Shown: piece by piece, positions 1 to 64,000 of the stretch
Numbering within the stretch: position 1 is the first letter of the stretch
Layout of the letters: every line of letters starts with the position of its first letter
NCBI GenBank assembly: GCA_964398885.1
Contig: CAYNOU010000002.1
Span: 22,762 to 86,761, forward strand
Direction: 5' to 3'
Length of the DNA: 64,000 nucleotides
From: an uncultured Candidatus Cloacimonadota bacterium
Lineage (GTDB): Bacteria; Cloacimonadota; Cloacimonadia; JGIOTU-2
Made by a program: the position numbers and the translations under genes
Notes under the pieces: generated by a model
Seen by the model: the letters and a program-made list of their open reading frames with translations, nothing else
The model's database searches: none
Told to the model about the DNA's origin: nothing

Positions 1-312
1 ATTTGCATAGTGACCTGTTCCACATCCAACATCAAGTAAAGAAACCTCCTGAAGGTCAATTCCTTCACGATTGCATAATTCAAGCATTAATCGACTGCCT
101 TCGTTGAGAATGCGTTGATTCTCTTCTTGTGATTTAATGCAACTTCCAACTCCACGCAAGTCAAAACCGTATTTTTTGTGGGTGTTTTTCCAAAAATATT
201 CTGCTTTATAATCATAATGTTTAGAATACCTAAACCATTTCAAAAAGACATAAATTCTATTAATCACTACGCGTATTGGATGTTTAAATAATTTAATAAG
301 CTTTTTATTCAT
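1..312 (-). CDS. Class I SAM-dependent methyltransferase, partial. The N-terminal part is present and the gene continues past the window start.
   Basis: Reverse-strand translation from the ATG at 310-312 gives MNKKLIKLFKHP...LLDVGCGTGHYAN, a SAM-binding motif I (GxGxG). The frame stays open to position 1. Confidence 0.55.
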   Translation of the reverse strand, partial: MNKKLIKLFKHPIRVVINRIYVFLKWFRYSKHYDYKAEYFWKNTHKKYGFDLRGVGSCIKSQEENQRILNEGSRLMLELCNREGIDLQEVSLLDVGCGTGHYAN

Positions 313-425
313 AGATTTCCTTTATAGTAATTTCTTTTAAATATCAATTTTATTCAAGTAAAAAAAATGTTTATTTCTGCGAGGTTGCGAAGTGCAACTT
401 TGAGTTAGGAAACCTTGATATACTT

Positions 426-2273
426 TTATTTAAAATCCGCTTCATAATATTTTTCAATACTACTTTTACCACACTCAAATTCTTCAATAATTGAAGTAAT
501 AGTAAATAATACATCAAGTTCTTGTTTACCATGCTTACTACAATTATCAGTTATATTTTTCAACTCTGAATATGATAAATACTCAAGGATCGATTTACAA
601 TCAATTGTCTGCTTTTGGATGCACCTAATTAAATTTGAGTTATGTTTATATGCACTTTTATATTCGACTTTCTTTCTAATTTTCAACATAATTTTCGGAT
701 AATTAGAAATAATCTTGGATAAGCAGCTTATTAAATATCGTTTAATCCTATATCTAATGGATGATATTGGTAAAGCTAAATTTGCCTCTATAATCCTAGA
801 CATTTTGGGAGATAACTTAATTAACATTTCACGGTATAAACGATTATTAATTTTTTGCTTTTCCGGGCAATTTATAGCATAAATAAAAAAGGGTGTTGAC
901 TCAAGAGGTGTTCTAACCCAGAAAAAAAATCTATTGCGGTCTATTCCTTCATAATGCCAATTAAAACATCTACTATAAATAACAAAGTGCTCATATTTCC
1001 CTTGTAGACTTTTTTCAGGGTATGATAAGAGATTTCTTTTTATCTCACCTTCAATTTCTTCTTTAGTAATCCGAGTTAAATTTTCAACTTCATTTATACT
1101 AATCATCGAATGCTTAGATATAATAAACTCAATAAGATGATTTATGTCTTTAATTCTTTTCGGCAAATTATGAGATCTTAGACAAAGACCTGTATCACCA
1201 GTAAAGTACGTGACTTTATTTCCAAAGTCTTTTTTTATTTGTCTGAAAAAAGGTAGAATAAAACTCATAAATAAATAGTTCATACCCCTTTTAATATCAA
1301 GTAATTTTATAAAATCCTTACCTTTGGGTGAACTAAGGGGAAATAAATGCCAATCAATATTCAATGAACTTGCCACTTTCTCTGCAATTTCTGTATCAAG
1401 TTTAAAAACTTTATCGAAATCAAGGTATGTAACGCCTGAAAATGGAATTGAGCATTTTCTTAATGCGGCAGCAACAATTCTTGAATCTAATCCTCCACTT
1501 AAAGATAATACATTAACAAAATTATCTTCAGTATTACTTTTATTGCCGCAAGTTGCATTGAGTAATGATATTAAATTTGTAACATTTTTATTAATTGTAT
1601 TTCTACAATGTGTTTTGCAATCAAAATTTAATTGATAAATATTCTTAATTTCAAAATGTGATTCTAAAGAGTTAATCTTTATTAAAGAAGAAGGTTCTAA
1701 ACGAAAAATGTTGTTAAATAATGTTTCTTTCCCTAATGTATAACTAAATAACAAATAATTCGCTAATGATATTTTATTAAAATTTTCCTTTTTGATAAAA
1801 TTTGCAATAAATTTTATTTCTCTTGAGATATATATTTCTGATTTGTTTTTATAATAATATAAAGGCAAATGACCTAAGGCATCATTTAAAAATGCAACTT
1901 CATATGATTTTTTATCTAAAATAAATATAATAAATTCACCATCAGTATTTAACAACCAATCTGAAATTTGCTTATTTGTATTAGTCTGATTCTGAAAAAT
2001 TAGTTCCGATAATTCATTTAACTCTGATTTTATAGTCTGATAGTCTTTCCCATATATTTTACCTTCAAGATAAATACAATATTTATTGGTTTCAAAAGAA
2101 ATAATTGGATATTCTTTATATTTTGTATAGCCTAAAAAATAGAACTTTTTTTTTAAAAGAATCTTTCGTTTATATTCCTCAAAATGAATCAGTGAATCTA
2201 ATGATTGTAAAATTATAGATTCTTTCTTTGAAATATCTTCTGTAAAATCATAGATAAAACTTAATCCTGGCAT
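426..2273 (-). CDS. Asparagine synthetase (AsnB)-family amidotransferase-like protein with a PP-loop ATP pyrophosphatase domain. It has no N-terminal catalytic Cys.
   Basis: 615 aa ORF with the SLSGGLDSRIVAAAL motif (SGGxDS PP-loop). The N-terminus is MPGLSF, not the MCG of a class II glutamine amidotransferase. It sits in polysaccharide-locus context. Confidence 0.65.
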   Translation of the reverse strand: MPGLSFIYDFTEDISKKESIILQSLDSLIHFEEYKRKILLKKKFYFLGYTKYKEYPIISFETNKYCIYLEGKIYGKDYQTIKSELNELSELIFQNQTNTNKQISDWLLNTDGEFIIFILDKKSYEVAFLNDALGHLPLYYYKNKSEIYISREIKFIANFIKKENFNKISLANYLLFSYTLGKETLFNNIFRLEPSSLIKINSLESHFEIKNIYQLNFDCKTHCRNTINKNVTNLISLLNATCGNKSNTEDNFVNVLSLSGGLDSRIVAAALRKCSIPFSGVTYLDFDKVFKLDTEIAEKVASSLNIDWHLFPLSSPKGKDFIKLLDIKRGMNYLFMSFILPFFRQIKKDFGNKVTYFTGDTGLCLRSHNLPKRIKDINHLIEFIISKHSMISINEVENLTRITKEEIEGEIKRNLLSYPEKSLQGKYEHFVIYSRCFNWHYEGIDRNRFFFWVRTPLESTPFFIYAINCPEKQKINNRLYREMLIKLSPKMSRIIEANLALPISSIRYRIKRYLISCLSKIISNYPKIMLKIRKKVEYKSAYKHNSNLIRCIQKQTIDCKSILEYLSYSELKNITDNCSKHGKQELDVLFTITSIIEEFECGKSSIEKYYEADFK

Positions 2274-2357
2274 CTTCTTAATATGTTAAACTTTTGTTTG
2301 TAATAGATAAAATAATTATAGTTGATAATAAAAATTCAAAAATTTGAATATTTCTAT

Positions 2358-4256
2358 TCATGTATTGAATAATATTTTTACTATCTTATTAGCAATAGAT
2401 TCAGGGTCTAATCCCTGCACTTTATATACTTCTTCATTTTTTCCAGAGACTCCATATCGTGTAACACCAAATTTTACTAATTTGCATTGAATTCCATATT
2501 CAACTAATTTTTCAGAAACAATGCTTCCCAAACCGGTATTCACATTATGGTCTTCATAAGTAAAGATATAACCTGTGGAAGCTGCACTTTCTAAATCTTC
2601 TTTGCAAATATCAGAAACGCATGATAGATTCCAAACTGAGATATTAATTCTTTTACTTTTTAAGATTTCATATACTTTTAATGCTTTTTCAACCATCCCC
2701 CCGGTAGAAATTATCGTTGCATCATTTCCAGACCTAAGTCGGTCTGCTTTACCATAACAAAATTGATAATTGTTACTGTAAAAAACTTCATTATTTTCAT
2801 CTAAAATAATTTCAGTTTTGGAACGTCCAAGTGGTACGAAAAAGTTACCATTTTCAGATGCAATATATCTTATAATCTTATCAGTTTGGTTCGCATCTGC
2901 AGGAATAATTATTTTAAATCCAAAGAGATTACGCATCACACCAATATAATCAATGCATTGATGAGTTTTGCCATCCTCACCTACATCTAAACCAACATGA
3001 GTAGTAATCAATTTCAGATTGGTATGATTAATATCATTCAATCTCTGCTGGTTATAAGTCTCGTCTACACCAAAGACACCAAAATCAGAGTAAAAAGTTA
3101 TAATGCCTTCTTTAGACATAGCACCTGCAATTACTGCTGTGTTATGCTCTTGAATTCCACCTTGATAAAAGTTGTCGGGATTCTCTTTTGCAAATTTATT
3201 AGTTTTGACGGAGCCAGCAAGATCACAATCAAAAACTGCGAAATCAACTATATCTTTGTTTACTCGGACTAAATCAGCTAAAGCATTTCCATAAGCATCA
3301 CGATTTGCAACCTTTTTATCCTTATCATATATTTTTGGCTTGCCTTTTTGAACATTTTGTTTGCTTTTTTCTTCGGGATTGTTTGGGGGAATAATAAAAC
3401 TTTCCCTTAAATTTTTATATTTATCCAAATCATTTTTTACATTCAATTCATTCAAGGCTTTTTCACATTGAGACTCATTTAAAGCTTTTCCGTGGAACTG
3501 TGCATCATTTTCCATAAAAGAAACTCCTTTACCCATAACAGTATGTGCTAATATTGCAACAGGAGAATCTTTATAGGAATTCGCTCTTTCTAACGCAGAA
3601 AAAATTTGGCGAAAATCATGACCATCAATTTCAACCACTTCCCAGCCATCTGAGAGATAATTCTCCTTGATATTTTGGGGCATTACATTGCAAATTTTTC
3701 CACTTATCTGAAGTTTGTTATAATCAATTAGCACAGTGATGTTATTAAGACCGTATTTTCTTACAAATCTTCGTGCTTCTGATATTTGACCTTTTTGCTG
3801 TTCACCGTCCCCCATAGCCACAAAAACATTGTATTGAAGTCCTCGTTGCTTTCCTGCTAAAGCAAATCCGCATCCTGCAGAAAGTCCCTGTCCTAAATTG
3901 CCGGTTGCCCATTCAATACCGGGCACACTTGGCTCAACATGTCCTTCAAATATGCTTCCCGCTTTCCTGAAATAAGCAATAGCGTCATCAATATTAAAAA
4001 ATCCGAATCGTCCTAAAACAGAGTAAATTCCAGGAGCAGTATGCCCATGACTGATAACAATCCTATCACGATGTATATCTTTGAGATTATTGGGAGATAT
4101 GTTTGCAAAAGAATATAATGCAAGATATAAATCTAAAGAAGACACTGAGCCACCTGGATGGCCACTCTGAGCTAATGTAGTCATTTTCAGTATATCACCT
4201 TTACAAATGTGACTTAATTCATTTAATTCAGCTAAATCGAGTTTATTTTTTTTCAT
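2358..4256 (-). CDS. tkt: Transketolase.
   Basis: HPGGSVSSLDLYLALY, GHTAPGIYSVLG and MGDGEQQKGQISEA motifs are typical of TPP-dependent transketolase. The start is set at the internal ATG (MKKNKLDLAELN) at 4254-4256. The stop is TGA at 2358-2360. Confidence 0.85.
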   Translation of the reverse strand: MKKNKLDLAELNELSHICKGDILKMTTLAQSGHPGGSVSSLDLYLALYSFANISPNNLKDIHRDRIVISHGHTAPGIYSVLGRFGFFNIDDAIAYFRKAGSIFEGHVEPSVPGIEWATGNLGQGLSAGCGFALAGKQRGLQYNVFVAMGDGEQQKGQISEARRFVRKYGLNNITVLIDYNKLQISGKICNVMPQNIKENYLSDGWEVVEIDGHDFRQIFSALERANSYKDSPVAILAHTVMGKGVSFMENDAQFHGKALNESQCEKALNELNVKNDLDKYKNLRESFIIPPNNPEEKSKQNVQKGKPKIYDKDKKVANRDAYGNALADLVRVNKDIVDFAVFDCDLAGSVKTNKFAKENPDNFYQGGIQEHNTAVIAGAMSKEGIITFYSDFGVFGVDETYNQQRLNDINHTNLKLITTHVGLDVGEDGKTHQCIDYIGVMRNLFGFKIIIPADANQTDKIIRYIASENGNFFVPLGRSKTEIILDENNEVFYSNNYQFCYGKADRLRSGNDATIISTGGMVEKALKVYEILKSKRINISVWNLSCVSDICKEDLESAASTGYIFTYEDHNVNTGLGSIVSEKLVEYGIQCKLVKFGVTRYGVSGKNEEVYKVQGLDPESIANKIVKILFNT

Positions 4257-4378
4257 ATGAAAATCCTTTCTAACCACAAAGACACGAAGGTACAAAGATA
4301 AATGTAAAATTACGAATTACAAGTACATTGCGCTGATTCTAACACCATTTTTAATGGTGTTTTAATAAACAGTCCGCT

Positions 4379-4437
4379 CATGCCAGAGGCAGATCCTTCG
4401 GACAGCTGGCGGAGAACTTTTCGCTTGTATTGGCATG
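4379..4437. repeat. GC-rich palindromic repeat element, family A (CATGCCAGAGGCAGATCC...GGCGGAG), lying in the structured rph-tkt intergenic region.
   Basis: The 18-nt block catgccagaggcagatcc is identical to 39638-39655 and related to the perfect palindrome at 9594-9621. It is flanked by the inverted repeat catgcca/tggcatg. Confidence 0.6.
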
Positions 4438-4488
4438 CTGAAAGTTCACACCGAATAAAATTCGGCATTCGTTTCAGCACTCCTTTTT

Positions 4489-5235
4489 TCATTTTGAACT
4501 AATATCCTCAAGAAGTAATTTCTTTTCTAATTCAATAATCTCTTTTATTCCCTTATCAGCTAATTTCAACATTTCCAATAATTGAGATTCTGAAAAAGTC
4601 TTATGCTCGCTTGCTCCTTGAATTTCAATATAATTGCCATCGTCATCTTTAACGATATTCATATCAACTTCAGCAATCAAATCTTCATCATAAGCTAGAT
4701 CAAGCATTATTTCACCATTAATAAGACCAACGCTAATTGCTCCCAAAAACTTATTTAATGGGAATTCACTTATCTTTTTTTCTTTTTTCATCTTTGTAAA
4801 AGCATCGTAAAGAGCGACAAAACATCCGTTTATTGCAGCAGTTCTCGTGCCTCCATCTGCTTGAATAACATCGCAATCAAGATATATAGTTCTATCTGGA
4901 AATAATGTAAGGTCAGTAACAGCACGAAGAGACCTACTAATCAATCGTTGTATTTCCTGACTTCTCCCTTTTATCCTTCCTTTGTATCTATCACGAATTA
5001 TCCTTTTTTTAGCGCTTCTGGGAAGCATATCATATTCAGCAGTTATCCAGCCTTGATTCTTGCCTTCTTCTCGTAAAAAATGTGGAAGTTTATATTCAAC
5101 AGATGCTGTACAAATAACCTTTGTATTACCCATTTCAATAAAAACAGAACCCTCTGGGTCCTGTAAATAGTTTCTTAAAATTTTGATGTTGCGAAGCTCA
5201 TCTGTCTTTCTTCCATCACTTCTCTGGTAACTCAT
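4489..5235 (-). CDS. rph: Ribonuclease PH.
   Basis: MSYQRSDGRKTDELRNIKILRNY...GNTKVICTAS...DCDVIQADGGTRTAAINGC aligns with RNase PH. The start is placed at the internal Met (M15 of the track ORF). Confidence 0.85.
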   Translation of the reverse strand: MSYQRSDGRKTDELRNIKILRNYLQDPEGSVFIEMGNTKVICTASVEYKLPHFLREEGKNQGWITAEYDMLPRSAKKRIIRDRYKGRIKGRSQEIQRLISRSLRAVTDLTLFPDRTIYLDCDVIQADGGTRTAAINGCFVALYDAFTKMKKEKKISEFPLNKFLGAISVGLINGEIMLDLAYDEDLIAEVDMNIVKDDDGNYIEIQGASEHKTFSESQLLEMLKLADKGIKEIIELEKKLLLEDISSK

Positions 5236-6238
5236 TATCTTCTTCCTTATTTTTATTGTCAGTCTCTCTGAAATCAATTAGTTTCTCTACTAACTTTAAC
5301 AGGTTTGCTTTATTAATATTTGCCTCTGAAAATTGTAGGCTTTTCAGTTCTTTTGAAATTTTATCATTTATTCCTTGTTCAATGGTTAATTTAAAAGTAA
5401 CTTTGTTTTTATGTTCTTTACCACTCTCTTTTATTGGTTTAAATCCTGAATAATATGAAACTATTTCCATACCAAAAAGGATAGCTACCCAGTTGAAATA
5501 CAGCCATATCATAAAAATTGGGAAAGACCCAAGTGTGCCATATACAGAACGGACATTTGTAAAAGTGGCAATATACCAATCAAAACCGAATTTTAGAACA
5601 ATCCATATTATACTTGTAAATGCTGCTCCAATAAGTGCGTGTATTGTTTTGGGATGTACAGATGTAACAAATTTATAAATTACAAATAGCAATAAATAAA
5701 TACCAAAATATGGTGTAATTTTTATAAAGACTGCCAAATTAGCAACCTTACTAATCACTGGAGCAGAAGTCGTGAAAAGCAGCGCAGCAACTATAACTAA
5801 TCCACCAATTATTGCAGCTACGAATCTTTCAAAATCTCTTAACAAAGAACCGTTTCTTTTATGATAAACTTTTAATATTTTATCAAAAGTATTTGAAATA
5901 GATTTAAAAAGAAAAAAAGAAGTGATTAAAAGCAAAATTAAACCAATGACATCAAGTCCAACTCTTCTTTCTAAAAGCTGATTGAATACTGTTCTCATAG
6001 TCTCTGCAGAGCTGGGCATAAAAGTTTTAAAGATAAACTCAATTATAGCTTCTCTGATTTTTACTACAGTAATATCAGGGGTAAACAAAAAAATTACCAT
6101 CAAAAATGGAATGAATCCAAGAAAAGTAATATATGCGAGAGACGATGCTCTAAGAAAGCATTGGTCAGAAACAAAACTTGAATATATTAGCTTCAGGCTT
6201 TTATAAAACCTTTTTAAAGCGTTTCCCAATTTATTCAT
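5216..6238 (-). CDS. YihY/BrkB family inner membrane protein.
   Basis: N-terminal ...CFLRASSLAYITFLGFIPFLMVIF followed by multiple TM helices is typical of YihY/BrkB (virulence factor BrkB family). It has a charged C-terminal tail. Confidence 0.55.
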   Translation of the reverse strand: MNKLGNALKRFYKSLKLIYSSFVSDQCFLRASSLAYITFLGFIPFLMVIFLFTPDITVVKIREAIIEFIFKTFMPSSAETMRTVFNQLLERRVGLDVIGLILLLITSFFLFKSISNTFDKILKVYHKRNGSLLRDFERFVAAIIGGLVIVAALLFTTSAPVISKVANLAVFIKITPYFGIYLLLFVIYKFVTSVHPKTIHALIGAAFTSIIWIVLKFGFDWYIATFTNVRSVYGTLGSFPIFMIWLYFNWVAILFGMEIVSYYSGFKPIKESGKEHKNKVTFKLTIEQGINDKISKELKSLQFSEANINKANLLKLVEKLIDFRETDNKNKEEDNELPEK

Positions 6239-7454
6239 ATCTTAATATCTTAATTGGGTCAGAACGGCTTGCATTGATTGCCGGGAAAATACCAGCTATT
6301 AAACCAATACCAATTGATAAAACTAAAGCAATAATAATCATTTGAAGATTCGCAGCTGTCGGTGATTGCAAAAAATTTCCTAATGTATTTAATAGCAATA
6401 AGCCTATAATTATTCCGATTAATCCGCCAATTAAACTAACCATAATAGTCTGAACTAAAAACTGAACTAATATATCTTTTCTTTTTGCTCCAACTGCCAT
6501 TCTAACTCCTATTTCCCTCAATCTCTCTTTCACAGATGCTAATATCACATTAGTGATAACAATTCCACCGACAATTAATGAAATTCCTCCAATCAATAGA
6601 AAAATTAACTGTGATTGACTTGATTGTTTTTCAATATCTGCAAGACGGTCACTATTAGCTCTTACTTCAAATATTTCCTCCTCATTGCGAAGAGCTAATA
6701 AGAACTTAGATAACCTTTCCTGTGTTGGTTTTACTAATTCTGATGAGGTTACTTGAAAATCTATTGAATTTAAAGGTTCTTCTCCATACAGTTTCTTAAC
6801 AACAGTATTAAGTGGAACAAAAGCCTGCCGATTCATCCACTCAAATGCATTATGAGCCCAACCACCCATAAACATCTCTTTGTTTTCCATTATTCCTACA
6901 ACAGTAAAATTTGTATTCCCTATAGTGATACTCTTTCCCAATGCGGGTTCATTCAAGAATAAAGCCTCTTTTGCTTTTGTGCCTAATACAACAACTTTAT
7001 TTGCTTCCTCAATATCAAATTCTGAAATAAATCGTCCTTTCTCAACAAAAAAATTTTCTGCATTTTGATATTCAGGATATACCCCGCTTAATCTACAATT
7101 GAACACATTGTCTTTATATTTCAATCTTAACCGTTTAGTAATTATTGGGCTGAAGTATTGCAAATCAGGAAAATATTGTCTTATTAATCTCATATCTTTA
7201 AGAGTTAATTTTTTTTGAGCAACTTCGTCTCGTTTCTCCAAATCAAAGGTCCATTTGGGATGGATAGATAGTTTAAGAACTCCACCTCTCTCTTCTAACC
7301 ATTTCAATGATTGTTCCCTACCTCCATTTACTATTGCTAAAACTGCAATAACTGACATTGTACCCAGAATAATTCCAAGCATAGTAATTAATGTTCTGCC
7401 AATGTTGTGGAGCATATCAACGATGCCCAATCTGACATTATAAAAGATACTCAT
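6231..7454 (-). CDS. ABC transporter permease, FtsX-like (MacB/LolCE type) with a periplasmic core domain.
   Basis: 407 aa with an N-terminal TM, a large periplasmic domain, and a C-terminal FtsX-like 3-TM bundle (...SVKERLREIGVRMAVGAKRKDIL...). It is adjacent to an ABC ATPase. Confidence 0.7.
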   Translation of the reverse strand: MSIFYNVRLGIVDMLHNIGRTLITMLGIILGTMSVIAVLAIVNGGREQSLKWLEERGGVLKLSIHPKWTFDLEKRDEVAQKKLTLKDMRLIRQYFPDLQYFSPIITKRLRLKYKDNVFNCRLSGVYPEYQNAENFFVEKGRFISEFDIEEANKVVVLGTKAKEALFLNEPALGKSITIGNTNFTVVGIMENKEMFMGGWAHNAFEWMNRQAFVPLNTVVKKLYGEEPLNSIDFQVTSSELVKPTQERLSKFLLALRNEEEIFEVRANSDRLADIEKQSSQSQLIFLLIGGISLIVGGIVITNVILASVKERLREIGVRMAVGAKRKDILVQFLVQTIMVSLIGGLIGIIIGLLLLNTLGNFLQSPTAANLQMIIIALVLSIGIGLIAGIFPAINASRSDPIKILRYE

Positions 7455-8119
7455 TATCCAACAATATTCCCATCAGTTAGTTCAATCACATTATTAGCCA
7501 TTTTGGCAATATTACTGTCGTGAGTTACAACAATAACAGTATTTCCATTTTTATACAAATAGTTAAATATATTCATAATACTGCTTCCAGAGGCGCTATC
7601 TAAGTTACCTGTAGGTTCATCTGCTAAAATAATTGATGGGTTATTTACTAAAGCCCTTGCGATTGCCGTTCTTTGCCGCTCTCCTCCAGACAATTCTGCA
7701 GGTTTGTGTTTAAGTCGTTTAAGTAAACCAACTTCATCAAGAACTTTTTCAGCCCTTTTTTTTCTTACTTTTTTGCTCATTCCAGCATAAAGTAAAGGCA
7801 GACATACATTTTCTAAAACATTCATATTAGGTAAGAGATTGAAAGTCTGAAATACAAAGCCTATCTTTTTGTTACGAATTTCTGCTAATTTATTATAACT
7901 TAATCCACTTACCTCTTTCTCATCCAAAAAATATTTCCCTCGGGTTGGTGTATCCAGGCAACCCAGGATATGCAATAAAGTAGATTTTCCGGAGCCGGAT
8001 GGCCCCATTATAGCAGTATAACTATTTTTTTCAATCTCAACAGATATACTATCTAAAGCAGTAACTTTTACTTTTCCCATTTGATATATTTTCTGCAAAT
8101 TTTCAATCTTGATAAGCAT
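7454..8119 (-). CDS. ABC transporter ATP-binding protein (MacB/LolD-like).
   Basis: Walker A GPSGSGKST, ABC signature LSGGERQR and Walker B ILADEP. Confidence 0.9.
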   Translation of the reverse strand: MLIKIENLQKIYQMGKVKVTALDSISVEIEKNSYTAIMGPSGSGKSTLLHILGCLDTPTRGKYFLDEKEVSGLSYNKLAEIRNKKIGFVFQTFNLLPNMNVLENVCLPLLYAGMSKKVRKKRAEKVLDEVGLLKRLKHKPAELSGGERQRTAIARALVNNPSIILADEPTGNLDSASGSSIMNIFNYLYKNGNTVIVVTHDSNIAKMANNVIELTDGNIVG

Positions 8120-8122
8120 AAA

Positions 8123-8998
8123 TTACTTCTTCCTCAAACTTAAAGTTCCACTCGGATAAACTTTCAGATAATAGCTGCATTTTAAGTCAATGTTTTTATG
8201 AAGCTTAGCCATCAAAGTGTAATGACGAATCTGTTTTTTATATTGTTTTATTTCTTCTTCAAAAAGAAACCATATATTTGCTGTACTTTCTATTGCACGA
8301 GAAATACAATCTTCAGTCAAATAGATAGATGTTTCCCATCTATCAGGTTTTACTTTACCTGGAGAAAGGAAATAACTATCAACTAATTTATCATAATATT
8401 TATTAGATTTATATATTTGACTATAAAAATATTCATCAATCCCCGTCCCCGCGGTCCCCGATCCAATCGGGGAGGGGATAGTCGGTGATTTAATTCTATA
8501 TCTCCGTTTTCCAATATTCAGATGGAGAGCCCCAAAATTTTTTCTCACATCAGCTTCATAAACTTTATGTGGAACTTCTTCATATTCAAAGCGATATTTC
8601 CCATCTGTATGAAATGGTTGATGAAGGTCTGCAACATAATGGGAAATAACTCCTAATTCAAATACAATTATTTTCAAAGGATTATCTATAATCTTCTTTA
8701 AATAACCAGCACATTTTGGGTGATAGATAAGTGAATTTTTATTGGATAAAATTTCATGAATTAATATTGTTTCTTTTTGAATTTTTTTTACTACTGAACC
8801 GTAATGATAACCTTTTTCGTTTGGTGTGCAATTATAGTAATGATTTGTTGTATCACAAAATATTTTGTCAGGACAGATGATACCAAGTTCAAAATACTCG
8901 GGATAAACATCTATTAGCAGATTAAATTGCCGAGACATCTTTCTTAATGCCAATCGGCATATTTTAATATGAGTTGATGGATTCCAGGTCCAAATCAT
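8123..8998 (-). CDS. S1/P1 nuclease or zinc-dependent phospholipase C family-like protein.
   Basis: N-terminal MIWTWNPSTH (Trp/His zinc ligands) and HYVADLHQPFH resemble the H-x-x-D-x-H-Q-P-x-H motif of P1 nuclease/PLC. It contains an in-frame GC-rich palindrome insertion at 8439-8480. Confidence 0.4.
   Translation of the reverse strand: MIWTWNPSTHIKICRLALRKMSRQFNLLIDVYPEYFELGIICPDKIFCDTTNHYYNCTPNEKGYHYGSVVKKIQKETILIHEILSNKNSLIYHPKCAGYLKKIIDNPLKIIVFELGVISHYVADLHQPFHTDGKYRFEYEEVPHKVYEADVRKNFGALHLNIGKRRYRIKSPTIPSPIGSGTAGTGIDEYFYSQIYKSNKYYDKLVDSYFLSPGKVKPDRWETSIYLTEDCISRAIESTANIWFLFEEEIKQYKKQIRHYTLMAKLHKNIDLKCSYYLKVYPSGTLSLRKK
8439..8480. repeat. Nested GC-rich palindrome (tccccgatccaatcgggga core) embedded in-frame inside CDS 8123..8998.
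   Basis: atccccgtccccgcggtccccgatccaatcggggaggggat. It is related to the TCCCCAAT..ATTGGGGA intergenic hairpins at 39844 and 63669. It encodes the Gly/Ser/Thr-rich peptide PSPIGSGTAGTGID. Confidence 0.55.
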
Positions 8999-9066
8999 AA
9001 TAAAAATTTATAAAAATTTGTAAAAATTCATAAAGACTTTTAAAGATTCATAAAGATTTATTATTC

Positions 9067-9519
9067 TCAATCTTTCAATCTTTTTAATCTTTCAATTTTT
9101 TTCATTTCTCTTTGAACATCTTTTTCTCTAATTTTTTCTCGTTTTTCATACATCTTTTTCCCTTTTGCTAATCCCAATTCAATCTTTGCTAAACCCTTTT
9201 TGTTAATATATAATCTAATTGGTATTAAAGTAAACCCTCTTTCTTGAACACTTTTTTCAAGTCTACTTATTTCATGTTTATTAAGGAGTAATTTTCTTGT
9301 CCGAGTTGGGCTATAATGCTGATAACTTCCTTTATTATATAGGCTAACATGCATATTATACAACCACACTTCACTATTTCTAATTGAAGCATAACTATCT
9401 TTGAAATTAACTTTTCCTGCACGAATTGATTTTATTTCATTTCCTGTAAGAACAATTCCAACTTCTAATGTCTTTAATATTTGATAGTCTCTTTTGGCTT
9501 TGCGGTTTCTAATTTCCAT
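9067..9519 (-). CDS. smpB: SsrA-binding protein SmpB.
   Basis: MEIRNRKAKRDYQILKTLEVGIVLTGNEIKSIRAGKVNFKDSYA... The length (150 aa) and conserved N-terminus match SmpB. Confidence 0.9.
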   Translation of the reverse strand: MEIRNRKAKRDYQILKTLEVGIVLTGNEIKSIRAGKVNFKDSYASIRNSEVWLYNMHVSLYNKGSYQHYSPTRTRKLLLNKHEISRLEKSVQERGFTLIPIRLYINKKGLAKIELGLAKGKKMYEKREKIREKDVQREMKKIERLKRLKD

Positions 9520-9591
9520 TGAATTAGTTGAATTGGTTGAATTTGTTGAATTGGTTGAATCAGTTAAATTAGTTCAACCAGTTTAACCAGT
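9520..9591. repeat. Eight tandem copies of a 9-bp unit (TGAATTNGT / TYAACCAGT) immediately upstream of the smpB start codon.
   Basis: tgaattagt tgaattggt tgaatttgt tgaattggt tgaatcagt taaattagt tcaaccagt ttaaccagt. The periodicity is seen directly. Confidence 0.7.
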
Positions 9592-9593
9592 TT

Positions 9594-9621
9594 CCGCCAG
9601 AGGCGGATCCGCCTCTGGCGG
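9594..9621. repeat. Perfect 28-bp palindrome ccgccagaggcggatccgcctctggcgg (repeat family A).
   Basis: It is a perfect inverted repeat. It shares GCCAGAGGCRGATCCGCC with the elements at 4379 and 39638. Confidence 0.7.
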
Positions 9622-9729
9622 ACAACCACTAGAATCTAATTTACTTTTTATAATATTTAATCATATCTGTGTTTATCTGTCCACCCTCCGTAGCATTGCT
9701 ATTGCGGAAGACGGGTGTAAATCTGTGGC

Positions 9730-10689
9730 TTATTTTTTGTAATATTCTATAATCTCTTTTAGGATATTATCCAGAGGAACTTTTGGTTCAAATCCTATAT
9801 CTTTTTTGGCTTTTGATATGTCAGGAACACGACGCCTCATATCTTCAAATCCCTCTTCATAAGCTTCATTATAAGGGATGAGCTTTATTACGGATAAACT
9901 ATTTGTTAGCTTTTTAATCTTTTTAGCAAGGTCCATAATAGTTATCTCTTTGTCTGAGCCTATATTATAGACTTCTCCAATGCATTTCTCTTCATTCATC
10001 AATTTAACTAACGCATTTACAATATCTCCAACATAGGTAAAGCAGCGAGATTGTTTGCCATCACCATAAACTGTTATAGGATGACCAAGCAGAGCCTGTT
10101 GAACAAACCTGGGGACGACCATTCCATATTGTCCTGTTTGACGAGGCCCGATGGTATTAAATAATCTTCCAATAACAACCGGAAGCTTCTTTTCGTGCCA
10201 ATATGCTAATGCCAAAAACTCATCAATTGCCTTTGCCTCTGCATAAGACCATCTGCGAATATTTGTAGAACCGTAAATTCTATCAGTGCCTTCCTTAAAT
10301 GGTAAAGAATTGGCTTTCCCGTATACCTCTGATGTGGATGCAATAAAAATCTTCTTTTTATACTGATTAGCTAACTGAATCATTATCTCGGTTCCGGCAA
10401 CATTCGTTTCAATGGTTTGAACGGGGTTATCCACAATAAAGCGAACCCCAACCGCAGCTGCTAAATGATAAACCTGCTCGCAATTTTTTATCAAGCTGTC
10501 CATCAGTTTTTTGTTGAAAATTGTATCAATATGGATTTCCAAATTTTCATTTCTATAAATTTGTCTGATGTTTGCCAATCTGCCTGTTGAAAGATTGTCA
10601 ACAATAGTAACCTGATGACCATTCTTAAGCAAATATTCAGCTAAATATGAACCTATAAACCCTGAGCCGCCTGTGATTAAAATTTTCAT
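9730..10689 (-). CDS. NAD-dependent epimerase/dehydratase (SDR family; UDP-sugar 4-epimerase or UDP-glucuronate decarboxylase-like).
   Basis: N-terminal Rossmann fold MKILITGGSGFIGSYLAEYL and the catalytic YAEAK (YxxxK). Confidence 0.75.
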   Translation of the reverse strand: MKILITGGSGFIGSYLAEYLLKNGHQVTIVDNLSTGRLANIRQIYRNENLEIHIDTIFNKKLMDSLIKNCEQVYHLAAAVGVRFIVDNPVQTIETNVAGTEIMIQLANQYKKKIFIASTSEVYGKANSLPFKEGTDRIYGSTNIRRWSYAEAKAIDEFLALAYWHEKKLPVVIGRLFNTIGPRQTGQYGMVVPRFVQQALLGHPITVYGDGKQSRCFTYVGDIVNALVKLMNEEKCIGEVYNIGSDKEITIMDLAKKIKKLTNSLSVIKLIPYNEAYEEGFEDMRRRVPDISKAKKDIGFEPKVPLDNILKEIIEYYKK

Positions 10690-10786
10690 ACCATCTCTCC
10701 TAACTTAATATCATCTCAAAACTTTACTCAAATTTACTGCATAAGATGAGAATAAATTTTTTAGGCAAGTTTTTCAGAAGGAAAGA

Positions 10787-11809
10787 TTAAAATGTGTAAT
10801 AAATTGAGTGAATGTTATAAAAAAGATATTTATTTTTTTTCTTAAGATTCTTCAAATACCATTTACAGGTTTTTCTTATTTCATCTTCAATTGTATGTTT
10901 TTGAACATATCCCATTTCGCGAATTTTTTCAGAATAGTATTCTGTTGATGTATCAAATTTTTTCATTCTGTCACTATTTATTGGTAAATCTTTTTTTGTA
11001 ATAAAAGCTAATATATCGAAAATTTTGCCGCCGAAAACAGCAAAAAATAATGGAATTCTAATAATTGGTAAACGGAATCCATCATTTAATGCAATAATTT
11101 CCATTAATCTTTTTACTGAAATATATGGTTTATCTAATGTATTGAAAATCTGCAAACCTGGCTTCATCCTTGATATTATAAAATCAGTCATCTCCACAAG
11201 ATTTTCCAATGAAATCATTGATTTAATATGTTTTCCATTTCCAATTGTTATCCAGGGTTTACGATGCATCATATTAATTAAATTATACATATTTGCGTAA
11301 TTATATGGACCATAAATTATTGATGGTCTTAAAAAGATAACTTGCCTTTTACTATCTTGCTTTAACCATTTTTCAATAACCTTTTCTCCAGCAAGTTTAC
11401 TTGCACCATATTCATTATCAGGTTGGAGCTTACCTGTTTCATCACAGGGAACAGATTTATGACCATATACAGAAACGGTACTGTAGTAAATGACTTTATT
11501 AATTTTTTGTTCAGAAGCGTATTCCATTAAAACTTTTGTGCCATATTCATTATTACTATAGTAGCTTTCTTTTGTGATTCCCCAATCGTGTTTCGCCGCC
11601 GCACAATGAATTATCAAATTAAAATGTTTATCATTAAATTTTCGTAAATCTTTTATATTCCGTATGTCCCCAATTATTGTATGTGGATGTTTTTCTCGTA
11701 AACAAATATCACTGTTATCTATCCCCCAAATCTCATGCCCTTTTTCCTCAAGGAACCACATCAATCTGGAACCGACAAATCCGTTTGAACCTGTGATAAA
11801 TATGTTCAT
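10787..11809 (-). CDS. NAD-dependent epimerase/dehydratase (SDR family).
   Basis: MNIFITGSNGFVGSRLMWFLEEKGHEIWGIDNS is a Rossmann GxxGxxG motif, and the size is SDR-like. Confidence 0.65.
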   Translation of the reverse strand: MNIFITGSNGFVGSRLMWFLEEKGHEIWGIDNSDICLREKHPHTIIGDIRNIKDLRKFNDKHFNLIIHCAAAKHDWGITKESYYSNNEYGTKVLMEYASEQKINKVIYYSTVSVYGHKSVPCDETGKLQPDNEYGASKLAGEKVIEKWLKQDSKRQVIFLRPSIIYGPYNYANMYNLINMMHRKPWITIGNGKHIKSMISLENLVEMTDFIISRMKPGLQIFNTLDKPYISVKRLMEIIALNDGFRLPIIRIPLFFAVFGGKIFDILAFITKKDLPINSDRMKKFDTSTEYYSEKIREMGYVQKHTIEDEIRKTCKWYLKNLKKKNKYLFYNIHSIYYTF

Positions 11810-11816
11810 TTTCCTC

Positions 11817-13043
11817 TTAATCTGCTTTCAATTCTAATAGAATTCTTTCAATTTTTTCTGCTAACTTTCTTCTATCATAAAATCTCTCAACGAACTTTCT
11901 GCCATTTTTACCCATCTGAGTTCTTATATTAGGATGATTTTTTAGCCAAAGGATTTGCTTTGACAGCTCATAATAATTCTCAGGCTCGTAAAAAAGACCG
12001 CCTCTACTTTCTTCCAAAATCTCTCTTGCTTCTCCAGCTACGCCTAATAAAACAGGAAGTTCACAAGCCATATAATCAAACAATTTAGAAGGAACGGTGC
12101 CAGAAAAAACTTTAGATTTTTTAAGAGGAACAACTCCACAGTGAGCAATTGATAGATATTTAGAAATTTCTTCTTTGGGCACTTCATCAAAAAACATAAC
12201 ATTTCTCAAATTTCGTGTTTCAGTAATAGTTTTCAATCTATCGTTTTCTAGCCCATCACCGATTAATAAAAAAAGTATATCTTCCTCATTCTTTAATTCG
12301 TTTGCAGAATATAGAAGTGTTTCCAATCCCTGAGCAAGTCCTAAGTTGCCAGCATATAGTACAACAAACTTGTTATTTAATCCTAATCGGTCACTAATAT
12401 TTTCATCATTAACTTTAATCCAATTGCTGACATCAGTACCGTTTCTGACAACTACGATTTTCTCTTTATTAATTCTCTTTTTGATAATTTCCTGCTTAAA
12501 GAAATTAGTAGCAGTAATAATTTTATCAGATATTATATAACACGCTCGTTCCAGTCGTCTGCTAAGTTTTATGAAGATTTTATTTTTTAACTCATTTAAT
12601 GCAATTGCTGCATCTGGCCAAAGGTCACGCACCTCAAATATAAATTTTGTTTTAGGAAAAATATGCTTTAATGCTATTCCAATTGCACCAACAAATAAAG
12701 GTGGAGAAGTTACATAAACAGTATCATATTGCTTCCAATTTATCATTGCATATATAAATCCCAAAATCATAAAACTGATATAAAATAGCAACCTTGTAAT
12801 AAAATTTTTATTAGGTGTAGCATAAACCCAAACCCGTAATACATCAAACCCATCCATTTTTTCATGACAAAAGATTTTTCTTCTGTATGCATCAAAGATT
12901 ACTCCTTTAGGATGATTGGGCATTTCAGTAAGAATAACGACTTTATGTCCTTTCTGCGATAAATATTTTGCATTAGCATAAGCTCTATTTGGCGGAGCAC
13001 AAGCTTCAGGTATAAAATATTGGGTAATATAAAGGATTCTCAC
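11817..13043 (-). CDS. Glycosyltransferase family 4 (WbuB-like).
   Basis: MRILYITQYFIPEACAPPNRAYANAKYLSQKGHKVVILT is typical of WbuB-type GT4. It has a C-terminal GT-B domain. Confidence 0.7.
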   Translation of the reverse strand: MRILYITQYFIPEACAPPNRAYANAKYLSQKGHKVVILTEMPNHPKGVIFDAYRRKIFCHEKMDGFDVLRVWVYATPNKNFITRLLFYISFMILGFIYAMINWKQYDTVYVTSPPLFVGAIGIALKHIFPKTKFIFEVRDLWPDAAIALNELKNKIFIKLSRRLERACYIISDKIITATNFFKQEIIKKRINKEKIVVVRNGTDVSNWIKVNDENISDRLGLNNKFVVLYAGNLGLAQGLETLLYSANELKNEEDILFLLIGDGLENDRLKTITETRNLRNVMFFDEVPKEEISKYLSIAHCGVVPLKKSKVFSGTVPSKLFDYMACELPVLLGVAGEAREILEESRGGLFYEPENYYELSKQILWLKNHPNIRTQMGKNGRKFVERFYDRRKLAEKIERILLELKAD

Positions 13044-14617
13044 TGATTCTTTCTAATAGTCGTAATTAATGTTTTTTTGTTTTCAAATGTTCCATAAATT
13101 TTAACTGTTTGTTTACTATCTTTCTGATACATTTTAGGGAAATAAGGTGTTGTAACTATTGAAAATTCATCGTCCGGAAATTCAAATACTATCTCATCAT
13201 TTATTATTAATTCATTTTTATTCCTTTTTAAAACAAGCATTTGAGTAAAATGAAAGTATAACTCAAAACTGTGATAATTTTTTCCGAACAAACGATCTTG
13301 TATCAAGAATCCATTATCTTTCTTCTTTATAATCCGTTGATGAATAATAGCCTTGTCCTTATAACAATTATATGAACATTGGAGGAAATCTTTACTAATT
13401 TTTTTATTAAAAAGTTTACCTCTTTTCCCAATTCTAAACACTTTCCAAAGTTCACATTGATTCTTTCCATCAATTACGATTGTATTGTGTGCAGATGTAG
13501 AACGGGCATACATCCTTTCTGCACTTTCTTCATAATCATAATTGCCTGTATCAATTAAAATGGGTTTGCCATTATCCCATAATAATATTGATAACATATC
13601 AGCATGTGAATGAGCAGGATTATACGCTGGATTTATTGGAGCACAATATAACATAATTTTTAAATCATTATTTTCAAGTATTGGATAATATTTTGAGATT
13701 TTATCATTAATAGACTTATCTTCTTCAATTTCTAGATTTGAAGCATATTCTTTTAATTGAGAAGGCAAAGGACATCCTTCATAGTTAACATCATTTATTT
13801 GCAAATATTTTTTATCTTCACTAAAATAATCTAACCAATGTAAACCTTTCTGAATTTTTTCAGATAATGCTTCTAAAAAATCCTCATATAATCCTTTAGC
13901 ATTGTTTTTAATAAGATTGTAAATATCTAATAAATCTTTTGTAAAAAGAGCGTGATATGTTGGAGAAAATTCAAAATGACAACCCTCATCATTTATCTGT
14001 TCATCAATTTGCTTTTTTAATTCATTCAATGCCCAATTTTCCCATTTCTTTACATTAAATAGAAATCCCAAATAAAGCAAAGCAACTATATTTTTAAAAA
14101 GATGATTTGTCAATAAACGATATTCTCTTTGATAGAAAAGCCAATACCCTTGAAGTAATAATGAATCAAAAATCTTTTTATCATAAATTGAATATTTAAT
14201 TATGAATTTTATCCAATTTACAACCCTTAACGATATAGGATAAGGTTCCCATCCCGATGATGATAAACTTGGGGGAGTTGATTCTATCCATTGATAAATT
14301 ATCTTTATTCCTTTTTCTTTATCAAAATTTTCAAGAAAATCAAAATAATGTAGTTGATAAATCCATAATTTGGGAATAGAGCTTTCTGCCCATTTTACTT
14401 CGTCAATTTTTATTTTCTTATTAAAAATTGTTATAGAATTTTTTATTTTTCTATTCAGAATTTTTAATTTCGGAATATCTTGAACATCATAACTCTTCTT
14501 GAATTTTTTATATCTCAAGCATAATTTATTTATTTTAATAACAAATGTCCAATAAATTTGAATTGGTTTCAAATATTTAATAGTTGATATGGAGCGAGAA
14601 ATTCTTTTTATGAACAT
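13040..14617 (-). CDS. Heparinase II/III-like family protein.
   Basis: 525 aa. The assignment is by weak resemblance of the Trp-rich N-terminal half to heparinase II/III-like proteins and by its conserved position between a GT4 and a bi-domain oxidoreductase, as recalled from capsule loci. Confidence 0.45.
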   Translation of the reverse strand: MFIKRISRSISTIKYLKPIQIYWTFVIKINKLCLRYKKFKKSYDVQDIPKLKILNRKIKNSITIFNKKIKIDEVKWAESSIPKLWIYQLHYFDFLENFDKEKGIKIIYQWIESTPPSLSSSGWEPYPISLRVVNWIKFIIKYSIYDKKIFDSLLLQGYWLFYQREYRLLTNHLFKNIVALLYLGFLFNVKKWENWALNELKKQIDEQINDEGCHFEFSPTYHALFTKDLLDIYNLIKNNAKGLYEDFLEALSEKIQKGLHWLDYFSEDKKYLQINDVNYEGCPLPSQLKEYASNLEIEEDKSINDKISKYYPILENNDLKIMLYCAPINPAYNPAHSHADMLSILLWDNGKPILIDTGNYDYEESAERMYARSTSAHNTIVIDGKNQCELWKVFRIGKRGKLFNKKISKDFLQCSYNCYKDKAIIHQRIIKKKDNGFLIQDRLFGKNYHSFELYFHFTQMLVLKRNKNELIINDEIVFEFPDDEFSIVTTPYFPKMYQKDSKQTVKIYGTFENKKTLITTIRKNQ

Positions 14618-14619
14618 TA

Positions 14620-16758
14620 CTAAATTGACAATGCTAATCCAGTTTTAATTGATTCAATTATTCTGAATGTTGAAAGGGTTGTTAAATAGAGCGATTTGAA
14701 CGATATAGGTGAAGGATTGTTGGTGATTATTGAATCAAAGAATTGCTGATATTCTTGTGCAAATCCCTTGTCTTGCCCTTTTGAGTGGTATTTTGATTTA
14801 TGTCCGTTTTTGTAAAATTCAGTAATATAGAAATTATACATCTTAACAGTTTTATTATCCGCACTTACTTCAAAGAATTCTTTGGGGAGAGATTTATCTC
14901 CTACTGCATGATATGTAATGTTTCCAATAGAACCATCTTCATAACTTATACATATATGAACAGAATCGTCATTTTCAAATTTCTTATTATCAGTTTTTAA
15001 TGAGATAGCAAAAACACGATTGGGTTTGCTATTAGAAATAAACTGCAGAAAATCAAGAAAATGACATACTTCGCCAATGATTCTTCCGCCACCTACCTCA
15101 GGATTTTGCACCCAATGTTCTGAAGGAATATCACCAGCATTTACAACATAATTCATAACTAATGGAGTAAATTTTTTATAAAAGAATTCTTTTATTTTTT
15201 TTGCATGTGATGAAAATCTTCTGTTAAAGCCAACCATTAAATGTTTAGGAAATTTTTCATACACTTTTTTAATCGCTTCCAAATCCTCTTCCTTGATAGC
15301 TAAAGGCTTTTCAACAAATACATTCTTATTAGATTTCAAGCATTCCATAACTAATTTTGAATGACTGTTATGAGGAGTAGTAATCATTACAGTATTAATT
15401 TTTTCATCTTTCAGAATATCTTCTAATGAGGAGGATATTTTATTAAATTGATATTTCTTCCCAATATGTGAAGATATAGTGCTATTGTAATCAACTAATG
15501 AATTAAGATTTACCTTCAGATTTTTTAAAGTAGGCAAAGCGATTGATTGTGAAAAATTACCTGCACCAACTAAAGCTAATTCAATTTTTGATACCATTTT
15601 TTTATTAGAAATTTTGATTATTGTTTCCTTTTTTATATCTTCGTCATAATTAAGGATTATACCCAAATAGGGTTCTTTTGTTTCACCGGTTAATAATTTA
15701 TAAGCATCAATAGCATCATTGAATTTAAATCTATGAGTAATAAGTTTATCAGGTGTAATTTTTCTTTGTTCAATTAATCTGATAATTGTTTTTAGGTTCC
15801 TTTGTTCTGTCCATCTAACATAAGAAATAGGATAATCAATTCCTTGTTCTTCATATATTGGGTCATATCTACCAGGACCGTAAGACATAGAAAGTTTACA
15901 CTCTAACTCCTTTTTATAATAAATATCCCTTGGTATCTCAATGGGAAACATGCCAACAATTATTATTCTTCCCTTAACTCTGCAGATTTCTCCGGCATTA
16001 TGCATAATTCGTTTTGACTTGGTTGAAGCAGTTAGAATTACACCATCAACTCCAATACCATTTGTAAAATCTTCTATAATGAAGAACATATCACTATAAA
16101 GTGCGGTTTTATCAGCCCCCATCTCCATGGCTAATGCTAATTTACTCTTGTCAATATCAACAGCAATCACATCACATCCATTAGCTTTGAGCAATTGAAT
16201 TGTTATTTGCCCAATCAAACCAGAACCAATAACAGCAATTTTTTCTCCGATTGTCGGATTTAATTGTCTTACGCCTTGCAAGGCAATGGCACCGACTGTA
16301 GCAAAAGATGCATTTTCAAATGAGACAGAATCTGGAATTTTTGTAAACAGATTTTTCGGAATGAAATTAATTTCTGAATGACTTGCATAACCAGCACCAG
16401 CACATGCAACTCTATCACCTTTTGAAACGCCCATAATATTCTTACCTGACATAATTACCTCACCAGCACAAGAATAGCCTAATGGAACAGGAGAATCTAA
16501 TTTTGTAAATACCTTTTTTATCGTTGGTCGCAATCCATCTCTTTTTACTTTCTCCAAAACTTGTTTAACTAAATCTGGTCTTGATTTTGCTTTTCCTAAT
16601 AATGACTTTTTAGCTAAATCAATCATCAATTTCTCTGTACCTGCAGAAACTAAAGACGATTTTGTTTGAATTAAAATTCCATCGTTTCCACACCCTGGTA
16701 TTGGCACTTCTGTCAAAATCATCTTTCCTGTTTTGTAGGATTGGATTATTTGTTTCAT
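14620..16758 (-). CDS. Bi-domain oxidoreductase. The N-terminal domain is a zinc-binding alcohol dehydrogenase (MDR) and the C-terminal domain is a Gfo/Idh/MocA NAD-binding oxidoreductase.
   Basis: The N-terminus has LVSAGTEKL...GxGxxG (IAVIGSGLIGQ). The C-terminal half has LVGAGNFSQS...TPHNSHSKLVMECLKSNKNVFVEKPLA (Gfo/Idh/MocA). Confidence 0.7.
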   Translation of the reverse strand: MKQIIQSYKTGKMILTEVPIPGCGNDGILIQTKSSLVSAGTEKLMIDLAKKSLLGKAKSRPDLVKQVLEKVKRDGLRPTIKKVFTKLDSPVPLGYSCAGEVIMSGKNIMGVSKGDRVACAGAGYASHSEINFIPKNLFTKIPDSVSFENASFATVGAIALQGVRQLNPTIGEKIAVIGSGLIGQITIQLLKANGCDVIAVDIDKSKLALAMEMGADKTALYSDMFFIIEDFTNGIGVDGVILTASTKSKRIMHNAGEICRVKGRIIIVGMFPIEIPRDIYYKKELECKLSMSYGPGRYDPIYEEQGIDYPISYVRWTEQRNLKTIIRLIEQRKITPDKLITHRFKFNDAIDAYKLLTGETKEPYLGIILNYDEDIKKETIIKISNKKMVSKIELALVGAGNFSQSIALPTLKNLKVNLNSLVDYNSTISSHIGKKYQFNKISSSLEDILKDEKINTVMITTPHNSHSKLVMECLKSNKNVFVEKPLAIKEEDLEAIKKVYEKFPKHLMVGFNRRFSSHAKKIKEFFYKKFTPLVMNYVVNAGDIPSEHWVQNPEVGGGRIIGEVCHFLDFLQFISNSKPNRVFAISLKTDNKKFENDDSVHICISYEDGSIGNITYHAVGDKSLPKEFFEVSADNKTVKMYNFYITEFYKNGHKSKYHSKGQDKGFAQEYQQFFDSIITNNPSPISFKSLYLTTLSTFRIIESIKTGLALSI

Positions 16759-16997
16759 ATATTTTACTCCAGTAAAATTTTTATTAAAAGAATATTTATT
16801 CTTTATCTACGCTCCAATAATTTTCATCAGTAATTGTTTTTCTTTTGCTATCAAATTTGCTGTAGAAATTTAATCATACGCTATGGAATCTAATTTACCA
16901 TTTTTTACCATAACAACTTCTTTACTCATAGTTGCAGGCTTTTTGAGTATCTGAAGTTTCCAAAAATTTGGATGCCCTGATTTTTATTCATAAATTT

Positions 16998-19519
16998 CTA
17001 TCTTATTATAATCATCTTCTTTATTTCATTGTAACTCTCAGTTTTCAGTTGATAAAAGTAAATACCATTAGAAAGTGGACTACCATTTTCATCTTTTCCA
17101 TCCCAGATGATATTAGTCATTTGACATTGATTATTAGTCATTTGGTAAAGAGTTCTCACCAACTGACCTTTTATATTATAGATTTTTATATTTGATAATC
17201 TATGTAAACCTGGGGCTAAAAAGGAAATAGTAGTGGAAGTGCTAAAAGGATTAGGATAATTCTGATATAATAATATATCTGATGAAGATGTATAGAAATC
17301 ATCAATACCTTCCCCTTGCCATTCATAACAACCCATATCAACAATACTATTATATATTCTTGGATTTCCATCCAAATCAAATGGTGGTAGATTAAGACCT
17401 GTTGTATCAGGATTACCAGCATCAATACAGGGAGAATCATAATATAAATGATAATTGCTATTTAGTGTATCTACAAACTGCGGGTCAACAAACAAGTTAT
17501 AATAGATGTCGCATGAATCCTCATTTGCATTGACCGTAACAATTACTCCGAAATATGGGGGCACTCCAAAACCATTTATATCATTTTGCCAAAATAGATT
17601 ATATTCCAAAGTAGTAAGGATAGAATCCGCATAAATCCCATAACCATAATCTTCTCCATTATTACTAAAAACTATATTGTTTAAAATATTAGGAGAAGAT
17701 GAATTGGTTCTAATTCCATATCCATAACCATAACCATAACCACTATTACTAGAATGATACATACTCCCACCATCACCTTTCCCTGCATTATCACCTATCG
17801 TGTTATTATTTATAATTGGAGAAGAATTATTACAATTTATACCAAAGCCATATCCCTTACCCCCAGAACAATATCCCTCACCAATTCCACCATCTCCGCC
17901 ATTATCACTTATAATATTATCGTTAATACTTGGATAGGATGAATTAACACAGTATATTCCTGAACCATAACCATCTTCTGCAGGCCAACTTAAAGACTTA
18001 CCGGCATTACCACCATTTTTAATAATTGTATTATTACTAATATTCGGAGATGAATTATCACAATAGATTCCATATCCATTACCAGAACCACTTGATGGTG
18101 TCCTACTTTCACTACCATTACCATTATTATTGCTTATAATATTGAAACCATATCCTTTACTACCTAAAAACTGATAATAATAATCTCCACCTTCACCGCC
18201 ATTATTACCTATAATATTATTGTTAATATCTGGACAAGATGAATTTACACAGTATATTCCTGAGCCATAACCATCTCCAGGAGGATTTCCATCACCACCA
18301 TCACGACCATTATTAATTATTGTGTTATTGCTAATACTTGGAGAAGATGCATCACAATAAATCCCATAAGTTGCATATTCAACTTTAGAGTATGAGATTA
18401 AACTATTGGAAGAAGAATTCCCTTCAAATTTAATATGATTCCAATCGTTATGACGAGGTTCCTGTTCTCCTGAAGTAAAAAGAATAGAATCTGTTTCTGT
18501 TCCTTCCGCAAATAAGGTGCCATAAATAGTAAAAGAATAAAAACCCATAAACTTAATAGTAACACCATGTTCAATTATTAAAGTATCACTGAAATTAACA
18601 GAAATATCACCAACTACATTGTATGTTTCACCTGTTGACCAAATACCACTTTGTGAGCCTATTACTTCAAGGCTGAGTGTTACATTAGCAAGCGTTGTAT
18701 CTTCAACAAATTCAATTTCCTCAGGAATAGTATAAGGTTCCCAACCTTCATGAGAATAATGAACAGTATAAATTCCTGCTGAAAGCATAATAGCAAATGA
18801 GCCATCTTCATTTGTAAAGGTGCTGTCTGTTGTTGCTGAAGGATTTACACCAGAAAATAGAACTTTTGTTCCTAAATGATTGCTCATTCCTGCTAAATAG
18901 CAGAAGCCATCAACAGTAATACAATCATGATTTAGTGTAATTCCCGTTAATGTTGTATCTTCAAGAAGTTCAATTTCACCAGGAATAGTATAAGATTCCC
19001 AATACTTATGAGAATATTGCACAGTATAAGTTCCCGAAGAAATCTCTATAGCAAATGAGCCATCTTCATTTGTAAAGGTGCTGTCTGTAAAAGCAGGTGG
19101 AGATACTGCATTGAACAATACCTTTGTTCCTGAATGGTCACTCATTCCTGCTAAATAGCAGAAGCCATCAATGGTAACATCAACACTATAGAGGGTAATG
19201 TCTGGCAAAGTAGTATCTTCAAAAAATGCAATTTGACCAGGTATAGTATAGGATCCCCAACCTTCATGGGAATAATGTACAGTATAAATTCCTTCTGAAA
19301 GCACTATAGCAAATGAGCCATCTTCATTTGTAAAGGTGCTATCTGTAACAGCGGAAGGACTAACAGCATATAAAAGAGAACCTTGGTTCCCGAATGGTCG
19401 CTCATTCCTGCTAAATAGCAGAAGCCATCAACAGTAACTGACCGTGTTTGTGCCATTGCATTATTACCAATAATTAAAGGTAATAATAGCAAGAATGTTA
19501 GAATTACAATTTTTTTCAT
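16998..19519 (-). pseudogene. T9SS-sorted secreted protein with three CarboxypepD_reg-like repeats and beta-helix repeats. It is disrupted by a frameshift near 19370-19385, which separates the signal peptide.
   Basis: The 71-aa ORF (19304..19519) carries the signal peptide plus the first GFCYLAGMSDHSGTKVLF repeat. The 768-aa ORF continues in another frame with the same repeat twice more, NNxI beta-helix repeats, and a C-terminal NYPNPF...KKMIIIR sorting domain. The three repeats are near-identical at DNA level, so an assembly artifact is possible. Confidence 0.55.
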
Positions 19520-19609
19520 TGTATCCTCCTTCTTTTAATAATTCTAAAATTCAGTATTTTCATTCCGAAATAATAATTACTAATTTTTTTTAATTATATT
19601 TAAAAATTC

Positions 19610-20986
19610 TCACTTTTCACAATTTACACAACCAGAACTAATTACATAATCACGAGTAGTAGTTGGTTCGCAAATAACTATTGGAGCTATCTTATTACCT
19701 TCAAGAAAATTTGTTCCAATATGATTATGGCAATTATTTTTCGTAATATAAACTCCATAATCCTGGGTTTTATTTTCATCAACTCTATCATCATAACATC
19801 TATTACCAACTATGTAATTATAAGTAGAATAAACAGGTGGTACTCCATAATTATGCACAAATATTCCAACTCTTTTATATCCTATGGGAAGTCCCTCAGC
19901 ATATAAACAATTATTGTATACAATGTTGTTCGCTATTAGGCAATTATCTGATGCATATACTGCTATTCCTTTAGTATTATTGCAGCTTACAATATTTTCT
20001 GTGACAATAACTCTTTTTGATCTCCAAAGGCAGATTCCTATATCTCCTCCACCTGAAACATGGTTTCCGCGGACAAAACTATTCTTACAATCATACATTG
20101 CTATCATATCAGCGTTACCATCAGTTGAATCTGCATCAAAATATGTAAAGTTTCCAAATATGTTATTATCGAAAACTCTTATATTATCATTCTTTACCAT
20201 ATTACCATTAGTTGTGAAAAAAATTGGGTAGCCACTATAACCTATTCCACCTAATTCTGATAAAGTATTTCTTTTAACGGTTATCTTCCTGCAATAATCA
20301 CCCTGAGTACATCCAACATATATTCCTCCACTTTTAATACCATAAAAATGGTTATTAATGATGTCTATTAATTCTGCCTTTCTAGTAATTACAATACCTC
20401 TAAAAAAATGTTGTAATTTACAATCTTCAATTATTATATATTGGCAATTACTAAAAACTGCTCCTCCACGAATCCATATTGCCATATCACCGCTTACTAA
20501 GTTACCCAATTTTCGTATATAACATTTTTTTACTTTTATCTCTGATGTCCTGATAGTATCATTGTCAGAACGGATCTCCAGGGCAGTGATTCGTTTTGTT
20601 AAATTATCACAAATAACATCTAAGTTTTCAATGATAATATTGCTTTGATCTATTATAAGGATACATGCATCGGAACCTGGCACACTCATAAATTTCAATG
20701 TTGCGCCCATGCCAATCGAGAATAATCTGGTATTTTGGGGCATACAAACAGGCTTATTTAATAACAATGTCATATTTTCAGAAATATAGACAGAACCACC
20801 GCCTGCTGAATCAGCAGTAGATATAGCTTTCAATAAAGCAGCAGTATCAACATTTTTATCACCCGTTCCTACATTTTCACCAAAATCTCTCACATCAAAA
20901 ATATCATCATCAATTCCAGCAAAAATGAAATTAGTAAAGGAGACTAAAATTAAAACAAGTAATAGCTTTTTCATTTTTTCTTCCAA
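19610..20986 (-). CDS. Secreted right-handed parallel beta-helix repeat protein (pectate-lyase fold), possibly a polysaccharide-modifying enzyme.
   Basis: Signal peptide MKKLLLVLILVSFTNFIFA. Repeated NNxxxG/NNIVYNN/RGNHVSG beta-helix turn motifs. Confidence 0.5.
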   Translation of the reverse strand: MEEKMKKLLLVLILVSFTNFIFAGIDDDIFDVRDFGENVGTGDKNVDTAALLKAISTADSAGGGSVYISENMTLLLNKPVCMPQNTRLFSIGMGATLKFMSVPGSDACILIIDQSNIIIENLDVICDNLTKRITALEIRSDNDTIRTSEIKVKKCYIRKLGNLVSGDMAIWIRGGAVFSNCQYIIIEDCKLQHFFRGIVITRKAELIDIINNHFYGIKSGGIYVGCTQGDYCRKITVKRNTLSELGGIGYSGYPIFFTTNGNMVKNDNIRVFDNNIFGNFTYFDADSTDGNADMIAMYDCKNSFVRGNHVSGGGDIGICLWRSKRVIVTENIVSCNNTKGIAVYASDNCLIANNIVYNNCLYAEGLPIGYKRVGIFVHNYGVPPVYSTYNYIVGNRCYDDRVDENKTQDYGVYITKNNCHNHIGTNFLEGNKIAPIVICEPTTTRDYVISSGCVNCEK

Positions 20987-21025
20987 TAATTTTTTATTTG
21001 TAACATTATAAAATTTATACCTTCT

Positions 21026-21850
21026 CTAATATTCAATTGATGTATATTTCTCCAAGATCCTTCCTAATTCATCTTTGGATAAACTTTTCCTAGCTACCCA
21101 GCCAGGTTTCTTCTTCGCAACAAGCAACCAGGAATCTCTCCAACCTGTAAAAATTTTTGTTAATGCAAGATAAAATGGCTTAACAAAAGTAGAAATCTTT
21201 CTTAGCATGTGATGACAACTCCTCAGTTCAAGTATTTCTAGGTTGAGATACTTTGCAAGCTTAACCAAATCGTCTTTTGTATATTCACGAATATGTCCTC
21301 TCCAATGTCCAGGAAACCAGTAATATGATTCAAATGAAGGGAGGTTGGTTTTTCCAAAGAATACATCGATTCGTTTTCTAACATTAACAAGGTTTGGAAC
21401 AATTACGAAGAGAAGACCTTCTGGTTTGAGTAACTCAAGTAAATCATTTAGAAGATCACGAGGAGAATCATGAAGATGTTCTAGTACACTATGCATCATA
21501 ATCATATCAAAATAATTCTTTTCAAAAGGTAAAGTTTCATCAATTGCAAGTTTAAAATCAATTCCAATATCCTTTGTGAAAGCGAGAATTTTCTCCCTAT
21601 TTCCTTTTATCTTGTGCCAGTAATCTTGTAAATCATCATAAGCAGAACACTTAAAACCAAGTAGTTGCAAAACTGCTGTCTTATCACATGGTCCGCAACC
21701 GAAATCAAGAATCTTGCTCCCAGGCTGTAAATAACGCAAAACTGTCTTTTCAATGTCAAGGAATACATCTTTTGCAGCTAAAATATATCCTTCAAACGGA
21801 AACCGTTCACGAACCAACTGTATTGCTTTTTCTGTTGTCATTTTCATCAC
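21026..21850 (-). CDS. Class I SAM-dependent methyltransferase.
   Basis: ILDFGCGPCDKTAVL is motif I, followed by an acidic residue and motif II-like segments. Confidence 0.7.
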   Translation of the reverse strand: MMKMTTEKAIQLVRERFPFEGYILAAKDVFLDIEKTVLRYLQPGSKILDFGCGPCDKTAVLQLLGFKCSAYDDLQDYWHKIKGNREKILAFTKDIGIDFKLAIDETLPFEKNYFDMIMMHSVLEHLHDSPRDLLNDLLELLKPEGLLFVIVPNLVNVRKRIDVFFGKTNLPSFESYYWFPGHWRGHIREYTKDDLVKLAKYLNLEILELRSCHHMLRKISTFVKPFYLALTKIFTGWRDSWLLVAKKKPGWVARKSLSKDELGRILEKYTSIEY

Positions 21851-21983
21851 TTTTTATAAACTATATTTGCTCATAATGATTATCAAGTCCATAAAGGAGA
21901 AATCATAGTATTAATTATCTCCATTTAATACTAATCATAATTTCAATTTCTATTATTTTTGAACCAATATAAAATAAGTAAAA

Positions 21984-23114
21984 TCATCCTAATTTCTCAA
22001 ATATTTGAATTAGTTTTTTAACATGATTTTCCCATTTGTAGATTTTTGCTCTGCTTTTACCTATCGCACTCAATTTATTCTTTAAGTCTTGGTTACCATT
22101 TAATAATAATATTTTTTCTGCTAATTCATTTGAATCAAAAGGTGAGAAATAGAGAGCAGCTTCAGCACAAATTTCATGATTTATTGGCGTATCAGCCGCA
22201 ATTATGGGTAGTCCAGCACTCATAGCTTCAATAATAGGATGTCCAAATGACTCCATAAATGAAGGAAAAATAAATATGTCAGCATTTTGGTATAAGCTTT
22301 GTATTTTTTCATAATTCTCTGAACCTAATATGATATTATCTTTTATTTCAACATTAAATAATGCTTCATAATCATCCTTCCAAGTTACATACCTTTTTGC
22401 ATGATCTGATTCCATATCCATAGATATTCTTGCAAGTACTTTATAGCCTCTATCTTTAATAATTTTAATAGCCTTTGCCATTATACCTGGATTTTTATGA
22501 GCATAATAAACGGAAACATAAAGTAATTTAATGATAGTTTCATTTATATTCTTTTTTTTATAAACATTATTAAACTTGCTCTCTAAGGTTCCATAATAAT
22601 TTACATAACATTTAGGTAAAAATTTAGGATAAAACCGAAGAAAATCCTCTTTCATAGAATTGGAAGGGAAAACAATAATATTGCTGTATTTTGCTGAAAT
22701 TCTGATTAATATTCTCCTTATTTTATTTTCTATTTGCTGTATCTTTGATAAATGTGGCCATATTATTTCATAATACATTCTGTTAAATGATATTAGGCGG
22801 CGTATCAATAATACTTGGTTTAGACTCTTGCCAAAAATTCCGAAGTTAGCTGAAGAAAAAAGCACATTTGCTTTAATATGATGAATTTCCTTTTTTAATA
22901 TAAACTGTTCATAAAAAAATCTTCTTATAAAATTATAATCTGATGCTTTTACTTTATGCAAAATCACATTACCATTTCCTCTAAAATCACCGTTGTAAGA
23001 TACCCAGAAATGAAAAATATGTTCTTTATAATTGGCAAATGAATTTATAAGATTTCTCGTATATGTAAGAATACCACCAGATTTTGCCGAAATAGCATTA
23101 ATTGCCACAATCAT
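21984..23114 (-). CDS. Glycosyltransferase family 4 (GT-B).
   Basis: C-terminal FIFPSFMESFGHPIIEAMSAGLPIIAA is an EX7E-type GT4 motif. Confidence 0.75.
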   Translation of the reverse strand: MIVAINAISAKSGGILTYTRNLINSFANYKEHIFHFWVSYNGDFRGNGNVILHKVKASDYNFIRRFFYEQFILKKEIHHIKANVLFSSANFGIFGKSLNQVLLIRRLISFNRMYYEIIWPHLSKIQQIENKIRRILIRISAKYSNIIVFPSNSMKEDFLRFYPKFLPKCYVNYYGTLESKFNNVYKKKNINETIIKLLYVSVYYAHKNPGIMAKAIKIIKDRGYKVLARISMDMESDHAKRYVTWKDDYEALFNVEIKDNIILGSENYEKIQSLYQNADIFIFPSFMESFGHPIIEAMSAGLPIIAADTPINHEICAEAALYFSPFDSNELAEKILLLNGNQDLKNKLSAIGKSRAKIYKWENHVKKLIQIFEKLG

Positions 23115-24616
23115 TTAAACTTCCTTATCATCTGTAAATCAAATAATTTCTTCTTTGATAATGTAAGAAGAAAGAAAAATATTAATAATAGAGAAACTAA
23201 TAATGACAGAATATTATTAACCTGAATTCTAATAAAATAAAATTTTAATATTAATGAAATAATAAAAAATAGAAATCCAAAGAATAAAATTTTTTTATTT
23301 AATAAAGCAGAATATTCTAAAAATATCTTACATTTCAGGATATAAAATAAATAGATAACCACTGCCACCGAATATGCCCAATATGCTATGGGTAAGATAT
23401 AACTCTTCAAGGAATTAGTAAATAAAATAATCGCTATTAAATATGATACCAACCCCAAAATATTAGCAGCAACAAGCTGATTTACTTGTTGAATAGCAAA
23501 AAATAATTTAAGTAAAATTGTATAAAAGAATAAAGTGCAAATAGCAAACGAATACATAACGAGATAAGTAGATATATTGCTAAGTTCATTTTTAGAAATA
23601 CCTGTAAGTCCATACACTAAGCTTGTAAGTAAGCTTCCATTAAATAGGACTACAACAAGAAATGGGAATAGTATAACAGTTACAAATTTAAGGGATTTTT
23701 TTGTTATATCAAATATTCTACTAAAATTATCCTTCCCAAATTGTTTAGAAAGTTTTGGCAATAACAAAATACTTAAAGGAGTAATCAAAATAATTGAAAA
23801 GATAAGTACTAATCTAAAAGCAAGATTTAGTTCGCTTATTGTTCCCTCTGTAAAACGAGAAGCAACTATTTTTTCAATTACAAGAGTAACATTAGAAAGA
23901 AATATTATTGCTATAGCTGGGATTGAAAATTTAATTAGCTTTACCAAATAATTATCAAAAAAACGAATCATATTTCCAATGCTTAAATATTTTATAGTAA
24001 AAGGTAAATGGATTAGGAACCATAAGAAGAAGCCCAAACTTGTTCCCACTGCAGCTGACAAAATACCCCATTTATTGTAAAAAAGAAATGTTATGACAAT
24101 TGTAGTACTATTTGCAATAAACAATCCCAAAGAAGGGGCAAGGAAGTCTTCTAAGACATGCATTGCTCCCCTTAAAACTGCAGCGAATCCAATAAATATA
24201 ACTCCTGGGGCAAGAATCTTGAAAATTTTGGATAGTAGAACATATTGAATTTCTGTGAATCCAGGTGCTATAATTACACCAATTTTATATGAAAATATAT
24301 ATAAAGCTATTGCGATTAAAAATAATACACCCCCTATTACTAAGAATGAAGAACTTACAAATTCTGAGAATTTTCTATTCCCATATTTAACTAAAATCTC
24401 ACTTAAAATCGGAATTAATGCACCGGATAACAATCCTGCTATAAGTATATTAATTGTCATCTCAGATATTGTATTAGCTATAAAAAAAGCGTCTGTTTGG
24501 TAATTAAGTCCAAATAATTTAACAATAGTAAAATGCTTGAAAAAGCCAGCAAATTTACCCAAAATTAAGCCTATTGTAATATAGCTAATAGATTTTAAAT
24601 TTTTGTTAATTTCCAT
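23111..24616 (-). CDS. wzx: Polysaccharide flippase (Wzx/MOP superfamily).
   Basis: 501 aa with about 12-14 predicted TM helices. It lies in a GT/Wzy/Wzz context. Confidence 0.6.
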   Translation of the reverse strand: MEINKNLKSISYITIGLILGKFAGFFKHFTIVKLFGLNYQTDAFFIANTISEMTINILIAGLLSGALIPILSEILVKYGNRKFSEFVSSSFLVIGGVLFLIAIALYIFSYKIGVIIAPGFTEIQYVLLSKIFKILAPGVIFIGFAAVLRGAMHVLEDFLAPSLGLFIANSTTIVITFLFYNKWGILSAAVGTSLGFFLWFLIHLPFTIKYLSIGNMIRFFDNYLVKLIKFSIPAIAIIFLSNVTLVIEKIVASRFTEGTISELNLAFRLVLIFSIILITPLSILLLPKLSKQFGKDNFSRIFDITKKSLKFVTVILFPFLVVVLFNGSLLTSLVYGLTGISKNELSNISTYLVMYSFAICTLFFYTILLKLFFAIQQVNQLVAANILGLVSYLIAIILFTNSLKSYILPIAYWAYSVAVVIYLFYILKCKIFLEYSALLNKKILFFGFLFFIISLILKFYFIRIQVNNILSLLVSLLLIFFFLLTLSKKKLFDLQMIRKFK

Positions 24617-24676
24617 TACAAAATTAATATAATAATATAGTTTACTTGTGGCTGCAGAGGTCCAGTAGAATAGCCG

Positions 24677-26335
24677 TCAAATGAAGCGTTTGGGTAGGCA
24701 TTCTTTACTCTGTAAACAAGCAGAGTGCTCTAATTGACTAAGCCAAAGATTTGTAAACACAGCTACCCAAATGAAATTGTAAGTCTGAGATGGTAACGGT
24801 GCTTCATCTACAATAATCTTTCGCAATTGATTCATTTTAACTAAGTCAAGGACATCTGTTAAAACGGATTTGGAATTCAGAAGTTGATCAAATGCTTTGA
24901 GAAATTCTAACTGTGAAAACTTTTGCCTGATTGGGGCGATAAAGGCACTCTTAGACCGATAAACCATATCCTGTGGCACATGAGAAGCAAGAATGGATTT
25001 GAGTACCCACTTAGGTTGCTTGCTACCAGGCCAGTAACAGGCTCTTTGAAGTGCTAATTCAACCATGCGATGATCAAGGAATGGATAAATGATTTGTCGA
25101 GAGTGAGCATCAAAAATGGATTTGTTTTTTTGTGCAAATATCTCACTACATACTAATGCTAGATCAATTGCACTCAATCGGACTTTATCATTATCTGAAG
25201 GGATAGTAGATTTCATCCATCGTTCTATTAGATCTAAAACATTAAAATAAATGGAGTCTTGAACATGATAAGTAATCCCTAATAGAGGATTTTGGGCAAT
25301 ACTTGCTTGTAACATAGGCATCTGAACTGAACGCCGACATAGTCGAAGAAAGTATTCAATACGAGATACATTTTTCCAGTACCCTTTTGCTTTGTAAAGA
25401 TATCCCATTACTTTACGGAATGTTCTTGGAATACTATATAGTTTTCGAAAATCTGAAGTCTTACCGAATAATCCAAAAGCTCCATCAGCCCCTGTTCCAT
25501 CTATGATTACTCTTGATTTGGAAAAATTCTCCAATACTGCAAAAGAAAGGTTATAGGTCGGTAATGAAGAATGATCACCAAATGGACACCTAAATGTATT
25601 TGCAATTCTATTAAGCATTTCAAAAGAATTATAGTCCCTGTCATTGATTCGCAAGAAACTTAGCCCTAAGTGTTTTGCCATATTTTCAGCTAGAAAAGAT
25701 TCTTTGTCATCATTACCCATGCAATAGTTTATCAACTTAGTCTTCTTCCATCCCATAGCTGATGTGCGAGCAGCTAGCACCCCTGAGTCAACGCCTCCGC
25801 TAAATAGAATTATAGGATCTTTATAAGGACAGGACTCTATTAGAATTTTGTCTATCAGTTTTATTAGCATCTCTTGTTGCAAGTTGGCATTCAAAAAATA
25901 ATCTACCTTTTTAGTAGTTGGCCAAGTAATAGCAGCTTTTTGCTCGATAACATTCAAAGTATTAATGTCAATTATAAATCGTTTTCCAGGAGTAAATCGT
26001 TTCACATCGGTCCAAATACTTAAGGGTGGTACAATGGCACCGAATTGTAAGAGGGAATACAACCCACGAATATCAATTTCCATACCATTTCTGAATAGGC
26101 TTCGGGGATCGTTACTAATGGAGAGTTTTTGAAGATCACGACTAAAATAGAGTTGATCTGGTGAAGCAAGTGGTATCTCTACCTTCAATAGACTTTTTGT
26201 CTTTACTAAAAAGATCTGTGCTTGTCCAACAGTAAATTCAACCTTTGATTGGTCGTTTTGAGTAATAAAAAACTCTGCTTCTTGATTTATTACTGGTCTC
26301 TCTCCAAGCTTGATAGTTAAATTAAATGAATGCAT
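24677..26335 (-). CDS. Asparagine synthetase (AsnB)-family protein lacking the N-terminal nucleophile Cys.
   Basis: DPIILFSGGVDSGVLAA is an SGGxDS PP-loop. The N-terminus MHSFNL has no Cys2. Confidence 0.65.
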   Translation of the reverse strand: MHSFNLTIKLGERPVINQEAEFFITQNDQSKVEFTVGQAQIFLVKTKSLLKVEIPLASPDQLYFSRDLQKLSISNDPRSLFRNGMEIDIRGLYSLLQFGAIVPPLSIWTDVKRFTPGKRFIIDINTLNVIEQKAAITWPTTKKVDYFLNANLQQEMLIKLIDKILIESCPYKDPIILFSGGVDSGVLAARTSAMGWKKTKLINYCMGNDDKESFLAENMAKHLGLSFLRINDRDYNSFEMLNRIANTFRCPFGDHSSLPTYNLSFAVLENFSKSRVIIDGTGADGAFGLFGKTSDFRKLYSIPRTFRKVMGYLYKAKGYWKNVSRIEYFLRLCRRSVQMPMLQASIAQNPLLGITYHVQDSIYFNVLDLIERWMKSTIPSDNDKVRLSAIDLALVCSEIFAQKNKSIFDAHSRQIIYPFLDHRMVELALQRACYWPGSKQPKWVLKSILASHVPQDMVYRSKSAFIAPIRQKFSQLEFLKAFDQLLNSKSVLTDVLDLVKMNQLRKIIVDEAPLPSQTYNFIWVAVFTNLWLSQLEHSACLQSKECLPKRFI

Positions 26336-26386
26336 GATATTTATTGTTTTTTATCTGACCAACTCTTTATGATCATAGTTAGAAGC

Positions 26387-27853
26387 TTATAATTTAAATA
26401 TCGCGGGGATCTTAAATATAAAAATCACAAAAGATAGCACAAAGGCAACGGTATAAGCTAAGGATGACATCAAATCTCCTCTTAACATAAAAAAGAAAAA
26501 TCCTAACAAAAATGGATATAATACCTTATAAATAGTCAACCTTGTAGAATCCTTTACTGAAACATAATATAAACAATCTAATGCTGCTATTATTTTCCCA
26601 AATATAAAAGCAAAAACTAAGATGCCAAAGATTCCAAAATTTATATATCCTTCGGATAGAAGAGGATTAGATATATTTGCATAAGTTAGCCCATAGTTAT
26701 TTTGTAGGTATTTTCCTATTACAAATCCCGAACCTTTTGGTTTATTTTGCCATATTTGTCTTGGTATAAAAAATAATAATGAACCGATTAATTGTCTACC
26801 GTATGTAATACCATCAATCTTAGATAACTCTATAGTATGACAGGTATTTTCATAAGCATCAAAGGTTCCACTTGTCAATAAATCTTTAGGTGTAATCGTT
26901 TTGAGCTCCAAAGTTTGATAGCCCCATGATTTACTAATAAAAAGCCGTCTTCCAACATCTAAAGCAGGAAAAACAAAAAGTAAACCAATTAGCATTAATA
27001 ACAAGAAAACAGCACCATTTTTACATTTTCTTAAAATAATTAAACAAAAATACCCTAAATAAATTGCAGCAACCCAGTTCCTTGCAGCGCCTAATGGATT
27101 TGTTACTATAATAGTTAATATAATCAGTATTGCTATTAACGGATACCATATTATTTTCTTGTTTAGCTTCTTCTTAATGGGAAACAGTAATAAAGCACCA
27201 ATTGTAATTGCAGGAAATGATCTTAGAAATTGCCGGCTCATTAATAATAATGGCTTACTCTGAATCTTTTGTTGAGCAATTTCTCCAAACAATCCTCTTG
27301 TAAGAAATGCTCTTATGCCCATCCAAACTACTAAGATAATTGATACAGCAATTGAAATTATTATAGCTGTTTTTATATTACGCTCATTTATCTTTTTCAA
27401 ACTTAATCGCTTAATAGCTTTATGAAATAAGGACTTTTTCCCATCAAATGTGTGATAAACTATCATAAAAATAAACGACCATAACAAAATAAGGATGTTG
27501 GTTAATAGTAACAAATGGGGAGCAGTTAAATTACTAAATGTGCCTTTAGTAAGAGGATAAGTATTCGTTAAATAGCTAGTTAAAGGTGACAAAAAAAAGA
27601 AAGTTAAATTGAATAACCAAAATATGGCATTTAAAGAGAAAGGTCTCCATTCAAGCTCTTGTAATAAGTTTATAATTGATATAAATCCAATCAATAAATA
27701 GGTTGCAACTATAGGAAAAACCAATTCTCTGCTAAGGAGATTTGGAGGTAGCTTAATAAAAAAAAAGAAGTATAAAAAAAGTAACAAAAAGAATAAACTA
27801 ACAGTTAAGGGGAATAACAAAACTTTCTGTTTCATAAAGTTACTATTTATCAA
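26387..27853 (-). CDS. Wzy-like oligosaccharide repeat-unit polymerase / O-antigen ligase family membrane protein.
   Basis: 488 aa polytopic membrane protein with a large loop near the C-terminal third. It lies between wzx and wzz. Confidence 0.5.
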   Translation of the reverse strand: MINSNFMKQKVLLFPLTVSLFFLLLFLYFFFFIKLPPNLLSRELVFPIVATYLLIGFISIINLLQELEWRPFSLNAIFWLFNLTFFFLSPLTSYLTNTYPLTKGTFSNLTAPHLLLLTNILILLWSFIFMIVYHTFDGKKSLFHKAIKRLSLKKINERNIKTAIIISIAVSIILVVWMGIRAFLTRGLFGEIAQQKIQSKPLLLMSRQFLRSFPAITIGALLLFPIKKKLNKKIIWYPLIAILIILTIIVTNPLGAARNWVAAIYLGYFCLIILRKCKNGAVFLLLMLIGLLFVFPALDVGRRLFISKSWGYQTLELKTITPKDLLTSGTFDAYENTCHTIELSKIDGITYGRQLIGSLLFFIPRQIWQNKPKGSGFVIGKYLQNNYGLTYANISNPLLSEGYINFGIFGILVFAFIFGKIIAALDCLYYVSVKDSTRLTIYKVLYPFLLGFFFFMLRGDLMSSLAYTVAFVLSFVIFIFKIPAIFKL

Positions 27854-27870
27854 AAAATAAAGAAGATTAA

Positions 27871-28977
27871 CTAATCTATTTTATTCCTTCTGATATTGTC
27901 ACCAGCAATAATAGTCGTAATCTCTAAAAAGAGTGTTATAAAGAGAGCGAAGAAGACTATCATCTTTCTTTTTGGTTTATTTTTCTTCTCTGGTCTTACA
28001 GCTTTATCCAAAACCTGCACCGTAGGAACATCTTTAGCTTCTTCGATTTTTGCCTGCTCATATTGGGGACCTAAATATTCTAAAAGTTTAGCATAATATT
28101 CTGCTTTTCTTTTAAGTTGTAAATATTCCTTCTGCATATCTGGAATTTTATCAAAATTGAGAAAGAGTTTCTCTGACGAAGCTTCTGAATAAAATTCATT
28201 AAACTTTTTCCGTAAAATCACCAACTCGCTCTCTAATGATCCTACTTCAGGACTTTTTATACTAAGCACTCTTTTTTTAACTTCCAATTCAACCTCTTTT
28301 GCCATAATTCCAGCTTTCATATCTGCTGCTTTTTCTACAGCTGTTTTCATCTGGTCAGAAATGCTTATTATACCTTTTTTCTGCATAAACATACTAATTT
28401 CATTTTCCAATTTATTTAGACTATCCCTTACAATTTCTATTCTATTCTCAATAAATTCTCTGCTGCTTTTTGCTTTGCTGGCTGTTAATGTTATATTTAA
28501 ATTGTCTAAACAATAAACAATATAATTTGCCATATCAGCCACTATATCCTGGTCTTTATCCAATATTGAAACAACAATCTGCTCTTCTTCTTCAACCTTT
28601 ATATTTATTTTTCCCCGCAATGCTTTTATAGTACTTTCCAAGTTTTTTGTTTTGTATCGTTTCTGTAAATCAAATTTCTTATTCATTGCTTCTAATAAAG
28701 TTCTACTCTTCAAAATTGCTAAGAATCTCATCTGGCTTTCGCTTCCACCAAACATACCACCCAATCCAAATGCACCCAGATTAGCACTTATTCCAGCCAA
28801 TTTGCTTTCCTCTGTCTCGGGGGGCATAATAACAGCAGTTGCTTTATACCATTTGGGCAGAAGCAGGCTAATAATCACAGATAATACCGTAACAATGGTA
28901 ACAGTAATGATAATAAATTTTCTCTTTTTCCAGATTATATTCCAATAATCAATTAAGTTAATTTCTTTTTCTTGCAT
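27871..28977 (-). CDS. wzz: Polysaccharide chain-length determinant protein (Wzz/PCP family, no kinase domain).
   Basis: N-terminal ...LIDYWNIIWKKRKFII + TM + coiled-coil region + C-terminal TM (MIVFFALFITLFLEITTII). Confidence 0.65.
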   Translation of the reverse strand: MQEKEINLIDYWNIIWKKRKFIIITVTIVTVLSVIISLLLPKWYKATAVIMPPETEESKLAGISANLGAFGLGGMFGGSESQMRFLAILKSRTLLEAMNKKFDLQKRYKTKNLESTIKALRGKINIKVEEEEQIVVSILDKDQDIVADMANYIVYCLDNLNITLTASKAKSSREFIENRIEIVRDSLNKLENEISMFMQKKGIISISDQMKTAVEKAADMKAGIMAKEVELEVKKRVLSIKSPEVGSLESELVILRKKFNEFYSEASSEKLFLNFDKIPDMQKEYLQLKRKAEYYAKLLEYLGPQYEQAKIEEAKDVPTVQVLDKAVRPEKKNKPKRKMIVFFALFITLFLEITTIIAGDNIRRNKID

Positions 28978-28991
28978 ATTACCTCTTTATT

Positions 28992-29020
28992 TTGCCACAG
29001 AGACACAAAGACACAGAGAA
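28992..29020. repeat. Repeat family B, TTGCCACAGAGACAC...ACAGAGA, upstream of the wzz start.
   Basis: ttgccacagagacacaaagacacagagaa. The same module recurs at 34378-34411 and 39619-39683, and in a TTGCCACGAA variant at 39376 and 59052. Confidence 0.6.
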
Positions 29021-29246
29021 AAAATTATTTAAAATAACTTTGCGATTTCTGCGACTTTGCGGTGAGAGAGTTCACCCTATCGTCTTTCATACAAGACGAT
29101 ATCCTGTCATTATCGTCTTATATACTTGCCAATAGAGAAGGGAACAATATTAAAATCGCAAACATAATTTCTTTTTCTTCCATAAATTCCTCACTTTTCT
29201 CATTCCCAAACTCAATTTGGAAATGAGAAATCTATATAGTTATCAT

Positions 29247-30854
29247 TTACCATTTCACATTTTGAATTACAATAAGAACGGTTGCAATATCAGCGGCAAC
29301 TCTCATCACATCCTTTGCAATCTGCCAATAATCATACTCTTTCTTCTCAGGAATAAAAATCATATCACCAACCTCAATTTTAGTATTCTTATCTGGCTTT
29401 AACCATTCACCAGTTACAGCCTTAATTAACCTTATTTTACTCTTGCGGGCTCGCCAGGCAAAACCACCAGCTTTATTGATATAATATAGATAGTTTCTAC
29501 CTTGAATAAATGTAATAAGTCCAGGACTTTTTACTTGACCCGAGACAGTTATAGTAATGGTTTTGTCTGGAATATAGATGAAATCACCGCTTTTCAATAA
29601 AATGTCTGCACCTTTATCCTTATCAAGCAAAAGTTTCCCAAAATCAATAGGGACCATTCCTTTTAATTCTCGGGACTTGGTTTTAAAATATTCATACTCC
29701 ATATCAGTCATATCTTCAACCAACATCAATTTTAATCTTTCAAATTCCGGGTCAACTATATCTACACTTCTTCTTCGCTGGAGATAGGCATTTTTCAAGT
29801 CAGCCTTATCAGTTGGTCTGCCGCATTTTTCAAGAATTTCAGCAAGGTATGTTTTGCCCTCTTCTATTGAGTATGCACCCGGGAATCTAACCTCTCCTGA
29901 AACGGTTACACCTTTCTTTTCATGAAATTCAGGAATTGAGCGAATGAAAATTCTGTCATCATTTTTTAATAATATGTTGTCTTCGCATTCAGGCTTATCT
30001 ATTATTTTCTTCAAATTTACTGTTAGAATTTCAGTATCAATATGGTTCTCTTTGAACCTAACAACCTCAGCTTTTTCTAAATATGCATCATCTCGTAAAC
30101 CGCCAGAAACTGCTATTGCGTCAGATAATCTATATCCTTCGGTTAAGTTATATTCATCAGGATTTTTTACTGCACCAGATACAGTAACTTTTAACTCTTC
30201 TCTTTTGTGATATTCAGGAATTGCTTTAATAAAAATCCTATCGTCATTTTTAAGCAAAACATTATCAGTAGATGCGGGATTATCTATCACATTTTGCAAA
30301 TTAATGGTTAATATTTCTGTATCAATATGATTATCTTTAAATCTAACAACCTCAGCTTTTTCTAAATATGCATCATCTCGGAGTCCCATTGCAAGTTCAA
30401 TTATATCACTGATTTTATCACCTTTTACCAATTCATAGGTGCCGACTCTGTTTACAGCTCCATAGATGGATATAGTCTTATCCCTAACCGGAACGAAGAT
30501 AACATCTCCGTCCTGCAGATATGGATTATCTTCTTCAGAGCCCAGAATAAGAAATCTTGCTAAGTCCAGTTTAATTTCAGAGTTATCCCTTCTTAATAAT
30601 ACCTTTCTTTTAGAGGCATTAGACAAAAAGCCAGTCCTTATGGTATCTGAGAAAGAAGCATATTTTATTGCTGTAAGGACTCTATCAGAGGATGGTAACT
30701 TATATACACCAGGATTTTGAACTGCACCTACCACTGAGACGCTATAATAGACTTCAACTCTTTGAGGCATAGTTTGTGCAGTCAAAATGCCATTTGCTAT
30801 AATGAAACACAATAGGTAAATTAAGACTGCATTTTTTTTGTAGTGTTTAGTCAT
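29247..30854 (-). CDS. Polysaccharide export protein (Wza-like) with multiple SLBB domains.
   Basis: Signal peptide. Repeated GDVIFVP/DRIFI motifs. Two near-identical internal ~80-aa repeats (GLRDDAYLEKAEVVRFK[DE]NHIDTEILT...). Confidence 0.7.
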   Translation of the reverse strand: MTKHYKKNAVLIYLLCFIIANGILTAQTMPQRVEVYYSVSVVGAVQNPGVYKLPSSDRVLTAIKYASFSDTIRTGFLSNASKRKVLLRRDNSEIKLDLARFLILGSEEDNPYLQDGDVIFVPVRDKTISIYGAVNRVGTYELVKGDKISDIIELAMGLRDDAYLEKAEVVRFKDNHIDTEILTINLQNVIDNPASTDNVLLKNDDRIFIKAIPEYHKREELKVTVSGAVKNPDEYNLTEGYRLSDAIAVSGGLRDDAYLEKAEVVRFKENHIDTEILTVNLKKIIDKPECEDNILLKNDDRIFIRSIPEFHEKKGVTVSGEVRFPGAYSIEEGKTYLAEILEKCGRPTDKADLKNAYLQRRRSVDIVDPEFERLKLMLVEDMTDMEYEYFKTKSRELKGMVPIDFGKLLLDKDKGADILLKSGDFIYIPDKTITITVSGQVKSPGLITFIQGRNYLYYINKAGGFAWRARKSKIRLIKAVTGEWLKPDKNTKIEVGDMIFIPEKKEYDYWQIAKDVMRVAADIATVLIVIQNVKW

Positions 30855-30990
30855 CTTTCTACCTCAGTAATTATTTAATTTCACTCAAAATTTTAGTTAG
30901 TTATTTTTCGCACACTAACAGCTTTTTATTACTTTTTCCATTTGGACTGAAAATATTAAGATAATTTGTATTCTTAAAATTTTCACCATA

Positions 30991-31671
30991 CTATTTTTCG
31001 GACTCAAGTTCATTGATAAGTTCTTCTGCCTTTTTAAGAAAAAATTCTTTTAATTCTTTAATAGTAACTTTTTTAATCATTCTGGGCAGTTTTTCTATTT
31101 TTCTAATTTCAAATAAAGATTGAGCTAACCAATGCTTTTCAATTCCGATATGCTTCTTTCTGGCATTTTCATAAATCTTATCAAATGATAAATATTCTTT
31201 ATCAATGAAATATATATCTACAAAATCCTTTGCATCATGTCTATCGAAAAGAGCAGAAAATTTATTACAAGCAATATCCAATAAGTTATCTACATAAATA
31301 CTAAACTCGTCGTTCATTTGAATAGGAGCTAAGCGATATGGAGAGTCAACAGCAAAGTCCATTTTCACTATTTCTTTCAGCTTTTCTTTATTTATTGCCC
31401 AACATTCAATAAATGTAGAGTATTCCCGCCGAAATTCAGCTTTTGCCCCAACTTTATCCAAAATATCAGGAAGTTGTGCTTTTGCAACCAGAATTGCCTT
31501 TGAATCGGTTGTAAAAAAATCAAGGTCTTCTGAAAAGCGATGTTTTAAGTAAAAGGCAGATAATGCACTACCGCCTGTGAAAAAGAAAAGTTTTCCAACC
31601 TCACTCTTACCTAATCCTTTAAGTATCTTCTTTTGAAAATTAGTGAGAATTCCCATATTTTTTTCTAACAT
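30991..31671 (-). CDS. Pol-beta superfamily nucleotidyltransferase, AbiEii/DUF1814-like (putative toxin), copy 1.
   Basis: FTGGSALSAFYLKHRFSEDLDFF has the hG[GS] motif and the [DE]h[DE]h motif. It is a paralog of 31914..32579. Confidence 0.55.
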   Translation of the reverse strand: MLEKNMGILTNFQKKILKGLGKSEVGKLFFFTGGSALSAFYLKHRFSEDLDFFTTDSKAILVAKAQLPDILDKVGAKAEFRREYSTFIECWAINKEKLKEIVKMDFAVDSPYRLAPIQMNDEFSIYVDNLLDIACNKFSALFDRHDAKDFVDIYFIDKEYLSFDKIYENARKKHIGIEKHWLAQSLFEIRKIEKLPRMIKKVTIKELKEFFLKKAEELINELESEK

Positions 31672-31921
31672 CTGGTAATGAAAAATACCATTCCCAGAAC
31701 TCTCTATGTGAACAACTAAGATTTAATTCTTTTAAATACTTAAATATATTTTTTGTACCAATTTCCTGTAAATCCTTGTCAGTTCCTCGTTCTAATACTC
31801 TTACGATATACCATTTTAGAAACATTTCCGATTTGAGTTCTTTCTCGGAAAAATCGTAATCCCAGATAAGCTTCTTGTTTATTTTCATTTTTTGCGAAAA
31901 ATTACCAAAATTTTTACTCAT
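31640..31921 (-). CDS. Small (93 aa) partner protein of the nucleotidyltransferase (putative antitoxin/regulator), copy 1.
   Basis: Overlaps the downstream NTase by 32 nt. Shares the IWDYD...W..W pattern with 32572..32856. Confidence 0.4.
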   Translation of the reverse strand: MSKNFGNFSQKMKINKKLIWDYDFSEKELKSEMFLKWYIVRVLERGTDKDLQEIGTKNIFKYLKELNLSCSHREFWEWYFSLPDVRKKYGNSH

Positions 31922-32579
31922 TTATTTCAATCAATTTATCTGCAATATTTTCTATGTCTTGAATCAAGGTACCGAAATCAGGCATTTCTATCCATTTTAT
32001 TATAGAAAAATTCTGTCTCTCTGCTAAGTATAAAATCCGAGCCACATCAAGAGGAAATATTCCAGCAGCTTTACTACCAGCATTTTTTATTGCTTTAGAT
32101 AATGATAGACCCATTTTAGTACAGAATGCCCAAATATCAACAATATCCTTTGGCTCGTTTCTATCAACAAGTGCTGTAACTTTATTAGCCAATATATTCT
32201 CGGGACTATCAATTCTGCCAAGAATCGGATGATTTCTTATAAGTCCGATATGAGATGGCACATCATTTACAAATTCTATCTTCAGTTCAATTTCTTTATC
32301 CACAATTACACATCTGGCAAAACGGTCTTCTCGTAACAAAATATCTAACTTCCATTCTTTGTTTTTTGTTATTGCATTGAAAATTCTATCAACCCACAGA
32401 CTAAATTCAGGTTTATCGTTCACAAAGAAATCAAGGTCATCAGAAAAACGATGATGTAAAAAAACTCTTGATGCAACTGTTCCATCTGTCAGATAAAATT
32501 TTTGATCTATTTTTTGTATAACCGAAAGAAAACTATCTTGCAAAGGATACAGTTTGTTGAAATAAAAATTCTTATCCAT
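31914..32579 (-). CDS. Pol-beta superfamily nucleotidyltransferase, AbiEii/DUF1814-like (putative toxin), copy 2.
   Basis: LTDGTVASRVFLHHRFSDDLDFFV. The downstream part is similar to copy 1 (KDFVDIY / KDIVDIW). Confidence 0.55.
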   Translation of the reverse strand: MDKNFYFNKLYPLQDSFLSVIQKIDQKFYLTDGTVASRVFLHHRFSDDLDFFVNDKPEFSLWVDRIFNAITKNKEWKLDILLREDRFARCVIVDKEIELKIEFVNDVPSHIGLIRNHPILGRIDSPENILANKVTALVDRNEPKDIVDIWAFCTKMGLSLSKAIKNAGSKAAGIFPLDVARILYLAERQNFSIIKWIEMPDFGTLIQDIENIADKLIEINE

Positions 32580-32856
32580 TGAGCTTCTCTGGATGTAGCT
32601 CTGTTAGCCATTTTAGTAAAAAGTCATACCCTCGTCGTCGGCTATTAGACCTAATTCTGTTTCTTACCTGCGGCCATCTCTTTACAAATTCAGGAAAACC
32701 TAATAATTTTATAACATCTTGATAATAAGCATATTCTAATAATCTTTGTGTTGCCCAAAGATAGTCTAAATTACCAATATGCATTTTATGATTTAAAATA
32801 TCAATAAATGTTCTTTCATCTATGTCATAATCCCATATCCAGTAAATACTTTTCAC
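32572..32856 (-). CDS. Small (94 aa) partner protein of the nucleotidyltransferase, copy 2.
   Basis: MKSIYWIWDYDIDERTF... Overlaps the NTase by 8 nt. It is a paralog of 31640..31921. Confidence 0.4.
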   Translation of the reverse strand: MKSIYWIWDYDIDERTFIDILNHKMHIGNLDYLWATQRLLEYAYYQDVIKLLGFPEFVKRWPQVRNRIRSNSRRRGYDFLLKWLTELHPEKLNG

Positions 32857-33109
32857 TAAAGTTCTCCTTAGGCTTACACTTGAATGAATTCTGCAAAAAT
32901 ATGGAAAATTCCCCTAACTTGCCGTTCTCGTGATCCCCGCATCCGCGAGGAGGGAATCCAGTAGAAATACTTGTCCTCACGAAAGTGGGGAAAGGACTGT
33001 GGATTTCCAATAGATTCCCAATCAAGTTGGGAATGACAATGTTGGGAATGACATGCGTATGCCATTTTGCAGATCTCATTTACAATTTAAAACAGTGCAA
33101 AAAAACCTT

Positions 33110-34366
33110 TTAATGAGAGTTGTTAAATACAACTCTTCCCTTTTTGATAAGCATCTCCACACAATTACTTCCAAGATGGTAAGGAAGATATTTATATGAA
33201 GGCATATCCATAATTAAAATATCTGCTTGTTTACCCACTTCAATTGAACCAATTTTATCACCTAATTCTAAGGAATAAGCAGCATTAATCGTAGATGCAG
33301 TAATGGCTTCAGAAGGCAGTAAACCCATTTCTATGCAAGCTAAACTAATTACGGTTTGCATAGAATCACAATGACAGGAGCCAGGATTAAAATCAGTAGC
33401 AAGAGCAATTGGCAATCCAGAGTCAGTCATTTTTCTGGCTGGAGCATATCTTTTCAGCCCTAAACTGAAAGTCGTGGCCGGAAGCAAAATTGGAATTACA
33501 TCTGCTTCTTTCAGCTTTTGAATTCCATTATCTAAAACAGCGACAAGGTGGTCAGCAGTAACTGCACCGATTTCTGCGGCAAGTTCTGCACCTCCGATTG
33601 GCTCTAATTCATCAGCATGCATACGAATCTTAAAGCCTAATTTTTTCGCTTCTGACAGAATTCTTCTGGATTGCTCAACATTAAAAACATGTTTCTCACA
33701 AAAAATATCACAATATTCGGCAAGATTTCGCTTTTTAACTTCCGGTAGCATTTCATCAATTAAAATCCTTATGTATTCTTCTTGATTGTTTTTATATTCT
33801 TCAGGAAATTCGTGTGCACCTAAAAAAGTGGGAATTATGTCCATTTCTGAGATTTTATCTATTTTCTGGATAGCTTCCAGCATTTTTATTTCTGACTCTA
33901 CGGAAAGTCCATATCCGCTTTTTGCTTCTATAGTGGTTGTTCCCATTTCAAGCATTTTAGTTATTCTCTTCAGACCGAGTTCTACCAGTTCTGCTTTTGA
34001 AGCTTTTCTGACATCATTTATACTTGAACGAATGCCACCACCGGATTGGGAAATTTCCTGGTAAGATTTTCCAAGAATGCGTATCTCAAACTCATTTTCA
34101 CGGGTTTTAACAAATATTGGATGAGTATGAGGGTCTACAAAACCAGGCATTACTACTTTTCCTGAAGCATCAATAACATTTTCGGAAATAAAATTTTCTG
34201 TAATTTCTTTTATAGTGCCAACCCCTGCTATTTTTTCACCAAGAACAGCAACAGCCCCATCTTGAATGATACCAAGATTTTGCATTTCAATACCAGTTTT
34301 GGGACTATCTGACTTAAGTGTCAATAGTTGATTTGCATTCTTGATTATTAAATCTGCTTTTTTCAT
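33110..34366 (-). CDS. hutI: Imidazolonepropionase.
   Basis: Amidohydrolase motifs VVMPGFVDPHTHPIF and IRMHADELEPIGGAELAAEIGAVTADHL. The start is placed at ATG 34364-34366 (MKKADLIIKN), because the upstream GTG lies inside the family-B repeat. Confidence 0.8.
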   Translation of the reverse strand: MKKADLIIKNANQLLTLKSDSPKTGIEMQNLGIIQDGAVAVLGEKIAGVGTIKEITENFISENVIDASGKVVMPGFVDPHTHPIFVKTRENEFEIRILGKSYQEISQSGGGIRSSINDVRKASKAELVELGLKRITKMLEMGTTTIEAKSGYGLSVESEIKMLEAIQKIDKISEMDIIPTFLGAHEFPEEYKNNQEEYIRILIDEMLPEVKKRNLAEYCDIFCEKHVFNVEQSRRILSEAKKLGFKIRMHADELEPIGGAELAAEIGAVTADHLVAVLDNGIQKLKEADVIPILLPATTFSLGLKRYAPARKMTDSGLPIALATDFNPGSCHCDSMQTVISLACIEMGLLPSEAITASTINAAYSLELGDKIGSIEVGKQADILIMDMPSYKYLPYHLGSNCVEMLIKKGRVVFNNSH

Positions 34367-34377
34367 ATTAAAAATTC

Positions 34378-34411
34378 TTTGCCACAGAGACACGGAGAAC
34401 ACAGAGATAAT
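34378..34411. repeat. Repeat family B copy upstream of hutI.
   Basis: tttgccacagagacacggagaacacagagataat. Confidence 0.6.
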
Positions 34412-34413
34412 TT

Positions 34414-34890
34414 TTACAACTCTTCAATAATCAAAGCCACAGCATAAACCTTTACACCTTCACCTTTTCCTACAAATCCCAATCCTTCCTCTCTTGTGGC
34501 TTTGATGGAGATTTGGGTTATTTCAATGTCAAGTTTATCAGCAATGTTGTATTTCATTTCTGGAATATAAATCTGTAACTTAGGTTTTTCAAGAACAATT
34601 GTTGAATCAATATTAATTATATGAAATTTTTTGTTAGCCAAAATCTTACCTGTTTCTTGTAATAAAATCAAACTGGATATATCTTTGTATTTTGAATTAG
34701 TATCTGGAAAATAGGAGCCAATATCACCAAGCGATGCTGCACCCAAAAGTGCATCAATAATGGCATGTATTAATGCATCACCATCAGAATGTCCTAAAAG
34801 TCCTTTTTCAAATGGAATTTCAACTCCACCTAAGATAAGTTTTCTATCCTTTGTTAAAGGATGAACATCGTAACCAAATCCTATTTTCAT
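34414..34890 (-). CDS. ispF: 2-C-methyl-D-erythritol 2,4-cyclodiphosphate synthase.
   Basis: [12 protein letters not shown]...[26 protein letters not shown] is the IspF signature. Confidence 0.9.
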
Positions 34891-35082
34891 TTTTTTATTT
34901 TAATTCGACGTAGAAAAACGCTGAATATGCTGAAAAACGCTGATGAAGACATATCTTTTTTCAATGATAATCAGTGGCTTTAGGCAGAGTTCTTCTGCCC
35001 GCTATTAAACGCAAACCATTGCGAAGGTCTGACGACCATTCGCAAGGTTTTGAAATCAGCGTTATCCTGCGTGCTATTATAT

Positions 35083-37866
35083 CTAATCCACAGTAATTGA
35101 TTTTGAAACATTTTTTGGTACATCGGGATGGACGCCATGTCTGGGCACATGGAGTTTATTAAGATATTTCATCTTTTTTATACTCATTCTCAAAGCTAAA
35201 AGTTGTAATACAACAATGCTTGAGAAAACTGTTAGAAGAGTATCACCGGTTTTTGGAAGTTCAATATAACCCCATTTATAGTCTGGATGTGCAGATGGAA
35301 TTGAACTAATGTTCTGGAGTAAGTCATCATTTTCTTCGGCAATAAGAAAGCTATTGGCACCCCGAATTTTATGTGTATTAATTTGCGAAATTGTTAATCT
35401 AACATCTCGCTCTTCAGGGCCAGTGATATAGATTAAAGGATAGTTTCTATATAGAGATGCAAAGAAATCAAATTCTTTAACTGCCTGTTCAAAGAGTTTC
35501 AAGGAATGAGGTAATAAATTAAAAGGTCTAACCCTATCAAAAATATAATCACCAAGCGCGGTTATCACTTTTGGAATATCTTCCTCAGTTATCACATCAT
35601 CGCTTTGGGTTTCAGAGTAGATAAATTCAATTGCTTTATTATACTTTTTCATCAAAGATTCTATATTCCATATTCCAAAAACTGTATTTTCTCCCAGTAT
35701 TGTATTTGGTCCGTGTTTAAATTCCGCTCCTTCTCTTCCTTCTGTATGATTCAAAACTGTTTCACGGATTTTTAAAGCGCCTTCTTGTGCAACGGGGCTT
35801 AACTTTGTTGCCAAAATATGTATGCTGGGCTCAAGAAAAATTTGTTCGGCGACATTTTCAATCTGAGCCTGGGTTGTATTAATCGTTTCGCTTATAATGT
35901 TTGGAATATAATCAAGTGTCTCAAAACGCTGAGTAATCTGTTGCTCTAATTGCTCTATTTCCTTCTTATCATACGAATTAGCCTTCATATGTTTAAGTCT
36001 AACTTCAGCGGTTCGTATTGCTAAATAATATAAAAGAGTAATTTGATTGATGTAACTTTTTGTTGCAGGCACTGCCATTTCTGGACCACATCTAATAGGC
36101 AGACAGAGTTGTGATTTCTCCTGTCCAAGAGTGGAATTTACATTATTTACAATGGCAATTCTATAAATATCTTTGCCCAATTTTTCTACATCGCTAAAAA
36201 TATCTATTAAATCTTTTGTTTCGCCACTTTGACTTATGCCAATGATTATGTCCTTATCTCGCAATGACTTTGAATATTGGCCGCGGAAATCACCTGGTAT
36301 AATAGGTATTATCTCAACTCCGGCGATTTCGTTAAAAAACAGGGCAGCGGTTTTGCTAGCATGATAGGAAGTACCGCAAGATGCAGCGTAAATATTACAA
36401 TGTTTATCCCAGGTATTAGTTATCATTTCAAGAAAACGATCTATTTTTTTCTGAAAATTTAAAGTTTCACTCTGCTCATCAATGGCGTCCATTATTTTAG
36501 CTAATAAAAGATAGTCTTCAGAAATTTCATTCCCAATTATATCTAAAAAAACAGTTGAATTTTCGGAATAGAATTCATCTTTGGTAAAATCTGGGTCAGT
36601 AAATTTATCAAACAATTCTGGAATCTCTTTCTTGCATTCTCTTTTTATCTCTATAAAGGATTTATCAGAAAGGAAATTTTGGAAAATTTTTGTCGGTTTT
36701 TCAAAGTCAGATGTTTCGGTGATACTTTTGCAAATTGTTTGATAGTTCTTTAACACCTTACTATCTTTTAAAATGCTACAAATTTTTTTGCTGTCTTCAC
36801 TTCCATTCTTTATAAATTGAATAAGCTTCCTACTACTTTCTACCTCAGCGTAAATTTCTTGTTCCATAAAATATTTAAATGGAGGTGAAAGCTTAATATC
36901 TTCAGCTCTTAACTTACTACGCTTCGGTTTAACATTTATCTTCTCACCTTCTTTGTAATGTTTATAAGTTCCATCCGCCAGACCCGATTCTATCCCCGAT
37001 ACATTCCCGATATATCGGGAGAGCTGGCGGATTGTTAAATCTTTTAATGCATATATTTGATATCTGTCGTGAGAAAATTCAATAAACTCATTTTCATATA
37101 TTTTGATTAATACTTTTGTATAATGTAAAATTGCAGTTAAGTCAGAGGATGCAAGAATAAATCTGTTACCTTCATATTCTCCGACACCCATATAAAGACT
37201 GCTTCCAGCCTTAATTGCGTAAACAATTTCTGTAACAGGGTCAACTATTACAGCAGCATAAGAACCTTCTAACTTTTTGTTTGCCTCAATTATTGCCTTT
37301 CGCATAGAATCCTTGCGAATCTGTGGTTCTAAATGTCTTTTATCTGGAAATTTCTCAATATACATATCAAAATATTGCTCAACAGTATGAACCAGTATTT
37401 CTCCATCATTATTACTTATAACATCATGTCCTTCATCAATAAGAAACTGTTTTAATGCGCAGGTATTGGTAATATTTCCATTATGAGCCCCGTAGATATG
37501 CTTTTTGCACTTTACTTCATGAGGTTGAGAATTTTCCTTGTTAACTGAACCGAAAGTTGCCCATCTAACCTGCCCACAGAATATTTTTCCTGATAGTTTT
37601 TCTATTCCCAAAGTTTTAACAAGTTCAGAAGGTGCACCTACATCTTTCCTGACTACAATTTTTCCTTTATCATCCTGAACAATAGCACCAGTTGAGTCAT
37701 AACCACGATATTCAAGACTTTTTAAAAGTTGGGCTGCTATCTTTCCCATTTTAATGGTCTGTTTGGCAAAGACTAAGCCAAGAACTCCACAACCAATTCC
37801 AATAACTGGGATTCTGATTTGAAAATCTTTTAATTTACTTAATATCTTTATTAATAATTTTTTCAT
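35083..37866 (-). CDS. glmS: Glutamine--fructose-6-phosphate aminotransferase (isomerizing), long form with insertions and a 25-aa N-terminal extension.
   Basis: CGVLGLV (Ntn Cys), LEYRGYDSTG, RWATFG and AHNGNITN match the GlmS glutaminase domain. SIS domains (ASCGTSYHAS...). The C-terminal ...KHGP...PKNVSKSITVD matches the GlmS C-terminus. 927 aa versus about 610 aa typical. Confidence 0.65.
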   Translation of the reverse strand: MKKLLIKILSKLKDFQIRIPVIGIGCGVLGLVFAKQTIKMGKIAAQLLKSLEYRGYDSTGAIVQDDKGKIVVRKDVGAPSELVKTLGIEKLSGKIFCGQVRWATFGSVNKENSQPHEVKCKKHIYGAHNGNITNTCALKQFLIDEGHDVISNNDGEILVHTVEQYFDMYIEKFPDKRHLEPQIRKDSMRKAIIEANKKLEGSYAAVIVDPVTEIVYAIKAGSSLYMGVGEYEGNRFILASSDLTAILHYTKVLIKIYENEFIEFSHDRYQIYALKDLTIRQLSRYIGNVSGIESGLADGTYKHYKEGEKINVKPKRSKLRAEDIKLSPPFKYFMEQEIYAEVESSRKLIQFIKNGSEDSKKICSILKDSKVLKNYQTICKSITETSDFEKPTKIFQNFLSDKSFIEIKRECKKEIPELFDKFTDPDFTKDEFYSENSTVFLDIIGNEISEDYLLLAKIMDAIDEQSETLNFQKKIDRFLEMITNTWDKHCNIYAASCGTSYHASKTAALFFNEIAGVEIIPIIPGDFRGQYSKSLRDKDIIIGISQSGETKDLIDIFSDVEKLGKDIYRIAIVNNVNSTLGQEKSQLCLPIRCGPEMAVPATKSYINQITLLYYLAIRTAEVRLKHMKANSYDKKEIEQLEQQITQRFETLDYIPNIISETINTTQAQIENVAEQIFLEPSIHILATKLSPVAQEGALKIRETVLNHTEGREGAEFKHGPNTILGENTVFGIWNIESLMKKYNKAIEFIYSETQSDDVITEEDIPKVITALGDYIFDRVRPFNLLPHSLKLFEQAVKEFDFFASLYRNYPLIYITGPEERDVRLTISQINTHKIRGANSFLIAEENDDLLQNISSIPSAHPDYKWGYIELPKTGDTLLTVFSSIVVLQLLALRMSIKKMKYLNKLHVPRHGVHPDVPKNVSKSITVD

Positions 37867-37904
37867 ATTCCTTAATTTCCATTAAAGCTTGAGTGACTTT
37901 AAAA

Positions 37905-38306
37905 TTAATCCTTTTCTTCAATCATTTTCATCATCGTTTTTTCTGCTTGATTAATAAATCTTTCTGCATTTTTAATTTGATGTTCTGCGTCTTCTTTACT
38001 TATTTCTACAAAATCTCTATAATCCGCATCTTCTCTAATATTTTTGGCTGTTGGCAACAATTTACTCAATTCCTTAGGAAAAAATCCTTCTTTAACAATA
38101 TACCTATTAAACAAGGAAATAACGCCTGAGTGTTTACTTGAATCCAACTCCTTCAATGCGAGTAATGCCTTTGTTGCGGAAAACATTGCATAATAACTTC
38201 TATTTGTAGACAATTTATAATGCCCATGTTGTAAACTATCTTTTGATTCAATAAGAATTTCCTTCGCTCGTTCCATCCTATATTTTGCTAATTCTATTCT
38301 ACTCAT
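37905..38306 (-). CDS. HEPN domain protein (HepT-like toxin of a MNT-HEPN module).
   Basis: 133 aa all-helical with ...NIREDADYRDF... (R-x-x-x-x-Y, HEPN-like). Overlaps the upstream MNT gene by 4 nt. Confidence 0.55.
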   Translation of the reverse strand: MSRIELAKYRMERAKEILIESKDSLQHGHYKLSTNRSYYAMFSATKALLALKELDSSKHSGVISLFNRYIVKEGFFPKELSKLLPTAKNIREDADYRDFVEISKEDAEHQIKNAERFINQAEKTMMKMIEEKD

Positions 38307-38644
38307 AAAGTTACTCCTTCTTTTTCTACTTTTTCAAGGAAAAATGACTTTAACTCCTTATTTTTCTTATATTCAAAAACACTGGATACAACAGGAGATA
38401 TTGGAATATCAGTTTCATAAAAATATTCAGCCGAAATGTCACTTATCTTATCTCTTACACCTTTTTTCCTTTTAACTAAAATAAAGATATCAATATCAGA
38501 ATCTTTGTTAAAGTCACCTCTAACTTTAGAGCCAAAAAGTTTGATAAAAACTATCTCATTCCCTAATTTTTCTCTTAACTCTTTAACAAAAGATGATACT
38601 ACCCTTGCCTCTTTTTTTGTTAAATATTTATATTTTTTTTGCAT
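38303..38644 (-). CDS. Minimal nucleotidyltransferase (MntA-like antitoxin of a MNT-HEPN module).
   Basis: LFGSKVRGDFNKDSDIDIFILV shows the GS...DxD pol-beta NTase motifs. 113 aa. Confidence 0.65.
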   Translation of the reverse strand: MQKKYKYLTKKEARVVSSFVKELREKLGNEIVFIKLFGSKVRGDFNKDSDIDIFILVKRKKGVRDKISDISAEYFYETDIPISPVVSSVFEYKKNKELKSFFLEKVEKEGVTL

Positions 38645-38669
38645 TTCAAAACCATATATTTATTCTTTC

Positions 38670-39362
38670 CTAATTATTCCTTAATATAGCTTCAGCAATT
38701 TTCAAATCAAACTTATCAGTTATCTTAATATTTTGGGGGGAACCCTGCAAAACAAATACATCTTCTCCAAGAATTTCCACTAATTCTGCATCATCATTTA
38801 CTTTGAGTTTTTTGCTTTCCGCATTTTTATGTGCTTTATAAATTAAGTCATAATAGAATGCTTGAGGTGTAAAAATTTCCCATAACTGTTTTCTATCTAA
38901 AGTGGATATGACTCTATTCTGCTTAATTCTCTTAATGGTATTTTTTGCTGGTATGCCGAGTGTAACTGCTCTTTTTTCTTCAGTCAGTTTAACAATTTCC
39001 TGAATTTCTTTAACCTTTACGAGAGGTCTAACCCCATCGTGAATTACAACATAATCAGTTGCTTCGGGGCACATTTTTAATGCATTAAATACGGATTGTT
39101 GTCTTGTTACGCCTCCATCAACAATGATAAATTTCTTTTTAGGAAGATTATATTCAGAAAAGAGTATTTTTTCAGCAAGTTTTCTATCTTCTGAACTGAT
39201 TGTGATAATTACTTTATCAAAAATTTCCGCTTTTAAAAATTTCTCTACTGTATGGACTATAATTGGTTTACCCGCAAGTGGCATAAACTGCTTTTTTATA
39301 GGTGGGTTCATCCTTTCACCTTTTCCTGCGGCTGTAATGATGGCTGATATTTTGTTTTTCAT
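38670..39362 (-). CDS. ispD: 2-C-methyl-D-erythritol 4-phosphate cytidylyltransferase.
   Basis: MKNKISAIITAAGKGERMN...KQF is the IspD N-terminal signature. 230 aa. Confidence 0.85.
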   Translation of the reverse strand: MKNKISAIITAAGKGERMNPPIKKQFMPLAGKPIIVHTVEKFLKAEIFDKVIITISSEDRKLAEKILFSEYNLPKKKFIIVDGGVTRQQSVFNALKMCPEATDYVVIHDGVRPLVKVKEIQEIVKLTEEKRAVTLGIPAKNTIKRIKQNRVISTLDRKQLWEIFTPQAFYYDLIYKAHKNAESKKLKVNDDAELVEILGEDVFVLQGSPQNIKITDKFDLKIAEAILRNN

Positions 39363-39555
39363 CTGAAAATAGCTTTTTTGCCACGAACCACACGAACTAA
39401 TCGGTCTCGGCCAGTCTTGGCTAGGCCAAGCCTAGACAGGCGCCCAGACGGACACGAACAATATTTTGTTCATAAAATTAAATCCGTTTAAAATTGTTTA
39501 CCCTGTGGAATAAAATCAAAGATTTTAATGCAAAGCATTATTCCACAGGGTGAAT

Positions 39556-39616
39556 AATTTTCATAATCCTTTGTGTCCGATTTGTTTTCGGGACATGTAT
39601 GTTTCATATGAAAATA
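39556..39616. repeat. About 60-bp direct repeat, copy 1, containing the hairpin gtccgatttgttttcgggac.
   Basis: aattttcataatcctttgtgtccgatttgttttcgggacatgtatgtttcatatgaaaat. A second copy lies at 39728-39785. Confidence 0.7.
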
Positions 39617-39618
39617 CC

Positions 39619-39683
39619 TTGCCACAGAGACACATCATGCCAGAGGCAGATCCGCCTTAGGCGGAGAGAACACAGAGATAATT
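39619..39683. repeat. Composite repeat: a family-B element (ttgccacagagacac ... agaacacagagataat) interrupted by a family-A palindrome (catgccagaggcagatccgccttaggcggag).
   Basis: Direct comparison with 28992-29020, 34378-34411, 4379-4396 and 9594-9621. Confidence 0.65.
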
Positions 39684-39727
39684 TCTATTTCTTTTTTGAT
39701 TATCCTCTGTTTCAAGCCTCTGTGTAT

Positions 39728-39785
39728 AATTTTCATACTCCTTTGTGTCCCGATTTATCGGGACATGTATGTTTCATATGAAAAT
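39728..39785. repeat. About 60-bp direct repeat, copy 2, containing the hairpin gtcccgatttatcgggac.
   Basis: aattttcatactcctttgtgtcccgatttatcgggacatgtatgtttcatatgaaaat. The hairpin also occurs at 59112-59129. Confidence 0.7.
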
Positions 39786-39975
39786 CACCTTTTTATTATT
39801 TCAATTCGGGATAAACCCGAATCTACCCACCAGTTGTCGGGTATCCCCAATTTAATTGGGGACAGGTTTATCCTGTTGCTGCAATAAAACAAGAAACTCA
39901 TCTTTAATCTTGATTCATCTTTTTAGGCCCTTGTAGTTATCACTTTTTTTCACAAATTCTTTGGTGAAAAATCTT

Positions 39976-40212
39976 TTATAGGTCACCAAAGACCTCATCT
40001 TCAGTTTCTATATTTCCGACCTCAAAATCCTTAAAACCTTTTCTAATTGAGTTCATAAGTTCCGCATTAAGATTTATATCAATTGTTTCTATTAGCTTTA
40101 TAAAATCATCAATATTGATTAATACAGACTTAATCTCATTATTTGAATAAATATATTCTACTTTAGGAATATTATACTGTCTTGTAATCTTCATAAGTTC
40201 ACTTGGTAACAT
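39976..40212 (-). CDS. Small protein, possibly a Phd/YefM-type antitoxin, orphan.
   Basis: 78 aa. ...ITRQ...EIKSVLINIDDFIKLIETIDINLNAELMNSIRKG... resembles the Phd/YefM fold pattern. No partner toxin ORF lies downstream, only the repeat hotspot. Confidence 0.3.
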   Translation of the reverse strand: MLPSELMKITRQYNIPKVEYIYSNNEIKSVLINIDDFIKLIETIDINLNAELMNSIRKGFKDFEVGNIETEDEVFGDL

Positions 40213-40270
40213 TGTTGTTCCTTTCTCTCCGATTGGAGTAATTTTTATAAAAAATCTAAAATTCTAGAAA

Positions 40271-41209
40271 TTAAGTCAAGTTTCTAATATCAATTATACA
40301 TCTTGCAATGCTTTCATCTAACTTTATTTGCTCAATAAGTTCTTCTTTATCTGCGAATTTTTTTTCATCACGAATTCTTCTTATAAAAAAGAGTTCTATC
40401 TCTTGCGAATAAACCTCTTTATCAAAATCAAAAATATAAGTTTCAATAAATTTTTTTCTATTATTCTTTTTTATAGTTGGTTTTTTGCCAATATTTGTTA
40501 GTCCCCACCCTTTTTTTCCTTTCAATTTAATTTTTGTAAGATACACCCCACATTGTGGAAGTAGCTTTCTTGGTTCTAATGGCTCAAGGTTCGTGGTTGG
40601 AAATCCTAATTGCCTGCCAATTTTATCGCCTGGAACGACCTTACCTAAAATAGAATAATTTCTACCTAACATTTTTTGAGCAGACTCTATTTTCCCATCT
40701 CTAATATATTCCCGAATTTTAGTGCTGGATACAATTTTCTTTCCCCTCCTTACTTCTTTTACAATATCCGTTTTATAACTATATGACTTTTCATACTTTT
40801 TCAATAGATGATAATCACCTGTTCTGTCCTTCCCAAAATGCCAATCATAACCAACTATGATTTCTTTAGCTACTAACTTATCAACAAAATACGCTTTAAT
40901 AAAATCTTCAGGTGAAAGATTTGCTAACTTTGTATCAAAGTCAAGCCAGAGCACATAATCAATGCCCATATTTTTGAGAAATTCTTCTTTTTTTACCTTT
41001 TCTGTAAGGAGATATGGAAAATGCCTATTATTTAGAATTTCCAATGGGTGTGGATGATAGGTCATAACGACTGATACTCCACCAATTGCTTTTGCTCTTT
41101 TCACAAGAGTTTGCATAATCTTCTGATGTCCAAGATGCACTCCATCAAAAGTGCCAACAGTAACAACAGGATTTTTCAATTTATGCTTCATTTTGTGTAT
41201 GCTTTTCAT
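40271..41209 (-). CDS. ribF: Bifunctional riboflavin kinase / FMN adenylyltransferase.
   Basis: VVTVGTFDGVHLGHQKIMQTLVKRA...VMTYHPHP is the RibF N-terminal FAD synthetase signature. Confidence 0.85.
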   Translation of the reverse strand: MKSIHKMKHKLKNPVVTVGTFDGVHLGHQKIMQTLVKRAKAIGGVSVVMTYHPHPLEILNNRHFPYLLTEKVKKEEFLKNMGIDYVLWLDFDTKLANLSPEDFIKAYFVDKLVAKEIIVGYDWHFGKDRTGDYHLLKKYEKSYSYKTDIVKEVRRGKKIVSSTKIREYIRDGKIESAQKMLGRNYSILGKVVPGDKIGRQLGFPTTNLEPLEPRKLLPQCGVYLTKIKLKGKKGWGLTNIGKKPTIKKNNRKKFIETYIFDFDKEVYSQEIELFFIRRIRDEKKFADKEELIEQIKLDESIARCIIDIRNLT

Positions 41210-41249
41210 AATATCTTTTTAATTTGATGGAAACGAGTCCCAAACTTTG

Positions 41250-41280
41250 TTGCGTTCCCAAGCTGGGCTTGGGAACGAGA
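41250..41280. repeat. Palindromic repeat family D: TTGCGTTCCCAA-[hairpin]-TTGGGAACGAGA.
   Basis: ttgcgttcccaagctgggcttgggaacgaga. The same outer arms enclose a different inner hairpin at 63657-63704. Confidence 0.65.
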
Positions 41281-41365
41281 GGGGAATTGCGGCGAAAAGA
41301 AATATAATAATAAAAAGAAATTTGAATAATTTCATATAAATTATTTATTTATATTTGATACAGGA

Positions 41366-42064
41366 TTAACCTGTATCTACCCAATTTGTTATTGGTATTA
41401 TCAAATTTCCTATATTTTCCTTATTCAATTCCATCAATTTCAAAGCATCTTTTATGCGGAAATTACCAATTCGCATTCTTCTTAATTCTACTAAGTGCCC
41501 AACTGTGCCAAGTTTTTCCGCAATATCTTCTGCTAATGCTCTGATATAGGTTCCTTTAGAAACAACTGAAGAAAATTTCAAGAACGGTTTATTATACTCT
41601 AATAATTCCAATTCTTTGATTTCAACTCTCCGTGGCTCTCTTTCAATAGTTTTTCCCTTTCGCGCAAGTTTATAGAGACGAATTCCATCTTTTTTTATCG
41701 CTGAATACATTGGAGGAATTTGTCGAATTTTGCCAATAAAATTTTGGAAAACTGATTCTATTTGTGAGATTGATAACTCTGGAATAGATTTCTCCTCAAT
41801 GACTTTGCCTGTTAAATCTGCCGTATCAGTTTTTTCGCTAAGTTTGATTTTTGCATAATATTCTTTTTCTAAACCAGTAAATTCAGAAATCTGTTTAGTC
41901 GCTTCTCTTCCCACAAAAACCAGTAGAACTCCAGTTGCAAATGGGTCAAGCGTGCCTGAATGACCAACTTTCTTTACTCCTGTAAGATAACGGATTTTTC
42001 TAACCACATCAAAAGATGTAATGCCTGCTGGCTTATCTATGTTCAGGATACCATTCATACACAA
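41366..42064 (-). CDS. truB: tRNA pseudouridine(55) synthase.
   Basis: LNIDKPAGITSFDVVRKIRYLTGVKKVGHSGTLDPFATGVLLV is the TruB catalytic motif. Confidence 0.9.
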   Translation of the reverse strand: MCMNGILNIDKPAGITSFDVVRKIRYLTGVKKVGHSGTLDPFATGVLLVFVGREATKQISEFTGLEKEYYAKIKLSEKTDTADLTGKVIEEKSIPELSISQIESVFQNFIGKIRQIPPMYSAIKKDGIRLYKLARKGKTIEREPRRVEIKELELLEYNKPFLKFSSVVSKGTYIRALAEDIAEKLGTVGHLVELRRMRIGNFRIKDALKLMELNKENIGNLIIPITNWVDTG

Positions 42065-42164
42065 AATCCTAAATCCGAATTTCTAAATCCTAAATAAATT
42101 CAAAATTCAAATTCCAAATTAAAATGTGTGCCAAAAGCCTCATTTGGCATTTGACATTTGTAAT

Positions 42165-43184
42165 TTATTTGTAATTTGATATTTGAAATTTGTCATTTTT
42201 TTTGTGGTTGATCAATTCCACAAGTTTCTCCTTTAACTTCTTTAATTCCATTTCTGTCTCAAAACCAGCTGCAAGTTTATGTCCACCGCCGCCAAATTTT
42301 TCTGCAATTTTCTGGACATTCAAATCTTTTGACCTAAGGGAAACCCGATAATGGTCAGTATTTAATTCACGAAAATAAATAACAACATCTCGTTCATTAG
42401 AAGGCTTAACCTCTTTTGAGAAACCGTCTGTCAATTCCATATCTGCATTACAACCTTTTAGCATCTTCTGGGTCGTAATGTAAAAAGCAATGCTTACATT
42501 TCGTCCTATTTTGTGGAATTCCAATGTTGACAAAGTCTTACCCAGGAGTTTCAACTCATCTGTGCTTCTATTTTCAAAGATATTAAGAGAGCAGAGATTA
42601 TTATCTGCACCTATGGCAAGCAGTTCGCTCGCTACTGTAAATGTCTGGGGAGACACATTCTTATTTGCAAAATTATTGGTATCATAAATTAAGCCTGTAT
42701 AAAGACAATTAGCAAATTTTCTTTTCCAATAGGATGAAAAACCTTGAATTTCTTCTTGTAAGAGCAAATAGATAATCTCGCATACTGAAGAAGCATTTGT
42801 ATCAATGTAAAAAATGGTATTTGGTATCTCCTCTAATTTGTAATGATGGTCTATACATATCAACTGCTTACAGTTTTCAAATAAATTTTGAATTTTTTGT
42901 CCTGCTCTCTTTCTTTCATTATAGTCAAGCATAAAGACTATTTGATTGGTAGCGTTGGAGATTTGGGTTTCAACTTTATCTGATAAACCGAGAAAGTCAT
43001 ATTTATTTGAAGGAAGGTCTTGATTTATGATTCTAATACTTTTGCCATGTCCTTTTAGGAATAGATAAATGGCAAATTGTGCACCAATAGCGTCACCATC
43101 TGGATTCTCATGTGTTGTTATAACAAAATTTTGATTAGTATAAATAAGGTTTTTTAATTCAATCTTAAATTCATCTAATGTCAT
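42165..43184 (-). CDS. nrnA: Bifunctional oligoribonuclease / pAp phosphatase NrnA (DHH-DHHA1).
   Basis: DGDAIGA (DHH motif I) and GGGHKLAAGF (DHHA1). Confidence 0.8.
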   Translation of the reverse strand: MTLDEFKIELKNLIYTNQNFVITTHENPDGDAIGAQFAIYLFLKGHGKSIRIINQDLPSNKYDFLGLSDKVETQISNATNQIVFMLDYNERKRAGQKIQNLFENCKQLICIDHHYKLEEIPNTIFYIDTNASSVCEIIYLLLQEEIQGFSSYWKRKFANCLYTGLIYDTNNFANKNVSPQTFTVASELLAIGADNNLCSLNIFENRSTDELKLLGKTLSTLEFHKIGRNVSIAFYITTQKMLKGCNADMELTDGFSKEVKPSNERDVVIYFRELNTDHYRVSLRSKDLNVQKIAEKFGGGGHKLAAGFETEMELKKLKEKLVELINHKKNDKFQISNYK

Positions 43185-43527
43185 ATTTTTTTCGTTCTTC
43201 TTCTATGAGCCTTTCTATGGAGCGAGCATTTTGAGATATTGTATCATAAACAAAATTCAATTCTGGAGTATATTTTAGGTTAAGGGATTTAGCCAATCTC
43301 ATTCTGATATATTTCTTAGCTCTATCTAAACCTTTTTGAGCCAACTTTTTTCCCATATCACCATTTAAGATTGAAAAATATATTGTTGCATAATGCAAAT
43401 CTGCTGAGACTTTTACATCTTTAATTACAACACCTTTTACTCTTTTATCGCGTAAATCAAACCGAACTATTTTTGCAACGGTTTGCTTAATAAGAGAACT
43501 CAATCTATTCTGACGGAATTGTGCCAT
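43171..43527 (-). CDS. rbfA: Ribosome-binding factor A.
   Basis: 118 aa. The conserved ...VVIKDVKVSADLHYATIYFS... and its position after infB match RbfA. Confidence 0.85.
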   Translation of the reverse strand: MAQFRQNRLSSLIKQTVAKIVRFDLRDKRVKGVVIKDVKVSADLHYATIYFSILNGDMGKKLAQKGLDRAKKYIRMRLAKSLNLKYTPELNFVYDTISQNARSIERLIEEERKKYDIR

Positions 43528-43808
43528 TAATAATAATCCTCAATTTTAGTTATCTCAACATCCATATAAGTATCTTCAATAAAATGAATAACATCGGATA
43601 ATTTTCTTTCAATATATAACATTTCATTAGCAATTATAGAAATACCGATTGTAGCATTTTTCCATTTCTCATTATTATTAATCTCAGCAATTGAAACATT
43701 ATATTTATTATGGATTCTCTGTGTCATGCTTTTTACAATACTTCTTTTATTTTTTAAAGATTTTGATAAGGGCAGGTAAAGTTCAAGGATTATACTTTTT
43801 ACAGGCAT
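43527..43808 (-). CDS. DUF503 (YlxP-like) protein.
   Basis: Small protein between infB and rbfA, as in the Bacillus ylxP position. The start is placed at the internal Met (MPVKSIILELY). Confidence 0.55.
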   Translation of the reverse strand: MPVKSIILELYLPLSKSLKNKRSIVKSMTQRIHNKYNVSIAEINNNEKWKNATIGISIIANEMLYIERKLSDVIHFIEDTYMDVEITKIEDYY

Positions 43809-43973
43809 TAATGACTTTGTTGATTTAATGATTTGGAGATTTGGTGATTTTAATTTTAAGCTCCATAAATCGCCATACAAGCTCAAACTCCACTTGGAGG
43901 ATACATACAAGACTTCCGAAATTCAGTAAATTCTTGAAAAAATTGAATTAATCAACAGACTCATTAATTTAGG

Positions 43974-46298
43974 TTATTCTATTTTTTTTCTTTCTTCTGT
44001 TTTTACATAAGCATCTATGATATCATCAACCTTGATGTCATTAAAGTTTTCAATAACAATTCCACATTCCTGACCTTCGTGAACTTCTTTTACTTCATTC
44101 TGAAATCTTTTAAGAGAGGCTATTCTCCCCTCGTAAATTTTGATTTCTTCACGGAAAAGTCTTACAAAGGCATCATTAATAATTTTCCCCTCCATTACAT
44201 AGCATCCGGCGACAACGCCAACTTTAGATATTCTGAAGATTTGCTTAACCTTTGCTGTCCCAATAATTTCTTCGTGAATGACAGGTGCCAGTAAACCTTC
44301 AAGGGATTTTTTCACATCATCAATTGCTTCAAAAATAACATCATATAATCGTATTTCAACCTTATTGAGTTCAGCAGATTTTCTTGCTTCAGCATTTGGA
44401 CGGACATGAAAGCCGATAACTATTGCATTTGAAGCTGCTGCGAGGTCTGCATCAGCCTCAACGATTCCGCCAACTGCTTTGTGAACGATATTGACTTTTA
44501 TCTCTTTAGATTGTATTTTTTGAAGAGCATCGCAAATCGCTTCAACAGAACCATCAGTGTCTGCTTTTACGATAATATTAAGGACATTCAACTCACTTTG
44601 CTGAATTCGGTCAAAGAGATTATCCAAAGTTACACCTTTGCCACTTGCTATCTGTCGTTGTCTAATAATGTATTGTCTTTTAGATGTTATATCTCTTGCA
44701 ATTTTTTCATCAAGCACAACATTTAAAGTATCACCTGCTTGTGGAATTCCATTTAAACCTAAAATCTGAACAACTCCAGATGGATAGCAAATAGGCACAG
44801 GTTGCATTCGTTCATCAAGCAGTAACCGAATTTTTCCAAATTGAGCACCGCATATTACGATATCACCAGTTTTTAAAACACCATTTTGCACCAATATTGT
44901 AGCTACTGGTCCCTTGCCTTTGTCCAATTTTGCCTCAACAATAACCCCTTCTGCATTACCTGAATACTTTGCTGATAATTCTTCAACCTCAGCAACTAAT
45001 AAAATTGTTTCTAACAAATTATCAATTCCTTCTCCGGTTTTCGCAGAACATTCAACATACTCTACAGACCCACCCCAACCTTGCAATCTAATATTTTGCT
45101 TTACGAGTTGAACCTTCACTTTCTCTGGGTCTGCGTTAGGCAAATCAATTTTATTAATTGCTATAATTAAAGGTATATCCGCGGCTTTTGCATGGTCAAT
45201 CGCTTCAATTGTTTGAGGCATAACCCCATCGTCAGCAGCTATTACAATTATAGCAATATCAGTAATATCTGCACCTCTGGCTCTCATAGCAGTGAAAGCT
45301 TCGTGGCCTGGTGTATCAATAAAAGTAATTTTTTTATTCTTAAATTCTACTTGATATGCTCCTATATGCTGAGTTATTCCACCAGACTCACCAGCAATAA
45401 TATTACTTTTCCTTATGCAATCAAGTATTGATGTTTTCCCGTGGTCAACATGTCCCATAACAGCAACTACTGGTGGTCGTATTTTTATCTTTTCTTTCTT
45501 TGTCTCTTTTCGTTCTAAAGACAAAATATCCTTTCCGTATTGCTCAGCAAATTCAACTTCAAAATTAAATTCATCACAGATCATTATTAATGAATCTTTA
45601 TCCAACCTTTGATTGATCGTAATCATTTTCCCAAGTTCCATAAATTTGGCAACAATTTCAATTGAATTTTTACCCATAATTTTCGCTAATTCAGAAGCTG
45701 AAGTAAATTCGTTAACAACAATTTTTTGTGTTTTCTGTTCTCCTGCTATTTTTCCTTTCTTACGCTTTTTTATTTTTACATCCTTTGTAAGCGTTGCTTT
45801 AATATTTCCTTTTATCTGTTGCTGGTCAAAAAATTTTCTTTCTCGTTCTTCACGAAGTCTTGCTTTCTTGTCTTTGTATCTAACTTTTTCTTTTTTCTTC
45901 TCTTTTACAAACTCTGATGGATACGGCTTCTTTTTTGATATGGACGGTGCTTCCTTTACCTTTGTTATTTTAGGAGATGGTTTTGTGGTCTCTGTCTTTT
46001 TTGATGGTTCTCTTGGGATTTTAGTTTCAGTACCAGCAACCTTTGCTCTTTCATATTTTTTAGACTCTTGAAATCTTTTAGAACGCAACTGCTCCTGATA
46101 GCTTTTTCTTTGCTTTTGTCTTGCGCTTGCGGCTTTCATTTGCTCAGAAAACATTTTCCGAATCTTTTCAACAGACTTTTCATCAATGTAGCTCATATGG
46201 CTTTTTACAACCACTTTCATATCTTTTAGGATTGACATCAATGCTTGTGGGGAAATTTTTAATTCTCGCGCAAACTCATAAACTCTTATTTGATCCAT
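43974..46298 (-). CDS. infB: Translation initiation factor IF-2.
   Basis: G-domain [17 protein letters not shown]...DTPGHEAF...NKID. 774 aa. It follows nusA. Confidence 0.95.
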
Positions 46299-46307
46299 TT
46301 ATTTCCT

Positions 46308-46619
46308 TTAACTATCTAAAATTATCTTAAAACCTTTGGTAAAATCTTTGTTAATAATAGCTACTAATGTCAACTTTTGTCTGCCAAAAATCTTACTTAA
46401 TTCTTCATCTGGAAAAATGTAGGAAATTTGAATACCTTTTTGCTTATATATCTCACAGTTTCGTCTTAGAAAATTACTATTCTTTTTCCCGGAAAATATC
46501 AACCTGGTGTTACTGCCGGCAATACTCTTTTTCACTGCTATCCTGCCGAAAGCAACTGCTTTAGCCTTTCTTGCCAGTCTTAATAAGTTAGTTATTTTTT
46601 CTTTCTTTTTTTCATCCAT
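46308..46619 (-). CDS. L7Ae/L30e-family RNA-binding protein (YlxQ-like).
   Basis: 103 aa between ylxR and infB, which is the conserved position. KAKAVAFGRIAVKK is an L7Ae-like motif. Confidence 0.55.
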   Translation of the reverse strand: MDEKKKEKITNLLRLARKAKAVAFGRIAVKKSIAGSNTRLIFSGKKNSNFLRRNCEIYKQKGIQISYIFPDEELSKIFGRQKLTLVAIINKDFTKGFKIILDS

Positions 46620-46813
46620 TTTTCAAGTTTGTTCATACAATTTACATCTGAACAACAATAATATCCTCTGCCAGGCATTCTTTGTTTGTAATCGAAAACA
46701 ATAGAATCATTTTTTATTATAAATCTTACTAAATTTGATTTCTCTCTTTTTCTTTTGCAGATAACGCAAGTCCGCTTTGGAATATGTCCTGCATTACTTG
46801 CTTTATTCACCAT
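46592..46813 (-). CDS. YlxR/DUF448 family protein.
   Basis: IPKRTCVICKRKREKSNLVRF is the RTCxxC motif characteristic of YlxR. It lies immediately after nusA. Confidence 0.7.
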   Translation of the reverse strand: MVNKASNAGHIPKRTCVICKRKREKSNLVRFIIKNDSIVFDYKQRMPGRGYYCCSDVNCMNKLEKWMKKRKKK

Positions 46814-48049
46814 TTAAAAATACCTGGCAGATTCTTTAATTTTTTCAGCTATTTTTACACCAATACCTTCAATTCGGCAAAGTTCTTGCATAGAAGCAAG
46901 ATGGATATCTTGAACAGAGGTATAACCCGCATTATGTAATATCATTCCAATGTTTTCAGTAACACCTTCAAGTTCAAAGACTGTGCTTGTAATTCTGCGT
47001 TCATCAGCTGAGATTTCTTCATATTCATCTTCTAATAAAACATCCAATTTATAATTAGTAAGTTTTGCAGCTAATTTGATATTTTTACCACCTTTGCCAA
47101 TTGCAATATTTTTGTTTTTTTCATCAGTAATTATTTGAGCGAATTTTCCTTTATCAGCTAAATAGACCCTTTTTACCAACTCACTTCCAATACTATTCTT
47201 AATGAGTTGCTCATGATTTTCACTCCAAACAATTATATCAACCTGTTCTCCATGAAGTTCCTTTTTTATCTCTTCTATTCTCATACCTTTTGGTCCAACA
47301 CAACTTCCAAATGCATCAATATTTTTGTTAGTACTATAAACAGCAACTTTGGTTCTATATCCTGGCTCTCTTACGATTTTCTTAATCACAACATCCCCGT
47401 CCAAAATTTCTGGAATCTCACTTTCAAATAATTTTATTATAAACTCTGGCCTCCTTCTTGAAAGTATTACCCTTACTCTTCCTTTTTGATGTCTAATATT
47501 AGCAATATATGCTTTAATATAATCACCGGTTTTATAAAATTCAGTCTCAACTTGCTCTTCAGTTGGGAGTAGTCCTTCTGTGAAACCTATATCAACGATA
47601 TAACCATTATATTCCACTTTTTTTACAATACCGGATACAATTTGTCCTTTCTGTTTTTCATAATCAACTTTGATTTTTTTAGTTTCTGACTCCCTTATTT
47701 TGGTAATAATAGCCTGTCTTGCTGATTGAATTGTTTTCCTGCCAAATTCAGTAATAGGAATTTCAAATGGAATATAATCATCAATCTGGGCTGTTGGAAT
47801 AATCTTTTGAGCATCTTTAAGATTGATTTCATCAAAATTTTTCTTAACTTCTTCAACTACCTTTGCAGATAATCTGGCAACTACTTTGTTCTCCTCAAAA
47901 TCAATTTCAACAGATAGTTCACAATCTGGATTTAATTTCTTTAATAATGTTGCTTTTAAACTATCTTTAATAATATCTGCAATAACTTCTCTTTTTATCT
48001 GTTTAAGCCTTGCAAATTCATCAATAATTGCAATCAAATTAAATCCCAT
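46814..48049 (-). CDS. nusA: Transcription termination/antitermination factor NusA.
   Basis: N-terminal domain + S1 (GQIVSGIVKKVEYNGYIVDIG) + KH domains. 411 aa. It follows rimP. Confidence 0.9.
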   Translation of the reverse strand: MGFNLIAIIDEFARLKQIKREVIADIIKDSLKATLLKKLNPDCELSVEIDFEENKVVARLSAKVVEEVKKNFDEINLKDAQKIIPTAQIDDYIPFEIPITEFGRKTIQSARQAIITKIRESETKKIKVDYEKQKGQIVSGIVKKVEYNGYIVDIGFTEGLLPTEEQVETEFYKTGDYIKAYIANIRHQKGRVRVILSRRRPEFIIKLFESEIPEILDGDVVIKKIVREPGYRTKVAVYSTNKNIDAFGSCVGPKGMRIEEIKKELHGEQVDIIVWSENHEQLIKNSIGSELVKRVYLADKGKFAQIITDEKNKNIAIGKGGKNIKLAAKLTNYKLDVLLEDEYEEISADERRITSTVFELEGVTENIGMILHNAGYTSVQDIHLASMQELCRIEGIGVKIAEKIKESARYF

Positions 48050-48057
48050 CTTGCTCC

Positions 48058-48549
48058 CTAATTCTTTTTACTTTCTTTTTTAGAGAATTCAGAGGTCCAG
48101 TTAAAAACTGTTCTTGCGTTTTTTACCTGTTCATAAAATATATTAATATTTTTTTTCTCATCTAATTTAATAGAGATAGAGTATTCATCAGCCGATGCAA
48201 GAATGCCTTTTACTGTCTCTATTTCATCCTTATTATTCAGATATTTAAGCTTAACCAGTTCATCTACAGCGTCAATAAAATGCTGAGGAGTTCTTAAATT
48301 TCTACTAAGACCAGGAGATGAAACTTCCAAAACATATCTTGAATCAAATATGTCTCTCATATCCAATTCATCTCCAATCTCCTGGCTAACTGCTTGGCAA
48401 TCAACTAAAGTAATACCATTTTTCCGGGTTATATAGACGACCAGAGACTGATTATTACGAATTCCTCTTAATTTCCAATCATAGAGTTGCACATTCATTT
48501 TATTGCATACTTTTTTAATAATATCTTCTAAAATTTCATTATTTTTCAT
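48058..48549 (-). CDS. rimP: Ribosome maturation factor RimP.
   Basis: 163 aa, first gene of the nusA operon. The central ...VSSPGLSR... motif is conserved. Confidence 0.8.
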   Translation of the reverse strand: MKNNEILEDIIKKVCNKMNVQLYDWKLRGIRNNQSLVVYITRKNGITLVDCQAVSQEIGDELDMRDIFDSRYVLEVSSPGLSRNLRTPQHFIDAVDELVKLKYLNNKDEIETVKGILASADEYSISIKLDEKKNINIFYEQVKNARTVFNWTSEFSKKESKKN

Positions 48550-48565
48550 ACTGTATTTTTCTCAT

Positions 48566-48592
48566 ACAAAAAATGCTCCGATTAATCGGAGC
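48566..48592 (-). terminator. Intrinsic terminator-like hairpin plus a U-run in the rimP-nusA leader, about 25 nt upstream of the rimP ATG. Putative attenuator.
   Basis: The minus strand reads gctccgattaatcggagc followed by attttttg. It lies between the divergent promoter region and the rimP start. Confidence 0.45.
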
Positions 48593-49232
48593 TAACTCGC
48601 TCTGCTTTTTGTTAATTTTGTTAGTTTATAATTTATTTGTCAAATATTATAGGATTTTTCATAGGTTCCACTGTCGCTTATTGGGAAGTAGCCCTACATA
48701 AAAAAAGACAGAATAAAAAAAATATTCTGCCTTTTTAATCTTATACTTGTCCGAAAATTAGTCAATTACCAAATTTATTATTTCAATAACATCATCTTTT
48801 TAATTTTATATTATTATCCAGGTTTATAATTTACCCATTCGATAGCTATAATCATAAGATGATTAGAAAAAGGTTGATATTTTTTGAATACGATATTATT
48901 TATTTAAAAAATATTTGTTACACAAAAGAAACTTCATTTAGCATACAGTTTTCAACGAACATTTAACATATAACAACTTCTTTTCAAATTGAATATCATT
49001 ATGTTCATCATTTAGATGATTTTGTATGATATTTTTTAAGAAGAATTGATTAAAAAAAATTTAAAACTTGACACGAAAGTTAATCAGTTCTTCTAAAAAC
49101 ACCAAAATAAAAAATTAGAAATTTAAAAATAGTAAAAAGGAAATAATATTTTTATATTATTTTTTGTTGTTCTTTTAAGATGAAAATGATTCTATAAAAA
49201 GTTTTATGAAAAATTATTAATCGGAGGTATTT

Positions 49233-52175
49233 ATGAAAAAGGTATTTTTGTTAGTTTTTATACTATTCTTGTTTATTTTACCATTAACATTATTTTCAAT
49301 TGAAACTGGAAATATTGCAGGAAAAGTTTATATTCAAAAAACAGAAAAACCTCTTTTTCAGGCAAATGTTTATGTGGAAGATTTAAAAACAGGAATGCTA
49401 ACAAAGGAAGATGGTAGTTTCATAATGAAGAATATCCCAGTTGGTATTCATACTGTAACAGTAAGTTTTATGGGATATGAAAAGTTATCTGAAGAGGTTG
49501 AAGTAAAACCTAATTTGACGACAACTGTAATATTTTCATTAAGAATGAAACCTATAGGTATCGCAGGTATTACAGTTACTGCTACCCGTGCAATAAAAAG
49601 AGAAACTCCTATTGCCTTTACTGATATTGAGATGGCAGAGATTTCTGACAAATATACAACACAGGATATGCCGCAACTACTGGAAGATGTTCCGGGATTG
49701 TTCTCAAGTACAACAGGTATTGGAGATGCACAGATAACAATGCGTGGTTTTGAAGCTGATAAAATCCAGGTTCTCATAAATGGTATTCCAGTAAATGACC
49801 CAGAAAGTCAAAATGTATATTGGTCAAACTGGACAGGTCTTTCATCTAATGTAAAATCCGTTCAGGTGCAAAAAGGCTCAGGGTCTTCACTTTATGGTTC
49901 CGGAGCTTTCGGTGGTTCCTTAAATATAGAAACAATTGGATCTATCCCGAATAGAGAATTCACTTTTAGATCATCCTTTGGTGGATATTCCACAGAAGGT
50001 GATGTCGCTGATGGTAAAGGAGAGATTACAGATTATAATCCCATAAATTATAACGCACTTTTTCGATATAATTCCGGTAATCTTTATGGTGGAAAATTCA
50101 ATTATAATGTAATGTTGGAAAGAAAAGCTGGCGATTACTACCTTGCTGGCACAGACTATAATGGTTATTCTTTCGGATTAGAAACTCAAAACATAATTGG
50201 TCCGCATAAGATCAATCTTAGCTTCATTGGAGCCCCTCAATATCATAACCAGGTTTATTTCAAATCAGACAGAAATTTAATGGAAACTCTGGGTCGTGAG
50301 TATAACAGAAACAATCATGAATACCAGGAAAATTACTATTTCAAACCCCAGCTTTCACTCAGAGATGAATGGAAAATTTCTGATAAACAACTTCTGATGA
50401 CAAATGTTTTTGTAACAAAAGGAAATGGTGGAGGAAAATATCTCAGCCAGGATAATTTTGATGTGGAAACTGGAGATATCAGTTTCAAGGAAATTCATTC
50501 AGCAAACGAAGAAAACATTACTTTCGGCAGACATGCTCGGTATATTTATCAAATTACTGATTCAACTATTATATTTGATGGTTACAATCCTTCTGATTCG
50601 AATTATTATGGTTACCCAACTTATAACGGTAAGATAATCACCTCCGGGGCAGACTTTTTTTCATCACCGGATAGATACGATTACAGTTGGAGAAATAATA
50701 GCATAAGTGATCATTCCCAATTGGGATTGAACACATATTATCAACATGATATAAACCCTATGTTGAAACTGGTTGTTGGTGGAGAACTGCGAAGATGGGT
50801 TGCTGATCATTACAGAAAAACAGAGAACTTCAGACATTTTAATCCTGAATTTCCAGATAGTGTGGAAACTTATGATGAAATCCAAAGACAATATGATGAA
50901 ACATCTACTGTTACTAATCTATCAGGTTTTGCCCGTTTTAGCATAAAACCTATTAAAAACATAAATATCATGATTGATGGACAACTGGCAAGCTATAACT
51001 CAAAAGTAGAAGAAAATCCCATTGAAATTTATGATTTGGGAACTGGAGAACCTACCGGATATTATTTCTATTCAACCAAAGAAATTAAAGATGATGATGG
51101 AAATTTAAAATTTACGAAAGATGATTATAAGAAAACATATAACTTTTTCTCTCCGAAATTTGGTATAAACTATAATATTTCAAAATACTTTAATATAATG
51201 ACAAATTATTCAATTTCCTATAAAGAACCCAGAACAATGGAATGGTACAGTGGTTATGACGGACCCGATGGAAATCAGAGGTACACACAGAATCTCGTAG
51301 GTGAAGATGCTTCTGGTTATTATGAATATTCAGAAGAAACGTTTTATGGTGAACTGAAACCGGAGAAGATCAATACAATGGAATTTGGTGTTGGTTATGA
51401 TGGTATTATTTTTGATGTGAATGCTAATTATTATATTAGCGATTATATAGATAAGATTGAATATGTTGAAATTCCAATAACTAATTACTACTATGATGAG
51501 CAAAATGATTCAATATATACTGTCCAAAGGGATGAAAACCTTACATTAAATGCAGGTAAAGCACAGCACCAGGGTTTGGAATTAAGCACTTCAGTAAATT
51601 ATGCTGATTTCGATTTCTCTTCTTCATTAACATTGGCAAGGTTTCGTTGGACAAAGATGAATATAGAAGAGATTTTTGGCATCAGTGCAGAAGAAATGGA
51701 AGGAAAAGTTGTTCCTTTCTCTCCTGAGAAAATGGCAAATGGTTCTATTGGATATACCTTACAAGGGTTACCAATGGATGGAAGATTGCGTATTGGTTTC
51801 ACAGCTAAGTACTGGGATGACTATTATGCCAACTACACAAATGAATATGACTGCATTGAAGATTTAGATGGTGATTTTATTGCAGACACAACTTCAGTAA
51901 AAAGCACCAAGCTACCCCATTTCCTGGAATTTGGCAGCAACATCAAATATGCATTTAAGATTGGAAATAAAGATGCATTTATACGCCTGGATCTAAATAA
52001 TATTACTAATCGAAAGGATAACTATTCCTCAGCAAATGTAAATAAAGACTACAATCGTGGTTATTATAATGAAGAAGGTGAATTTGTAGATGATTACCTG
52101 ACTGATAACGATTATATGTATGTTACACCTGCCCCTTTGTTTAATATTTTTTTAACATTTGAAATTAAATTTTAA
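49233..52175 (+). CDS. TonB-dependent outer-membrane receptor with an N-terminal carboxypeptidase-regulatory-like domain.
   Basis: Signal peptide. CarboxypepD_reg-like segment (GKVYIQKTEKPL...NIPVGIHTVTVSFMGYE). Plug (ITVTATRAIKRETPIAFTDI). A 22-strand-size barrel ending with ...TFEIKF, an aromatic C-terminus. Confidence 0.8.
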   Translation: MKKVFLLVFILFLFILPLTLFSIETGNIAGKVYIQKTEKPLFQANVYVEDLKTGMLTKEDGSFIMKNIPVGIHTVTVSFMGYEKLSEEVEVKPNLTTTVIFSLRMKPIGIAGITVTATRAIKRETPIAFTDIEMAEISDKYTTQDMPQLLEDVPGLFSSTTGIGDAQITMRGFEADKIQVLINGIPVNDPESQNVYWSNWTGLSSNVKSVQVQKGSGSSLYGSGAFGGSLNIETIGSIPNREFTFRSSFGGYSTEGDVADGKGEITDYNPINYNALFRYNSGNLYGGKFNYNVMLERKAGDYYLAGTDYNGYSFGLETQNIIGPHKINLSFIGAPQYHNQVYFKSDRNLMETLGREYNRNNHEYQENYYFKPQLSLRDEWKISDKQLLMTNVFVTKGNGGGKYLSQDNFDVETGDISFKEIHSANEENITFGRHARYIYQITDSTIIFDGYNPSDSNYYGYPTYNGKIITSGADFFSSPDRYDYSWRNNSISDHSQLGLNTYYQHDINPMLKLVVGGELRRWVADHYRKTENFRHFNPEFPDSVETYDEIQRQYDETSTVTNLSGFARFSIKPIKNINIMIDGQLASYNSKVEENPIEIYDLGTGEPTGYYFYSTKEIKDDDGNLKFTKDDYKKTYNFFSPKFGINYNISKYFNIMTNYSISYKEPRTMEWYSGYDGPDGNQRYTQNLVGEDASGYYEYSEETFYGELKPEKINTMEFGVGYDGIIFDVNANYYISDYIDKIEYVEIPITNYYYDEQNDSIYTVQRDENLTLNAGKAQHQGLELSTSVNYADFDFSSSLTLARFRWTKMNIEEIFGISAEEMEGKVVPFSPEKMANGSIGYTLQGLPMDGRLRIGFTAKYWDDYYANYTNEYDCIEDLDGDFIADTTSVKSTKLPHFLEFGSNIKYAFKIGNKDAFIRLDLNNITNRKDNYSSANVNKDYNRGYYNEEGEFVDDYLTDNDYMYVTPAPLFNIFLTFEIKF

Positions 52176-52267
52176 GTAAAATGGGTGTGTATTAAATTTA
52201 AATAAAAATCTTTAAAAGTTCCTTATGACCACCCCATAGATTAAGAAATTAAGTAATACTTCCTTAA

Positions 52268-52300
52268 AACAAAAAAGCCCCGAGATAGTTCGGGGCTAAT
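52268..52300. terminator. Bidirectional intrinsic terminator between convergent genes.
   Basis: aaaaaagccccgagatagttcggggct. It is an 8-bp GC stem with an A-run on plus and a T-run on minus (agccccgaactatctcggggcttttttg). Confidence 0.65.
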
Positions 52301-52312
52301 TAAGTTATATAA

Positions 52313-53302
52313 CTACTTCATTAAAATCATTTTCTTGGCAGAATGATATTGTCCTGTGTTAATTAGGTAGTAATAAATGCCACTTGAAACAGAGTTTCCA
52401 TTCTCATCAGAGCCATCCCAAATAACAGTATATTCTTTTGCACTACAATTTCTATCTAAAAGTGTCCTGATTTTTTGACCACTTACATTATAAACAGCAA
52501 TAGTAACATGAGATGGTTTTTTTAGAGTGAAAGCAATTTTTGTTTCTGAATAGAATGGATTCGGAAAGTTTGCTTGAAATACCGTATTAGCATTAATAGC
52601 ATTATCATCAACTGAACCAGGTTCTATTAAGTCATCTGGAGTTCTGGGATTCAATCCATATTCATCATAGCTATAATCAACACAACCTCTTATTATTTCC
52701 CATACCATACCCACAGTAATTACAATAGGTGGAACAACCTCGTCTAAATAAAAGAATCCATCATCAATTTGAGCAATTCCAGTACCATCATGAACTAACC
52801 ATTGTCCATATAAGTCTGGTTCTTGGATAACAGTTACATCATTCAACTCAACCAAAACACCTTCATAGGGTTCTCCAACACCCTCTGGGGCAAGGTCAGC
52901 ACAAGTGATAGAAGTTGCATCAGGAATAGGATTACCTGAACTCAATAAGGTTATAGTAATGGGGTCACTATAACCAGAAATTTCAGTCATTCCATAATAT
53001 TCATCTACAGTTCCTGTTACTTCTATTTCATCACCAGGAACGAGTGTTGTATCACCTGCCATATAAACAAGGATACCTTTCCAAGCACCACCTTCTGGCA
53101 TTGAAATAAAAAAGTTATCCTTATAATGTGCCCATTCTATAGCAGTAACAATTCCTGAAACTGTAACTACCAGTCCATCATAAGTTGAAGGATATGTATT
53201 ATCACTACCAGGTTCAGTTGTGTATTGAACCTTATAAATCGTTAAGGCAGAAAGACTTCCGACAAATAAGAATAAAACCAAAGCCATAACACACTTTTTC
53301 AT
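52313..53302 (-). CDS. Secreted protein with a T9SS (Por) C-terminal sorting domain.
   Basis: Signal peptide MKKCVMALVLFLFVGSLSA. The C-terminus FPNPFYSETKIAF...GIYYYLINTGQYHSAKKMILMK matches the T9SS C-terminal sorting-domain consensus. Confidence 0.6.
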   Translation of the reverse strand: MKKCVMALVLFLFVGSLSALTIYKVQYTTEPGSDNTYPSTYDGLVVTVSGIVTAIEWAHYKDNFFISMPEGGAWKGILVYMAGDTTLVPGDEIEVTGTVDEYYGMTEISGYSDPITITLLSSGNPIPDATSITCADLAPEGVGEPYEGVLVELNDVTVIQEPDLYGQWLVHDGTGIAQIDDGFFYLDEVVPPIVITVGMVWEIIRGCVDYSYDEYGLNPRTPDDLIEPGSVDDNAINANTVFQANFPNPFYSETKIAFTLKKPSHVTIAVYNVSGQKIRTLLDRNCSAKEYTVIWDGSDENGNSVSSGIYYYLINTGQYHSAKKMILMK

Positions 53303-53424
53303 AAATACCTCCGTTTTTTATTTAATTCAATTTACATTTTTTGTAAAAGAGATGTCAAGCACTTTCTGTTATATACATATTTTTTCTTGGTGAAATGCAC
53401 CCACCAATAAATATAAAAATTAAC

Positions 53425-53467
53425 CAAAACCTACCTCCCTTGAATTTGGTTAAGGGAGGTTTTTATA
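53425..53467. terminator. Intrinsic terminator hairpin downstream of the minus-strand gene 53545..54597.
   Basis: acctcccttgaatttggttaagggaggt followed by tttttat. On the minus strand the same stem is followed by aggttttgg. Confidence 0.5.
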
Positions 53468-53544
53468 TTAACGAAATATTATTAATTATATTGTTGAATA
53501 AATTTTATATTATTACTAAATATATAATTTCAATTTTGGTGAGC

Positions 53545-54597
53545 TTATCTCATAATCACCATTTTCTTAACTTGAGAATTTTCTACACCACCGAGTTTAT
53601 AAAAATAAATTCCATTCTGAACTGGTATTCCATTATCATCCAGTCCATTCCAACCAACTGAACCAGAGTCGTTTTCTATCAGTAAGTTGCTGAATCCTTT
53701 AACCTTTTGTCCTTTAACATTATAAATTACAATATCTGCTTTTTGGGCCTGTTTTCTATTTAATCTATAGGAAATCACTGTAGTTGAATTAAATGGGTTT
53801 GGATAGTTTTGAATTAGTTTATATTCAGTTGAACTGATTGAGGTTTCATCAACATCTACAAAGGGTTGAGTAAGATATGAAAGATAAGAAGACATCAGAG
53901 TTGCTTTTGTATTGGGTCTGGCACCATCAATCATTGCTCCCAGAAGTGATGATGTAAAAATTGTATGATATTGACCTTCTCCGTCATAACAAACTCCACG
54001 ACCTTTTTCGTCCTGAGAAATGAAAAAGAGTGTACCTTTATCAGCCCCAATCTCATCAACTGAATAATCGGAGTCAGAACCATATTGATAATTAAACTCG
54101 TAGTCTTCTGCAAATGTTCCATCTACCCCAAACAAACTCTGAACATTATAAGCATAACCATCACCATCGTAATTACAACCGAAATAGCTAAAAAGGTCAG
54201 TAAAATAATGATCAGAAGCAAAGTCTACGCCCTCAACATAAACAGCTTTACCAGAATTCAAAAAATCAACAAGCCTTTGTTGCTCGACCGAGCCAATTAC
54301 TCCAGGAGGAGTAGAACCTCACCCCAAACACCAATGACCAAGTGTAACAAATATCAGGTCGTAATTTGATAGGTCTGAAGGTAAGTAAGAAAAAGTGGCA
54401 TAACTTTCACCATTAGTCATCAAAGCCTGTTGTAAAGCATATTGACAACCAACATATCCTGCTCCTTCTGGATCATTTATATAAGAACCATTATCGTTAT
54501 CCCAAATTAAAATTTCTAGTCCTATGACAATTTGAGGTATAATAAATAACATTATTACGAAACACAAAATTATTGAATATTGTTTAATAATTTTCAT
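53545..54597 (-). pseudogene. T9SS-sorted secreted protein interrupted by a single in-frame TGA (54319-54321). It is either a pseudogene or sequencing error, or a selenocysteine codon in a CLG-U context.
   Basis: The 92-aa ORF has a signal peptide and the 238-aa ORF has the T9SS C-terminal sorting domain. They are in the same frame and separated only by TGA: ...GHWCLG*GSTPPGVIG... It is adjacent to the sel operon. Confidence 0.5.
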
Positions 54598-54857
54598 GAT
54601 ACACCTCTTTTTGATTTTAATATCAAAATAAAAAACAAATTAATAAAATAATTGTCAAGAAAAATCTAACGATAAGCTTTCTAATAAAAAAATTTAACCC
54701 CAAATTTCGCGGAGTAGACACAAATTCACCCTGTTAGATGTTTACTATCTAACGGGGGAACCACAAAGATAATAAGTAACTCAGTGAATTCTGTCACGCA
54801 ATGTAGGGATTCTCTATGGTTAATTTCGGTTTATAGCTCTATAAATTTACTATCACT

Positions 54858-57056
54858 TTATTTAACAAAAATTTTTCCAGTGCCTTTGGAAATTACTTTT
54901 CCAATTTTTGAAAATCCTTGAATTCCCTTTTTCTGAAATTTGTCTATTAATTCTATACATTCATCTTCTGGAATAGAAACTAACAAACCACCAGAAGTTT
55001 GTGCATCGGATAAAAGAACTTTCTGAACATAAGAAATGGAAGAACTCCATTCTACAATTGGCTCAACAAATTTCAAATTGGATAAAGTCCCTCCAGGAAT
55101 GACATTTCCAGCTGCAAATTCAACTGCGCCATTAAGGAGTTTTACCTTGTCAGCAAATACTTCAACATTCACATCACTCGCTTTAGTCATTTCAGATAAA
55201 TGCCCCAATAAACCAAAACCCGTCACATCTGTGCATCCATGAACTGTAAAATCATTTAATATTTGAGATGTGTAATTATTCAAAGTTTCCATTGTCTCAA
55301 CTAATTCTGTTTTTTGACTTTCAGAAAGTAATCCTCTTTTTAAAGCAGTTGATAATATTCCTGTTCCAATTGGTTTTGTAAGAAGAATTACATCACCAAG
55401 TAGCATACCTACATTTTTCCAAATTTTTTCTGGATGAACAAGACCAACTACAACCATACCATATTTCGGTTCTGTATCTTCAATAGAATGTCCACCAATA
55501 ACAGTTATTCCCGCCTCTTTAGCTTTCTCATTTGCACCTTGTAAAATCTTCTCTAACACACTCATAGGTAACCGATTCGTAGGAAATCCAACTATATTCA
55601 ATCCAAATAATGGTTTTGCACCCATTGCATAAATGTCACTTAAGGCATTTGCTGTAGCTATCATTCCAAAATCAAAAGGATTATCTACAATAGGAGTAAA
55701 GAAATCCACAGTAACAACAACCGCAGTATTATCATCAATTTTATAAACAGCAGCATCATCAGCAGTATTTGTACTTACTAAAATATTAGTATCAACTGGA
55801 ATCGGCAATTTTTGTAATATTGTTTCCAATATCTGTGGTTCAATCTTACAAGCACATCCCATTCCGTGAGTAAAATGAGTTAATTTGATTTCTTCTCTCA
55901 TATCAATTATAATATGATCTTTCTTTGCTTGAAATTTTTGCACAGTTTTAATAATAATTTCTGCTGCTTGCTCAATTTCTTCTTCAGTTGTAAATTTACC
56001 CGTAGAAAATCGAATAGTTCCCATTGAATAATCGATAGGCACATTCATAGCTTGCAAAACAGCCGAAACATCTATCCTGTCAGAATGGCACGCAGCACCA
56101 GCAGAAGCTGCAACTCCACTCATTTCAGAAAGAATAGTGTTCGCTTCGATTTTATAAAATCCTAAACTTAAAGTATTAGGCAAACCTTTTTCTGGATGCC
56201 CATTCAAACGAAAATCAAGATTTGATTCAGTGAGCTTTTCATGTAACAGGTCCCTCATCTTCTTCATATGTTTACAATTTTTATCCAGATCATTACCTGC
56301 AATTTCGCATGCTTTACCTAAGCCAACAATTTCCAATACATTTTCTGTCCCGGGACGCAAATTCTGCTCCTGATTTGCTCCATGTATTAGTTTCTGCAAT
56401 CTTGTTCCTCTTTTTATATAAAGAGCACCAACACCTTTGGGTGCATATAATTTATGACCTGCAATTGAAAGGAGATCTACTCCTAATTCTTTTACATCCA
56501 CTTTAATTTTGCCCATAGATTGAGCTGCATCTGTATGGAAGTAAACATTGTATTTTTTTGCAACTTTTGATATGTCTTCAATTGGCTGAATCGTTCCAAC
56601 CTCATTATTTGCATGCATAATTGTAATCAAAATAGTTTGAGGAGTAATAGCTTTTTCAACATCATCTGGGTTAACCAAACCATATTCATCTACAGGTAGA
56701 TATGAAATATTGAGTCCCTGTGATTCTAAATATTCACAAACTTCTATTACTGAAGGATGCTCAATTGAAGAGGTTATAATATGATTTCCCCTATCTTTAT
56801 GAGACAATGCAATCCCTTTGATTGCAAAATTATTGGATTCAGAACCACCACTTGTAAAGATAATCTCATCAGAATGAGCATTAATCATATTTGCAACTTG
56901 TTTGCGTGCATTTTCAACAGCTTTTTTTGTTTGAATTCCATACCAGTGCATACTTGAAGGATTACCAAAATGATTATCTAAAAAAGGTCTCATAGCTTGT
57001 GCTACTTCAGGTGCAATTGGAGTTGTTGCATTATAATCTAAATATATTGGTTTCAT
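54858..57056 (-). CDS. selD: Fusion protein: NifS-like cysteine desulfurase / selenocysteine lyase (N-terminal) fused to selenide, water dikinase SelD (C-terminal).
   Basis: N-terminal half: LDYNATTP...SSMHWYG...FTSGGSESNN, a class V aminotransferase. C-terminal half: THGMGCACKIEP (the SelD GCxCK motif, Cys-type), then a PurM-like fold. 732 aa. Confidence 0.8.
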   Translation of the reverse strand: MKPIYLDYNATTPIAPEVAQAMRPFLDNHFGNPSSMHWYGIQTKKAVENARKQVANMINAHSDEIIFTSGGSESNNFAIKGIALSHKDRGNHIITSSIEHPSVIEVCEYLESQGLNISYLPVDEYGLVNPDDVEKAITPQTILITIMHANNEVGTIQPIEDISKVAKKYNVYFHTDAAQSMGKIKVDVKELGVDLLSIAGHKLYAPKGVGALYIKRGTRLQKLIHGANQEQNLRPGTENVLEIVGLGKACEIAGNDLDKNCKHMKKMRDLLHEKLTESNLDFRLNGHPEKGLPNTLSLGFYKIEANTILSEMSGVAASAGAACHSDRIDVSAVLQAMNVPIDYSMGTIRFSTGKFTTEEEIEQAAEIIIKTVQKFQAKKDHIIIDMREEIKLTHFTHGMGCACKIEPQILETILQKLPIPVDTNILVSTNTADDAAVYKIDDNTAVVVTVDFFTPIVDNPFDFGMIATANALSDIYAMGAKPLFGLNIVGFPTNRLPMSVLEKILQGANEKAKEAGITVIGGHSIEDTEPKYGMVVVGLVHPEKIWKNVGMLLGDVILLTKPIGTGILSTALKRGLLSESQKTELVETMETLNNYTSQILNDFTVHGCTDVTGFGLLGHLSEMTKASDVNVEVFADKVKLLNGAVEFAAGNVIPGGTLSNLKFVEPIVEWSSSISYVQKVLLSDAQTSGGLLVSIPEDECIELIDKFQKKGIQGFSKIGKVISKGTGKIFVK

Positions 57057-57058
57057 AA

Positions 57059-59002
57059 CTATCTTCCAATTTCTTTATACCCTTTTTCAGTAATAACTCT
57101 ATAATCCCCTTTTCGGATGGTAATACCTTCGCTATCAAATTGGGTAAGCATCAAAAGACATATTTTACGATTCCCTTCAATCAAATCGCGGAACTCAGAA
57201 ATTTTTATACCCTGAGGATTATCATTAAGATATTTTAATAGTTTTTCTCTTGCGCCATTAATAACAGAGGAATGAATAAAATTCCCATCAATATTACACA
57301 ACTTCCCTTTATTTATTAGCAATCCAATAATTTGTTTTATCTTCTTATCATTATAACCTTTTTTCTCAGCAATGGAGCATAAATCAGATAAGAGTGGGGT
57401 TTTCATCCCTGAATTTTTAAAGTAATTTTCCACAAATGCTATTTGCTTCTCATCATCTTTAGATATATTTAATTTATGGGTTTTCAAAGCCCATGTATTT
57501 TGGATTTGTTTTATTTTTCCTTCATCTTCAAGCTTTTTCATAATAATTTGAATCCATTTGTCATTTGATGAATCGTTTTTCATTCCAAACAAACCGACTA
57601 ATTCCTTAAAAGTTTTTCCCGTTTCTAAAAACGGATTTTTTTTATGATATTCTTTCAGATTTTCAAGAATCCTTTTTTCAGTTCTGCTTTTCTCTTCTTT
57701 TTTAAAAAGAAATATATTCTTATCTGATGATAGAATAGAAATATCTTCAGGTATAGACTTAAAAATTATCTCTCTAATTTTTTCTTCTGGTAAATTCAGT
57801 TTTTTTGCAATATATTCATAATTTAACGGATACAAACTTTTTCTAACTTCTGTAGCAATTAATTCAGATATATCACCAGAAGCAATTTTATAGAGCTTGT
57901 TAATTACATTTTCATTTCTTCTACGATGATGAAGTGGATGTGCATCAAGCACAATTCCCCCACCAAGAGTTAATTCGGACGAGGTATTTCGTAGAACAAA
58001 TTTATCACCGTAAAAAGCAATACAAGGAGAATCAAGATGTATCTGAACAATACCACTTTGTCTCGGTTTCAAAATTTCTTTATCAATAAGATGTATTTTT
58101 GCTTGTGCCTGCAATGTACCCAAAAGAAATATTGCTTGTGACCATCTGCCAAAACTGCTATTGTGATTAAACAAAGTAATTTTTGCATCAATCATATCTG
58201 TTGTCTGTAAAGGCATATTAGAGATAAGCATTCCTCTTGAAAAATTTTCTTTATTCAATCCTATCAGATTCAAAGAAGCTCTATCTCCAGCAGTTATTTC
58301 CTCAACCTGGGTTCCATGACGCTCCATTCTACGAATTCTCAACTTTTTTGCATTAGGCAGAAGATAAACTTTTTCATTATCTCTTAACTTACCACTAATA
58401 ACAGAGCCGTTTACAACGGTTCCAAAGCCTTTTACTGTAAATATCCTATCAATATACATTCTAAAAACATCACCAGTTGGTCGTTGTGGAATTTCTTCAC
58501 TAATTTTTACTAAAAGCTGCTTTAATTCCTCAATACCATATCCTGTTTTTGATGAAACTTTTATAATTGGAAATTCTTCAAGAAAAGTTCCTTTTATAAA
58601 ATCAGCAACTTCTTGTTCTACAATTTTGAGAAGCTCTTCATCTACAAGGTCAATCTTTGTTAAAGCTACAAATCCTTTTTTTATCCCAAGAATCTTCATA
58701 ACATTAAGATGCTCAACTGTTTGTGGCATAATTCCACTATCTGCAGCAATAACGAGCATAACAAAATCAATTCCGCTTGCTCCTGCAACCATAGTATTCA
58801 CAAAATCTTTATGACCAGGAACATCTATTATTCCAATACTCTGTCCATTTGGTAGCTCAATATGTGCGAAACCAAGATTAATGGTTATTCCTCTAATCTT
58901 TTCTTCTTTGTGAGTATCACATTCAATATTTGTTAAAGCTTTTATTAAAGCAGTTTTCCCATGGTCAATATGGCCTGCTGTTCCCATTATTAAATGTTTC
59001 AT
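57059..59002 (-). CDS. selB: Selenocysteine-specific translation elongation factor SelB.
   Basis: N-terminal G-domain MGTAGHIDHGKTALIKALT...DVPGHKDF...TKIDL. 647 aa with a C-terminal winged-helix extension. It lies between selA and selD. Confidence 0.85.
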   Translation of the reverse strand: MKHLIMGTAGHIDHGKTALIKALTNIECDTHKEEKIRGITINLGFAHIELPNGQSIGIIDVPGHKDFVNTMVAGASGIDFVMLVIAADSGIMPQTVEHLNVMKILGIKKGFVALTKIDLVDEELLKIVEQEVADFIKGTFLEEFPIIKVSSKTGYGIEELKQLLVKISEEIPQRPTGDVFRMYIDRIFTVKGFGTVVNGSVISGKLRDNEKVYLLPNAKKLRIRRMERHGTQVEEITAGDRASLNLIGLNKENFSRGMLISNMPLQTTDMIDAKITLFNHNSSFGRWSQAIFLLGTLQAQAKIHLIDKEILKPRQSGIVQIHLDSPCIAFYGDKFVLRNTSSELTLGGGIVLDAHPLHHRRRNENVINKLYKIASGDISELIATEVRKSLYPLNYEYIAKKLNLPEEKIREIIFKSIPEDISILSSDKNIFLFKKEEKSRTEKRILENLKEYHKKNPFLETGKTFKELVGLFGMKNDSSNDKWIQIIMKKLEDEGKIKQIQNTWALKTHKLNISKDDEKQIAFVENYFKNSGMKTPLLSDLCSIAEKKGYNDKKIKQIIGLLINKGKLCNIDGNFIHSSVINGAREKLLKYLNDNPQGIKISEFRDLIEGNRKICLLMLTQFDSEGITIRKGDYRVITEKGYKEIGR

Positions 59003-59188
59003 AATTTTTTACCGCGAATGTACGCTAATTTAAGCGAATATTTTTTCTTTGCCACGAATTTACCCCATGAAATCCTTCAAAGAAGGAATCCCAACACACC
59101 CGTTCTCCGTAGTCCCGATAAATCGGGACGAAGGATGAATCGGGATTATTTCACAGGGCAAGCACGAACTGGCACGAACATTTATGTA

Positions 59189-60577
59189 TCAATGTAAAAG
59201 GCATTTTTGTATTTCTTGTGATACATAATCTATATCTTCTTCATTAATTGTTAAAACATCAAAATGGATATTTCCTTCTCTGAGAATTCCAAGTATTGGC
59301 CTTTCTAAATGCAACAATTGTTTAAACAACTTTTCTGCAAAATTTTTCGTATTATCCTTGTTAATCAGCATTACTGAATAGCTATCTAATTTTAGACGAG
59401 GAAGGGTTCCTCCGCCACAATGTGCAATACTCTCTACTATTTCAGATTGTATATGAAATTTTGCTAACTCATTTTGTAATTTTTTTGCAATATTATAAAG
59501 CTCGGATTTACTTTTTTTTAGCATCCTATAAACAGGTATTTTTGTAAAAACATCTTCATCTTTAATATAATATCGCAACACTGTGGATAAAGCGGCAATA
59601 GTCATTTTACCCACTCGGAGTGCTCGCATAAGTGGAGCTTTTGAAAGTTTAGATATTAATTCCTTTTTACCTGCGATTATCCCTGCTTGAGGACCACCAA
59701 GTATTTTATCACAACTAAAAGTAACTAAATCTGTTCCGTAGTTTAGACTGGAAACAGCATCAGGTTCATTCCCAAAATGTAAATCTTTTTGTTTTCTTAT
59801 AAGTCCGGAGCCCAAATCATACATTAAAATCAGATTATATTTTCTTGCAAGCTTTGATAATTCTTTTAGTTCTACCTCTTCTGTAAAGCCTTCTATATAG
59901 TAATTTGATTTATGAACTTTTAAAATGATTCTTGTATCACCAGTAATTGCATTTTCATAATCTGATATTCTGGTTCTGTTTGTTGTGCCAACTTCAACCA
60001 TTTTTGCACCGCTTGCCTTCATTATATCAGGAATCCTGAAAGAACCACCAATTTCTATCAATTCTCCACGAGATATAATTGCTTCTTTATTTTCAGCAAA
60101 AGTTTTTAAACAGAGCAGGACTCCAGCGGCATTATTATTAACCACAACTGCATCTTCTGCTTTTGTAACAAATTTAATTAATTCTGAAATGTGTTTATTT
60201 CTCTGCCCTCTTTTACCTTTATCTAAATCAAATTCTAAATTAGAATATCCAAGTATGATTGGTTCTAATTCTTTTAGAACATCTTTACCAAGTGGAGCTC
60301 TTCCAAGATTTGTATGAAGTATAATTCCAGTTGCATTGACCATTGGTTTAAGTGATTTTTTGGTTATAGATTGGATAATAACTTTAATATCCTCAATAAT
60401 TTGGTTTAAGTTTTTTGCAGGCTTTGCTTTTAAAACATTTTTTCTATACTCATCCAAAATTTGTCTAATTGAATATGTAATCAAATCATTTCCAAATTTG
60501 TTTTTCAATTTCATTATTTCAGGATGATTTAATAATTTATCCACGCCGGGAATCTTTTTAAGTTCTTCTTTACACAT
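59189..60577 (-). CDS. selA: L-seryl-tRNA(Sec) selenium transferase (selenocysteine synthase).
   Basis: MCKEELKKIPGVDKLL...NATGIILHTNLGRAPL...NNNAAGVLL...RGELIEIGGSFRIPDIM...VGTTNRT are SelA hallmarks. The start is placed at ATG 60575-60577, because the track GTG lies inside a repeat. Confidence 0.85.
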   Translation of the reverse strand: MCKEELKKIPGVDKLLNHPEIMKLKNKFGNDLITYSIRQILDEYRKNVLKAKPAKNLNQIIEDIKVIIQSITKKSLKPMVNATGIILHTNLGRAPLGKDVLKELEPIILGYSNLEFDLDKGKRGQRNKHISELIKFVTKAEDAVVVNNNAAGVLLCLKTFAENKEAIISRGELIEIGGSFRIPDIMKASGAKMVEVGTTNRTRISDYENAITGDTRIILKVHKSNYYIEGFTEEVELKELSKLARKYNLILMYDLGSGLIRKQKDLHFGNEPDAVSSLNYGTDLVTFSCDKILGGPQAGIIAGKKELISKLSKAPLMRALRVGKMTIAALSTVLRYYIKDEDVFTKIPVYRMLKKSKSELYNIAKKLQNELAKFHIQSEIVESIAHCGGGTLPRLKLDSYSVMLINKDNTKNFAEKLFKQLLHLERPILGILREGNIHFDVLTINEEDIDYVSQEIQKCLLH

Positions 60578-60587
60578 AGTTAATCCT

Positions 60588-60648
60588 AAAAAATTTGCCA
60601 CAGATTTAGACCAATCAAAAAAATGATTACCTTTATTTCTGTGGCAAA
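60588..60648 (-). terminator. Hairpin (11-bp stem TTTGCCACAGA/TCTGTGGCAAA, about 32-nt loop) plus a U6 run between tRNA-Sec and the selA RBS. Terminator-like or a processing element.
   Basis: The minus strand reads tttgccacagaaataaaggtaatcatttttttgattggtctaaatctgtggcaaatttttt aggattaact ATG. It uses the family-B TTGCCACAGA motif as an inverted repeat. Confidence 0.4.
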
Positions 60649-60662
60649 CAATAAAATTATAA

Positions 60663-60757
60663 AGCCGAGAGGGCAGGAATCGAACCTGCCACAGACGGTT
60701 TTATCCGCCCACTACTGATTTTGAAGACCAGTTGGAACACCAGTTCCATCCTCTCAA
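60663..60757 (-). tRNA. selC: tRNA-Sec (selC), anticodon UCA.
   Basis: Minus-strand fold: 8-bp acceptor (TTGAGAGG/CCTCTCGG), 6-bp D-stem TGGAAC/GTTCCA with the 4-nt loop TGGT, 6-bp anticodon stem with loop CTTCAAA (UCA at 34-36), a long variable arm, and a 5-bp T-stem GCAGG/CCTGC with loop TTCGATT. About 94-95 nt. CCA is not encoded. Confidence 0.75.
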
Positions 60758-60795
60758 ATAAATTTTATGATATTATTTTATGATTCTTTGTGAGC

Positions 60796-62730
60796 TTATC
60801 GCATTATCACCATTTTTCTTACCTGAGATTTTTCAGAATTAGAAATTTTATAGAAATATACACCATTGCTAACTGCATTTCCATTTGTATCTGTTCCATC
60901 CCAGACAATCTCACCATAATTTCCTTCAAAAGGAAGGTTATTAAATTCTTTTACAATATCACCTTTAATATTATAAATAATGATTTTTGATTTTCTACTC
61001 GGCTTTATGTTATAAGAAATATTTGTCTCGGAGTTAAATGGATTTGGAAAATTCTGCAGCAAGCCTGAATTGTTATTTATCGCAGAATCAACACTATGTG
61101 GTTGATCAAAATATAAAGCACCCATATCTGCAACAGTTCCATCAGGGTCTGGTGGAGAAGCTGGATCTCCTGCGTCAATACACGGAGAACCTTCTAATAA
61201 ACTCCAGGATGCTTCAAGACCATTGTAACTCGTTCCACTTCCTGCTGTTGGATTCTCAAACATTGGGTCTTCATTGATATTTCCAGTTCCACTATAACCA
61301 CCTGATATACAAGTATAGGTTACATAAACAGTACTACCAAATAGATTGAATACATCTAAGTCGTCAATTAGGATACAATTGTTAACTGTTGCAGAAGAAG
61401 ATGCAAACCACATTGCTCCATAACCATAGGTAGATTCATTATTTGCTATTGTGTTGTTAATCATAGTCGGGTTTGATGAGTTTTTTAAACTAATTGCACC
61501 AGCGAAACCTGCAGTATTATTAACGATTATATTATGAGAAATCAGAGGATTTGCATTATCACAAACAATTCCTGCACAAAGAATTGAACTTGTATTATTG
61601 GCTATTAGGTTTTTATAAATATACACACTATCTAAACCAATTACATTAATTGCTGCGCCTTTCTGGGTTGTAGTTAAATTCTCATAAATAGTGTTTTCAA
61701 TAATATCAACTTTTGAATTTTCAATATCTACTGCACAATAAGTGGCATTAGTTATTTCACAATTCTGAATAAGATTGTCTTCCATAGTATTAAAGAATTG
61801 AATACCTTTCCAACTATCATTTGATGTGAAAATTATAGGACCTTTTCCAGAAGCATCAGCAACTATTTTTCCTTCAACTTTTATCTTGCTATTATTATTT
61901 GTAATTATTTGAACATCAGGTTCAATAGTAAGTTCACAGCCATCTGGAATTGATACATCATCAGTGATAGTATAAGGGCTAAAAGCTGTATTCCAGACAC
62001 CAGCAACAGTTCCCGAAATATTATTACTATTAGTAACAGTGATGTAGTCCTCTTGAGTAATACTTGCACTATCAGCACCACTCCAAACAGTTAGAGATAC
62101 ATCATAAGATCCAACATCAGTATAAAGGAAAAATGGATTTTCTTCGTTACTGTCAATTAAGCCATCACCATCAAGATCCCAAGCCCATGTATCTGCACTA
62201 CCCGCTGTACTATGGAATTGAACTCCTAATGAAGGAGGTCCTGTTTGTATACTTGCATCAAATCCTGCCATTAATCCTAAAGATGCAATCGCATCATCTA
62301 AATATGTTGAGAAATTTACATTATTCTCACCATAATATAGTTGATATTCACCACCAATAACTGCAAAGAATGGTACATAGCCATTACCATAATCCCAATA
62401 TAAAGAGCTAATATCAGAAGAATGATAAAATGTACAATTATAAGGTGGAATACTCCAATCATTTTCAGATAGGAAGTAAACATGTCCACCGGGGTTATAT
62501 GTTTGCCACATAGCTTCTAATTGCGGCGCCGCCGCAACACAGCCACCTCAACTATAACCTCCCCAGAAAAAGACTACCGCTTTTTCTGCGTTGATCAATT
62601 CATATATTGAATGCGGTGCTCCAGTATTATCAGTCCAACTAAAATCATCTACAACATCGCCTACTTGGTATACTGCAAACAATGAACTTGCAAATACCAA
62701 AAATGCGAAAAGGGTAATTGCTTTTTTCAT
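60796..62730 (-). CDS. Candidate selenoprotein. Order of domains: signal peptide, thioredoxin/TlpA-like redoxin domain with a U-x-x-C motif (Sec at the in-frame TGA 62548-62550), PKD-like domain, beta-helix repeats, T9SS C-terminal sorting domain.
   Basis: The signal-peptide ORF and the 571-aa ORF are in the same frame and separated only by TGA: ...EKAVVFFWGGYS-U-GGCVAAAPQLEAMWQTY..., a redoxin pattern with FW..xCxxC. A SECIS-like hairpin starts 10 nt downstream. sel genes lie immediately downstream. The C-terminus FPNPFNSE...KMVIMR is a T9SS sorting domain. Confidence 0.6.
62521..62537 (-). promoter_or_regulatory. Putative bacterial SECIS element: GC-rich hairpin 10 nt 3' of the in-frame UGA.
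   Basis: Plus strand ttgcggcgccgccgcaa (8-bp inverted repeat). The mRNA reads UGA GGUGGCUGUG UUGCGGCGGCGCCGCAA. It is a conspicuous 100% GC core in a roughly 30% GC genome. Confidence 0.45.
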
Positions 62731-62876
62731 CTTATACTCCTTTAATTTTATTTAATTCCATAAAATGAATTTTACACATCTTATGAAATCATTTTTTACT
62801 ATATTAGTCTTTTAAATAAAATTTTGTCAAAAAATATTATAATTTTTTTAAATTTATTTATGATTGATTTTGCAAT

Positions 62877-63617
62877 TTATCTCAAAAGTAGCATTTTTTT
62901 TGTTTCTTGATAACTCCCAACTTTTAATGAATAGAAATATATTCCGTTTGCAAGTTTTCTACCATTTGCATTTGTGCCATCCCATACAACTTCTTTAATT
63001 TTTTCCCGAGTATAATTGGGATTAATTTTTAATTCTTTTATTAGTTGCCCTTTCAGGTTGAATATTTCAACAATTGGGTCTTTATGTGTGGGTTTATCAA
63101 GATAAAATGAAATAGTTGTTGAAAAAGAAAAAGGATTGGGATAATTTTGTGATAAATTGCAAGTTAAGGGAATATTGACATCATCTATACTATTTTCTGT
63201 TGCATATGAAAAATTTATTGTATCTGGCTCACTAATTGAAGGGGACTCAAAGATGAACTGAAAGGTAAAACTTCCAGTAGAACTAACTGTTATGGTAAAA
63301 TCAAGATTAAGTGTATCACCACTTACAAATTCAAATTGCCATGGCCATCCGAGCATATGGCATACTCCTGAACCATGAAGTTCATGACACCAGATCATAG
63401 ACCAATCTGATGGTATATTTTGAGCTTCAACATTTACTGTGAATGTATCTGTTTGACCATTATTGATAACATAAAAAAAATCTGATGTAAAAATATAAGT
63501 GCTATCTGTATAAGGAGGTCCCACAACATTTGGATTGAATGGAATGTTAACTTCTAAGTCAGCAATGAGCAGATTTGCACAAAATAAGATTATTGATAAT
63601 GTTAATATTTTTTTCAT
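62877..63617 (-). CDS. Secreted protein with a T9SS C-terminal sorting domain.
   Basis: Signal peptide MKKILTLSIILFCANLLIA. C-terminus NYPNPFSFSTTISF...GIYFYSLKVGSYQETKKMLLLR. Confidence 0.6.
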   Translation of the reverse strand: MKKILTLSIILFCANLLIADLEVNIPFNPNVVGPPYTDSTYIFTSDFFYVINNGQTDTFTVNVEAQNIPSDWSMIWCHELHGSGVCHMLGWPWQFEFVSGDTLNLDFTITVSSTGSFTFQFIFESPSISEPDTINFSYATENSIDDVNIPLTCNLSQNYPNPFSFSTTISFYLDKPTHKDPIVEIFNLKGQLIKELKINPNYTREKIKEVVWDGTNANGRKLANGIYFYSLKVGSYQETKKMLLLR

Positions 63618-63656
63618 TATTCTCCTTTCATTTTTTTCTTAAAGAAATGCTGATTA

Positions 63657-63704
63657 TTGCGTTCCCAATCCCCAATTCAATTGGGGAGGGCTTTGGGAAC
63701 GAGA
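63657..63704. repeat. Palindromic repeat family D with a nested inner hairpin (tccccaattcaattgggga).
   Basis: ttgcgttcccaatccccaattcaattggggagggctttgggaacgaga. The outer arms are identical to 41250-41280. The inner hairpin recurs at 39844-39862. Confidence 0.65.
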
Positions 63705-63726
63705 AATCGCTTGGTTTACTATTACT

Positions 63727-64000
63727 AGAAAGAAGTTGTTAATTCCAATCTAAGCCCTTTGAATCTTAATTGATATCTGCAAATTCCATTCCTGCAAACT
63801 TTCCCGCTTTTTTCTTTTCCAGCAAAAAGAATCAAATCAGTATTTTCAAATATTGGTACTTTCACTTCAGCTCCAATCCATAAAGGGTTATCCCATAATT
63901 CGTCAAGGTTTTTATAACTATATTCAGCAATAATAGAGAAGGATATATCTTTGTATACACAATCACATTGTAATAAAGGTTCATAATGAGATTCGCTTAT
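63727..64000 (-). CDS. Hypothetical protein, partial (C-terminal part). The N-terminus lies beyond the window end.
   Basis: Open minus-strand frame from the window end to the stop near 63727. The C-terminus ...RFKGLRLELTTSF ends in an aromatic residue, which is OMP-like. Confidence 0.3.

What the first reader, a model, noticed from the sequence alone, without database searches (positions are those of the whole stretch)
4379..4437. Repeat family A: GCCAGAGGC(A/G)GATCCGCC palindromes at three distant intergenic sites
catgccagaggcagatcc (4379-4396) equals 39638-39655. A perfect 28-bp palindrome ccgccagaggcggatccgcctctggcgg lies at 9594-9621. The family has conserved arms with variable centres, which is REP-like. 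The copy at 4379 sits inside a highly structured roughly 190-nt region between rph and tkt.
Basis: seen in the sequence. Interest (0 to 1): 0.5.

Follow-up and report, generated by a model that had tools for sequence, protein, structure and literature searches.

The report
Cross-phylum 30-nt double-hairpin insertion element
The three GC-rich palindromes are copies of a 30-base "double hairpin" that sits as a clean presence/absence insertion between genes here and, with nearly the same sequence, in uncultivated bacteria carrying at least 15 phylum-level labels, where it is often in-frame inside essential genes.

Summary
One coordinate is off by 2: the third copy is at 39636-39653. The palindrome is 30 bp (9593-9622).

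The unit is TCCGCC-NNN-GGCGGA|TCCGCC-NNN-GGCGGA, two adjacent 6-bp/3-nt hairpins, usually flanked by tTy...rAa. The window, a 32% GC Cloacimonadota-like contig, holds:
- one pristine copy (9593-9622);
- one 31-nt "TCATGCC" subfamily copy (39635-39665);
- one decayed copy (4373-4413).

All three lie in strain-variable spacers. Relatives with 93-96% identical flanks lack exactly the 30 nt upstream of smpB.

About a third of the copies lie inside long ORFs, including RpoB, GyrA, DnaJ, TsaD and an aminoacyl-tRNA synthetase. Of 35 such copies, 33 use the Ser-Ala-x-Gly-Gly frame. A TsaD filled/empty pair shows an exact 30-nt insertion with no target duplication.

The stems covary arm by arm. I found no Rfam family, no terminator signature, no match in plasmids, reference phages or E. 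coli, and no literature.

Best reading: a non-autonomous mobile palindrome. It is REP/RPE-like in kind but a member of neither family. Its mobilising mechanism is unknown.

The parts
9593..9622 (.). Pristine copy: TCCGCC-AGA-GGCGGA|TCCGCC-TCT-GGCGGA, a perfect 30-bp palindrome with a central GGATCC. It lies 74 nt upstream of the smpB start (9519).
   Evidence: It folds at -28.8 kcal/mol, z = -7.3. It is absent from the orthologous spacer of relatives L208-L210, whose flanks are 93-96% identical. Three Logan assemblies break 2 nt inside it.
39635..39665 (+). 31-nt subfamily copy: TC(A)TGCC-AGA-GGCAGA|TCCGCC-TTA-GGCGGA. The first stem carries the compensated C-G to T-A change plus a bulged A.
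   Evidence: The minimum-energy fold is two adjacent hairpins. It lies in about 915 nt that are absent from GCA_034722995.1, where ribF and ispD overlap.
4373..4413 (+). Degenerate, rearranged copy: TCCGC + TCATGCC-AGA-GGCAGA + TCC-TTC-GGA + CAGCTGGCGGA. An outer TCCGC/GCGGA stem encloses the rest.
   Evidence: The fold is weak (z about -1). The spacer cannot be aligned with relative L208, which instead carries a TCCGCCAG...CTGGCGGA element in the loop of the conserved rph-proximal hairpin. A shared 17-mer AGCTGGCGGAGAACTTT lies in opposite orientation relative to the genes.
9519..9592 (.). 9-nt periodic array (GTTGAATTG-like units) forming the smpB leader. The 30-nt copy interrupts one unit (GTT|CAACCA, continuing at 9623-9628).
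   Evidence: The array is present without the element in L208-L210.
39622..39634 (.). Left part of a CACAGAG-type 8-nt array. Together with 39666-39679, removing the element restores ACACA|GAG to ACACAGAG.
   Evidence: Read directly. The same flank arrangement is seen in L259 and L310.
39666..39679 (.). Right part of the interrupted CACAGAG-type array (GAGAACACAGAGAT).

Best explanation
Family A is a miniature, non-autonomous mobile DNA element. It is 30 nt long and consists of two adjacent GC-rich hairpin units, each with a 6-bp stem (TCCGCC/GGCGGA) and a 3-nt loop. It has no stop codon in any of the six frames.

Shown here:
- It is present or absent as an exact 30-nt block at orthologous sites, without target-site duplication and without loss of host bases.
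- It prefers T-rich|A-rich junctions.
- It lands in intergenic spacers (often in short-period arrays or hairpin loops) and in coding regions. There it survives almost only in the frame that encodes Ser-Ala-x-Gly-Gly-Ser-Ala-x-Gly-Gly, a flexible linker.
- Nearly the same sequence occurs in genomes carrying at least 15 phylum-level labels, mostly uncultivated bacteria.

Inferred, not shown:
- Spread is by a hairpin-dependent (probably single-strand DNA) insertion, catalysed in trans by an unidentified enzyme or by template switching at replication forks, plus horizontal transfer between co-resident lineages.
- In this window the three copies (one intact, one 31-nt variant, one decayed) are passengers in strain-variable spacers of a Cloacimonadota-like genome. 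At most they add stable hairpins to read-through transcripts.
For: - Non-random: 4 matches against 0.01 expected.
The consensus is ttTCCGCCAGAGGCGGATCCGCCTTyGGCGGAaaa.
- Filled/empty pair 1: the window's epimerase-smpB spacer against L208-L210. The gap covers the element, and flanks are 93-96% identical.
- Filled/empty pair 2: TsaD P0001 carries exactly SARGGSASGG, which is missing from all 14 closest homologues. At DNA level this is ATG|30 nt|AAAAAC against ATG|AAAAAC, with no duplication.
- Removing the element restores the phase of the interrupted arrays in the window.
- Hairpins: 183 of 455 15-mers next to a perfect unit are themselves perfect hairpins, against 1 of 449 controls. Eleven of them have non-canonical stems changed on both arms, each hairpin independently.
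- Coding copies: 33 of 35 copies inside long ORFs use one frame (p = 5e-14). Hosts include RpoB, GyrA C-terminal domain, DnaJ (twice) and a class I aminoacyl-tRNA synthetase, and type IX secretion (T9SS) C-terminal domains.
- All three window copies lie in segments that differ between close relatives.
- Three assemblies break inside the palindrome.
Against: - No mobilising gene was identified or searched for systematically.
- Only 3 copies were seen in about 84 kb of this genome, so high copy number here is an extrapolation.
- The polarity of the smpB-spacer indel (insertion or deletion) is inferred by parsimony.
- Stem covariation could result from a palindrome-copying mechanism rather than from selection.
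- About 10% of copies have 7-nt direct flank repeats. A strictly duplication-free mechanism does not explain this, unless it merely reflects insertion into heptamer arrays.
- Near-identity across phyla is hard to explain for a purely selfish 30-mer without a conserved recogniser.
Confidence: 0.7

Rival explanations
1. A host-functional RNA hairpin module. It would act as an mRNA stabiliser, a processing site or a non-canonical terminator between co-transcribed genes, as proposed for some REP/BIME elements.
For: The three window copies lie between co-directional genes, 74-274 nt upstream of the next start. The hairpins are very stable. The rph-tkt spacer is unusually structured.
Against: There is no U-tract, and no terminator call overlaps any copy. 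Intergenic copies show no orientation bias relative to neighbouring genes (11 same-same against 14 opposite-opposite). Close relatives do without the element at the same spacer. A third of the copies are inside ORFs and appear to be translated, given the frame bias. There is no Rfam match.
Confidence: 0.1
2. A DNA-level recognition signal shared across lineages, for example a DNA-uptake signal or the binding site of a conserved DNA-binding or recombination protein. It would spread by uptake and recombination rather than by transposition.
For: The sequence is nearly identical across phyla and works in either orientation. It is tolerated in coding regions in one preferred frame, as DNA uptake sequences are. 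From general knowledge, many carriers (CPR) depend on DNA uptake. It is rare in IMG/VR viral contigs and has no match in INPHARED phages or PLSDB plasmids.
Against: From general knowledge, known uptake signals are 9-12 nt, species-specific and present about once per kb. Here the density is about 1 per 28 kb. Arm-by-arm stem covariation fits a hairpin better than a fixed duplex site. No cognate protein is known.
Confidence: 0.1
3. No dedicated enzyme is involved. The palindromes arise and are copied by replication template switching or quasi-palindrome correction and gene conversion between hairpin-forming sites.
For: Insertions are exact and leave no duplication. Flanks tend to extend the palindrome (tTy...rAa). 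Some copies sit at the apex of longer inverted repeats (a run of at least 6 in 14.7% against 2.9% of controls). Stems are perfectly complementary even when variant.
Against: This does not explain how the same 30-mer reaches genomes of so many phyla, nor the repeated de novo appearance of an identical block in unrelated genes.
Confidence: 0.15
4. An artefact or chance: an adaptor or assembly chimera, or an ordinary Gly/Ser-linker coding motif.
For: It is a perfect palindrome with a BamHI site, and contigs break at it.
Against: The same site is filled in at least six independent assemblies and empty in three others. Loops vary, stems covary and expansions occur. Nucleotide identity holds at synonymous positions and in non-coding DNA. 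Chance expectation is 0.01.
Confidence: 0.02

Closest known systems
Rickettsia palindromic elements (RPE)
   Same: Both are palindromic repeats that insert in-frame into unrelated, often essential, protein-coding genes as well as intergenic DNA, and both are translated as an added peptide (RPE as reviewed in PMC10969869).
   Different: RPEs are about 100-150 bp and confined to Rickettsia. This element is 30 nt and occurs under at least 15 phylum-level labels. It adds a 10-residue Gly/Ser/Ala linker, not a structured segment.
REP / BIME / REPIN elements of Proteobacteria
   Same: Both are short GC-rich palindromes dispersed in intergenic spacers, often paired.
   Different: From general knowledge, REPs are lineage-specific, essentially extragenic, carry a conserved GTAG-type tetranucleotide and are tied to a RAYT transposase. 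Here there is no such tetranucleotide, many copies are intragenic, the sequence is shared across phyla, and a RAYT link was not tested.
Mitochondrial GC clusters (yeasts) and double-hairpin elements (Allomyces and other fungal/protist mtDNAs)
   Same: Both are GC-rich mini-palindromes in AT-rich genomes that fold into two adjacent hairpins. Both show presence/absence polymorphism and occur in intergenic, rRNA-variable and coding regions. No transposase is known for either. (From general knowledge; double-hairpin elements are cited in PMC5910586 and PMC7218506, found.)
   Different: Those are organellar and lineage-restricted. Several GC-cluster classes show short target duplications; none is seen here.
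IS200/IS605-derived palindrome-associated elements (PATE) and other HUH/Y1 single-strand transposition substrates
   Same: Both insert without target-site duplication, depend on hairpins, and prefer a short sequence next to the insertion point (here TTy|).
   Different: From general knowledge, those elements need distinct left and right ends of tens of nucleotides and total more than 100 nt. No TnpA/TnpB neighbour was looked for or seen.
Classical bacterial MITEs (Correia, ERIC, Nezha, Chunjie)
   Same: Both are non-autonomous, dispersed, hairpin-forming repeats that sometimes sit within operons without breaking them.
   Different: MITEs are 50-500 bp with terminal inverted repeats and target-site duplications (PMC10969869). 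This element is 30 nt with no duplication.

Membership tests
REP/BIME (REPIN) | Short (about 20-40 nt) imperfect GC-rich palindrome | tested here: met
   30-nt palindrome or double hairpin.
REP/BIME (REPIN) | Essentially extragenic location | tested here: not met
   3 of 3 copies are intergenic in the window. Family-wide, 35 copies lie inside long ORFs, 33 of them in one frame. Hosts include RpoB, GyrA, DnaJ and TsaD.
REP/BIME (REPIN) | Conserved flanking tetranucleotide (GTAG-like) and cognate RAYT gene; lineage-specific sequence | tested here: not met
   The flank position matrix shows tTy...rAa, not GTAG. The same sequence occurs under at least 15 phylum-level labels. Presence of a RAYT was not tested.
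REP/BIME (REPIN) | Hundreds of copies per genome | tested here: inconclusive
   3 copies in about 84 kb of this genome. Some carrier loci have 2-3 copies per 8 kb. No whole genome was available.
MITE | Target-site duplication flanking the element | tested here: not met
   Two filled/empty comparisons show none. About 10% of copies have 7-nt direct flank repeats, attributable to heptamer arrays.
MITE | Size 50-500 bp with terminal inverted repeats matching a parent IS | tested here: not met
   The element is 30-31 nt. No parent IS was identified.
Rickettsia palindromic elements | In-frame insertion of a palindromic repeat into coding genes | tested here: met
Rickettsia palindromic elements | About 100-150 bp family consensus, Rickettsia lineage | tested here: not met
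   The element is 30 nt. Carriers are CPR, Omnitrophota, Cloacimonadota and others.
Intrinsic (Rho-independent) terminator | GC-rich hairpin followed by a U-tract on the transcribed strand | tested here: not met
   No terminator call overlaps any copy. The consensus has A-rich sequence after the hairpins on both strands.
Double-hairpin elements / mitochondrial GC clusters (works-like comparison) | Two adjacent hairpins, GC-rich in an AT-rich genome, presence/absence polymorphism | tested here: met
   The organellar setting is obviously not met, so this is an analogy, not membership.
IS200/IS605-type single-strand transposition substrate | Duplication-free insertion next to a short specific sequence; hairpin ends; TnpA (Y1 HUH) in the genome | tested here: inconclusive
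   Duplication-free insertion and hairpins are met. The flank preference TTy| is only statistical. Presence of TnpA was not tested.
Any Rfam RNA family | Match to a curated covariance model | tested here: not met
   Only tRNA-Sec in the window at gathering score. Only chance-level hairpin hits at E up to 10 around each copy.

The most novel reading that the evidence does not exclude
This would be a previously undescribed and still active family of about the smallest mobile DNA known in bacteria. A 30-nt double hairpin would be moved without target duplication by an unidentified hairpin-recognising (single-strand DNA) enzyme or uptake/recombination pathway. It would be exchanged among CPR/Patescibacteria and the co-resident phyla of anoxic sediments and groundwater, and it would repeatedly add 10-residue linkers to core proteins such as RpoB, GyrA, DnaJ and TsaD.
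Probability: 0.35. Interest if true: 0.85.

Novelty: new variant of a known kind. Interest (0 to 1): 0.7.

Why it matters
If this is right, one 30-nt sequence marks DNA traffic between bacterial phyla that are otherwise hard to link. It offers a natural tracer for horizontal exchange in groundwater and sediment communities, including the CPR.

It also shows core enzymes repeatedly accepting the same 10-residue insert. That matters for protein annotation, alignment and phylogeny of metagenome-assembled genomes.

Practically, the element breaks assemblies and creates spurious small ORFs.

It makes a long-standing question testable in bacteria, with thousands of natural insertion sites: how do enzyme-less-looking palindromic elements move, such as mitochondrial GC clusters and double-hairpin elements?

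Tried and rejected
- Known RNA family: none. Rfam at gathering score on the whole window and at E up to 10 around each copy gave nothing relevant. Rfam on CPR loci carrying a larger composite repeat gave only tRNAs.
- Intrinsic terminator or promoter: no call overlaps a copy.
- Phage- or plasmid-borne: 2 hits in IMG/VR for a 24-specified-base pattern. No match in INPHARED phages, PLSDB plasmids or E. coli genomes. Caveat: this was megablast with a 36-nt query.
- Literature: exact-sequence and keyword searches found only cloning primers or unrelated papers.
- Target-site duplication: rejected by two filled/empty pairs. A 7-nt direct-repeat signal in about 10% of copies is better explained by insertion into heptamer arrays.
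- One long hairpin instead of two: this is thermodynamically best for the perfect palindrome. Independent compensatory changes in each half, and expansions confined to the second loop, favour two units.
- Orientation bias of intergenic copies relative to genes: none.
- Extended inverted flanks at a fixed register: not enriched. With register freedom they are enriched only modestly, and mainly in the TCATGCC subfamily.
- More copies in the same genome beyond the window: none in about 20 kb of extra flank.
- The first 15-mer collection scan was useless, saturated by chance hits.

Full report
**1. The observation**

The 15-mer GCCAGAGGCRGATCC occurs at three places in the window:
- 4382-4396 (+);
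- 9596-9610 (+), overlapping 9605-9619 (-);
- 39639-39653 (+).

Dinucleotide-preserving shuffles give 0.01 matches on average, and none of 100 shuffles reached four. The 18-mer CATGCCAGAGGCAGATCC is shared exactly by 4379-4396 and 39636-39653. The palindrome at 9594-9621 is real and extends to a perfect 30-bp palindrome, tccgccagaggcggatccgcctctggcgga, at 9593-9622.

The window is 31.8% G+C, and these copies are among its few GC-rich islands. All three lie between co-directional minus-strand genes:
- RNase PH (4489-5235) and transketolase (2358-4256);
- an NAD-epimerase (9730-10689) and SmpB (9067-9519);
- a 78-aa ORF (39976-40212) and IspD (38670-39362).

The rph-tkt spacer folds better than every one of 200 shuffles on either strand (z = -2.85 and -3.18).

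**2. Anatomy**

Comparison with the related sequences found elsewhere shows the unit is not one palindrome with a variable centre. It is two adjacent mini-hairpins with the same stem: TCCGCC-NNN-GGCGGA followed directly by TCCGCC-NNN-GGCGGA, 30 nt in all. The two inner arms together form GGCGGATCCGCC.

In the orientation with the purine loop first, 113 copies give this position matrix:
- the stems are almost invariant;
- the second loop is pyrimidine-rich (TTC, TTT, TCT, TTG, TAY);
- the three bases outside each end are biased to t-T-y and r-A-a (for example T in 97 of 113 at -2 from the stem, A in 82 of 113 at +2).

Some copies have the second hairpin expanded to 12-30 nt while keeping its stem.

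The three window copies are as follows:
- The copy at 9593-9622 is a pristine, fully symmetric member.
- The copy at 39635-39665 belongs to a 31-nt subfamily, TC(A)TGCC-AGA-GGCAGA|TCCGCC-TTA-GGCGGA. Its first stem carries a compensated C-G to T-A change and a bulged A. Its minimum-energy fold is two adjacent hairpins.
- The copy at 4373-4413 is rearranged: TCCGC, then TCATGCC-AGA-GGCAGA, then TCC-TTC-GGA, then CAGCTGGCGGA. It folds no better than shuffles (z about -1).

**3. Hairpin structure is maintained**

In the loci retrieved from other genomes I took every perfect unit as an anchor and examined the 15 nt next to it.
- 183 of 455 neighbours form a perfect 6-bp/3-nt hairpin, against 1 of 449 for 15-mers 60 nt away.
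- Eleven of those neighbours have non-canonical stems: TCTGCC/GGCAGA, TGCGCC/GGCGCA, TCAGCC/GGCTGA, CCAGCC/GGCTGG and CCCGCC/GGCGGG. Each required changes on both arms.
- The changes occur in one hairpin independently of its partner.

This favours two separate hairpins over a single 15-bp stem, although the single stem is the thermodynamic optimum for the perfectly symmetric copy. Covariation of this kind could reflect selection on folding or a copying mechanism that generates palindromes. I cannot separate the two.

**4. Distribution**

By my rough estimate, chance would give about 14 matches in 596 Gb. Nearly all hits had the 27-nt spacing of the canonical element.

The 80 loci listed with record titles carry at least 15 phylum-level labels:
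- many Patescibacteria/CPR lineages;
- Omnitrophota, Planctomycetota, Ignavibacteria and KSB1 (including a single-cell genome);
- Zixibacteria, Elusimicrobia, Kiritimatiellia/Verrucomicrobiota and Lentisphaerae;
- Margulisbacteria, Bacteroidota, a Desulfotomaculaceae MAG, and several MAGs labelled Gammaproteobacteria.

A few high-GC hits (L109, L115, L117) may be chance or coding look-alikes.

Hits included contigs from the same sampling project as the window, and near-identical CACAGAG-flanked copies in L259 and L310.

By contrast:
- a 24-specified-base pattern found only two IMG/VR viral contigs;
- the 36-nt consensus found no match in PLSDB plasmids, INPHARED phages or 5,426 E. coli genomes.

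The window itself comes from a Cloacimonadota-like organism. A cluster-mate of its IspD is named so, and a MAG contig (GCA_034722995.1) is 88-95% identical to it. In about 84 kb of this genome (the window plus 20 kb of flanks) I see only the three copies.

**5. Presence/absence at orthologous sites**

(a) Contigs from a close relative (L208-L210, three independent assemblies, flanks 93-96% identical) have the same epimerase-smpB spacer with its 9-nt periodic array, but they lack the element. The alignment gap covers it. The same site is filled in three JGI samples and three Logan assemblies.

(b) In a Komeilibacteria TsaD (L141, P0001) the element encodes SARGGSASGG between ...ELILM and KNxGQY.... 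All 14 closest homologues (61-83% identical in the alignment) lack exactly these ten residues. At DNA level the filled site is ATG|30 nt|AAAAAC and the empty site in the nearest homologue (L338) is ATG|AAAAAC. There is no duplication and no deletion.

(c) Deleting the element in silico restores the phase of the arrays it interrupts in the window: GTT|CAACCA becomes the 9-mer GTTCAACCA, and ACACA|GAG becomes ACACAGAG.

(d) The other two window copies also sit in strain-variable DNA.
- The roughly 915 nt between ribF and ispD are absent from GCA_034722995.1, where the two genes overlap.
- The rph-tkt spacer cannot be aligned with L208. L208 instead has a TCCGCCAG...CTGGCGGA element in the loop of the conserved rph-proximal hairpin, with a shared 17-mer in the opposite orientation.

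**6. Copies inside genes**

Under a strict criterion (at least 60 stop-free codons on each side), 35 of roughly 118 distinct elements lie inside long ORFs. Of these, 33 use the frame TCC|GCC|..., which encodes Ser-Ala-x-Gly-Gly-Ser-Ala-x-Gly-Gly (p = 5e-14 against one in three).

Hosts include the following:
- RpoB;
- the GyrA C-terminal beta-propeller;
- DnaJ, with two copies in its G/F region;
- a class I aminoacyl-tRNA synthetase;
- TsaD;
- several type IX secretion (T9SS) C-terminal sorting domains, where the insert sits at the same loop (...YEVEF-SARGGSAFGG-N..SGVYFY...).

The element has no stop codon in any of its six frames. The 31-nt subfamily, which would shift the frame, was never found inside a long ORF. 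The frame bias argues that the insert is translated and that selection keeps only the innocuous linker-like frame. The orientation bias among genic copies (23 against 10) fits this reading. One orientation places Lys, Glu or Gln at the variable position, while the other places Arg plus Phe or Leu.

**7. What it is not**

- No Rfam family matches.
- It is not an intrinsic terminator. No terminator call overlaps a copy, and both strands have A-rich sequence after the hairpins.
- Intergenic copies show no orientation preference relative to neighbouring genes.
- It is not a technical artefact. The loops vary, the stems covary, the same site is reproducibly filled or empty in independent assemblies, and the flanking reading frames continue through it.
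- Exact-sequence and keyword searches of the paper library found no description of it. This is a limited library, so prior description elsewhere cannot be excluded.

**8. Mechanism**

Shown:
- exact 30-nt gain or loss without target duplication;
- a statistical preference for T-rich|A-rich junctions;
- maintained hairpins;
- tolerance in coding DNA in one frame;
- occurrence under many phylum-level labels.

Inferred: this is a non-autonomous mobile element whose hairpins are recognised, probably as single-stranded DNA, by a trans-acting enzyme or are copied by template switching, with horizontal transfer among co-resident lineages.

Further context signals:
- Period-7 arrays are about 13 times enriched around elements.
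- 7-nt direct flank identity of at least 6 of 7 occurs in about 10% of copies, against 0.3-0.5% of controls, and only at length 7.
- Some subfamily copies sit at the apex of longer inverted repeats.

These suggest a preference for slippage-prone or hairpin-forming DNA. They do not fit a fixed target duplication, because the coding insertions are exactly 30 nt.

In the window I see no evidence that the copies do anything for the host. At most they add stable hairpins to read-through transcripts. They do break short-read assemblies: three Logan contigs start 2 nt inside the palindrome.

**9. Comparison with known elements**

In kind, it resembles several families:
- Rickettsia palindromic elements, which also insert in-frame into core genes (PMC10969869);
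- REP/BIME elements, which are short intergenic GC-rich palindromes;
- most closely in architecture, from general knowledge, the GC clusters and double-hairpin elements of AT-rich fungal and protist mitochondrial genomes (cited in PMC5910586 and PMC7218506).

It fails defining tests for each bacterial family:
- the wrong size and no target duplication for MITEs;
- no GTAG and no lineage restriction for REPs, and many copies are intragenic;
- the wrong size and host range for RPEs.

Duplication-free, hairpin-dependent insertion is reminiscent of IS200/IS605-type single-strand transposition, but no transposase link was tested.

**10. Verdict**

The 'REP-like' interpretation is partly supported.

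The family is a real, widespread double-hairpin insertion element, and I could find no description of it. I rate it a new variant of a known kind (miniature palindromic mobile repeats). Its cross-phylum identity, 30-nt size and recurrent in-frame insertion into essential genes are the surprising features. The mobilising mechanism remains unknown.

Noticed in passing
window 9519-9592; also 4276-4302, 28996-29019, 34383-34407, 42064-42202, 43808-43850: Imperfect short-period (7-9 nt) tandem arrays fill many intergenic spacers, some running right up to start codons. The smpB leader is nine GTTGAATTG-like units with no obvious Shine-Dalgarno sequence. They exist without the element, since the same array is in relative L208. 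They resemble cyanobacterial STRR heptamer arrays. Similar arrays flank the element in other phyla.
   Followed up: partly
window about 9641-9729 (hairpin 9681-9717): About 90 nt are present in the window but absent from relatives L208-L210. The segment carries a different GC-rich hairpin (CACCCGTCTTCCGC...GCGGAAGACGGGTG on the + strand). It is bounded by a diverged duplicate of the last 25-30 nt of the epimerase gene and by CACAGAT words. It looks like a second, unrelated insertion.
   Followed up: partly
window 8433-8479, inside the Zn_dep_PLPC ORF 8123-8998: A GC-rich palindromic island (ATCCCCTCCCCGAT TGG ATCGGGGACCGCGGGGACGGGGAT on the coding strand) encodes IPSPIGSGTAGTG inside a gene. 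The relative's scaffold L208 has a run of N exactly there. It may be another in-frame palindromic insert of a different family.
   Followed up: partly
window 39363-40270: About 915 nt lie between ribF and ispD, whereas the two genes overlap in GCA_034722995.1. The segment holds a 78-aa ORF (39976-40212) and a GC-rich island (39402-39460) set in a CACGAAC array. It also holds two direct repeats of about 60 nt (about 39558-39618 and 39730-39789), each with a hairpin and a TTTCATATGAAAAT motif that also occurs at the tkt start (4247-4270).
   Followed up: partly
window 37905-38644: Two small overlapping ORFs lie downstream of ispD (37905-38306 and 38303-38644). I read them from their sequences as a HEPN-like and nucleotidyltransferase-like toxin-antitoxin pair. 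They fall in about 790 nt that are absent from the relative L212.
   Followed up: no
L283 (two copies), L271, L321, L326, L223, L226, L238, L264, L312: A conserved, structured repeat of about 190 nt occurs in metagenome contigs that look CPR-like: TTGCCGCCAAAGAAAAACTTG - TCATGCC double hairpin - AAATTGTCAGCGGTGCGGCTCCGCCGC ... GAAATGCGTTCGGACTAATTCAAGAATAC. It embeds the 31-nt subfamily. It gave no Rfam hit.
   Followed up: partly
alignment A1 (TsaD homologues P0002, P0005, P0007, P0009, P0011, P0012): Other short GC-rich-looking in-frame inserts appear at variable loops, such as PPPLLRRGSGGG, GGARGG and GARHASPLP / RHASHLP. They suggest further palindromic insert families in CPR genes.
   Followed up: no
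L208 11031-11085: In the relative, the conserved rph-proximal hairpin (GTGCTGAAA...TTTCAGCAT) carries in its loop a TCCGCCAG...CTGGCGGA element. That element encloses two other hairpins. It is a different insertion state of the same hot spot.
   Followed up: partly
window 60664-60757: A tRNA-Sec gene (anticodon TCA) is present. A SelA homologue lies close by in the same-strain contig L218.
   Followed up: no
window 41261-41294 and 32921-32961: Two further small GC-rich palindromic islands: AGCTGGGCTTGGGAAC... between ribF and truB, and GATCCCCGCATCCGCGAGGAGGGAATC. They were not examined.
   Followed up: no

What the first reader, a model, noticed from the sequence alone, without database searches (positions are those of the whole stretch)
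8439..8480. GC-rich nested palindrome embedded in-frame inside a protein-coding gene
atccccgtccccgcggtccccgatccaatcggggaggggat lies within CDS 8123..8998. It is translated as a Gly/Ser/Thr/Pro-rich linker (PSPIGSGTAGTGID) and resembles the intergenic TCCCC...GGGGA hairpin family. This suggests a REP/MITE-like insertion tolerated as an in-frame insertion, or an mRNA structure with regulatory function.
Basis: seen in the sequence. Interest (0 to 1): 0.5.

Follow-up and report, generated by a model that had tools for sequence, protein, structure and literature searches.

The report
Selfish GC-rich hairpin inside a gene
A 35-42 base GC-rich hairpin from a dispersed repeat family has landed in frame inside a phospholipase-C-like gene of an AT-rich Cloacimonadota bacterium. 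[quoted passage not shown]

Summary
A 71% GC nested palindrome (quoted string 8439-8479; full three-tier hairpin 8438-8490) lies in frame in CDS 8123..8998(-), a Zn-dependent phospholipase C/S1-P1 superfamily gene, in a 32% GC genome.

It is an insertion. Most orthologues are 275-277 aa. The closest one (L001, 94% nt identity) lacks exactly 42 nt here. Genes about 94-95% nt identical show four alleles at this site: 276, 277, 281 and 291 aa.

It is not a local oddity. The same 35-nt core, RTCCCC-TCCCCGAT-NNN-ATCGGGGA-CCGC-GGGGAY, recurs at unrelated loci in related low-GC contigs. It sits in frame, in the same orientation and frame (peptide PSPIxSGTAGT), in a thioredoxin-fold protein and a T9SS cargo protein, both with orthologues lacking it, and in FtsZ. 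It also occurs intergenically.

Its 19-nt inner hairpin is a common module, often nested in the loop of REP-type hairpins. A RAYT transposase gene flanked by that REP type exists in a related contig.

AlphaFold places the insert in a low-confidence coil. A second in-frame nested palindrome sits in the GlmS-like gene (36973-37032).

The regulatory mRNA reading is not. How the element moves is inferred, not shown.

The parts
8123..8998 (-). Host gene: Zn-dependent phospholipase C / S1-P1 nuclease superfamily protein, 291 aa. It sits in the conserved order smpB - PLC - ABC ATPase - FtsX permease.
   Evidence: ORF. PF00882 E 2.3e-13. 77 homologues, mostly 275-277 aa, from Cloacimonadota. Synteny. 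PDB relative 8cqm, a phospholipase C.
8438..8490 (-). Complete three-tier hairpin. On the coding strand: AATCACCG / ATTA-type bulge / TCCCC / TCCCCGAT-TGG-ATCGGGGA / CCGC bulge / GGGGA / CGGGGATT.
   Evidence: RNA fold -26.6 kcal/mol. DNA fold of the + strand -14.9 kcal/mol, z -2.9.
8445..8479 (-). 35-nt core element ATCCCC-TCCCCGAT-TGG-ATCGGGGA-CCGC-GGGGAC. This is the unit shared with unrelated loci.
   Evidence: Identical or 1-mismatch copies in L099, L109, L074/L061 and L002. Shared two-tier consensus structure, with variation confined to the loop.
8446..8487 (-). The 42 nt (14 codons, PTIPSPIGSGTAGT) absent from the closest orthologue L001. The boundary is ambiguous by 1 nt.
   Evidence: DNA alignment A2. 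Codon view. The blastn alignment with L001 breaks at 8445/8487.
8455..8473 (.). Inner 19-nt hairpin module TCCCCGAT-CCA-ATCGGGGA, the commonest building block of the family.
   Evidence: The variable stem position covaries across copies: A-T 26, G-C 24, mixed 5.
39844..39862 (.). Intergenic copy of the inner hairpin module, TCCCCAATTTAATTGGGGA.
   Evidence: It lies in the 0.9-kb non-coding stretch 39363-40270.
63661..63700 (.). REP-type hairpin GTTCCCAA...TTTGGGAAC with the TCCCC hairpin (63669-63687) nested in its loop. Same build as the high-copy 'type I' repeat of related contigs.
41254..41276 (.). Plain REP-type hairpin GTTCCCAAGC-TGG-GCTTGGGAAC with no nested module. This hairpin type flanks the RAYT gene in L079.
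36973..37032 (-). Second in-frame nested GC-rich palindrome of the window, inside the 927-aa GlmS-like CDS 35083..37866. The outer stem ATCCGCCAG/CTGGCGGAT comes from another hairpin family. The inner part is the TCCCGAT..ATCGGGA module plus extra ATCGGGG(A) units. It is translated as ...RQLSRYIGNVSGIESGLADG...
   Evidence: RNA fold -32 kcal/mol, z -3.65. The 15-aa segment is absent from an 85%-identical homologue and from all others aligned. It lies between the GATase and SIS domains.

Best explanation
**What it is.** The palindrome is one copy of a family of short, GC-rich, nested-hairpin repeats. The family resembles REPs and yeast mitochondrial GC clusters, and it populates this AT-rich Cloacimonadota lineage. 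The copy entered the PLC gene and survives because the net length change is a multiple of three. The frame in use reads it as an uncharged Pro/Ser/Gly/Thr/Ala stretch (IPSPIGSGTAGT) in a disordered surface loop. It is best seen as selfish or neutral DNA that the protein tolerates, not as a functional part of the gene.

**Shown here.**
- It is an insertion.
- The site is highly polymorphic among near-identical strains.
- The same 35-nt element sits at unrelated coding and intergenic loci.
- Coding copies share one orientation and frame.
- The insert maps to a low-confidence coil in the predicted structure.

**Inferred: how it moves.** The hairpins are copied as single-stranded DNA hairpins into the loops of existing hairpins, or into short quasi-palindromic sites. 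Two routes are possible: a REP-associated tyrosine (HUH/Y1) transposase such as the one found in a related contig, or template switching / gene conversion between copies that share the TCCCC/GGGGA motif. Hairpin-promoted slippage then trims or expands the tiers, giving the 276/277/281/291-aa allele series. Selection keeps only frame-preserving, loop-compatible outcomes.

**Most likely history at this site (inferred).** A 19-nt hairpin arrived first (the 281-aa type). The 35-nt core then went into its loop (the 291-aa type, as in the window). Deletions produced the shorter alleles.
For: **Insertion**
- Alignment A1 shows the 14-aa gap in 19 of 23 orthologues.
- L001 lacks exactly 42 nt.

**Polymorphism**
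- The >=91%-identical protein cluster holds 291-, 281-, 277- and 276-aa alleles that differ only at this site.

**Same element at unrelated loci**
- A metagenome pattern scan gave 85 stretches, about 50 of them in 29-35% GC contigs.
- The 41-nt string in L109 differs from the window at 2 positions and has unrelated flanks.
- The identical 35-nt core lies in the Trx gene (L099), the T9SS-cargo gene (L109), and an intergenic site (L074/L061); the FtsZ copy (L063) has a variant bulge.
- Orthologues lacking the insert exist for Trx and for the T9SS protein.
- L136 (Trx with the insert) and L001 (PLC without it) come from the same MAG.

**Frame and composition**
- All six frames of the core are open, but all four coding copies use the single frame free of charged residues.
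- The insert is built from codons rare in this genome: TCG 3%, ACG 5%, GCG 7%, CCG 8% of their families.

**Structure**
- AlphaFold2 mean pLDDT is 85.9. Residues 175-183 score below 50 and lie in coil between helices 141-157 and 185-199.
- The alignment's invariant His/Asp/Glu residues are all outside the insert.

**Nesting and REP context**
- RTTCCCAA...TTGGGAAY hairpins have inner lengths of 5-8, 23-24 or 38 nt, that is with 0, 1 or 2 nested TCCCC tiers.
- A RAYT gene (NF047646, 109.5 bits against a cut-off of 80) in L079 is flanked on both sides by that hairpin type. The window carries the same type at 41254 and 63661.

**Independent second case**
- The window's GlmS-like gene holds another in-frame nested palindrome.

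**Source**
- The window's organism occurs in the Ga03155xx metagenome series, where the family is abundant.
Against: - No transposition event, donor copy or cognate enzyme was identified for the TCCCC element itself.
- The only RAYT found is flanked by a different hairpin (GTTCCCAAAC...). It lies in another contig, and there is none in the window.
- No target-site duplication or common target sequence is shared by five independent copies. This fits HUH transposases but equally fits non-transposase copying.
- At both sites where an allele without the core is available, the core replaces about 5 nt of the target rather than adding cleanly.
- The outer tier of the PLC hairpin uses flanking bases that are present in L001, so part of the palindrome could have grown locally.
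- The PLC gene is mosaic and the 291-aa allele sits on two haplotypes. The order of gains and losses therefore cannot be fixed.
- In about 560 kb around PLC orthologues of other Cloacimonadota species, the hairpin occurs only at the PLC site. The family appears restricted to one sub-lineage.
- Translation of the insert has not been demonstrated.
Confidence: 0.8

Rival explanations
1. The palindrome was generated locally. Template switching (quasi-palindrome correction) and slippage at a short pre-existing inverted repeat, AATC-GGG-GATT, built the hairpin step by step, with no imported mobile element.
For: - The 12-nt insertion of the 281-aa type is an exact inverted copy of the adjacent 11 nt plus one base. 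It is flanked by the 8-nt direct repeat ATTAAATC.
- The outer tier uses flanking bases present in L001.
- The Trx alleles differ by what looks like a tandem duplication of ATTNNATCGGGG.
Against: - The 35-nt core, including its CCGC bulge, is identical or nearly so in unrelated genes and in an intergenic site. Independent local growth cannot explain that.
- The 19-nt module occurs in about 60 distinct contexts.
- Local processes probably modify the copies but do not explain where they came from.
Confidence: 0.08
2. The hairpin is a functional mRNA structure in the coding region, for example a ribosome pause site, an RNase target or a stabiliser, kept for regulation of the PLC gene.
For: The coding-strand RNA fold is strong (-26.6 kcal/mol). 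The inner stem is identical in window and L002.
Against: - It is absent from a 94%-identical orthologue and from nearly all other orthologues.
- The middle and outer stems carry uncompensated mismatches in both window and L002.
- The same element lies in unrelated genes and between genes.
- There is no Rfam match even at E <= 1.
- The fold z-score is only -2.1 against shuffles of the same composition.
Confidence: 0.05
3. The 14 residues are an adaptive flexible linker selected for protein function, and the palindromic DNA is incidental.
For: The peptide is linker-like and 12 of 14 residues are conserved between window and L002.
Against: - Four length alleles coexist among genes about 94-95% nt identical.
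- The segment uses codons rare in this genome.
- The same peptide, encoded by the same DNA, appears in functionally unrelated proteins.
- The segment is predicted to be disordered.
Confidence: 0.04
4. The element is skipped during translation (programmed bypassing, as with Magnusiomyces byp elements or T4 gene 60) or removed from the mRNA, so it never appears in the protein.
For: The analogy with GC-cluster-derived byp elements in yeast mitochondria (PMC8811140).
Against: - The insert is in frame with no stop codon, and all six frames of the core are open. Bypass is therefore not needed.
- All coding copies preserve the frame. Under bypass there would be no such constraint.
Confidence: 0.02
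5. Assembly or sequencing artefact.
For: GC-rich hairpins are hard to sequence.
Against: - Identical DNA is found in independent assemblies from different samples.
- P0001 lies on 10 contigs from NCBI, JGI and Logan.
- A diverged copy sits at the same site in an ENA assembly.
Confidence: 0.01

Closest known systems
Rickettsia palindromic elements (RPEs); Ogata et al. 2000 Science 290:347 and 2002 Genome Res 12:808, as summarised in PMC10969869
   Same: - A dispersed palindromic repeat found both between genes and in frame inside unrelated genes.
- Coding copies add a conserved peptide.
- Insertions appear compatible with the protein fold (here a low-pLDDT surface coil).
- Presence or absence varies among close relatives.
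   Different: - RPEs are about 100-150 bp and AT-rich like their host, in an alphaproteobacterial intracellular parasite.
- This element is 35-42 nt and 71% GC in a 32% GC genome.
- It is built from nested tiers of a 19-nt hairpin, in free-living anaerobic Cloacimonadota.
- Sequence similarity to RPE families was not tested.
GC clusters of yeast mitochondrial DNA, including the in-frame polymorphic insertions in var1 (Hudspeth 1984; Weiller 1989; Wu & Hao 2015; reviewed in PMC8811140)
   Same: - Short GC-rich palindromic clusters scattered in a very AT-rich genome, mostly intergenic.
- Occasional in-frame insertions in a coding gene that cause strain-specific protein length polymorphism.
- Clusters merge or nest to form new ones.
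- They are associated with recombination. Here the insert sits at a similarity breakpoint of a mosaic gene.
   Different: - The host is a bacterial chromosome, not an organelle.
- No AG/TAG terminal repeats or other target-site duplication were seen.
- A RAYT/REP system is present in a related genome.
- No bypassing is needed.
REP / REPIN sequences mobilised by RAYT (REP-associated tyrosine transposases) (PMC3116915, PMC3337134)
   Same: - 20-40-nt imperfect GC-rich palindromes in many copies.
- A bona fide RAYT gene flanked by inverted hairpins exists in a related contig.
- The window carries that hairpin type, once with the TCCCC module nested in its loop.
- The absence of a target-site duplication fits HUH/Y1 enzymes (own knowledge).
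   Different: - REPs are by definition extragenic; this copy and at least four others are intragenic and in frame.
- The RAYT-flanking hairpin (GTTCCCAAAC...) is not the element in the PLC gene.
- No GTAG-like conserved tetranucleotide or REP-doublet organisation was established.
Intragenic ERIC/MITE insertions that form in-frame fusions (Delihas 2007, cited in PMC10969869)
   Same: Small non-autonomous repeats occasionally tolerated inside ORFs.
   Different: - MITEs have terminal inverted repeats plus target-site duplications, and sizes of 50-500 bp.
- Neither the duplication nor the size criterion is met here.

Membership tests
REP/REPIN-RAYT system | Short (about 20-40 nt) imperfect palindrome present in many dispersed copies | tested here: met
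   About 60 distinct contexts of the 19-nt module in 0.96 Mb of low-GC loci. About 50 low-GC hits in the metagenome scan.
REP/REPIN-RAYT system | Extragenic location | tested here: not met
   This copy lies in a CDS. So do the copies in the Trx, T9SS-cargo, FtsZ and GlmS-like genes. Many other copies are intergenic.
REP/REPIN-RAYT system | A cognate RAYT gene flanked by the same REP | tested here: inconclusive
   RAYT found in L079 (NF047646, 109.5 bits against a cut-off of 80). It is flanked by GTTCCCAAAC/GTTCCAAAAC hairpins, not by the TCCCC element. No RAYT in the window or in the other loci.
REP/REPIN-RAYT system | Conserved tetranucleotide next to the hairpin, and inverted REP doublets (REPINs) | not tested
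   Only noted that the hairpin is followed by NNGC (GGGC, CCGC or TCGC) in three element types. No systematic analysis was done.
MITE | Target-site duplication flanking the element | tested here: not met
   No shared direct repeat flanks the five independent copies of the 35-nt core. About 5 nt of target are replaced at the PLC and Trx sites.
MITE | Size about 50-500 bp, with terminal inverted repeats derived from an IS | tested here: not met
   The core is 35 nt and the whole insert 42 nt. No parent IS was sought.
Rickettsia palindromic elements (RPE) | The same repeat inserted in frame in unrelated genes, encoding a conserved peptide | tested here: met
   PSPIxSGTAGT appears in PLC, Trx-fold protein and T9SS cargo; VPSPIKSGIIGD appears in FtsZ. 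Alleles without the insert are shown.
Rickettsia palindromic elements (RPE) | Insertion at positions compatible with the fold (surface, away from the active site) | tested here: met
   In the AF2 model the insert lies in coil, with pLDDT below 50 at residues 175-183. The invariant catalytic-type residues lie elsewhere. This is a prediction, not an experiment.
Rickettsia palindromic elements (RPE) | About 100-150-bp element belonging to the RPE-1..10 sequence families | tested here: not met
   The length is 35-42 nt.
Yeast mitochondrial GC clusters | Short GC-rich palindrome in an AT-rich genome, mostly intergenic, with in-frame polymorphic coding insertions | tested here: met
   71% GC against about 31%. 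Intergenic copies. Allele series.
Yeast mitochondrial GC clusters | Terminal AG/TAG repeats taken as target-site duplication; mitochondrial host | tested here: not met
   No terminal repeats. The host is a Cloacimonadota chromosome.
Programmed translational bypass elements (byp, T4 gene 60) | The insert interrupts the frame or carries a stop codon, so it must be skipped | tested here: not met
   The insert is in frame with no stop, and all six frames are open.

The most novel reading that the evidence does not exclude
These Cloacimonadota carry a bacterial counterpart of mitochondrial GC clusters. It would be a set of tiny (19-35 nt) hairpin replicators that preferentially invade the loops of other hairpins. 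That would explain the nested tiers and the growth in 15-nt steps even in non-coding copies. The copying would run through a single-strand DNA route, RAYT-dependent or by template switching. The replicators would enter essential genes (FtsZ, a GlmS-like enzyme, a thioredoxin-fold protein, PLC) often enough to create strain-level protein length polymorphism and local recombination hot spots. That would make them a new class of intragenic selfish element and a natural generator of loop insertions.
Probability: 0.3. Interest if true: 0.75.

Novelty: new member of a known kind. Interest (0 to 1): 0.6.

Why it matters
In-frame selfish palindromes in protein-coding genes have been described as a curiosity, mainly in Rickettsia (RPEs) and yeast mitochondria (var1 GC clusters).

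This window shows the same phenomenon in a free-living, uncultivated phylum, with a much smaller and GC-rich element:
- at least five genes are affected, two of them in this window;
- orthologues or near-identical alleles without the insert exist for four of the five genes (none was sought for FtsZ), and the PLC site has four length alleles among near-identical strains;
- a RAYT/REP system is present nearby in sequence space.

Three consequences follow:
- It offers a tractable natural system for asking how hairpin repeats move and why some insertions are tolerated.
- It warns annotators that 10-15-residue Pro/Ser/Gly/Thr loops in Cloacimonadota proteins may be repeat-derived.
- It provides strain-level markers for these populations.

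Tried and rejected
- **Rfam.** Nothing at gathering threshold except tRNA-Sec, and nothing at E <= 1 around the element. Only sub-threshold chance hits in 39300-40300.
- **Dating the insertion with a gene tree.** Abandoned. The flanking ABC and FtsX genes and the PLC gene give conflicting relationships, and sliding-window identity shows a mosaic PLC gene.
- **Copies in other Cloacimonadota.** In about 560 kb around PLC orthologues of GTDB species representatives, the hairpin is found only at the PLC site of L010. The family is therefore not phylum-wide.
- **Target-site duplication or common target motif.** None found in five independent copies.
- **Transposase in the window.** tblastn with the L079 RAYT gave no hit in the window. 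Because those sequences came from memory, the negative part is weak.
- **Covariation among the 35-nt copies.** None; they are nearly identical. The only covariation signal is between the A-T and G-C subfamilies of the 19-nt module, and this may reflect two lineages rather than repeated compensation.
- **L123.** This hit (PSPMGSGNG in a NUMOD-like protein) was judged a probable chance match, because its hairpin is imperfect.
- **Literature.** Searches for Cloacimonadota palindromic repeats returned only CRISPR-related mentions.
Full report
**1. The observation.**

The quoted 41-mer is at window 8439-8479. It lies inside ORF 8123..8998 on the minus strand (291 aa), and the frame reads ...RIKSPTIPSPIGSGTAGTGIDEY.... 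The window is about 32% GC throughout. The segment is 71% GC and is the longest GC-rich island in the 64 kb.

The inner palindrome TCCCCGATCCAATCGGGGA has no chance expectation in shuffled sequence. TCCCC...GGGGA hairpins occur 5 times against 0.34 expected.

Folding the coding strand as RNA gives a three-tier hairpin spanning 8438-8490 at -26.6 kcal/mol. It has 8 + 5 + 7 base pairs, with 4-nt bulges. The + strand as DNA gives the mirror structure. Identical DNA occurs in two independent JGI assemblies.

The host protein matches Pfam Zn_dep_PLPC above threshold and S1-P1_nuclease below threshold. Its only solved relative by sequence is a phospholipase C. All named homologues are from Cloacimonadota.

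**2. It is an insertion, and the site is hypervariable.**

Of 77 homologues, most are 274-278 aa. In alignment A1 the segment PTIPSPIGSGTAGT has no counterpart in 19 of 23 sequences.

The closest orthologue, L001, has about 94% nt identity in the gene and 95% in the flanking ABC and FtsX genes. It lacks exactly 42 nt. L002 is a more distant lineage (82% nt in PLC, 72% in the flanks). It carries the same insert at the same place with 4 of 42 differences.

The 90%-identity protein cluster of the window's protein (members 91-95% identical), together with the 277-aa P0002, holds four alleles that differ essentially only here.

| Allele | Locus | Sequence at the site |
|---|---|---|
| 276 aa | L138 | AAA GAT ATT GAT |
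| 277 aa | L001 | AAA TCG GGG ATT GAT |
| 281 aa | L137 | AAA TCC CCA ATT AAA TCG GGG ATT GAT |
| 291 aa | window | the full insert |

- The 281-aa type is itself a near-perfect 23-nt palindrome. It also occurs in L003, L010 and, decayed, in L004.
- It can give the 277-aa type by slippage between its 8-nt direct repeats ATTAAATC.
- The 291-aa type equals the 281-aa type with the loop-proximal AAATC replaced by a 35-nt core. This is my reading.
- The 291-aa allele sits on two different upstream haplotypes.
- The PLC gene is mosaic relative to its flanks, and a change of nearest relative falls right at the insert.

The order of events therefore cannot be fixed. Recombination at or near the hairpin is likely.

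**3. The element is a copy of a dispersed family.**

A scan of JGI metagenome contigs for TCCCCRATNNNATYGGGGAGGG returned 85 stretches. About 50 lie in 29-35% GC contigs, concentrated in the Ga03155xx series. The window's own organism occurs in that series.

Three facts matter.

(a) The 35-nt core RTCCCC-TCCCCGAT-NNN-ATCGGGGA-CCGC-GGGGAY recurs with 0-1 mismatches at unrelated loci. The 41-nt version in L109 differs from the window at 2 positions and has unrelated flanks.

(b) Copies occur in several contexts.

| Locus | Host gene | Peptide or context | Evidence |
|---|---|---|---|
| L099 | thioredoxin-fold/TPR protein | ...NPVPSPIVSGTAGTNEID... | orthologues read NPDSSEID; a +15-aa variant is in L135 and L136 |
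| L109 | C-terminal sorting domain of a 2047-aa T9SS cargo protein | IPSPIRSGTAGTG | absent from 59-64% identical orthologues |
| L063 | N-terminal tail of FtsZ | VPSPIKSGIIGD | |
| L133 | glycosyltransferase | opposite orientation | |
| L074 / L061 | none (intergenic) | just downstream of a stop codon | |

(c) L136 (Trx with the insert) and L001 (PLC without it) belong to the same MAG. That genome carries the family even though its PLC site is empty.

**4. Architecture of the family.**

The 19-nt hairpin TCCCCRATT-N-AATYGGGGA is the common module. It appears in about 60 distinct contexts in 0.96 Mb of low-GC DNA. Its variable stem position is complementary in 50 of 55 copies.

It is typically nested in another hairpin, next to a 4-nt bulge.
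- **Type I**, the commonest, is ATTCCCAA-[module]-GGGC-TTGGGAAT with conserved flanks.
- **Type II** has a further tier.
- The in-gene core is RTCCCC-[module]-CCGC-GGGGAY.

RTTCCCAA...TTGGGAAY hairpins fall into inner-length classes of 5-8, 23-24 and 38 nt.

The plain version flanks, on both sides, a gene that NCBIfam identifies as a REP-associated tyrosine transposase (109.5 bits against a cut-off of 80). The window has the plain hairpin at 41254 and 33014, and the nested form at 63661.

A further family, TCCGCC-NNN-GGCGGA, is also present.

**5. Why the coding copies are tolerated.**

All six frames of the core are open. The four coding copies in the common orientation all use the one frame that yields only uncharged residues, mostly small ones (IPSPIGSGTAG); the other five contain Arg, Asp or Glu. 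The insert uses codons that are rare in this genome, as expected for imported non-coding DNA.

AlphaFold2 (mean pLDDT 85.9) places residues 171-184 in coil between two helices, with pLDDT below 50 at 175-183. The alignment's invariant His/Asp/Glu residues lie outside the insert.

At both sites where an allele without the core is available, the 35-nt core replaces about 5 nt, giving a net +30 nt. This is consistent with selection for frame-preserving outcomes.

**6. A second case in the same window.**

The 927-aa GlmS-like gene (35083..37866, minus strand) contains AATCCGCCAGCTC-TCCCGATATATCGGGA-ATGT-ATCGGGGA-TAGA-ATCGGG-TCTGGCGGATGG at 36973-37032.
- It folds at -32 kcal/mol, z -3.65.
- It is translated as ...RQLSRYIGNVSGIESGLADG... 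between the GATase and SIS domains.
- An 85%-identical homologue, and every other homologue aligned across this region, lacks the 15-aa segment.

**7. Mechanism: shown and inferred.**

Shown:
- insertion;
- multiplicity of copies;
- nesting;
- polymorphism;
- a bias in frame and orientation;
- location in a predicted loop.

Inferred:
- The copies spread as hairpin DNA into loops or quasi-palindromic sites. The route is either a RAYT-type HUH enzyme or template switching / gene conversion among motif-sharing copies. HUH enzymes act on single-stranded hairpins and make no target duplication (own knowledge; PMC3116915, PMC3337134). Gene conversion among copies is what has been proposed for yeast GC clusters (PMC8811140).
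- Hairpin-promoted slippage then creates the allele series.

The cognate enzyme of the TCCCC element is unknown.

**8. Comparison with known systems, and verdict.**

The closest parallels are Rickettsia RPEs (PMC10969869) and yeast mitochondrial GC clusters (PMC8811140). REP/RAYT is the nearest mechanistic family, but its extragenic criterion fails for this copy and the RAYT link is indirect. MITE criteria (target-site duplication, size) are not met. No literature on such repeats in Cloacimonadota was found.

I classify the finding as a new member of a known kind, of moderate to good interest.

Noticed in passing
window 36973-37032 (in CDS 35083..37866, minus strand): A second in-frame GC-rich nested palindrome, in a 927-aa GlmS-like gene. 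It is a 15-aa insertion (LSRYIGNVSGIESGL) absent from an 85%-identical homologue. It combines the TCCGCCAG/CTGGCGGA hairpin family with the TCCCGAT module.
   Followed up: yes
window 9593-9622, 4372-4417, 39635-39669: Another GC-rich hairpin family, TCCGCC-NNN-GGCGGA. At 9593-9622 two units form a perfect 30-nt palindrome. About 20 copies occur in the low-GC loci, mostly intergenic.
   Followed up: partly
L079 10790-11332 (minus strand), hairpins at 10756-10778 and 11374-11396: A REP-associated tyrosine transposase gene (NF047646, 109.5 bits) flanked by GTTCCCAAAC-TGA-GTTTGGGAAC and GTTCCAAAAC-TTA-GTTTTGGAAC. The same hairpin type occurs in the window at 41254, 63661 and 33014.
   Followed up: partly
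window 8123-8998 against L001-L007: The PLC gene is mosaic. Upstream of the insert and at the 3' end, the window resembles L002/L005. Just downstream of the insert it resembles L003/L004. The flanking genes place L003/L004 closer throughout. A change of nearest relative coincides with the hairpin.
   Followed up: partly
L099 1687-1721; L135 and L053 (same gene); L136: The thioredoxin-fold/TPR gene has three alleles: no insert (NPDSSEID), +10 aa and +15 aa. The longest contains a tandem duplication of ATTNNATCGGGG inside the element.
   Followed up: yes
RTTCCCAA...TTGGGAAY hairpins in the low-GC loci; the PLC and Trx allele series: Net size steps are multiples of 15 nt even in non-coding copies (inner lengths 8, 23, 38). 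Each nesting replaces the loop plus the first 2-5 nt of one arm of the host hairpin. Unexplained.
   Followed up: partly
window 39363-40270: A 0.9-kb stretch without a long ORF, packed with hairpins. It holds two copies of a repeat of about 50 nt (cctttgtgtcc(c)gattt..tcgggacatgtatgtttcatatgaaaat at about 39569 and about 39741). Only sub-threshold Rfam hits.
   Followed up: no
window 32857-33109: An intergenic cluster of ATTCCCAAC-type half-sites, a plain REP-type hairpin (33014-33034) and a degenerate GGATTCCCTCC...GCGGGGAT element.
   Followed up: no
window 60664-60757 (minus strand): A selenocysteine tRNA gene, the only tRNA in the window.
   Followed up: no
window 9522-9592: A run of degenerate 9-10-nt direct repeats (GTTGAATTG / GTTTAACCA) forming a long imperfect inverted repeat just upstream of smpB.
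   Followed up: no
window 18694-18919 and 19210-19437: Two 228-nt segments 85% identical to each other, in direct orientation.
   Followed up: no
L020, L038, L045, L046: PLC homologues (35-47% identity) on contigs of MAGs labelled Armatimonadota, Aenigmatarchaeota and Hadarchaeota, the last on a 1.03-Mb contig. This could be binning error or lateral transfer.
   Followed up: no

What the first reader, a model, noticed from the sequence alone, without database searches (positions are those of the whole stretch)
28992..29020. Repeat family B: TTGCCACAGAGACAC...ACAGAGA(TAAT) immediately upstream of start codons
On the coding (minus) strand the copies read ...TCTCTGTG(T/G)..CTCTGTGGCAAA and end 8-25 nt before the ATGs of wzz (28977) and hutI (34366). 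The variant GTGGCAAA / TTCGTGGCAAA lies upstream of ispD (39362), selB (59002) and selA (60577). An inverted pair TTGCCACAGA...TCTGTGGCAA lies between tRNA-Sec and selA. A candidate shared operator or 5'-UTR element. Separately noted: the motif ATTTCTGCGA..TTGCG recurs at 375-392 and 29044-29060.
Basis: seen in the sequence. Interest (0 to 1): 0.5.

Follow-up and report, generated by a model that had tools for sequence, protein, structure and literature searches.

The report
Leftover arms of small nuclease cassettes
The repeat is real. It is not a shared gene switch but the end-piece ("arm") of a small selfish-looking gene cassette, found in many bacterial phyla, that wedges itself between the stop of one gene and the start of the next; the copies in this window have lost the cassette gene.

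Summary
TCTGTGGCAA occurs 5 times exactly against 0.14 expected.

The organism is a Cloacimonadota bacterium. The same grammar, CTYYGYG units plus a GG-Y-R-A tail, occurs in at least a dozen phyla. It is typically found as tail-outward inverted pairs (33 against 4 tail-inward).

About 80% of GxxExxY genes are bracketed by such arms. These genes encode a 122-aa PD-(D/E)XK nuclease (PF13366, TIGR04256). The cassettes sit tightly between a stop codon and the next start codon. Left and right arms co-vary.

A relative carries this cassette with family-B arms. Another carries a four-helix-bundle (23S-IVS protein) cassette at exactly the window's wzz site, which is empty (15-18 nt) in two further relatives.

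The solo hutI copy evolves neutrally: 66% identity against 67% at third codon positions. Arms beside intact GxxExxY genes are conserved (85% against 55%).

A shared operator is therefore not supported. These are ORF-less remnants of an IVS-like or REPIN-like cassette family. How the cassettes move, and whether their RNA is processed, was not tested.

The parts
28990..29019 (-). Family-B right arm: TCTCTGTG TCTTTGTG TCTCTGTG GCAAAA. The GGCAA end lies 14 nt before the wzz ATG (28977), and the SD sequence AAAGAGG follows.
29038..29069 (+). Partner (left) arm of the copy above, with a different word: CTTTGCG ATTTCTGCG ACTTTGCG GTGAGAGA on the + strand. Together with an 18-nt AT-rich spacer it forms a tail-outward, ORF-less hairpin element.
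   Evidence: Fold of 28975-29085 (-): -26.1 kcal/mol, z = -2.7. Coordinates.
34377..34407 (-). Solo family-B arm: TCTCTGTG TTCTCCGTG TCTCTGTG GCAAAG. It occupies the 47-nt gap between the ispF stop (34414) and the hutI ATG (34366).
   Evidence: Unstructured (-5.6 kcal/mol, z = -1.2). Evolves neutrally.
39617..39679 (-). Family-B arm split by a 32-nt GC-rich hairpin insert (39634-39665). The halves are ATCTCTGTGTTCTC and GTGTCTCTGTGGCAAGG. It is not next to a gene start.
39373..39459 (-). TTCGTG-word arm: GTTCGTGT, then a GC-rich insert, then TTAGTTCGTGTGGTTCGTGGCAAAAAAG. It ends 15 nt before the ispD ATG (39362).
   Evidence: Absent from the ispD upstream regions of L124, L126 and L127.
59047..59179 (-). 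TTCGTG-word units (GTTCGTGCCAGTTCGTGC ... AAATTCGTGGCAAAG) enclosing a long nested hairpin, upstream of selB.
   Evidence: Fold -60 kcal/mol, z = -5.9. Coordinates.
59005..59028 (-). TTCGCG-word arm TTAGCGTACATTCGCGGTAAAAAA, ending directly before the selB ATG (59002).
60592..60651 (-). Mini ORF-less element between tRNA-Sec and selA: TTGTTTGCCACAGAAAT, a 27-nt spacer, then AAATCTGTGGCAAATT. It forms a 12-bp stem, and the right arm ends 17 nt before the selA ATG (60577).
4269..4297 (-). Arm CTTTGTA CCTTCGTG TCTTTGTG GTTAGA. The SD sequence AAAGGA follows, then the ATG at 4255 of a transketolase-like gene.
9665..9729 (+). Copy in left-arm orientation relative to the minus-strand genes. On the minus strand GCCACAGATTTACAC directly follows the TAA stop of gene 9730..10689. 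It is split by a GC-rich hairpin, with ACAGATAAACACAGAT on the other side of the insert.
373..398 (+). Left-arm-orientation copy with a GCG word. The minus strand reads GTTGCACTTCGCAACCTCGCAGAAAT, about 25 nt after the stop of gene 426..2273.

Best explanation
Family B is the terminal inverted-repeat arm of a widespread small gene cassette.

Structure of the complete element (shown):
- It starts just after the stop codon of an upstream gene.
- Left arm: TT(T/A)GCC-(ACAGAG-N)x2-4.
- 5-30 nt later comes the ATG of a roughly 122-aa GxxExxY protein. This is a minimal PD-(D/E)XK, Cas4-like nuclease core with the D...ExK residues kept.
- 0-50 nt after its stop comes the right arm: (N-CTCTGTG)x2-4-GGC(A/T)AA.
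- The right arm ends roughly 5-35 nt before the ATG of the downstream gene.
- Other 'words' obey the same grammar: CTCTGCG with a GGTGA tail, CTTCGTG, CTTTGCG, TTCGTG. In each case the left arm carries the matching complement.

Other forms (shown): ORF-less versions consist of two arms around an 11-140-nt loop. Solo arms are also common.

The window copies (shown): all are ORF-less hairpins or solo arms sitting in stop-to-start gaps of co-directional genes.

Inferred: cassettes insert, or only survive, in operon junctions, where they are co-transcribed with the host genes. The purine-rich left arm supplies an SD-like sequence for the cassette ORF, and the pyrimidine-rich right arm can pair with it. 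Loss of the ORF and of one arm leaves a right arm just upstream of a start codon, or a left arm just after a stop codon. The solo copies are then decaying relics with little or no regulatory role.

Not shown: whether the nuclease mobilises or maintains the arms at the DNA level (like a transposase or homing enzyme), and whether the paired arms are cut in RNA by RNase III as in 23S rRNA intervening sequences.
For: 1. Cross-phylum family. The exact 15-mer GTGTCTCTGTGGCAA hit 119 or more stretches among species-representative genomes. In about 85% of hits it is preceded by another CTCT unit, so nearly all are family members rather than chance matches.

2. Defined architecture. There are 33 tail-outward pairs against 4 tail-inward. 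Spacers cluster at 11-43 nt, 77-142 nt and about 390-410 nt. All three pairs of the last class enclose a GxxExxY ORF.

3. Association with GxxExxY. Six of the 119 motif-selected loci have a GxxExxY gene directly next to the motif. The protein matches TIGR04256 and PF13366.

4. The converse association. Of 82 GxxExxY genes, mostly from a metagenome scan, 64 have flanking inverted repeats above the 95th percentile of shuffles, and 49 exceed the shuffle maximum. In 66 of 81 there are at least 3 CTYYGYG units in the flanks, against 0.5% of control windows.

5. The arms co-vary. Over 37 cassettes, 87% of cells are paired against 73% in shuffles (0 of 500 shuffles reach this). There are 150 double-change cells against 59, and slid controls give 34-52%.

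6. Wedged in operon junctions. The right-arm end is within -12 to +34 nt of the next start in 42 of 51 cases. The previous stop is within -5 to +12 nt of the left-arm end in 26 of 43. Real gene calls agree in L220, L219, L127 and L209.

7. Same lineage as the window. Cloacimonadota relatives carry a family-B-armed GxxExxY cassette. It is intact in L219 and a pseudogene in L049.

8. Filled and empty sites. A four-helix-bundle cassette sits at exactly the window's SLBB-to-wzz site in L127, while L124 and L126 have 15-18-nt empty sites there.

9. Relic behaviour of solo arms. The hutI arm is 66% identical between lineages, against 67% at hutI third codon positions. Arms are interrupted by other palindromes.

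10. Constraint where the ORF is intact. The terminal 22 nt of the arm is 85% identical across six Verrucomicrobia loci, against 55% at trpC third positions.

Against: - No GxxExxY or four-helix-bundle gene lies in the 64-kb window itself. The link therefore rests on relatives and on shared sequence grammar.
- No target-site duplication was seen. No near-identical copies at different loci were seen either (loops differ), so recent mobility is not demonstrated.
- Several cassettes are stably inherited at one site, such as the trpC site in six loci. That fits a domesticated gene as well as a mobile one.
- Mismatches between arms are symmetric: 79 of G.U type against 79 of A.C type. This gives no support for selection on pairing in the sense RNA, so the RNase III/IVS-like step is analogy only.
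- In the cross-phylum sample, solo arms were not enriched before starts under a strict start definition: 1 of 38, against 9 of 52 for paired arms and 1.2% for random positions. The tight 'upstream of ATG' pattern is therefore not shown to be general for solo copies.
- The 80 metagenome loci were seeded with proteins taken from family-B cassettes. This biases the spectrum of words recovered.
Confidence: 0.72

Rival explanations
1. The hairpin repeats are the primary, independently spreading elements (like REPINs or MITEs). GxxExxY and four-helix-bundle genes are secondary. They would be either homing-endonuclease-type genes that copy themselves into the loops of these repeats, using the arms as cleavage site and as homology, or the trans-acting enzyme that spreads the repeats.
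For: ORF-less pairs and solo arms far outnumber ORF-bearing ones. Two unrelated small genes occupy the same kind of arm-flanked slot. Arms are conserved where the nuclease gene is intact and decay where it is absent, as expected if the enzyme maintains them. The catalytic D...ExK residues are conserved and the fold is Cas4-like.
Against: Loops of ORF-less elements differ between loci, even within one genome, so there is no sign of recent bursts. The class of word correlates with the ORF family and, weakly, with GxxExxY phylogeny (56.4% against 53.7% identity, permutation p about 0.002). That fits arms and ORF descending together as one unit. No empty-versus-filled pair of the same hairpin was found.
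Confidence: 0.3
2. The arms act at the RNA level. Paired arms would form a long stem around the cassette that RNase III cuts, as in 23S rRNA intervening sequences, releasing the downstream cistron with a short leader. Solo pyrimidine-rich arms would serve as unstructured ribosome standby or S1-binding tracts that help translation of the next gene.
For: The architecture matches the Coxiella and Leptospira IVS, where a small ORF sits between terminal repeats that form a 28-bp stem cut by RNase III (PMC4990558). One of the cassette genes belongs to the IVS protein family PF05635. The arms co-vary. Paired arms in the window fold well (z = -2.7 and -5.3), while the solo arm is unstructured. Copies sit on the coding strand 6-17 nt before ATGs.
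Against: G.U-type and A.C-type mismatches between arms are equally frequent, 79 against 79, whereas selection on the sense RNA should favour G.U. The solo hutI arm evolves neutrally. Copies are absent at orthologous sites of relatives. There is no Rfam family. Cleavage was not tested.
Confidence: 0.2
3. The motif is a shared operator, or a promoter element such as the TGGCA of a sigma-54 site, that co-regulates wzz, hutI, ispD, selB and selA.
For: The motif recurs directly upstream of several start codons on the coding strand. It contains TGGCA.
Against: The genes are functionally unrelated. There is no TTGC 5 nt after TGGCA(C). No sense-strand sigma-70-like promoter and no terminator were found around copy 1. 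The 8-nt unit period does not match helical phasing. One copy sits in a 47-nt intercistronic gap. Copies are absent or decayed at orthologous sites. The same sequence occurs in genomes from 32% to 71% G+C across many phyla.
Confidence: 0.03

Closest known systems
23S rRNA intervening sequences carrying an S23p (four-helix-bundle) ORF, as in Leptospira and Coxiella burnetii
   Same: Both are elements of about 430-480 nt made of one small ORF of about 115-125 aa bracketed by terminal inverted repeats that can form a long stem. ORF-less forms exist in both. Both have a scattered distribution suggestive of horizontal transfer. One cassette at the window's wzz site in relative L127 encodes the same protein family, PF05635/TIGR02436.
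   Different: These elements sit in stop-to-start gaps of protein-coding operons, not in helices 25 or 45 of 23S rRNA. The usual ORF is a GxxExxY PD-(D/E)XK nuclease. The arms are built of tandem 7-10-nt units with a conserved GG-Y-R-A tail. RNase III excision was not tested, and the mismatch pattern gives no RNA-level signal.
REP/REPIN repeats and their RAYT transposase (comparison from my own knowledge; not checked here)
   Same: Both are short intergenic repeats that occur as singlets and as inverted doublets forming hairpins. In both, a small nuclease-type gene is itself flanked by the repeats, and the repeats are far more numerous than the gene.
   Different: The associated protein is a PD-(D/E)XK nuclease, not a Y1 HUH transposase. 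The repeat unit is not itself a palindrome and lacks the GTAG head. The same words recur across phyla instead of being lineage-specific.
Correia/NEMIS elements and other bacterial MITEs (comparison from my own knowledge)
   Same: Both are small elements bounded by terminal inverted repeats. Both are inserted close to gene starts, co-transcribed with neighbouring genes and able to fold into hairpins.
   Different: No target-site duplication was seen. The loops are not conserved between copies. The arms consist of tandem sub-repeats. An ORF-bearing 'parent' is only about 450 nt long and encodes no recognisable transposase.
Cyanobacterial STRR (short tandemly repeated repetitive heptamers) (comparison from my own knowledge)
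   Same: Both are tandem 7-8-nt units in intergenic DNA with variable copy number. The function of STRR is unknown.
   Different: STRR form long direct arrays and are not described as inverted arms around a small gene. A relationship between the two was not tested.

Membership tests
Transcription-factor operator / regulon motif | The motif lies upstream of functionally linked genes | tested here: not met
   The downstream genes are wzz, hutI, ispD, selB, selA and a transketolase-like gene.
Transcription-factor operator / regulon motif | The motif is conserved at orthologous upstream regions of relatives | tested here: not met
   It is absent before wzz and ispD in L124, L126 and L127. The hutI copy has diverged neutrally in L126.
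Sigma-54 promoter | TGGCAC, then 5 nt, then TTGCW (GG and GC elements 10 nt apart) | tested here: not met
   TGGCAAAATAAAGAGG and TGGCAAAGAATTTTTA have no TTGC at the required spacing.
Any curated RNA family (Rfam 15) | A covariance-model match at the gathering score | tested here: not met
   Only tRNA-Sec matched in the window. Only tRNAs matched in 18 loci carrying paired arms. Nothing better than E about 0.8 matched around copy 1.
IVS-type cassette (23S rRNA intervening sequence with ORF) | Terminal inverted repeats able to form a stem, with the repeat ends facing outward | tested here: met
   There are 33 tail-outward pairs against 4 tail-inward. The arms co-vary. Window pairs at 28990-29069 and 60592-60651 fold with z = -2.7 and -5.3.
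IVS-type cassette (23S rRNA intervening sequence with ORF) | A small ORF (PF05635, or here PF13366) between the arms | tested here: not met
   Not met for the window copies: tblastn finds no such ORF in the window. Met in relatives and in other phyla (L127, L219, L220, L043, L041 and 64 of 82 GxxExxY loci).
IVS-type cassette (23S rRNA intervening sequence with ORF) | Inserted in helix 25 or 45 of 23S rRNA | tested here: not met
   All copies examined lie between protein-coding genes or next to tRNA genes.
IVS-type cassette (23S rRNA intervening sequence with ORF) | Excised from the transcript by RNase III | not testable with these tools
   The only indirect test was whether G.U-type mismatches outnumber A.C-type ones between arms. 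They do not (79 against 79), so it gave no RNA-level signal.
MITE | Terminal inverted repeats plus a target-site duplication | tested here: inconclusive
   Inverted repeats are present. No duplication is evident at the element borders or at the filled-versus-empty wzz site. The borders of that insertion are blurred by other repeats.
MITE | Many near-identical copies in one genome, including the internal sequence | tested here: not met
   Loops differ between copies, even within one Calditrichia MAG.
REPIN/RAYT system | A cognate Y1 (HUH) transposase gene flanked by the repeats, and a palindromic REP unit | tested here: not met
   The flanked gene has a PD-(D/E)XK fold. The units CTYYGYG are not palindromic.
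   Window copies at 28990, 34377, 39373, 59005, 60592 and 4269 have the tail facing a start codon. Copies at 9715 and 373 have it facing a stop codon. The same layout is seen in 64 cassettes.

The most novel reading that the evidence does not exclude
Family B and its sister 'words' may mark an undescribed, cross-phylum class of genetic element. It would consist of a minimal Cas4-like PD-(D/E)XK nuclease (GxxExxY), or alternatively an Avd-like four-helix-bundle protein, bracketed by inverted arms made of tandem 7-10-nt units. It would be targeted to the stop-to-start junctions of operons, where the arms can even supply the host's stop and start codons. Large populations of ORF-less hairpins and solo arms would be non-autonomous derivatives maintained by the nuclease. 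This would be a PD-(D/E)XK counterpart of the REPIN-RAYT system and a non-ribosomal sibling of rRNA intervening sequences.
Probability: 0.35. Interest if true: 0.8.

Novelty: new variant of a known kind. Interest (0 to 1): 0.6.

Why it matters
These short GYG-periodic repeats account for many of the larger intergenic spaces in this Cloacimonadota window, and they recur in genomes from Acidobacteriota to Leptospiraceae. Recognising them as cassette arms has three consequences.

- It stops them being mistaken for operators, promoters or riboswitch-like leaders.
- It corrects gene starts. Several ORF calls begin falsely at the GTG inside ...CTGTGGCAAA.
- It gives a concrete context to two very large protein families of unknown function, GxxExxY (PF13366) and the 23S-IVS four-helix-bundle family (PF05635).

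If the nuclease really maintains or moves the arms, this would be a new, experimentally tractable type of minimal mobile or homing element. It would also offer an explanation of where rRNA intervening sequences come from.

Tried and rejected
- Rfam at gathering score on the window and on 18 loci, and at E up to 1 around copy 1. Only tRNAs matched.
- Sigma-70 promoter and intrinsic terminator scan around copy 1. There was no sense-strand promoter upstream of wzz and no terminator.
- Sigma-54 reading of TGGCA. Rejected on spacing.
- Anti-SD idea, in which CUCU pairs with the SD. In copy 1 only a 5-bp pairing is predicted. The other words (TTCGTG, TTCGCG) cannot do this.
- Resemblances recalled from memory: DnaA box, NusB/E boxA, the consensus RNAP pause G-10/Y-1/G+1, cold-shock-protein heptamers. 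They were noted as leads, not tested, and none explains the inverted-pair architecture or the link to the ORF.
- RNA-level selection test (G.U against A.C mismatches). The result was symmetric, so uninformative or negative.
- Literature searches for the repeat strings: no relevant paper. 'GxxExxY', PF13366 and the TIGR numbers appear in only about five papers, and none is about repeats.
- Looking up the window's Wzz protein by exact sequence: not on record.
- Four-helix-bundle query against viral contigs: one marginal hit.
- Family-B pattern in viral contigs: 13 hits. Ten look real and 3 are identical coding-sequence matches that look like chance. None is next to a GxxExxY gene, so phages are not an obvious vector.
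- A first, loose test for starts downstream of arms was invalid. Its random control was inflated by in-gene start codons. It was replaced by a strict test.
- PADLOC: only faint Cas4 similarity and no match to a known defence system.
- PDB search by sequence: nothing.

Full report
OBSERVATION. The sequence is as described. Window 28992-29019 (+) is TTGCCACAGAGACACAAAGACACAGAGA. Nearly all genes lie on the minus strand, and there it reads TCTCTGTG-TCTTTGTG-TCTCTGTG-GCAAAA. It is followed by AATAAAGAGGTAAT and the ATG (28977) of a Wzz-domain gene.

A second copy at 34377-34407 nearly fills the 47-nt gap between the ispF stop and the hutI ATG at 34366. A third, at 39617-39679, is the same sequence split by a 32-nt GC-rich hairpin.

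Exact TCTGTGGCAA occurs 5 times against 0.14 expected, with 0 of 100 shuffles reaching 5. With one mismatch allowed there are 11 matches against 3.35 expected. The one-mismatch hits are in coding sequence or tRNA-Sec and look like chance.

The TTCGTG and TTCGCG variants stand before ispD, selB and selA as stated. The true selA start is ATG 60577, not the GTG inside the repeat. The inverted pair next to tRNA-Sec folds into a 12-bp stem (-22.3 kcal/mol, z = -5.3).

The 'separately noted' ATTTCTGCGA..TTGCG motif follows the same grammar. At 29038-29069 it is the partner arm of copy 1, and the pair folds at -26.1 kcal/mol, z = -2.7.

A generic detector of tandem NNNGYG units finds 6 intergenic and 7 coding clusters on the minus strand, although intergenic DNA is 12% of the window. 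Five of the six intergenic clusters end 6-17 nt before an ATG.

ORGANISM AND DISTRIBUTION. HutI homologues place the window in Candidatus Cloacimonadota. A 100%-identical protein occurs in JGI metagenomes.

The carriers include Acidobacteriota, Chloroflexota, Calditrichia, Leptospiraceae, Geobacteraceae, Cloacimonadota, Nitrospinota, Verrucomicrobiota, KSB1, Latescibacterota and others, with G+C from 0.32 to 0.71.

A 15-mer is expected about 1,100 times by chance in that collection (my arithmetic). However, in 85-87% of the hits the four bases upstream are CTCT, which is a further unit. Almost all hits are therefore true family members.

The consensus is a T-rich stretch, then (N-CTCTGTG)x2-3, then GCAA(A). 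About a third of the copies have an inverted partner within 120 nt. The orientation of pairs is not random: 33 are tail-outward against 4 tail-inward. Spacers cluster at 11-43, 77-142 and about 390-410 nt.

LINK TO A GENE. All three pairs of the 390-410-nt class enclose a 122-128-aa ORF. In total six of the 119 loci have this ORF directly beside the motif. It is a 'GxxExxY protein' (TIGR04256, E = 1e-44; PF13366 PDDEXK_3, E = 6e-43).

The converse also holds. A metagenome scan with an alignment of four such proteins returned 80 loci. Of 82 genes, 64 have flanking inverted repeats above the 95th percentile of shuffled flanks, and 49 exceed the shuffle maximum. In 66 of 81 there are at least 3 CTYYGYG units in the two 130-nt flanks, against 0.5% of 580 control windows.

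The words differ between cassettes, and each left arm carries the complement of its right arm:
- CACAGAG with CTCTGTG
- CGCAGAG with CTCTGCG
- CACGAAG with CTTCGTG
- CGCAAAG with CTTTGCG
- tails TTGCC with GGCAA, TCACC with GGTGA, and TTAGCC with GGCTAA.

On 37 cassettes, 87.1% of cells pair against 73.1% in shuffles (0 of 500). There are 150 double-sided changes against 59 (0 of 500). Slid registers give 34-52%.

The cassettes are wedged into operon junctions. The right arm ends within -12 to +34 nt of the next start in 42 of 51 cases. The left arm begins within -5 to +12 nt of the previous stop in 26 of 43 (ORF calling here was crude). Real gene calls show the same layout in L220 (carA, then the cassette, then an ABC transporter gene) and in L219.

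The tails often contain the host's stop codon (TAA/TAG/TGA-GCC...). In six Verrucomicrobia loci the GTG of ...CTGTGGCAAA appears to be the trpC start.

THE WINDOW'S OWN LINEAGE. Three syntenic relatives with 86-88% HutI identity were fetched.

The SLBB-to-wzz junction varies between lineages:
- L124: TAA-15 nt-ATG
- L126: TAA-18 nt-ATG
- the window: 269 nt, ending in the family-B arm
- L127: 538 nt, containing a 115-aa four-helix-bundle gene.

That gene matches PF05635 (the 23S rRNA-IVS protein family) and TIGR02436. It is flanked by inverted arrays of a different word, AGTCAGAAAGG with CCTTTCCGACT.

The 908-nt spacer before ispD in the window is 119-122 nt, or absent, in the relatives. These copies are therefore lineage-specific insertions.

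The MAG that gave L127 also holds a family-B-armed GxxExxY cassette, L049. It is a pseudogene with at least 2 frameshifts, one caused by an inserted GTCCCGATTAAATCGGGA mini-palindrome. An intact orthologue at the same site, L219, shows TAA|GCCACAGAGGCACCGAGAACACAGAGAAA|ATG.

CONSTRAINT. The solo arm before hutI is shared with L126 in degenerate form. Its core is 19 of 29 identical (66%). That equals the 67% identity at third codon positions of the adjacent hutI, whose protein is 88% identical. This is neutral decay and argues against an operator or leader function.

In contrast, at the trpC site of six Verrucomicrobia loci with intact GxxExxY, the terminal 22 nt of the right arm are 85% identical pairwise. 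trpC third positions there are 55% identical, and first plus second positions 88%. Something therefore maintains the arms while the gene is alive. Part of that stretch may code for the first residues of TrpC.

MECHANISM.

Shown:
- the architecture of the cassettes
- the co-variation of the arms
- their position in operon junctions
- gain and loss between relatives
- neutral decay of a solo copy

Inferred:
- Cassettes are co-transcribed with host operons.
- The purine-rich left arm offers an SD-like sequence 5-15 nt before the cassette ATG, and the right arm can pair with it.
- Loss of the ORF leaves hairpins or solo arms.

Not shown: how the element moves.
- Mismatches between arms are exactly symmetric, 79 of G.U type against 79 of A.C type. 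There is thus no sign of selection on the sense RNA. A DNA-level role (terminal repeats, cruciform or homing homology) is at least as likely as IVS-like RNase III processing.
- No target duplication and no near-identical dispersed copies were seen.
- In the cross-phylum sample a strict test found starts within 35 nt downstream of 9 of 52 paired right arms. The figure was 1 of 38 for solo arms and 1.2% for random positions.
- Six of ten real-looking copies on viral contigs do precede an ATG. The start-proximal position is therefore solid for cassettes, for paired arms and for this window, and uncertain for solo arms in general.

COMPARISON. The closest described thing is the ORF-bearing 23S rRNA intervening sequence. 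In Coxiella it is a 428-444-nt element whose S23p (four-helix-bundle) ORF lies between terminal repeats forming a 28-bp stem cut by RNase III. Its origin and mobility are unresolved (PMC4990558).

The elements here share that build and one of its protein families. They differ in four ways. They sit in mRNA operon junctions. They mostly carry a PD-(D/E)XK nuclease. Their arms are made of tandem units. They leave many ORF-less derivatives, in the manner of REPINs with their RAYT gene or of MITEs (comparisons from my own knowledge).

PF13366 is listed as 'function unknown, multiple transfers' (PMC3424549). I found no paper mentioning these repeat strings or their link to GxxExxY.

VERDICT. The operator or regulatory-leader interpretation is not supported. 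The window copies are best read as ORF-less remnants of an IVS-like, GxxExxY-type cassette family. The family itself appears under-described and is worth a dedicated study.

Noticed in passing
window 62548-62550 (ORF from ATG 62730 into 60796..62511) and window ~54319 (ORF from ATG 54597 into 53545..54261), minus strand: Two ORFs read through a single in-frame TGA inside redox-type motifs: ..FFWGGYS-TGA-GGC.. and ..GHWCLG-TGA-GST... They lie within a few kb of tRNA-Sec, selA and selB, so they are candidate selenoproteins whose ORF calls are truncated at the TGA.
   Followed up: partly
window ~59095-59115, ~39880-39900 and 39560-39580; L124 9111-9398; L127 9187-9399 and 1893-2543; L049 inside the GxxExxY ORF: A separate family of GC-rich mini-palindromes, (G)TCCCGAT(T/A)(T/A)ATCGGGA(C), is scattered through the intergenic regions of these Cloacimonadota. 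It is often nested in a larger hairpin, GGAGTGCTGAAACGA...GAACTTTCAGCA. One copy has inserted into, and frameshifted, a GxxExxY gene.
   Followed up: partly
window 9596-9623; 4370-4410; 39634-39665; L124 2314-2629: Another repeat: CCGCCAGAGGCGGATCCGCCTCTGGCGG and its relative GGATCTGCCTCTGGCATGA. One copy splits the family-B arm at 39617-39679.
   Followed up: no
L209 1421-1493 and 1842-2378; L213 (Marinimicrobia/Fidelibacterota): A four-helix-bundle (PF05635) gene is flanked on both sides by direct arrays of GACTTTCN units. The downstream array is 537 nt long and differs in unit number between samples (VNTR-like). A family-B mini-arm, TTCTCTGTGATCTCTGTGGCTA, is embedded in it. Proteins of this family that are 70-80% identical are labelled Marinimicrobia, Patescibacteria and Bacteroidota, which suggests recent horizontal transfer.
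   Followed up: partly
L154, L160, L157, L190, L206: Cassettes and ORF-less hairpins also occur head-to-tail in arrays: a right arm is followed within about 10-20 nt by the next left arm.
   Followed up: no
window 34904-34945 and 35052-35066 (minus strand), upstream of ispF; L124 8511-8636: A further word of the same grammar: CATCAGCG TTTTTCAGCA TATTCAGCG TTTTTCTACG TCGAA, ending 13 nt before the ispF ATG. An inverted CGCTGAT partner lies about 110 nt upstream. A homologous copy stands before ispF in L124.
   Followed up: no
window 33110..34402, 59189..60601 and 2358..4295 (mechanical ORF calls): Three ORFs are over-extended at the 5' end. Two begin at a GTG in or next to a repeat arm, and the third begins at a TTG inside an arm. 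The likely true starts are ATG 34366, 60577 and 4255. Automatic annotation of such genomes may make the same error.
   Followed up: yes
window 17049-17107, 52364-52422, 53596-53654, 60847-60905, 62928-62986; 18694-19467: Five minus-strand genes share a conserved stretch of about 59 nt near their 3' ends. This may be a common C-terminal sorting domain. Gene 16998..19304 contains three 258-nt tandem repeats.
   Followed up: no
window 9520-9595 and 8999-9066: AT-rich tandem arrays fill two intergenic spacers: TTGAATTGGTTGAA-type units of about 11 nt in the first, and CTTTATGAAT/TTTTTATAAA units in the second.
   Followed up: no
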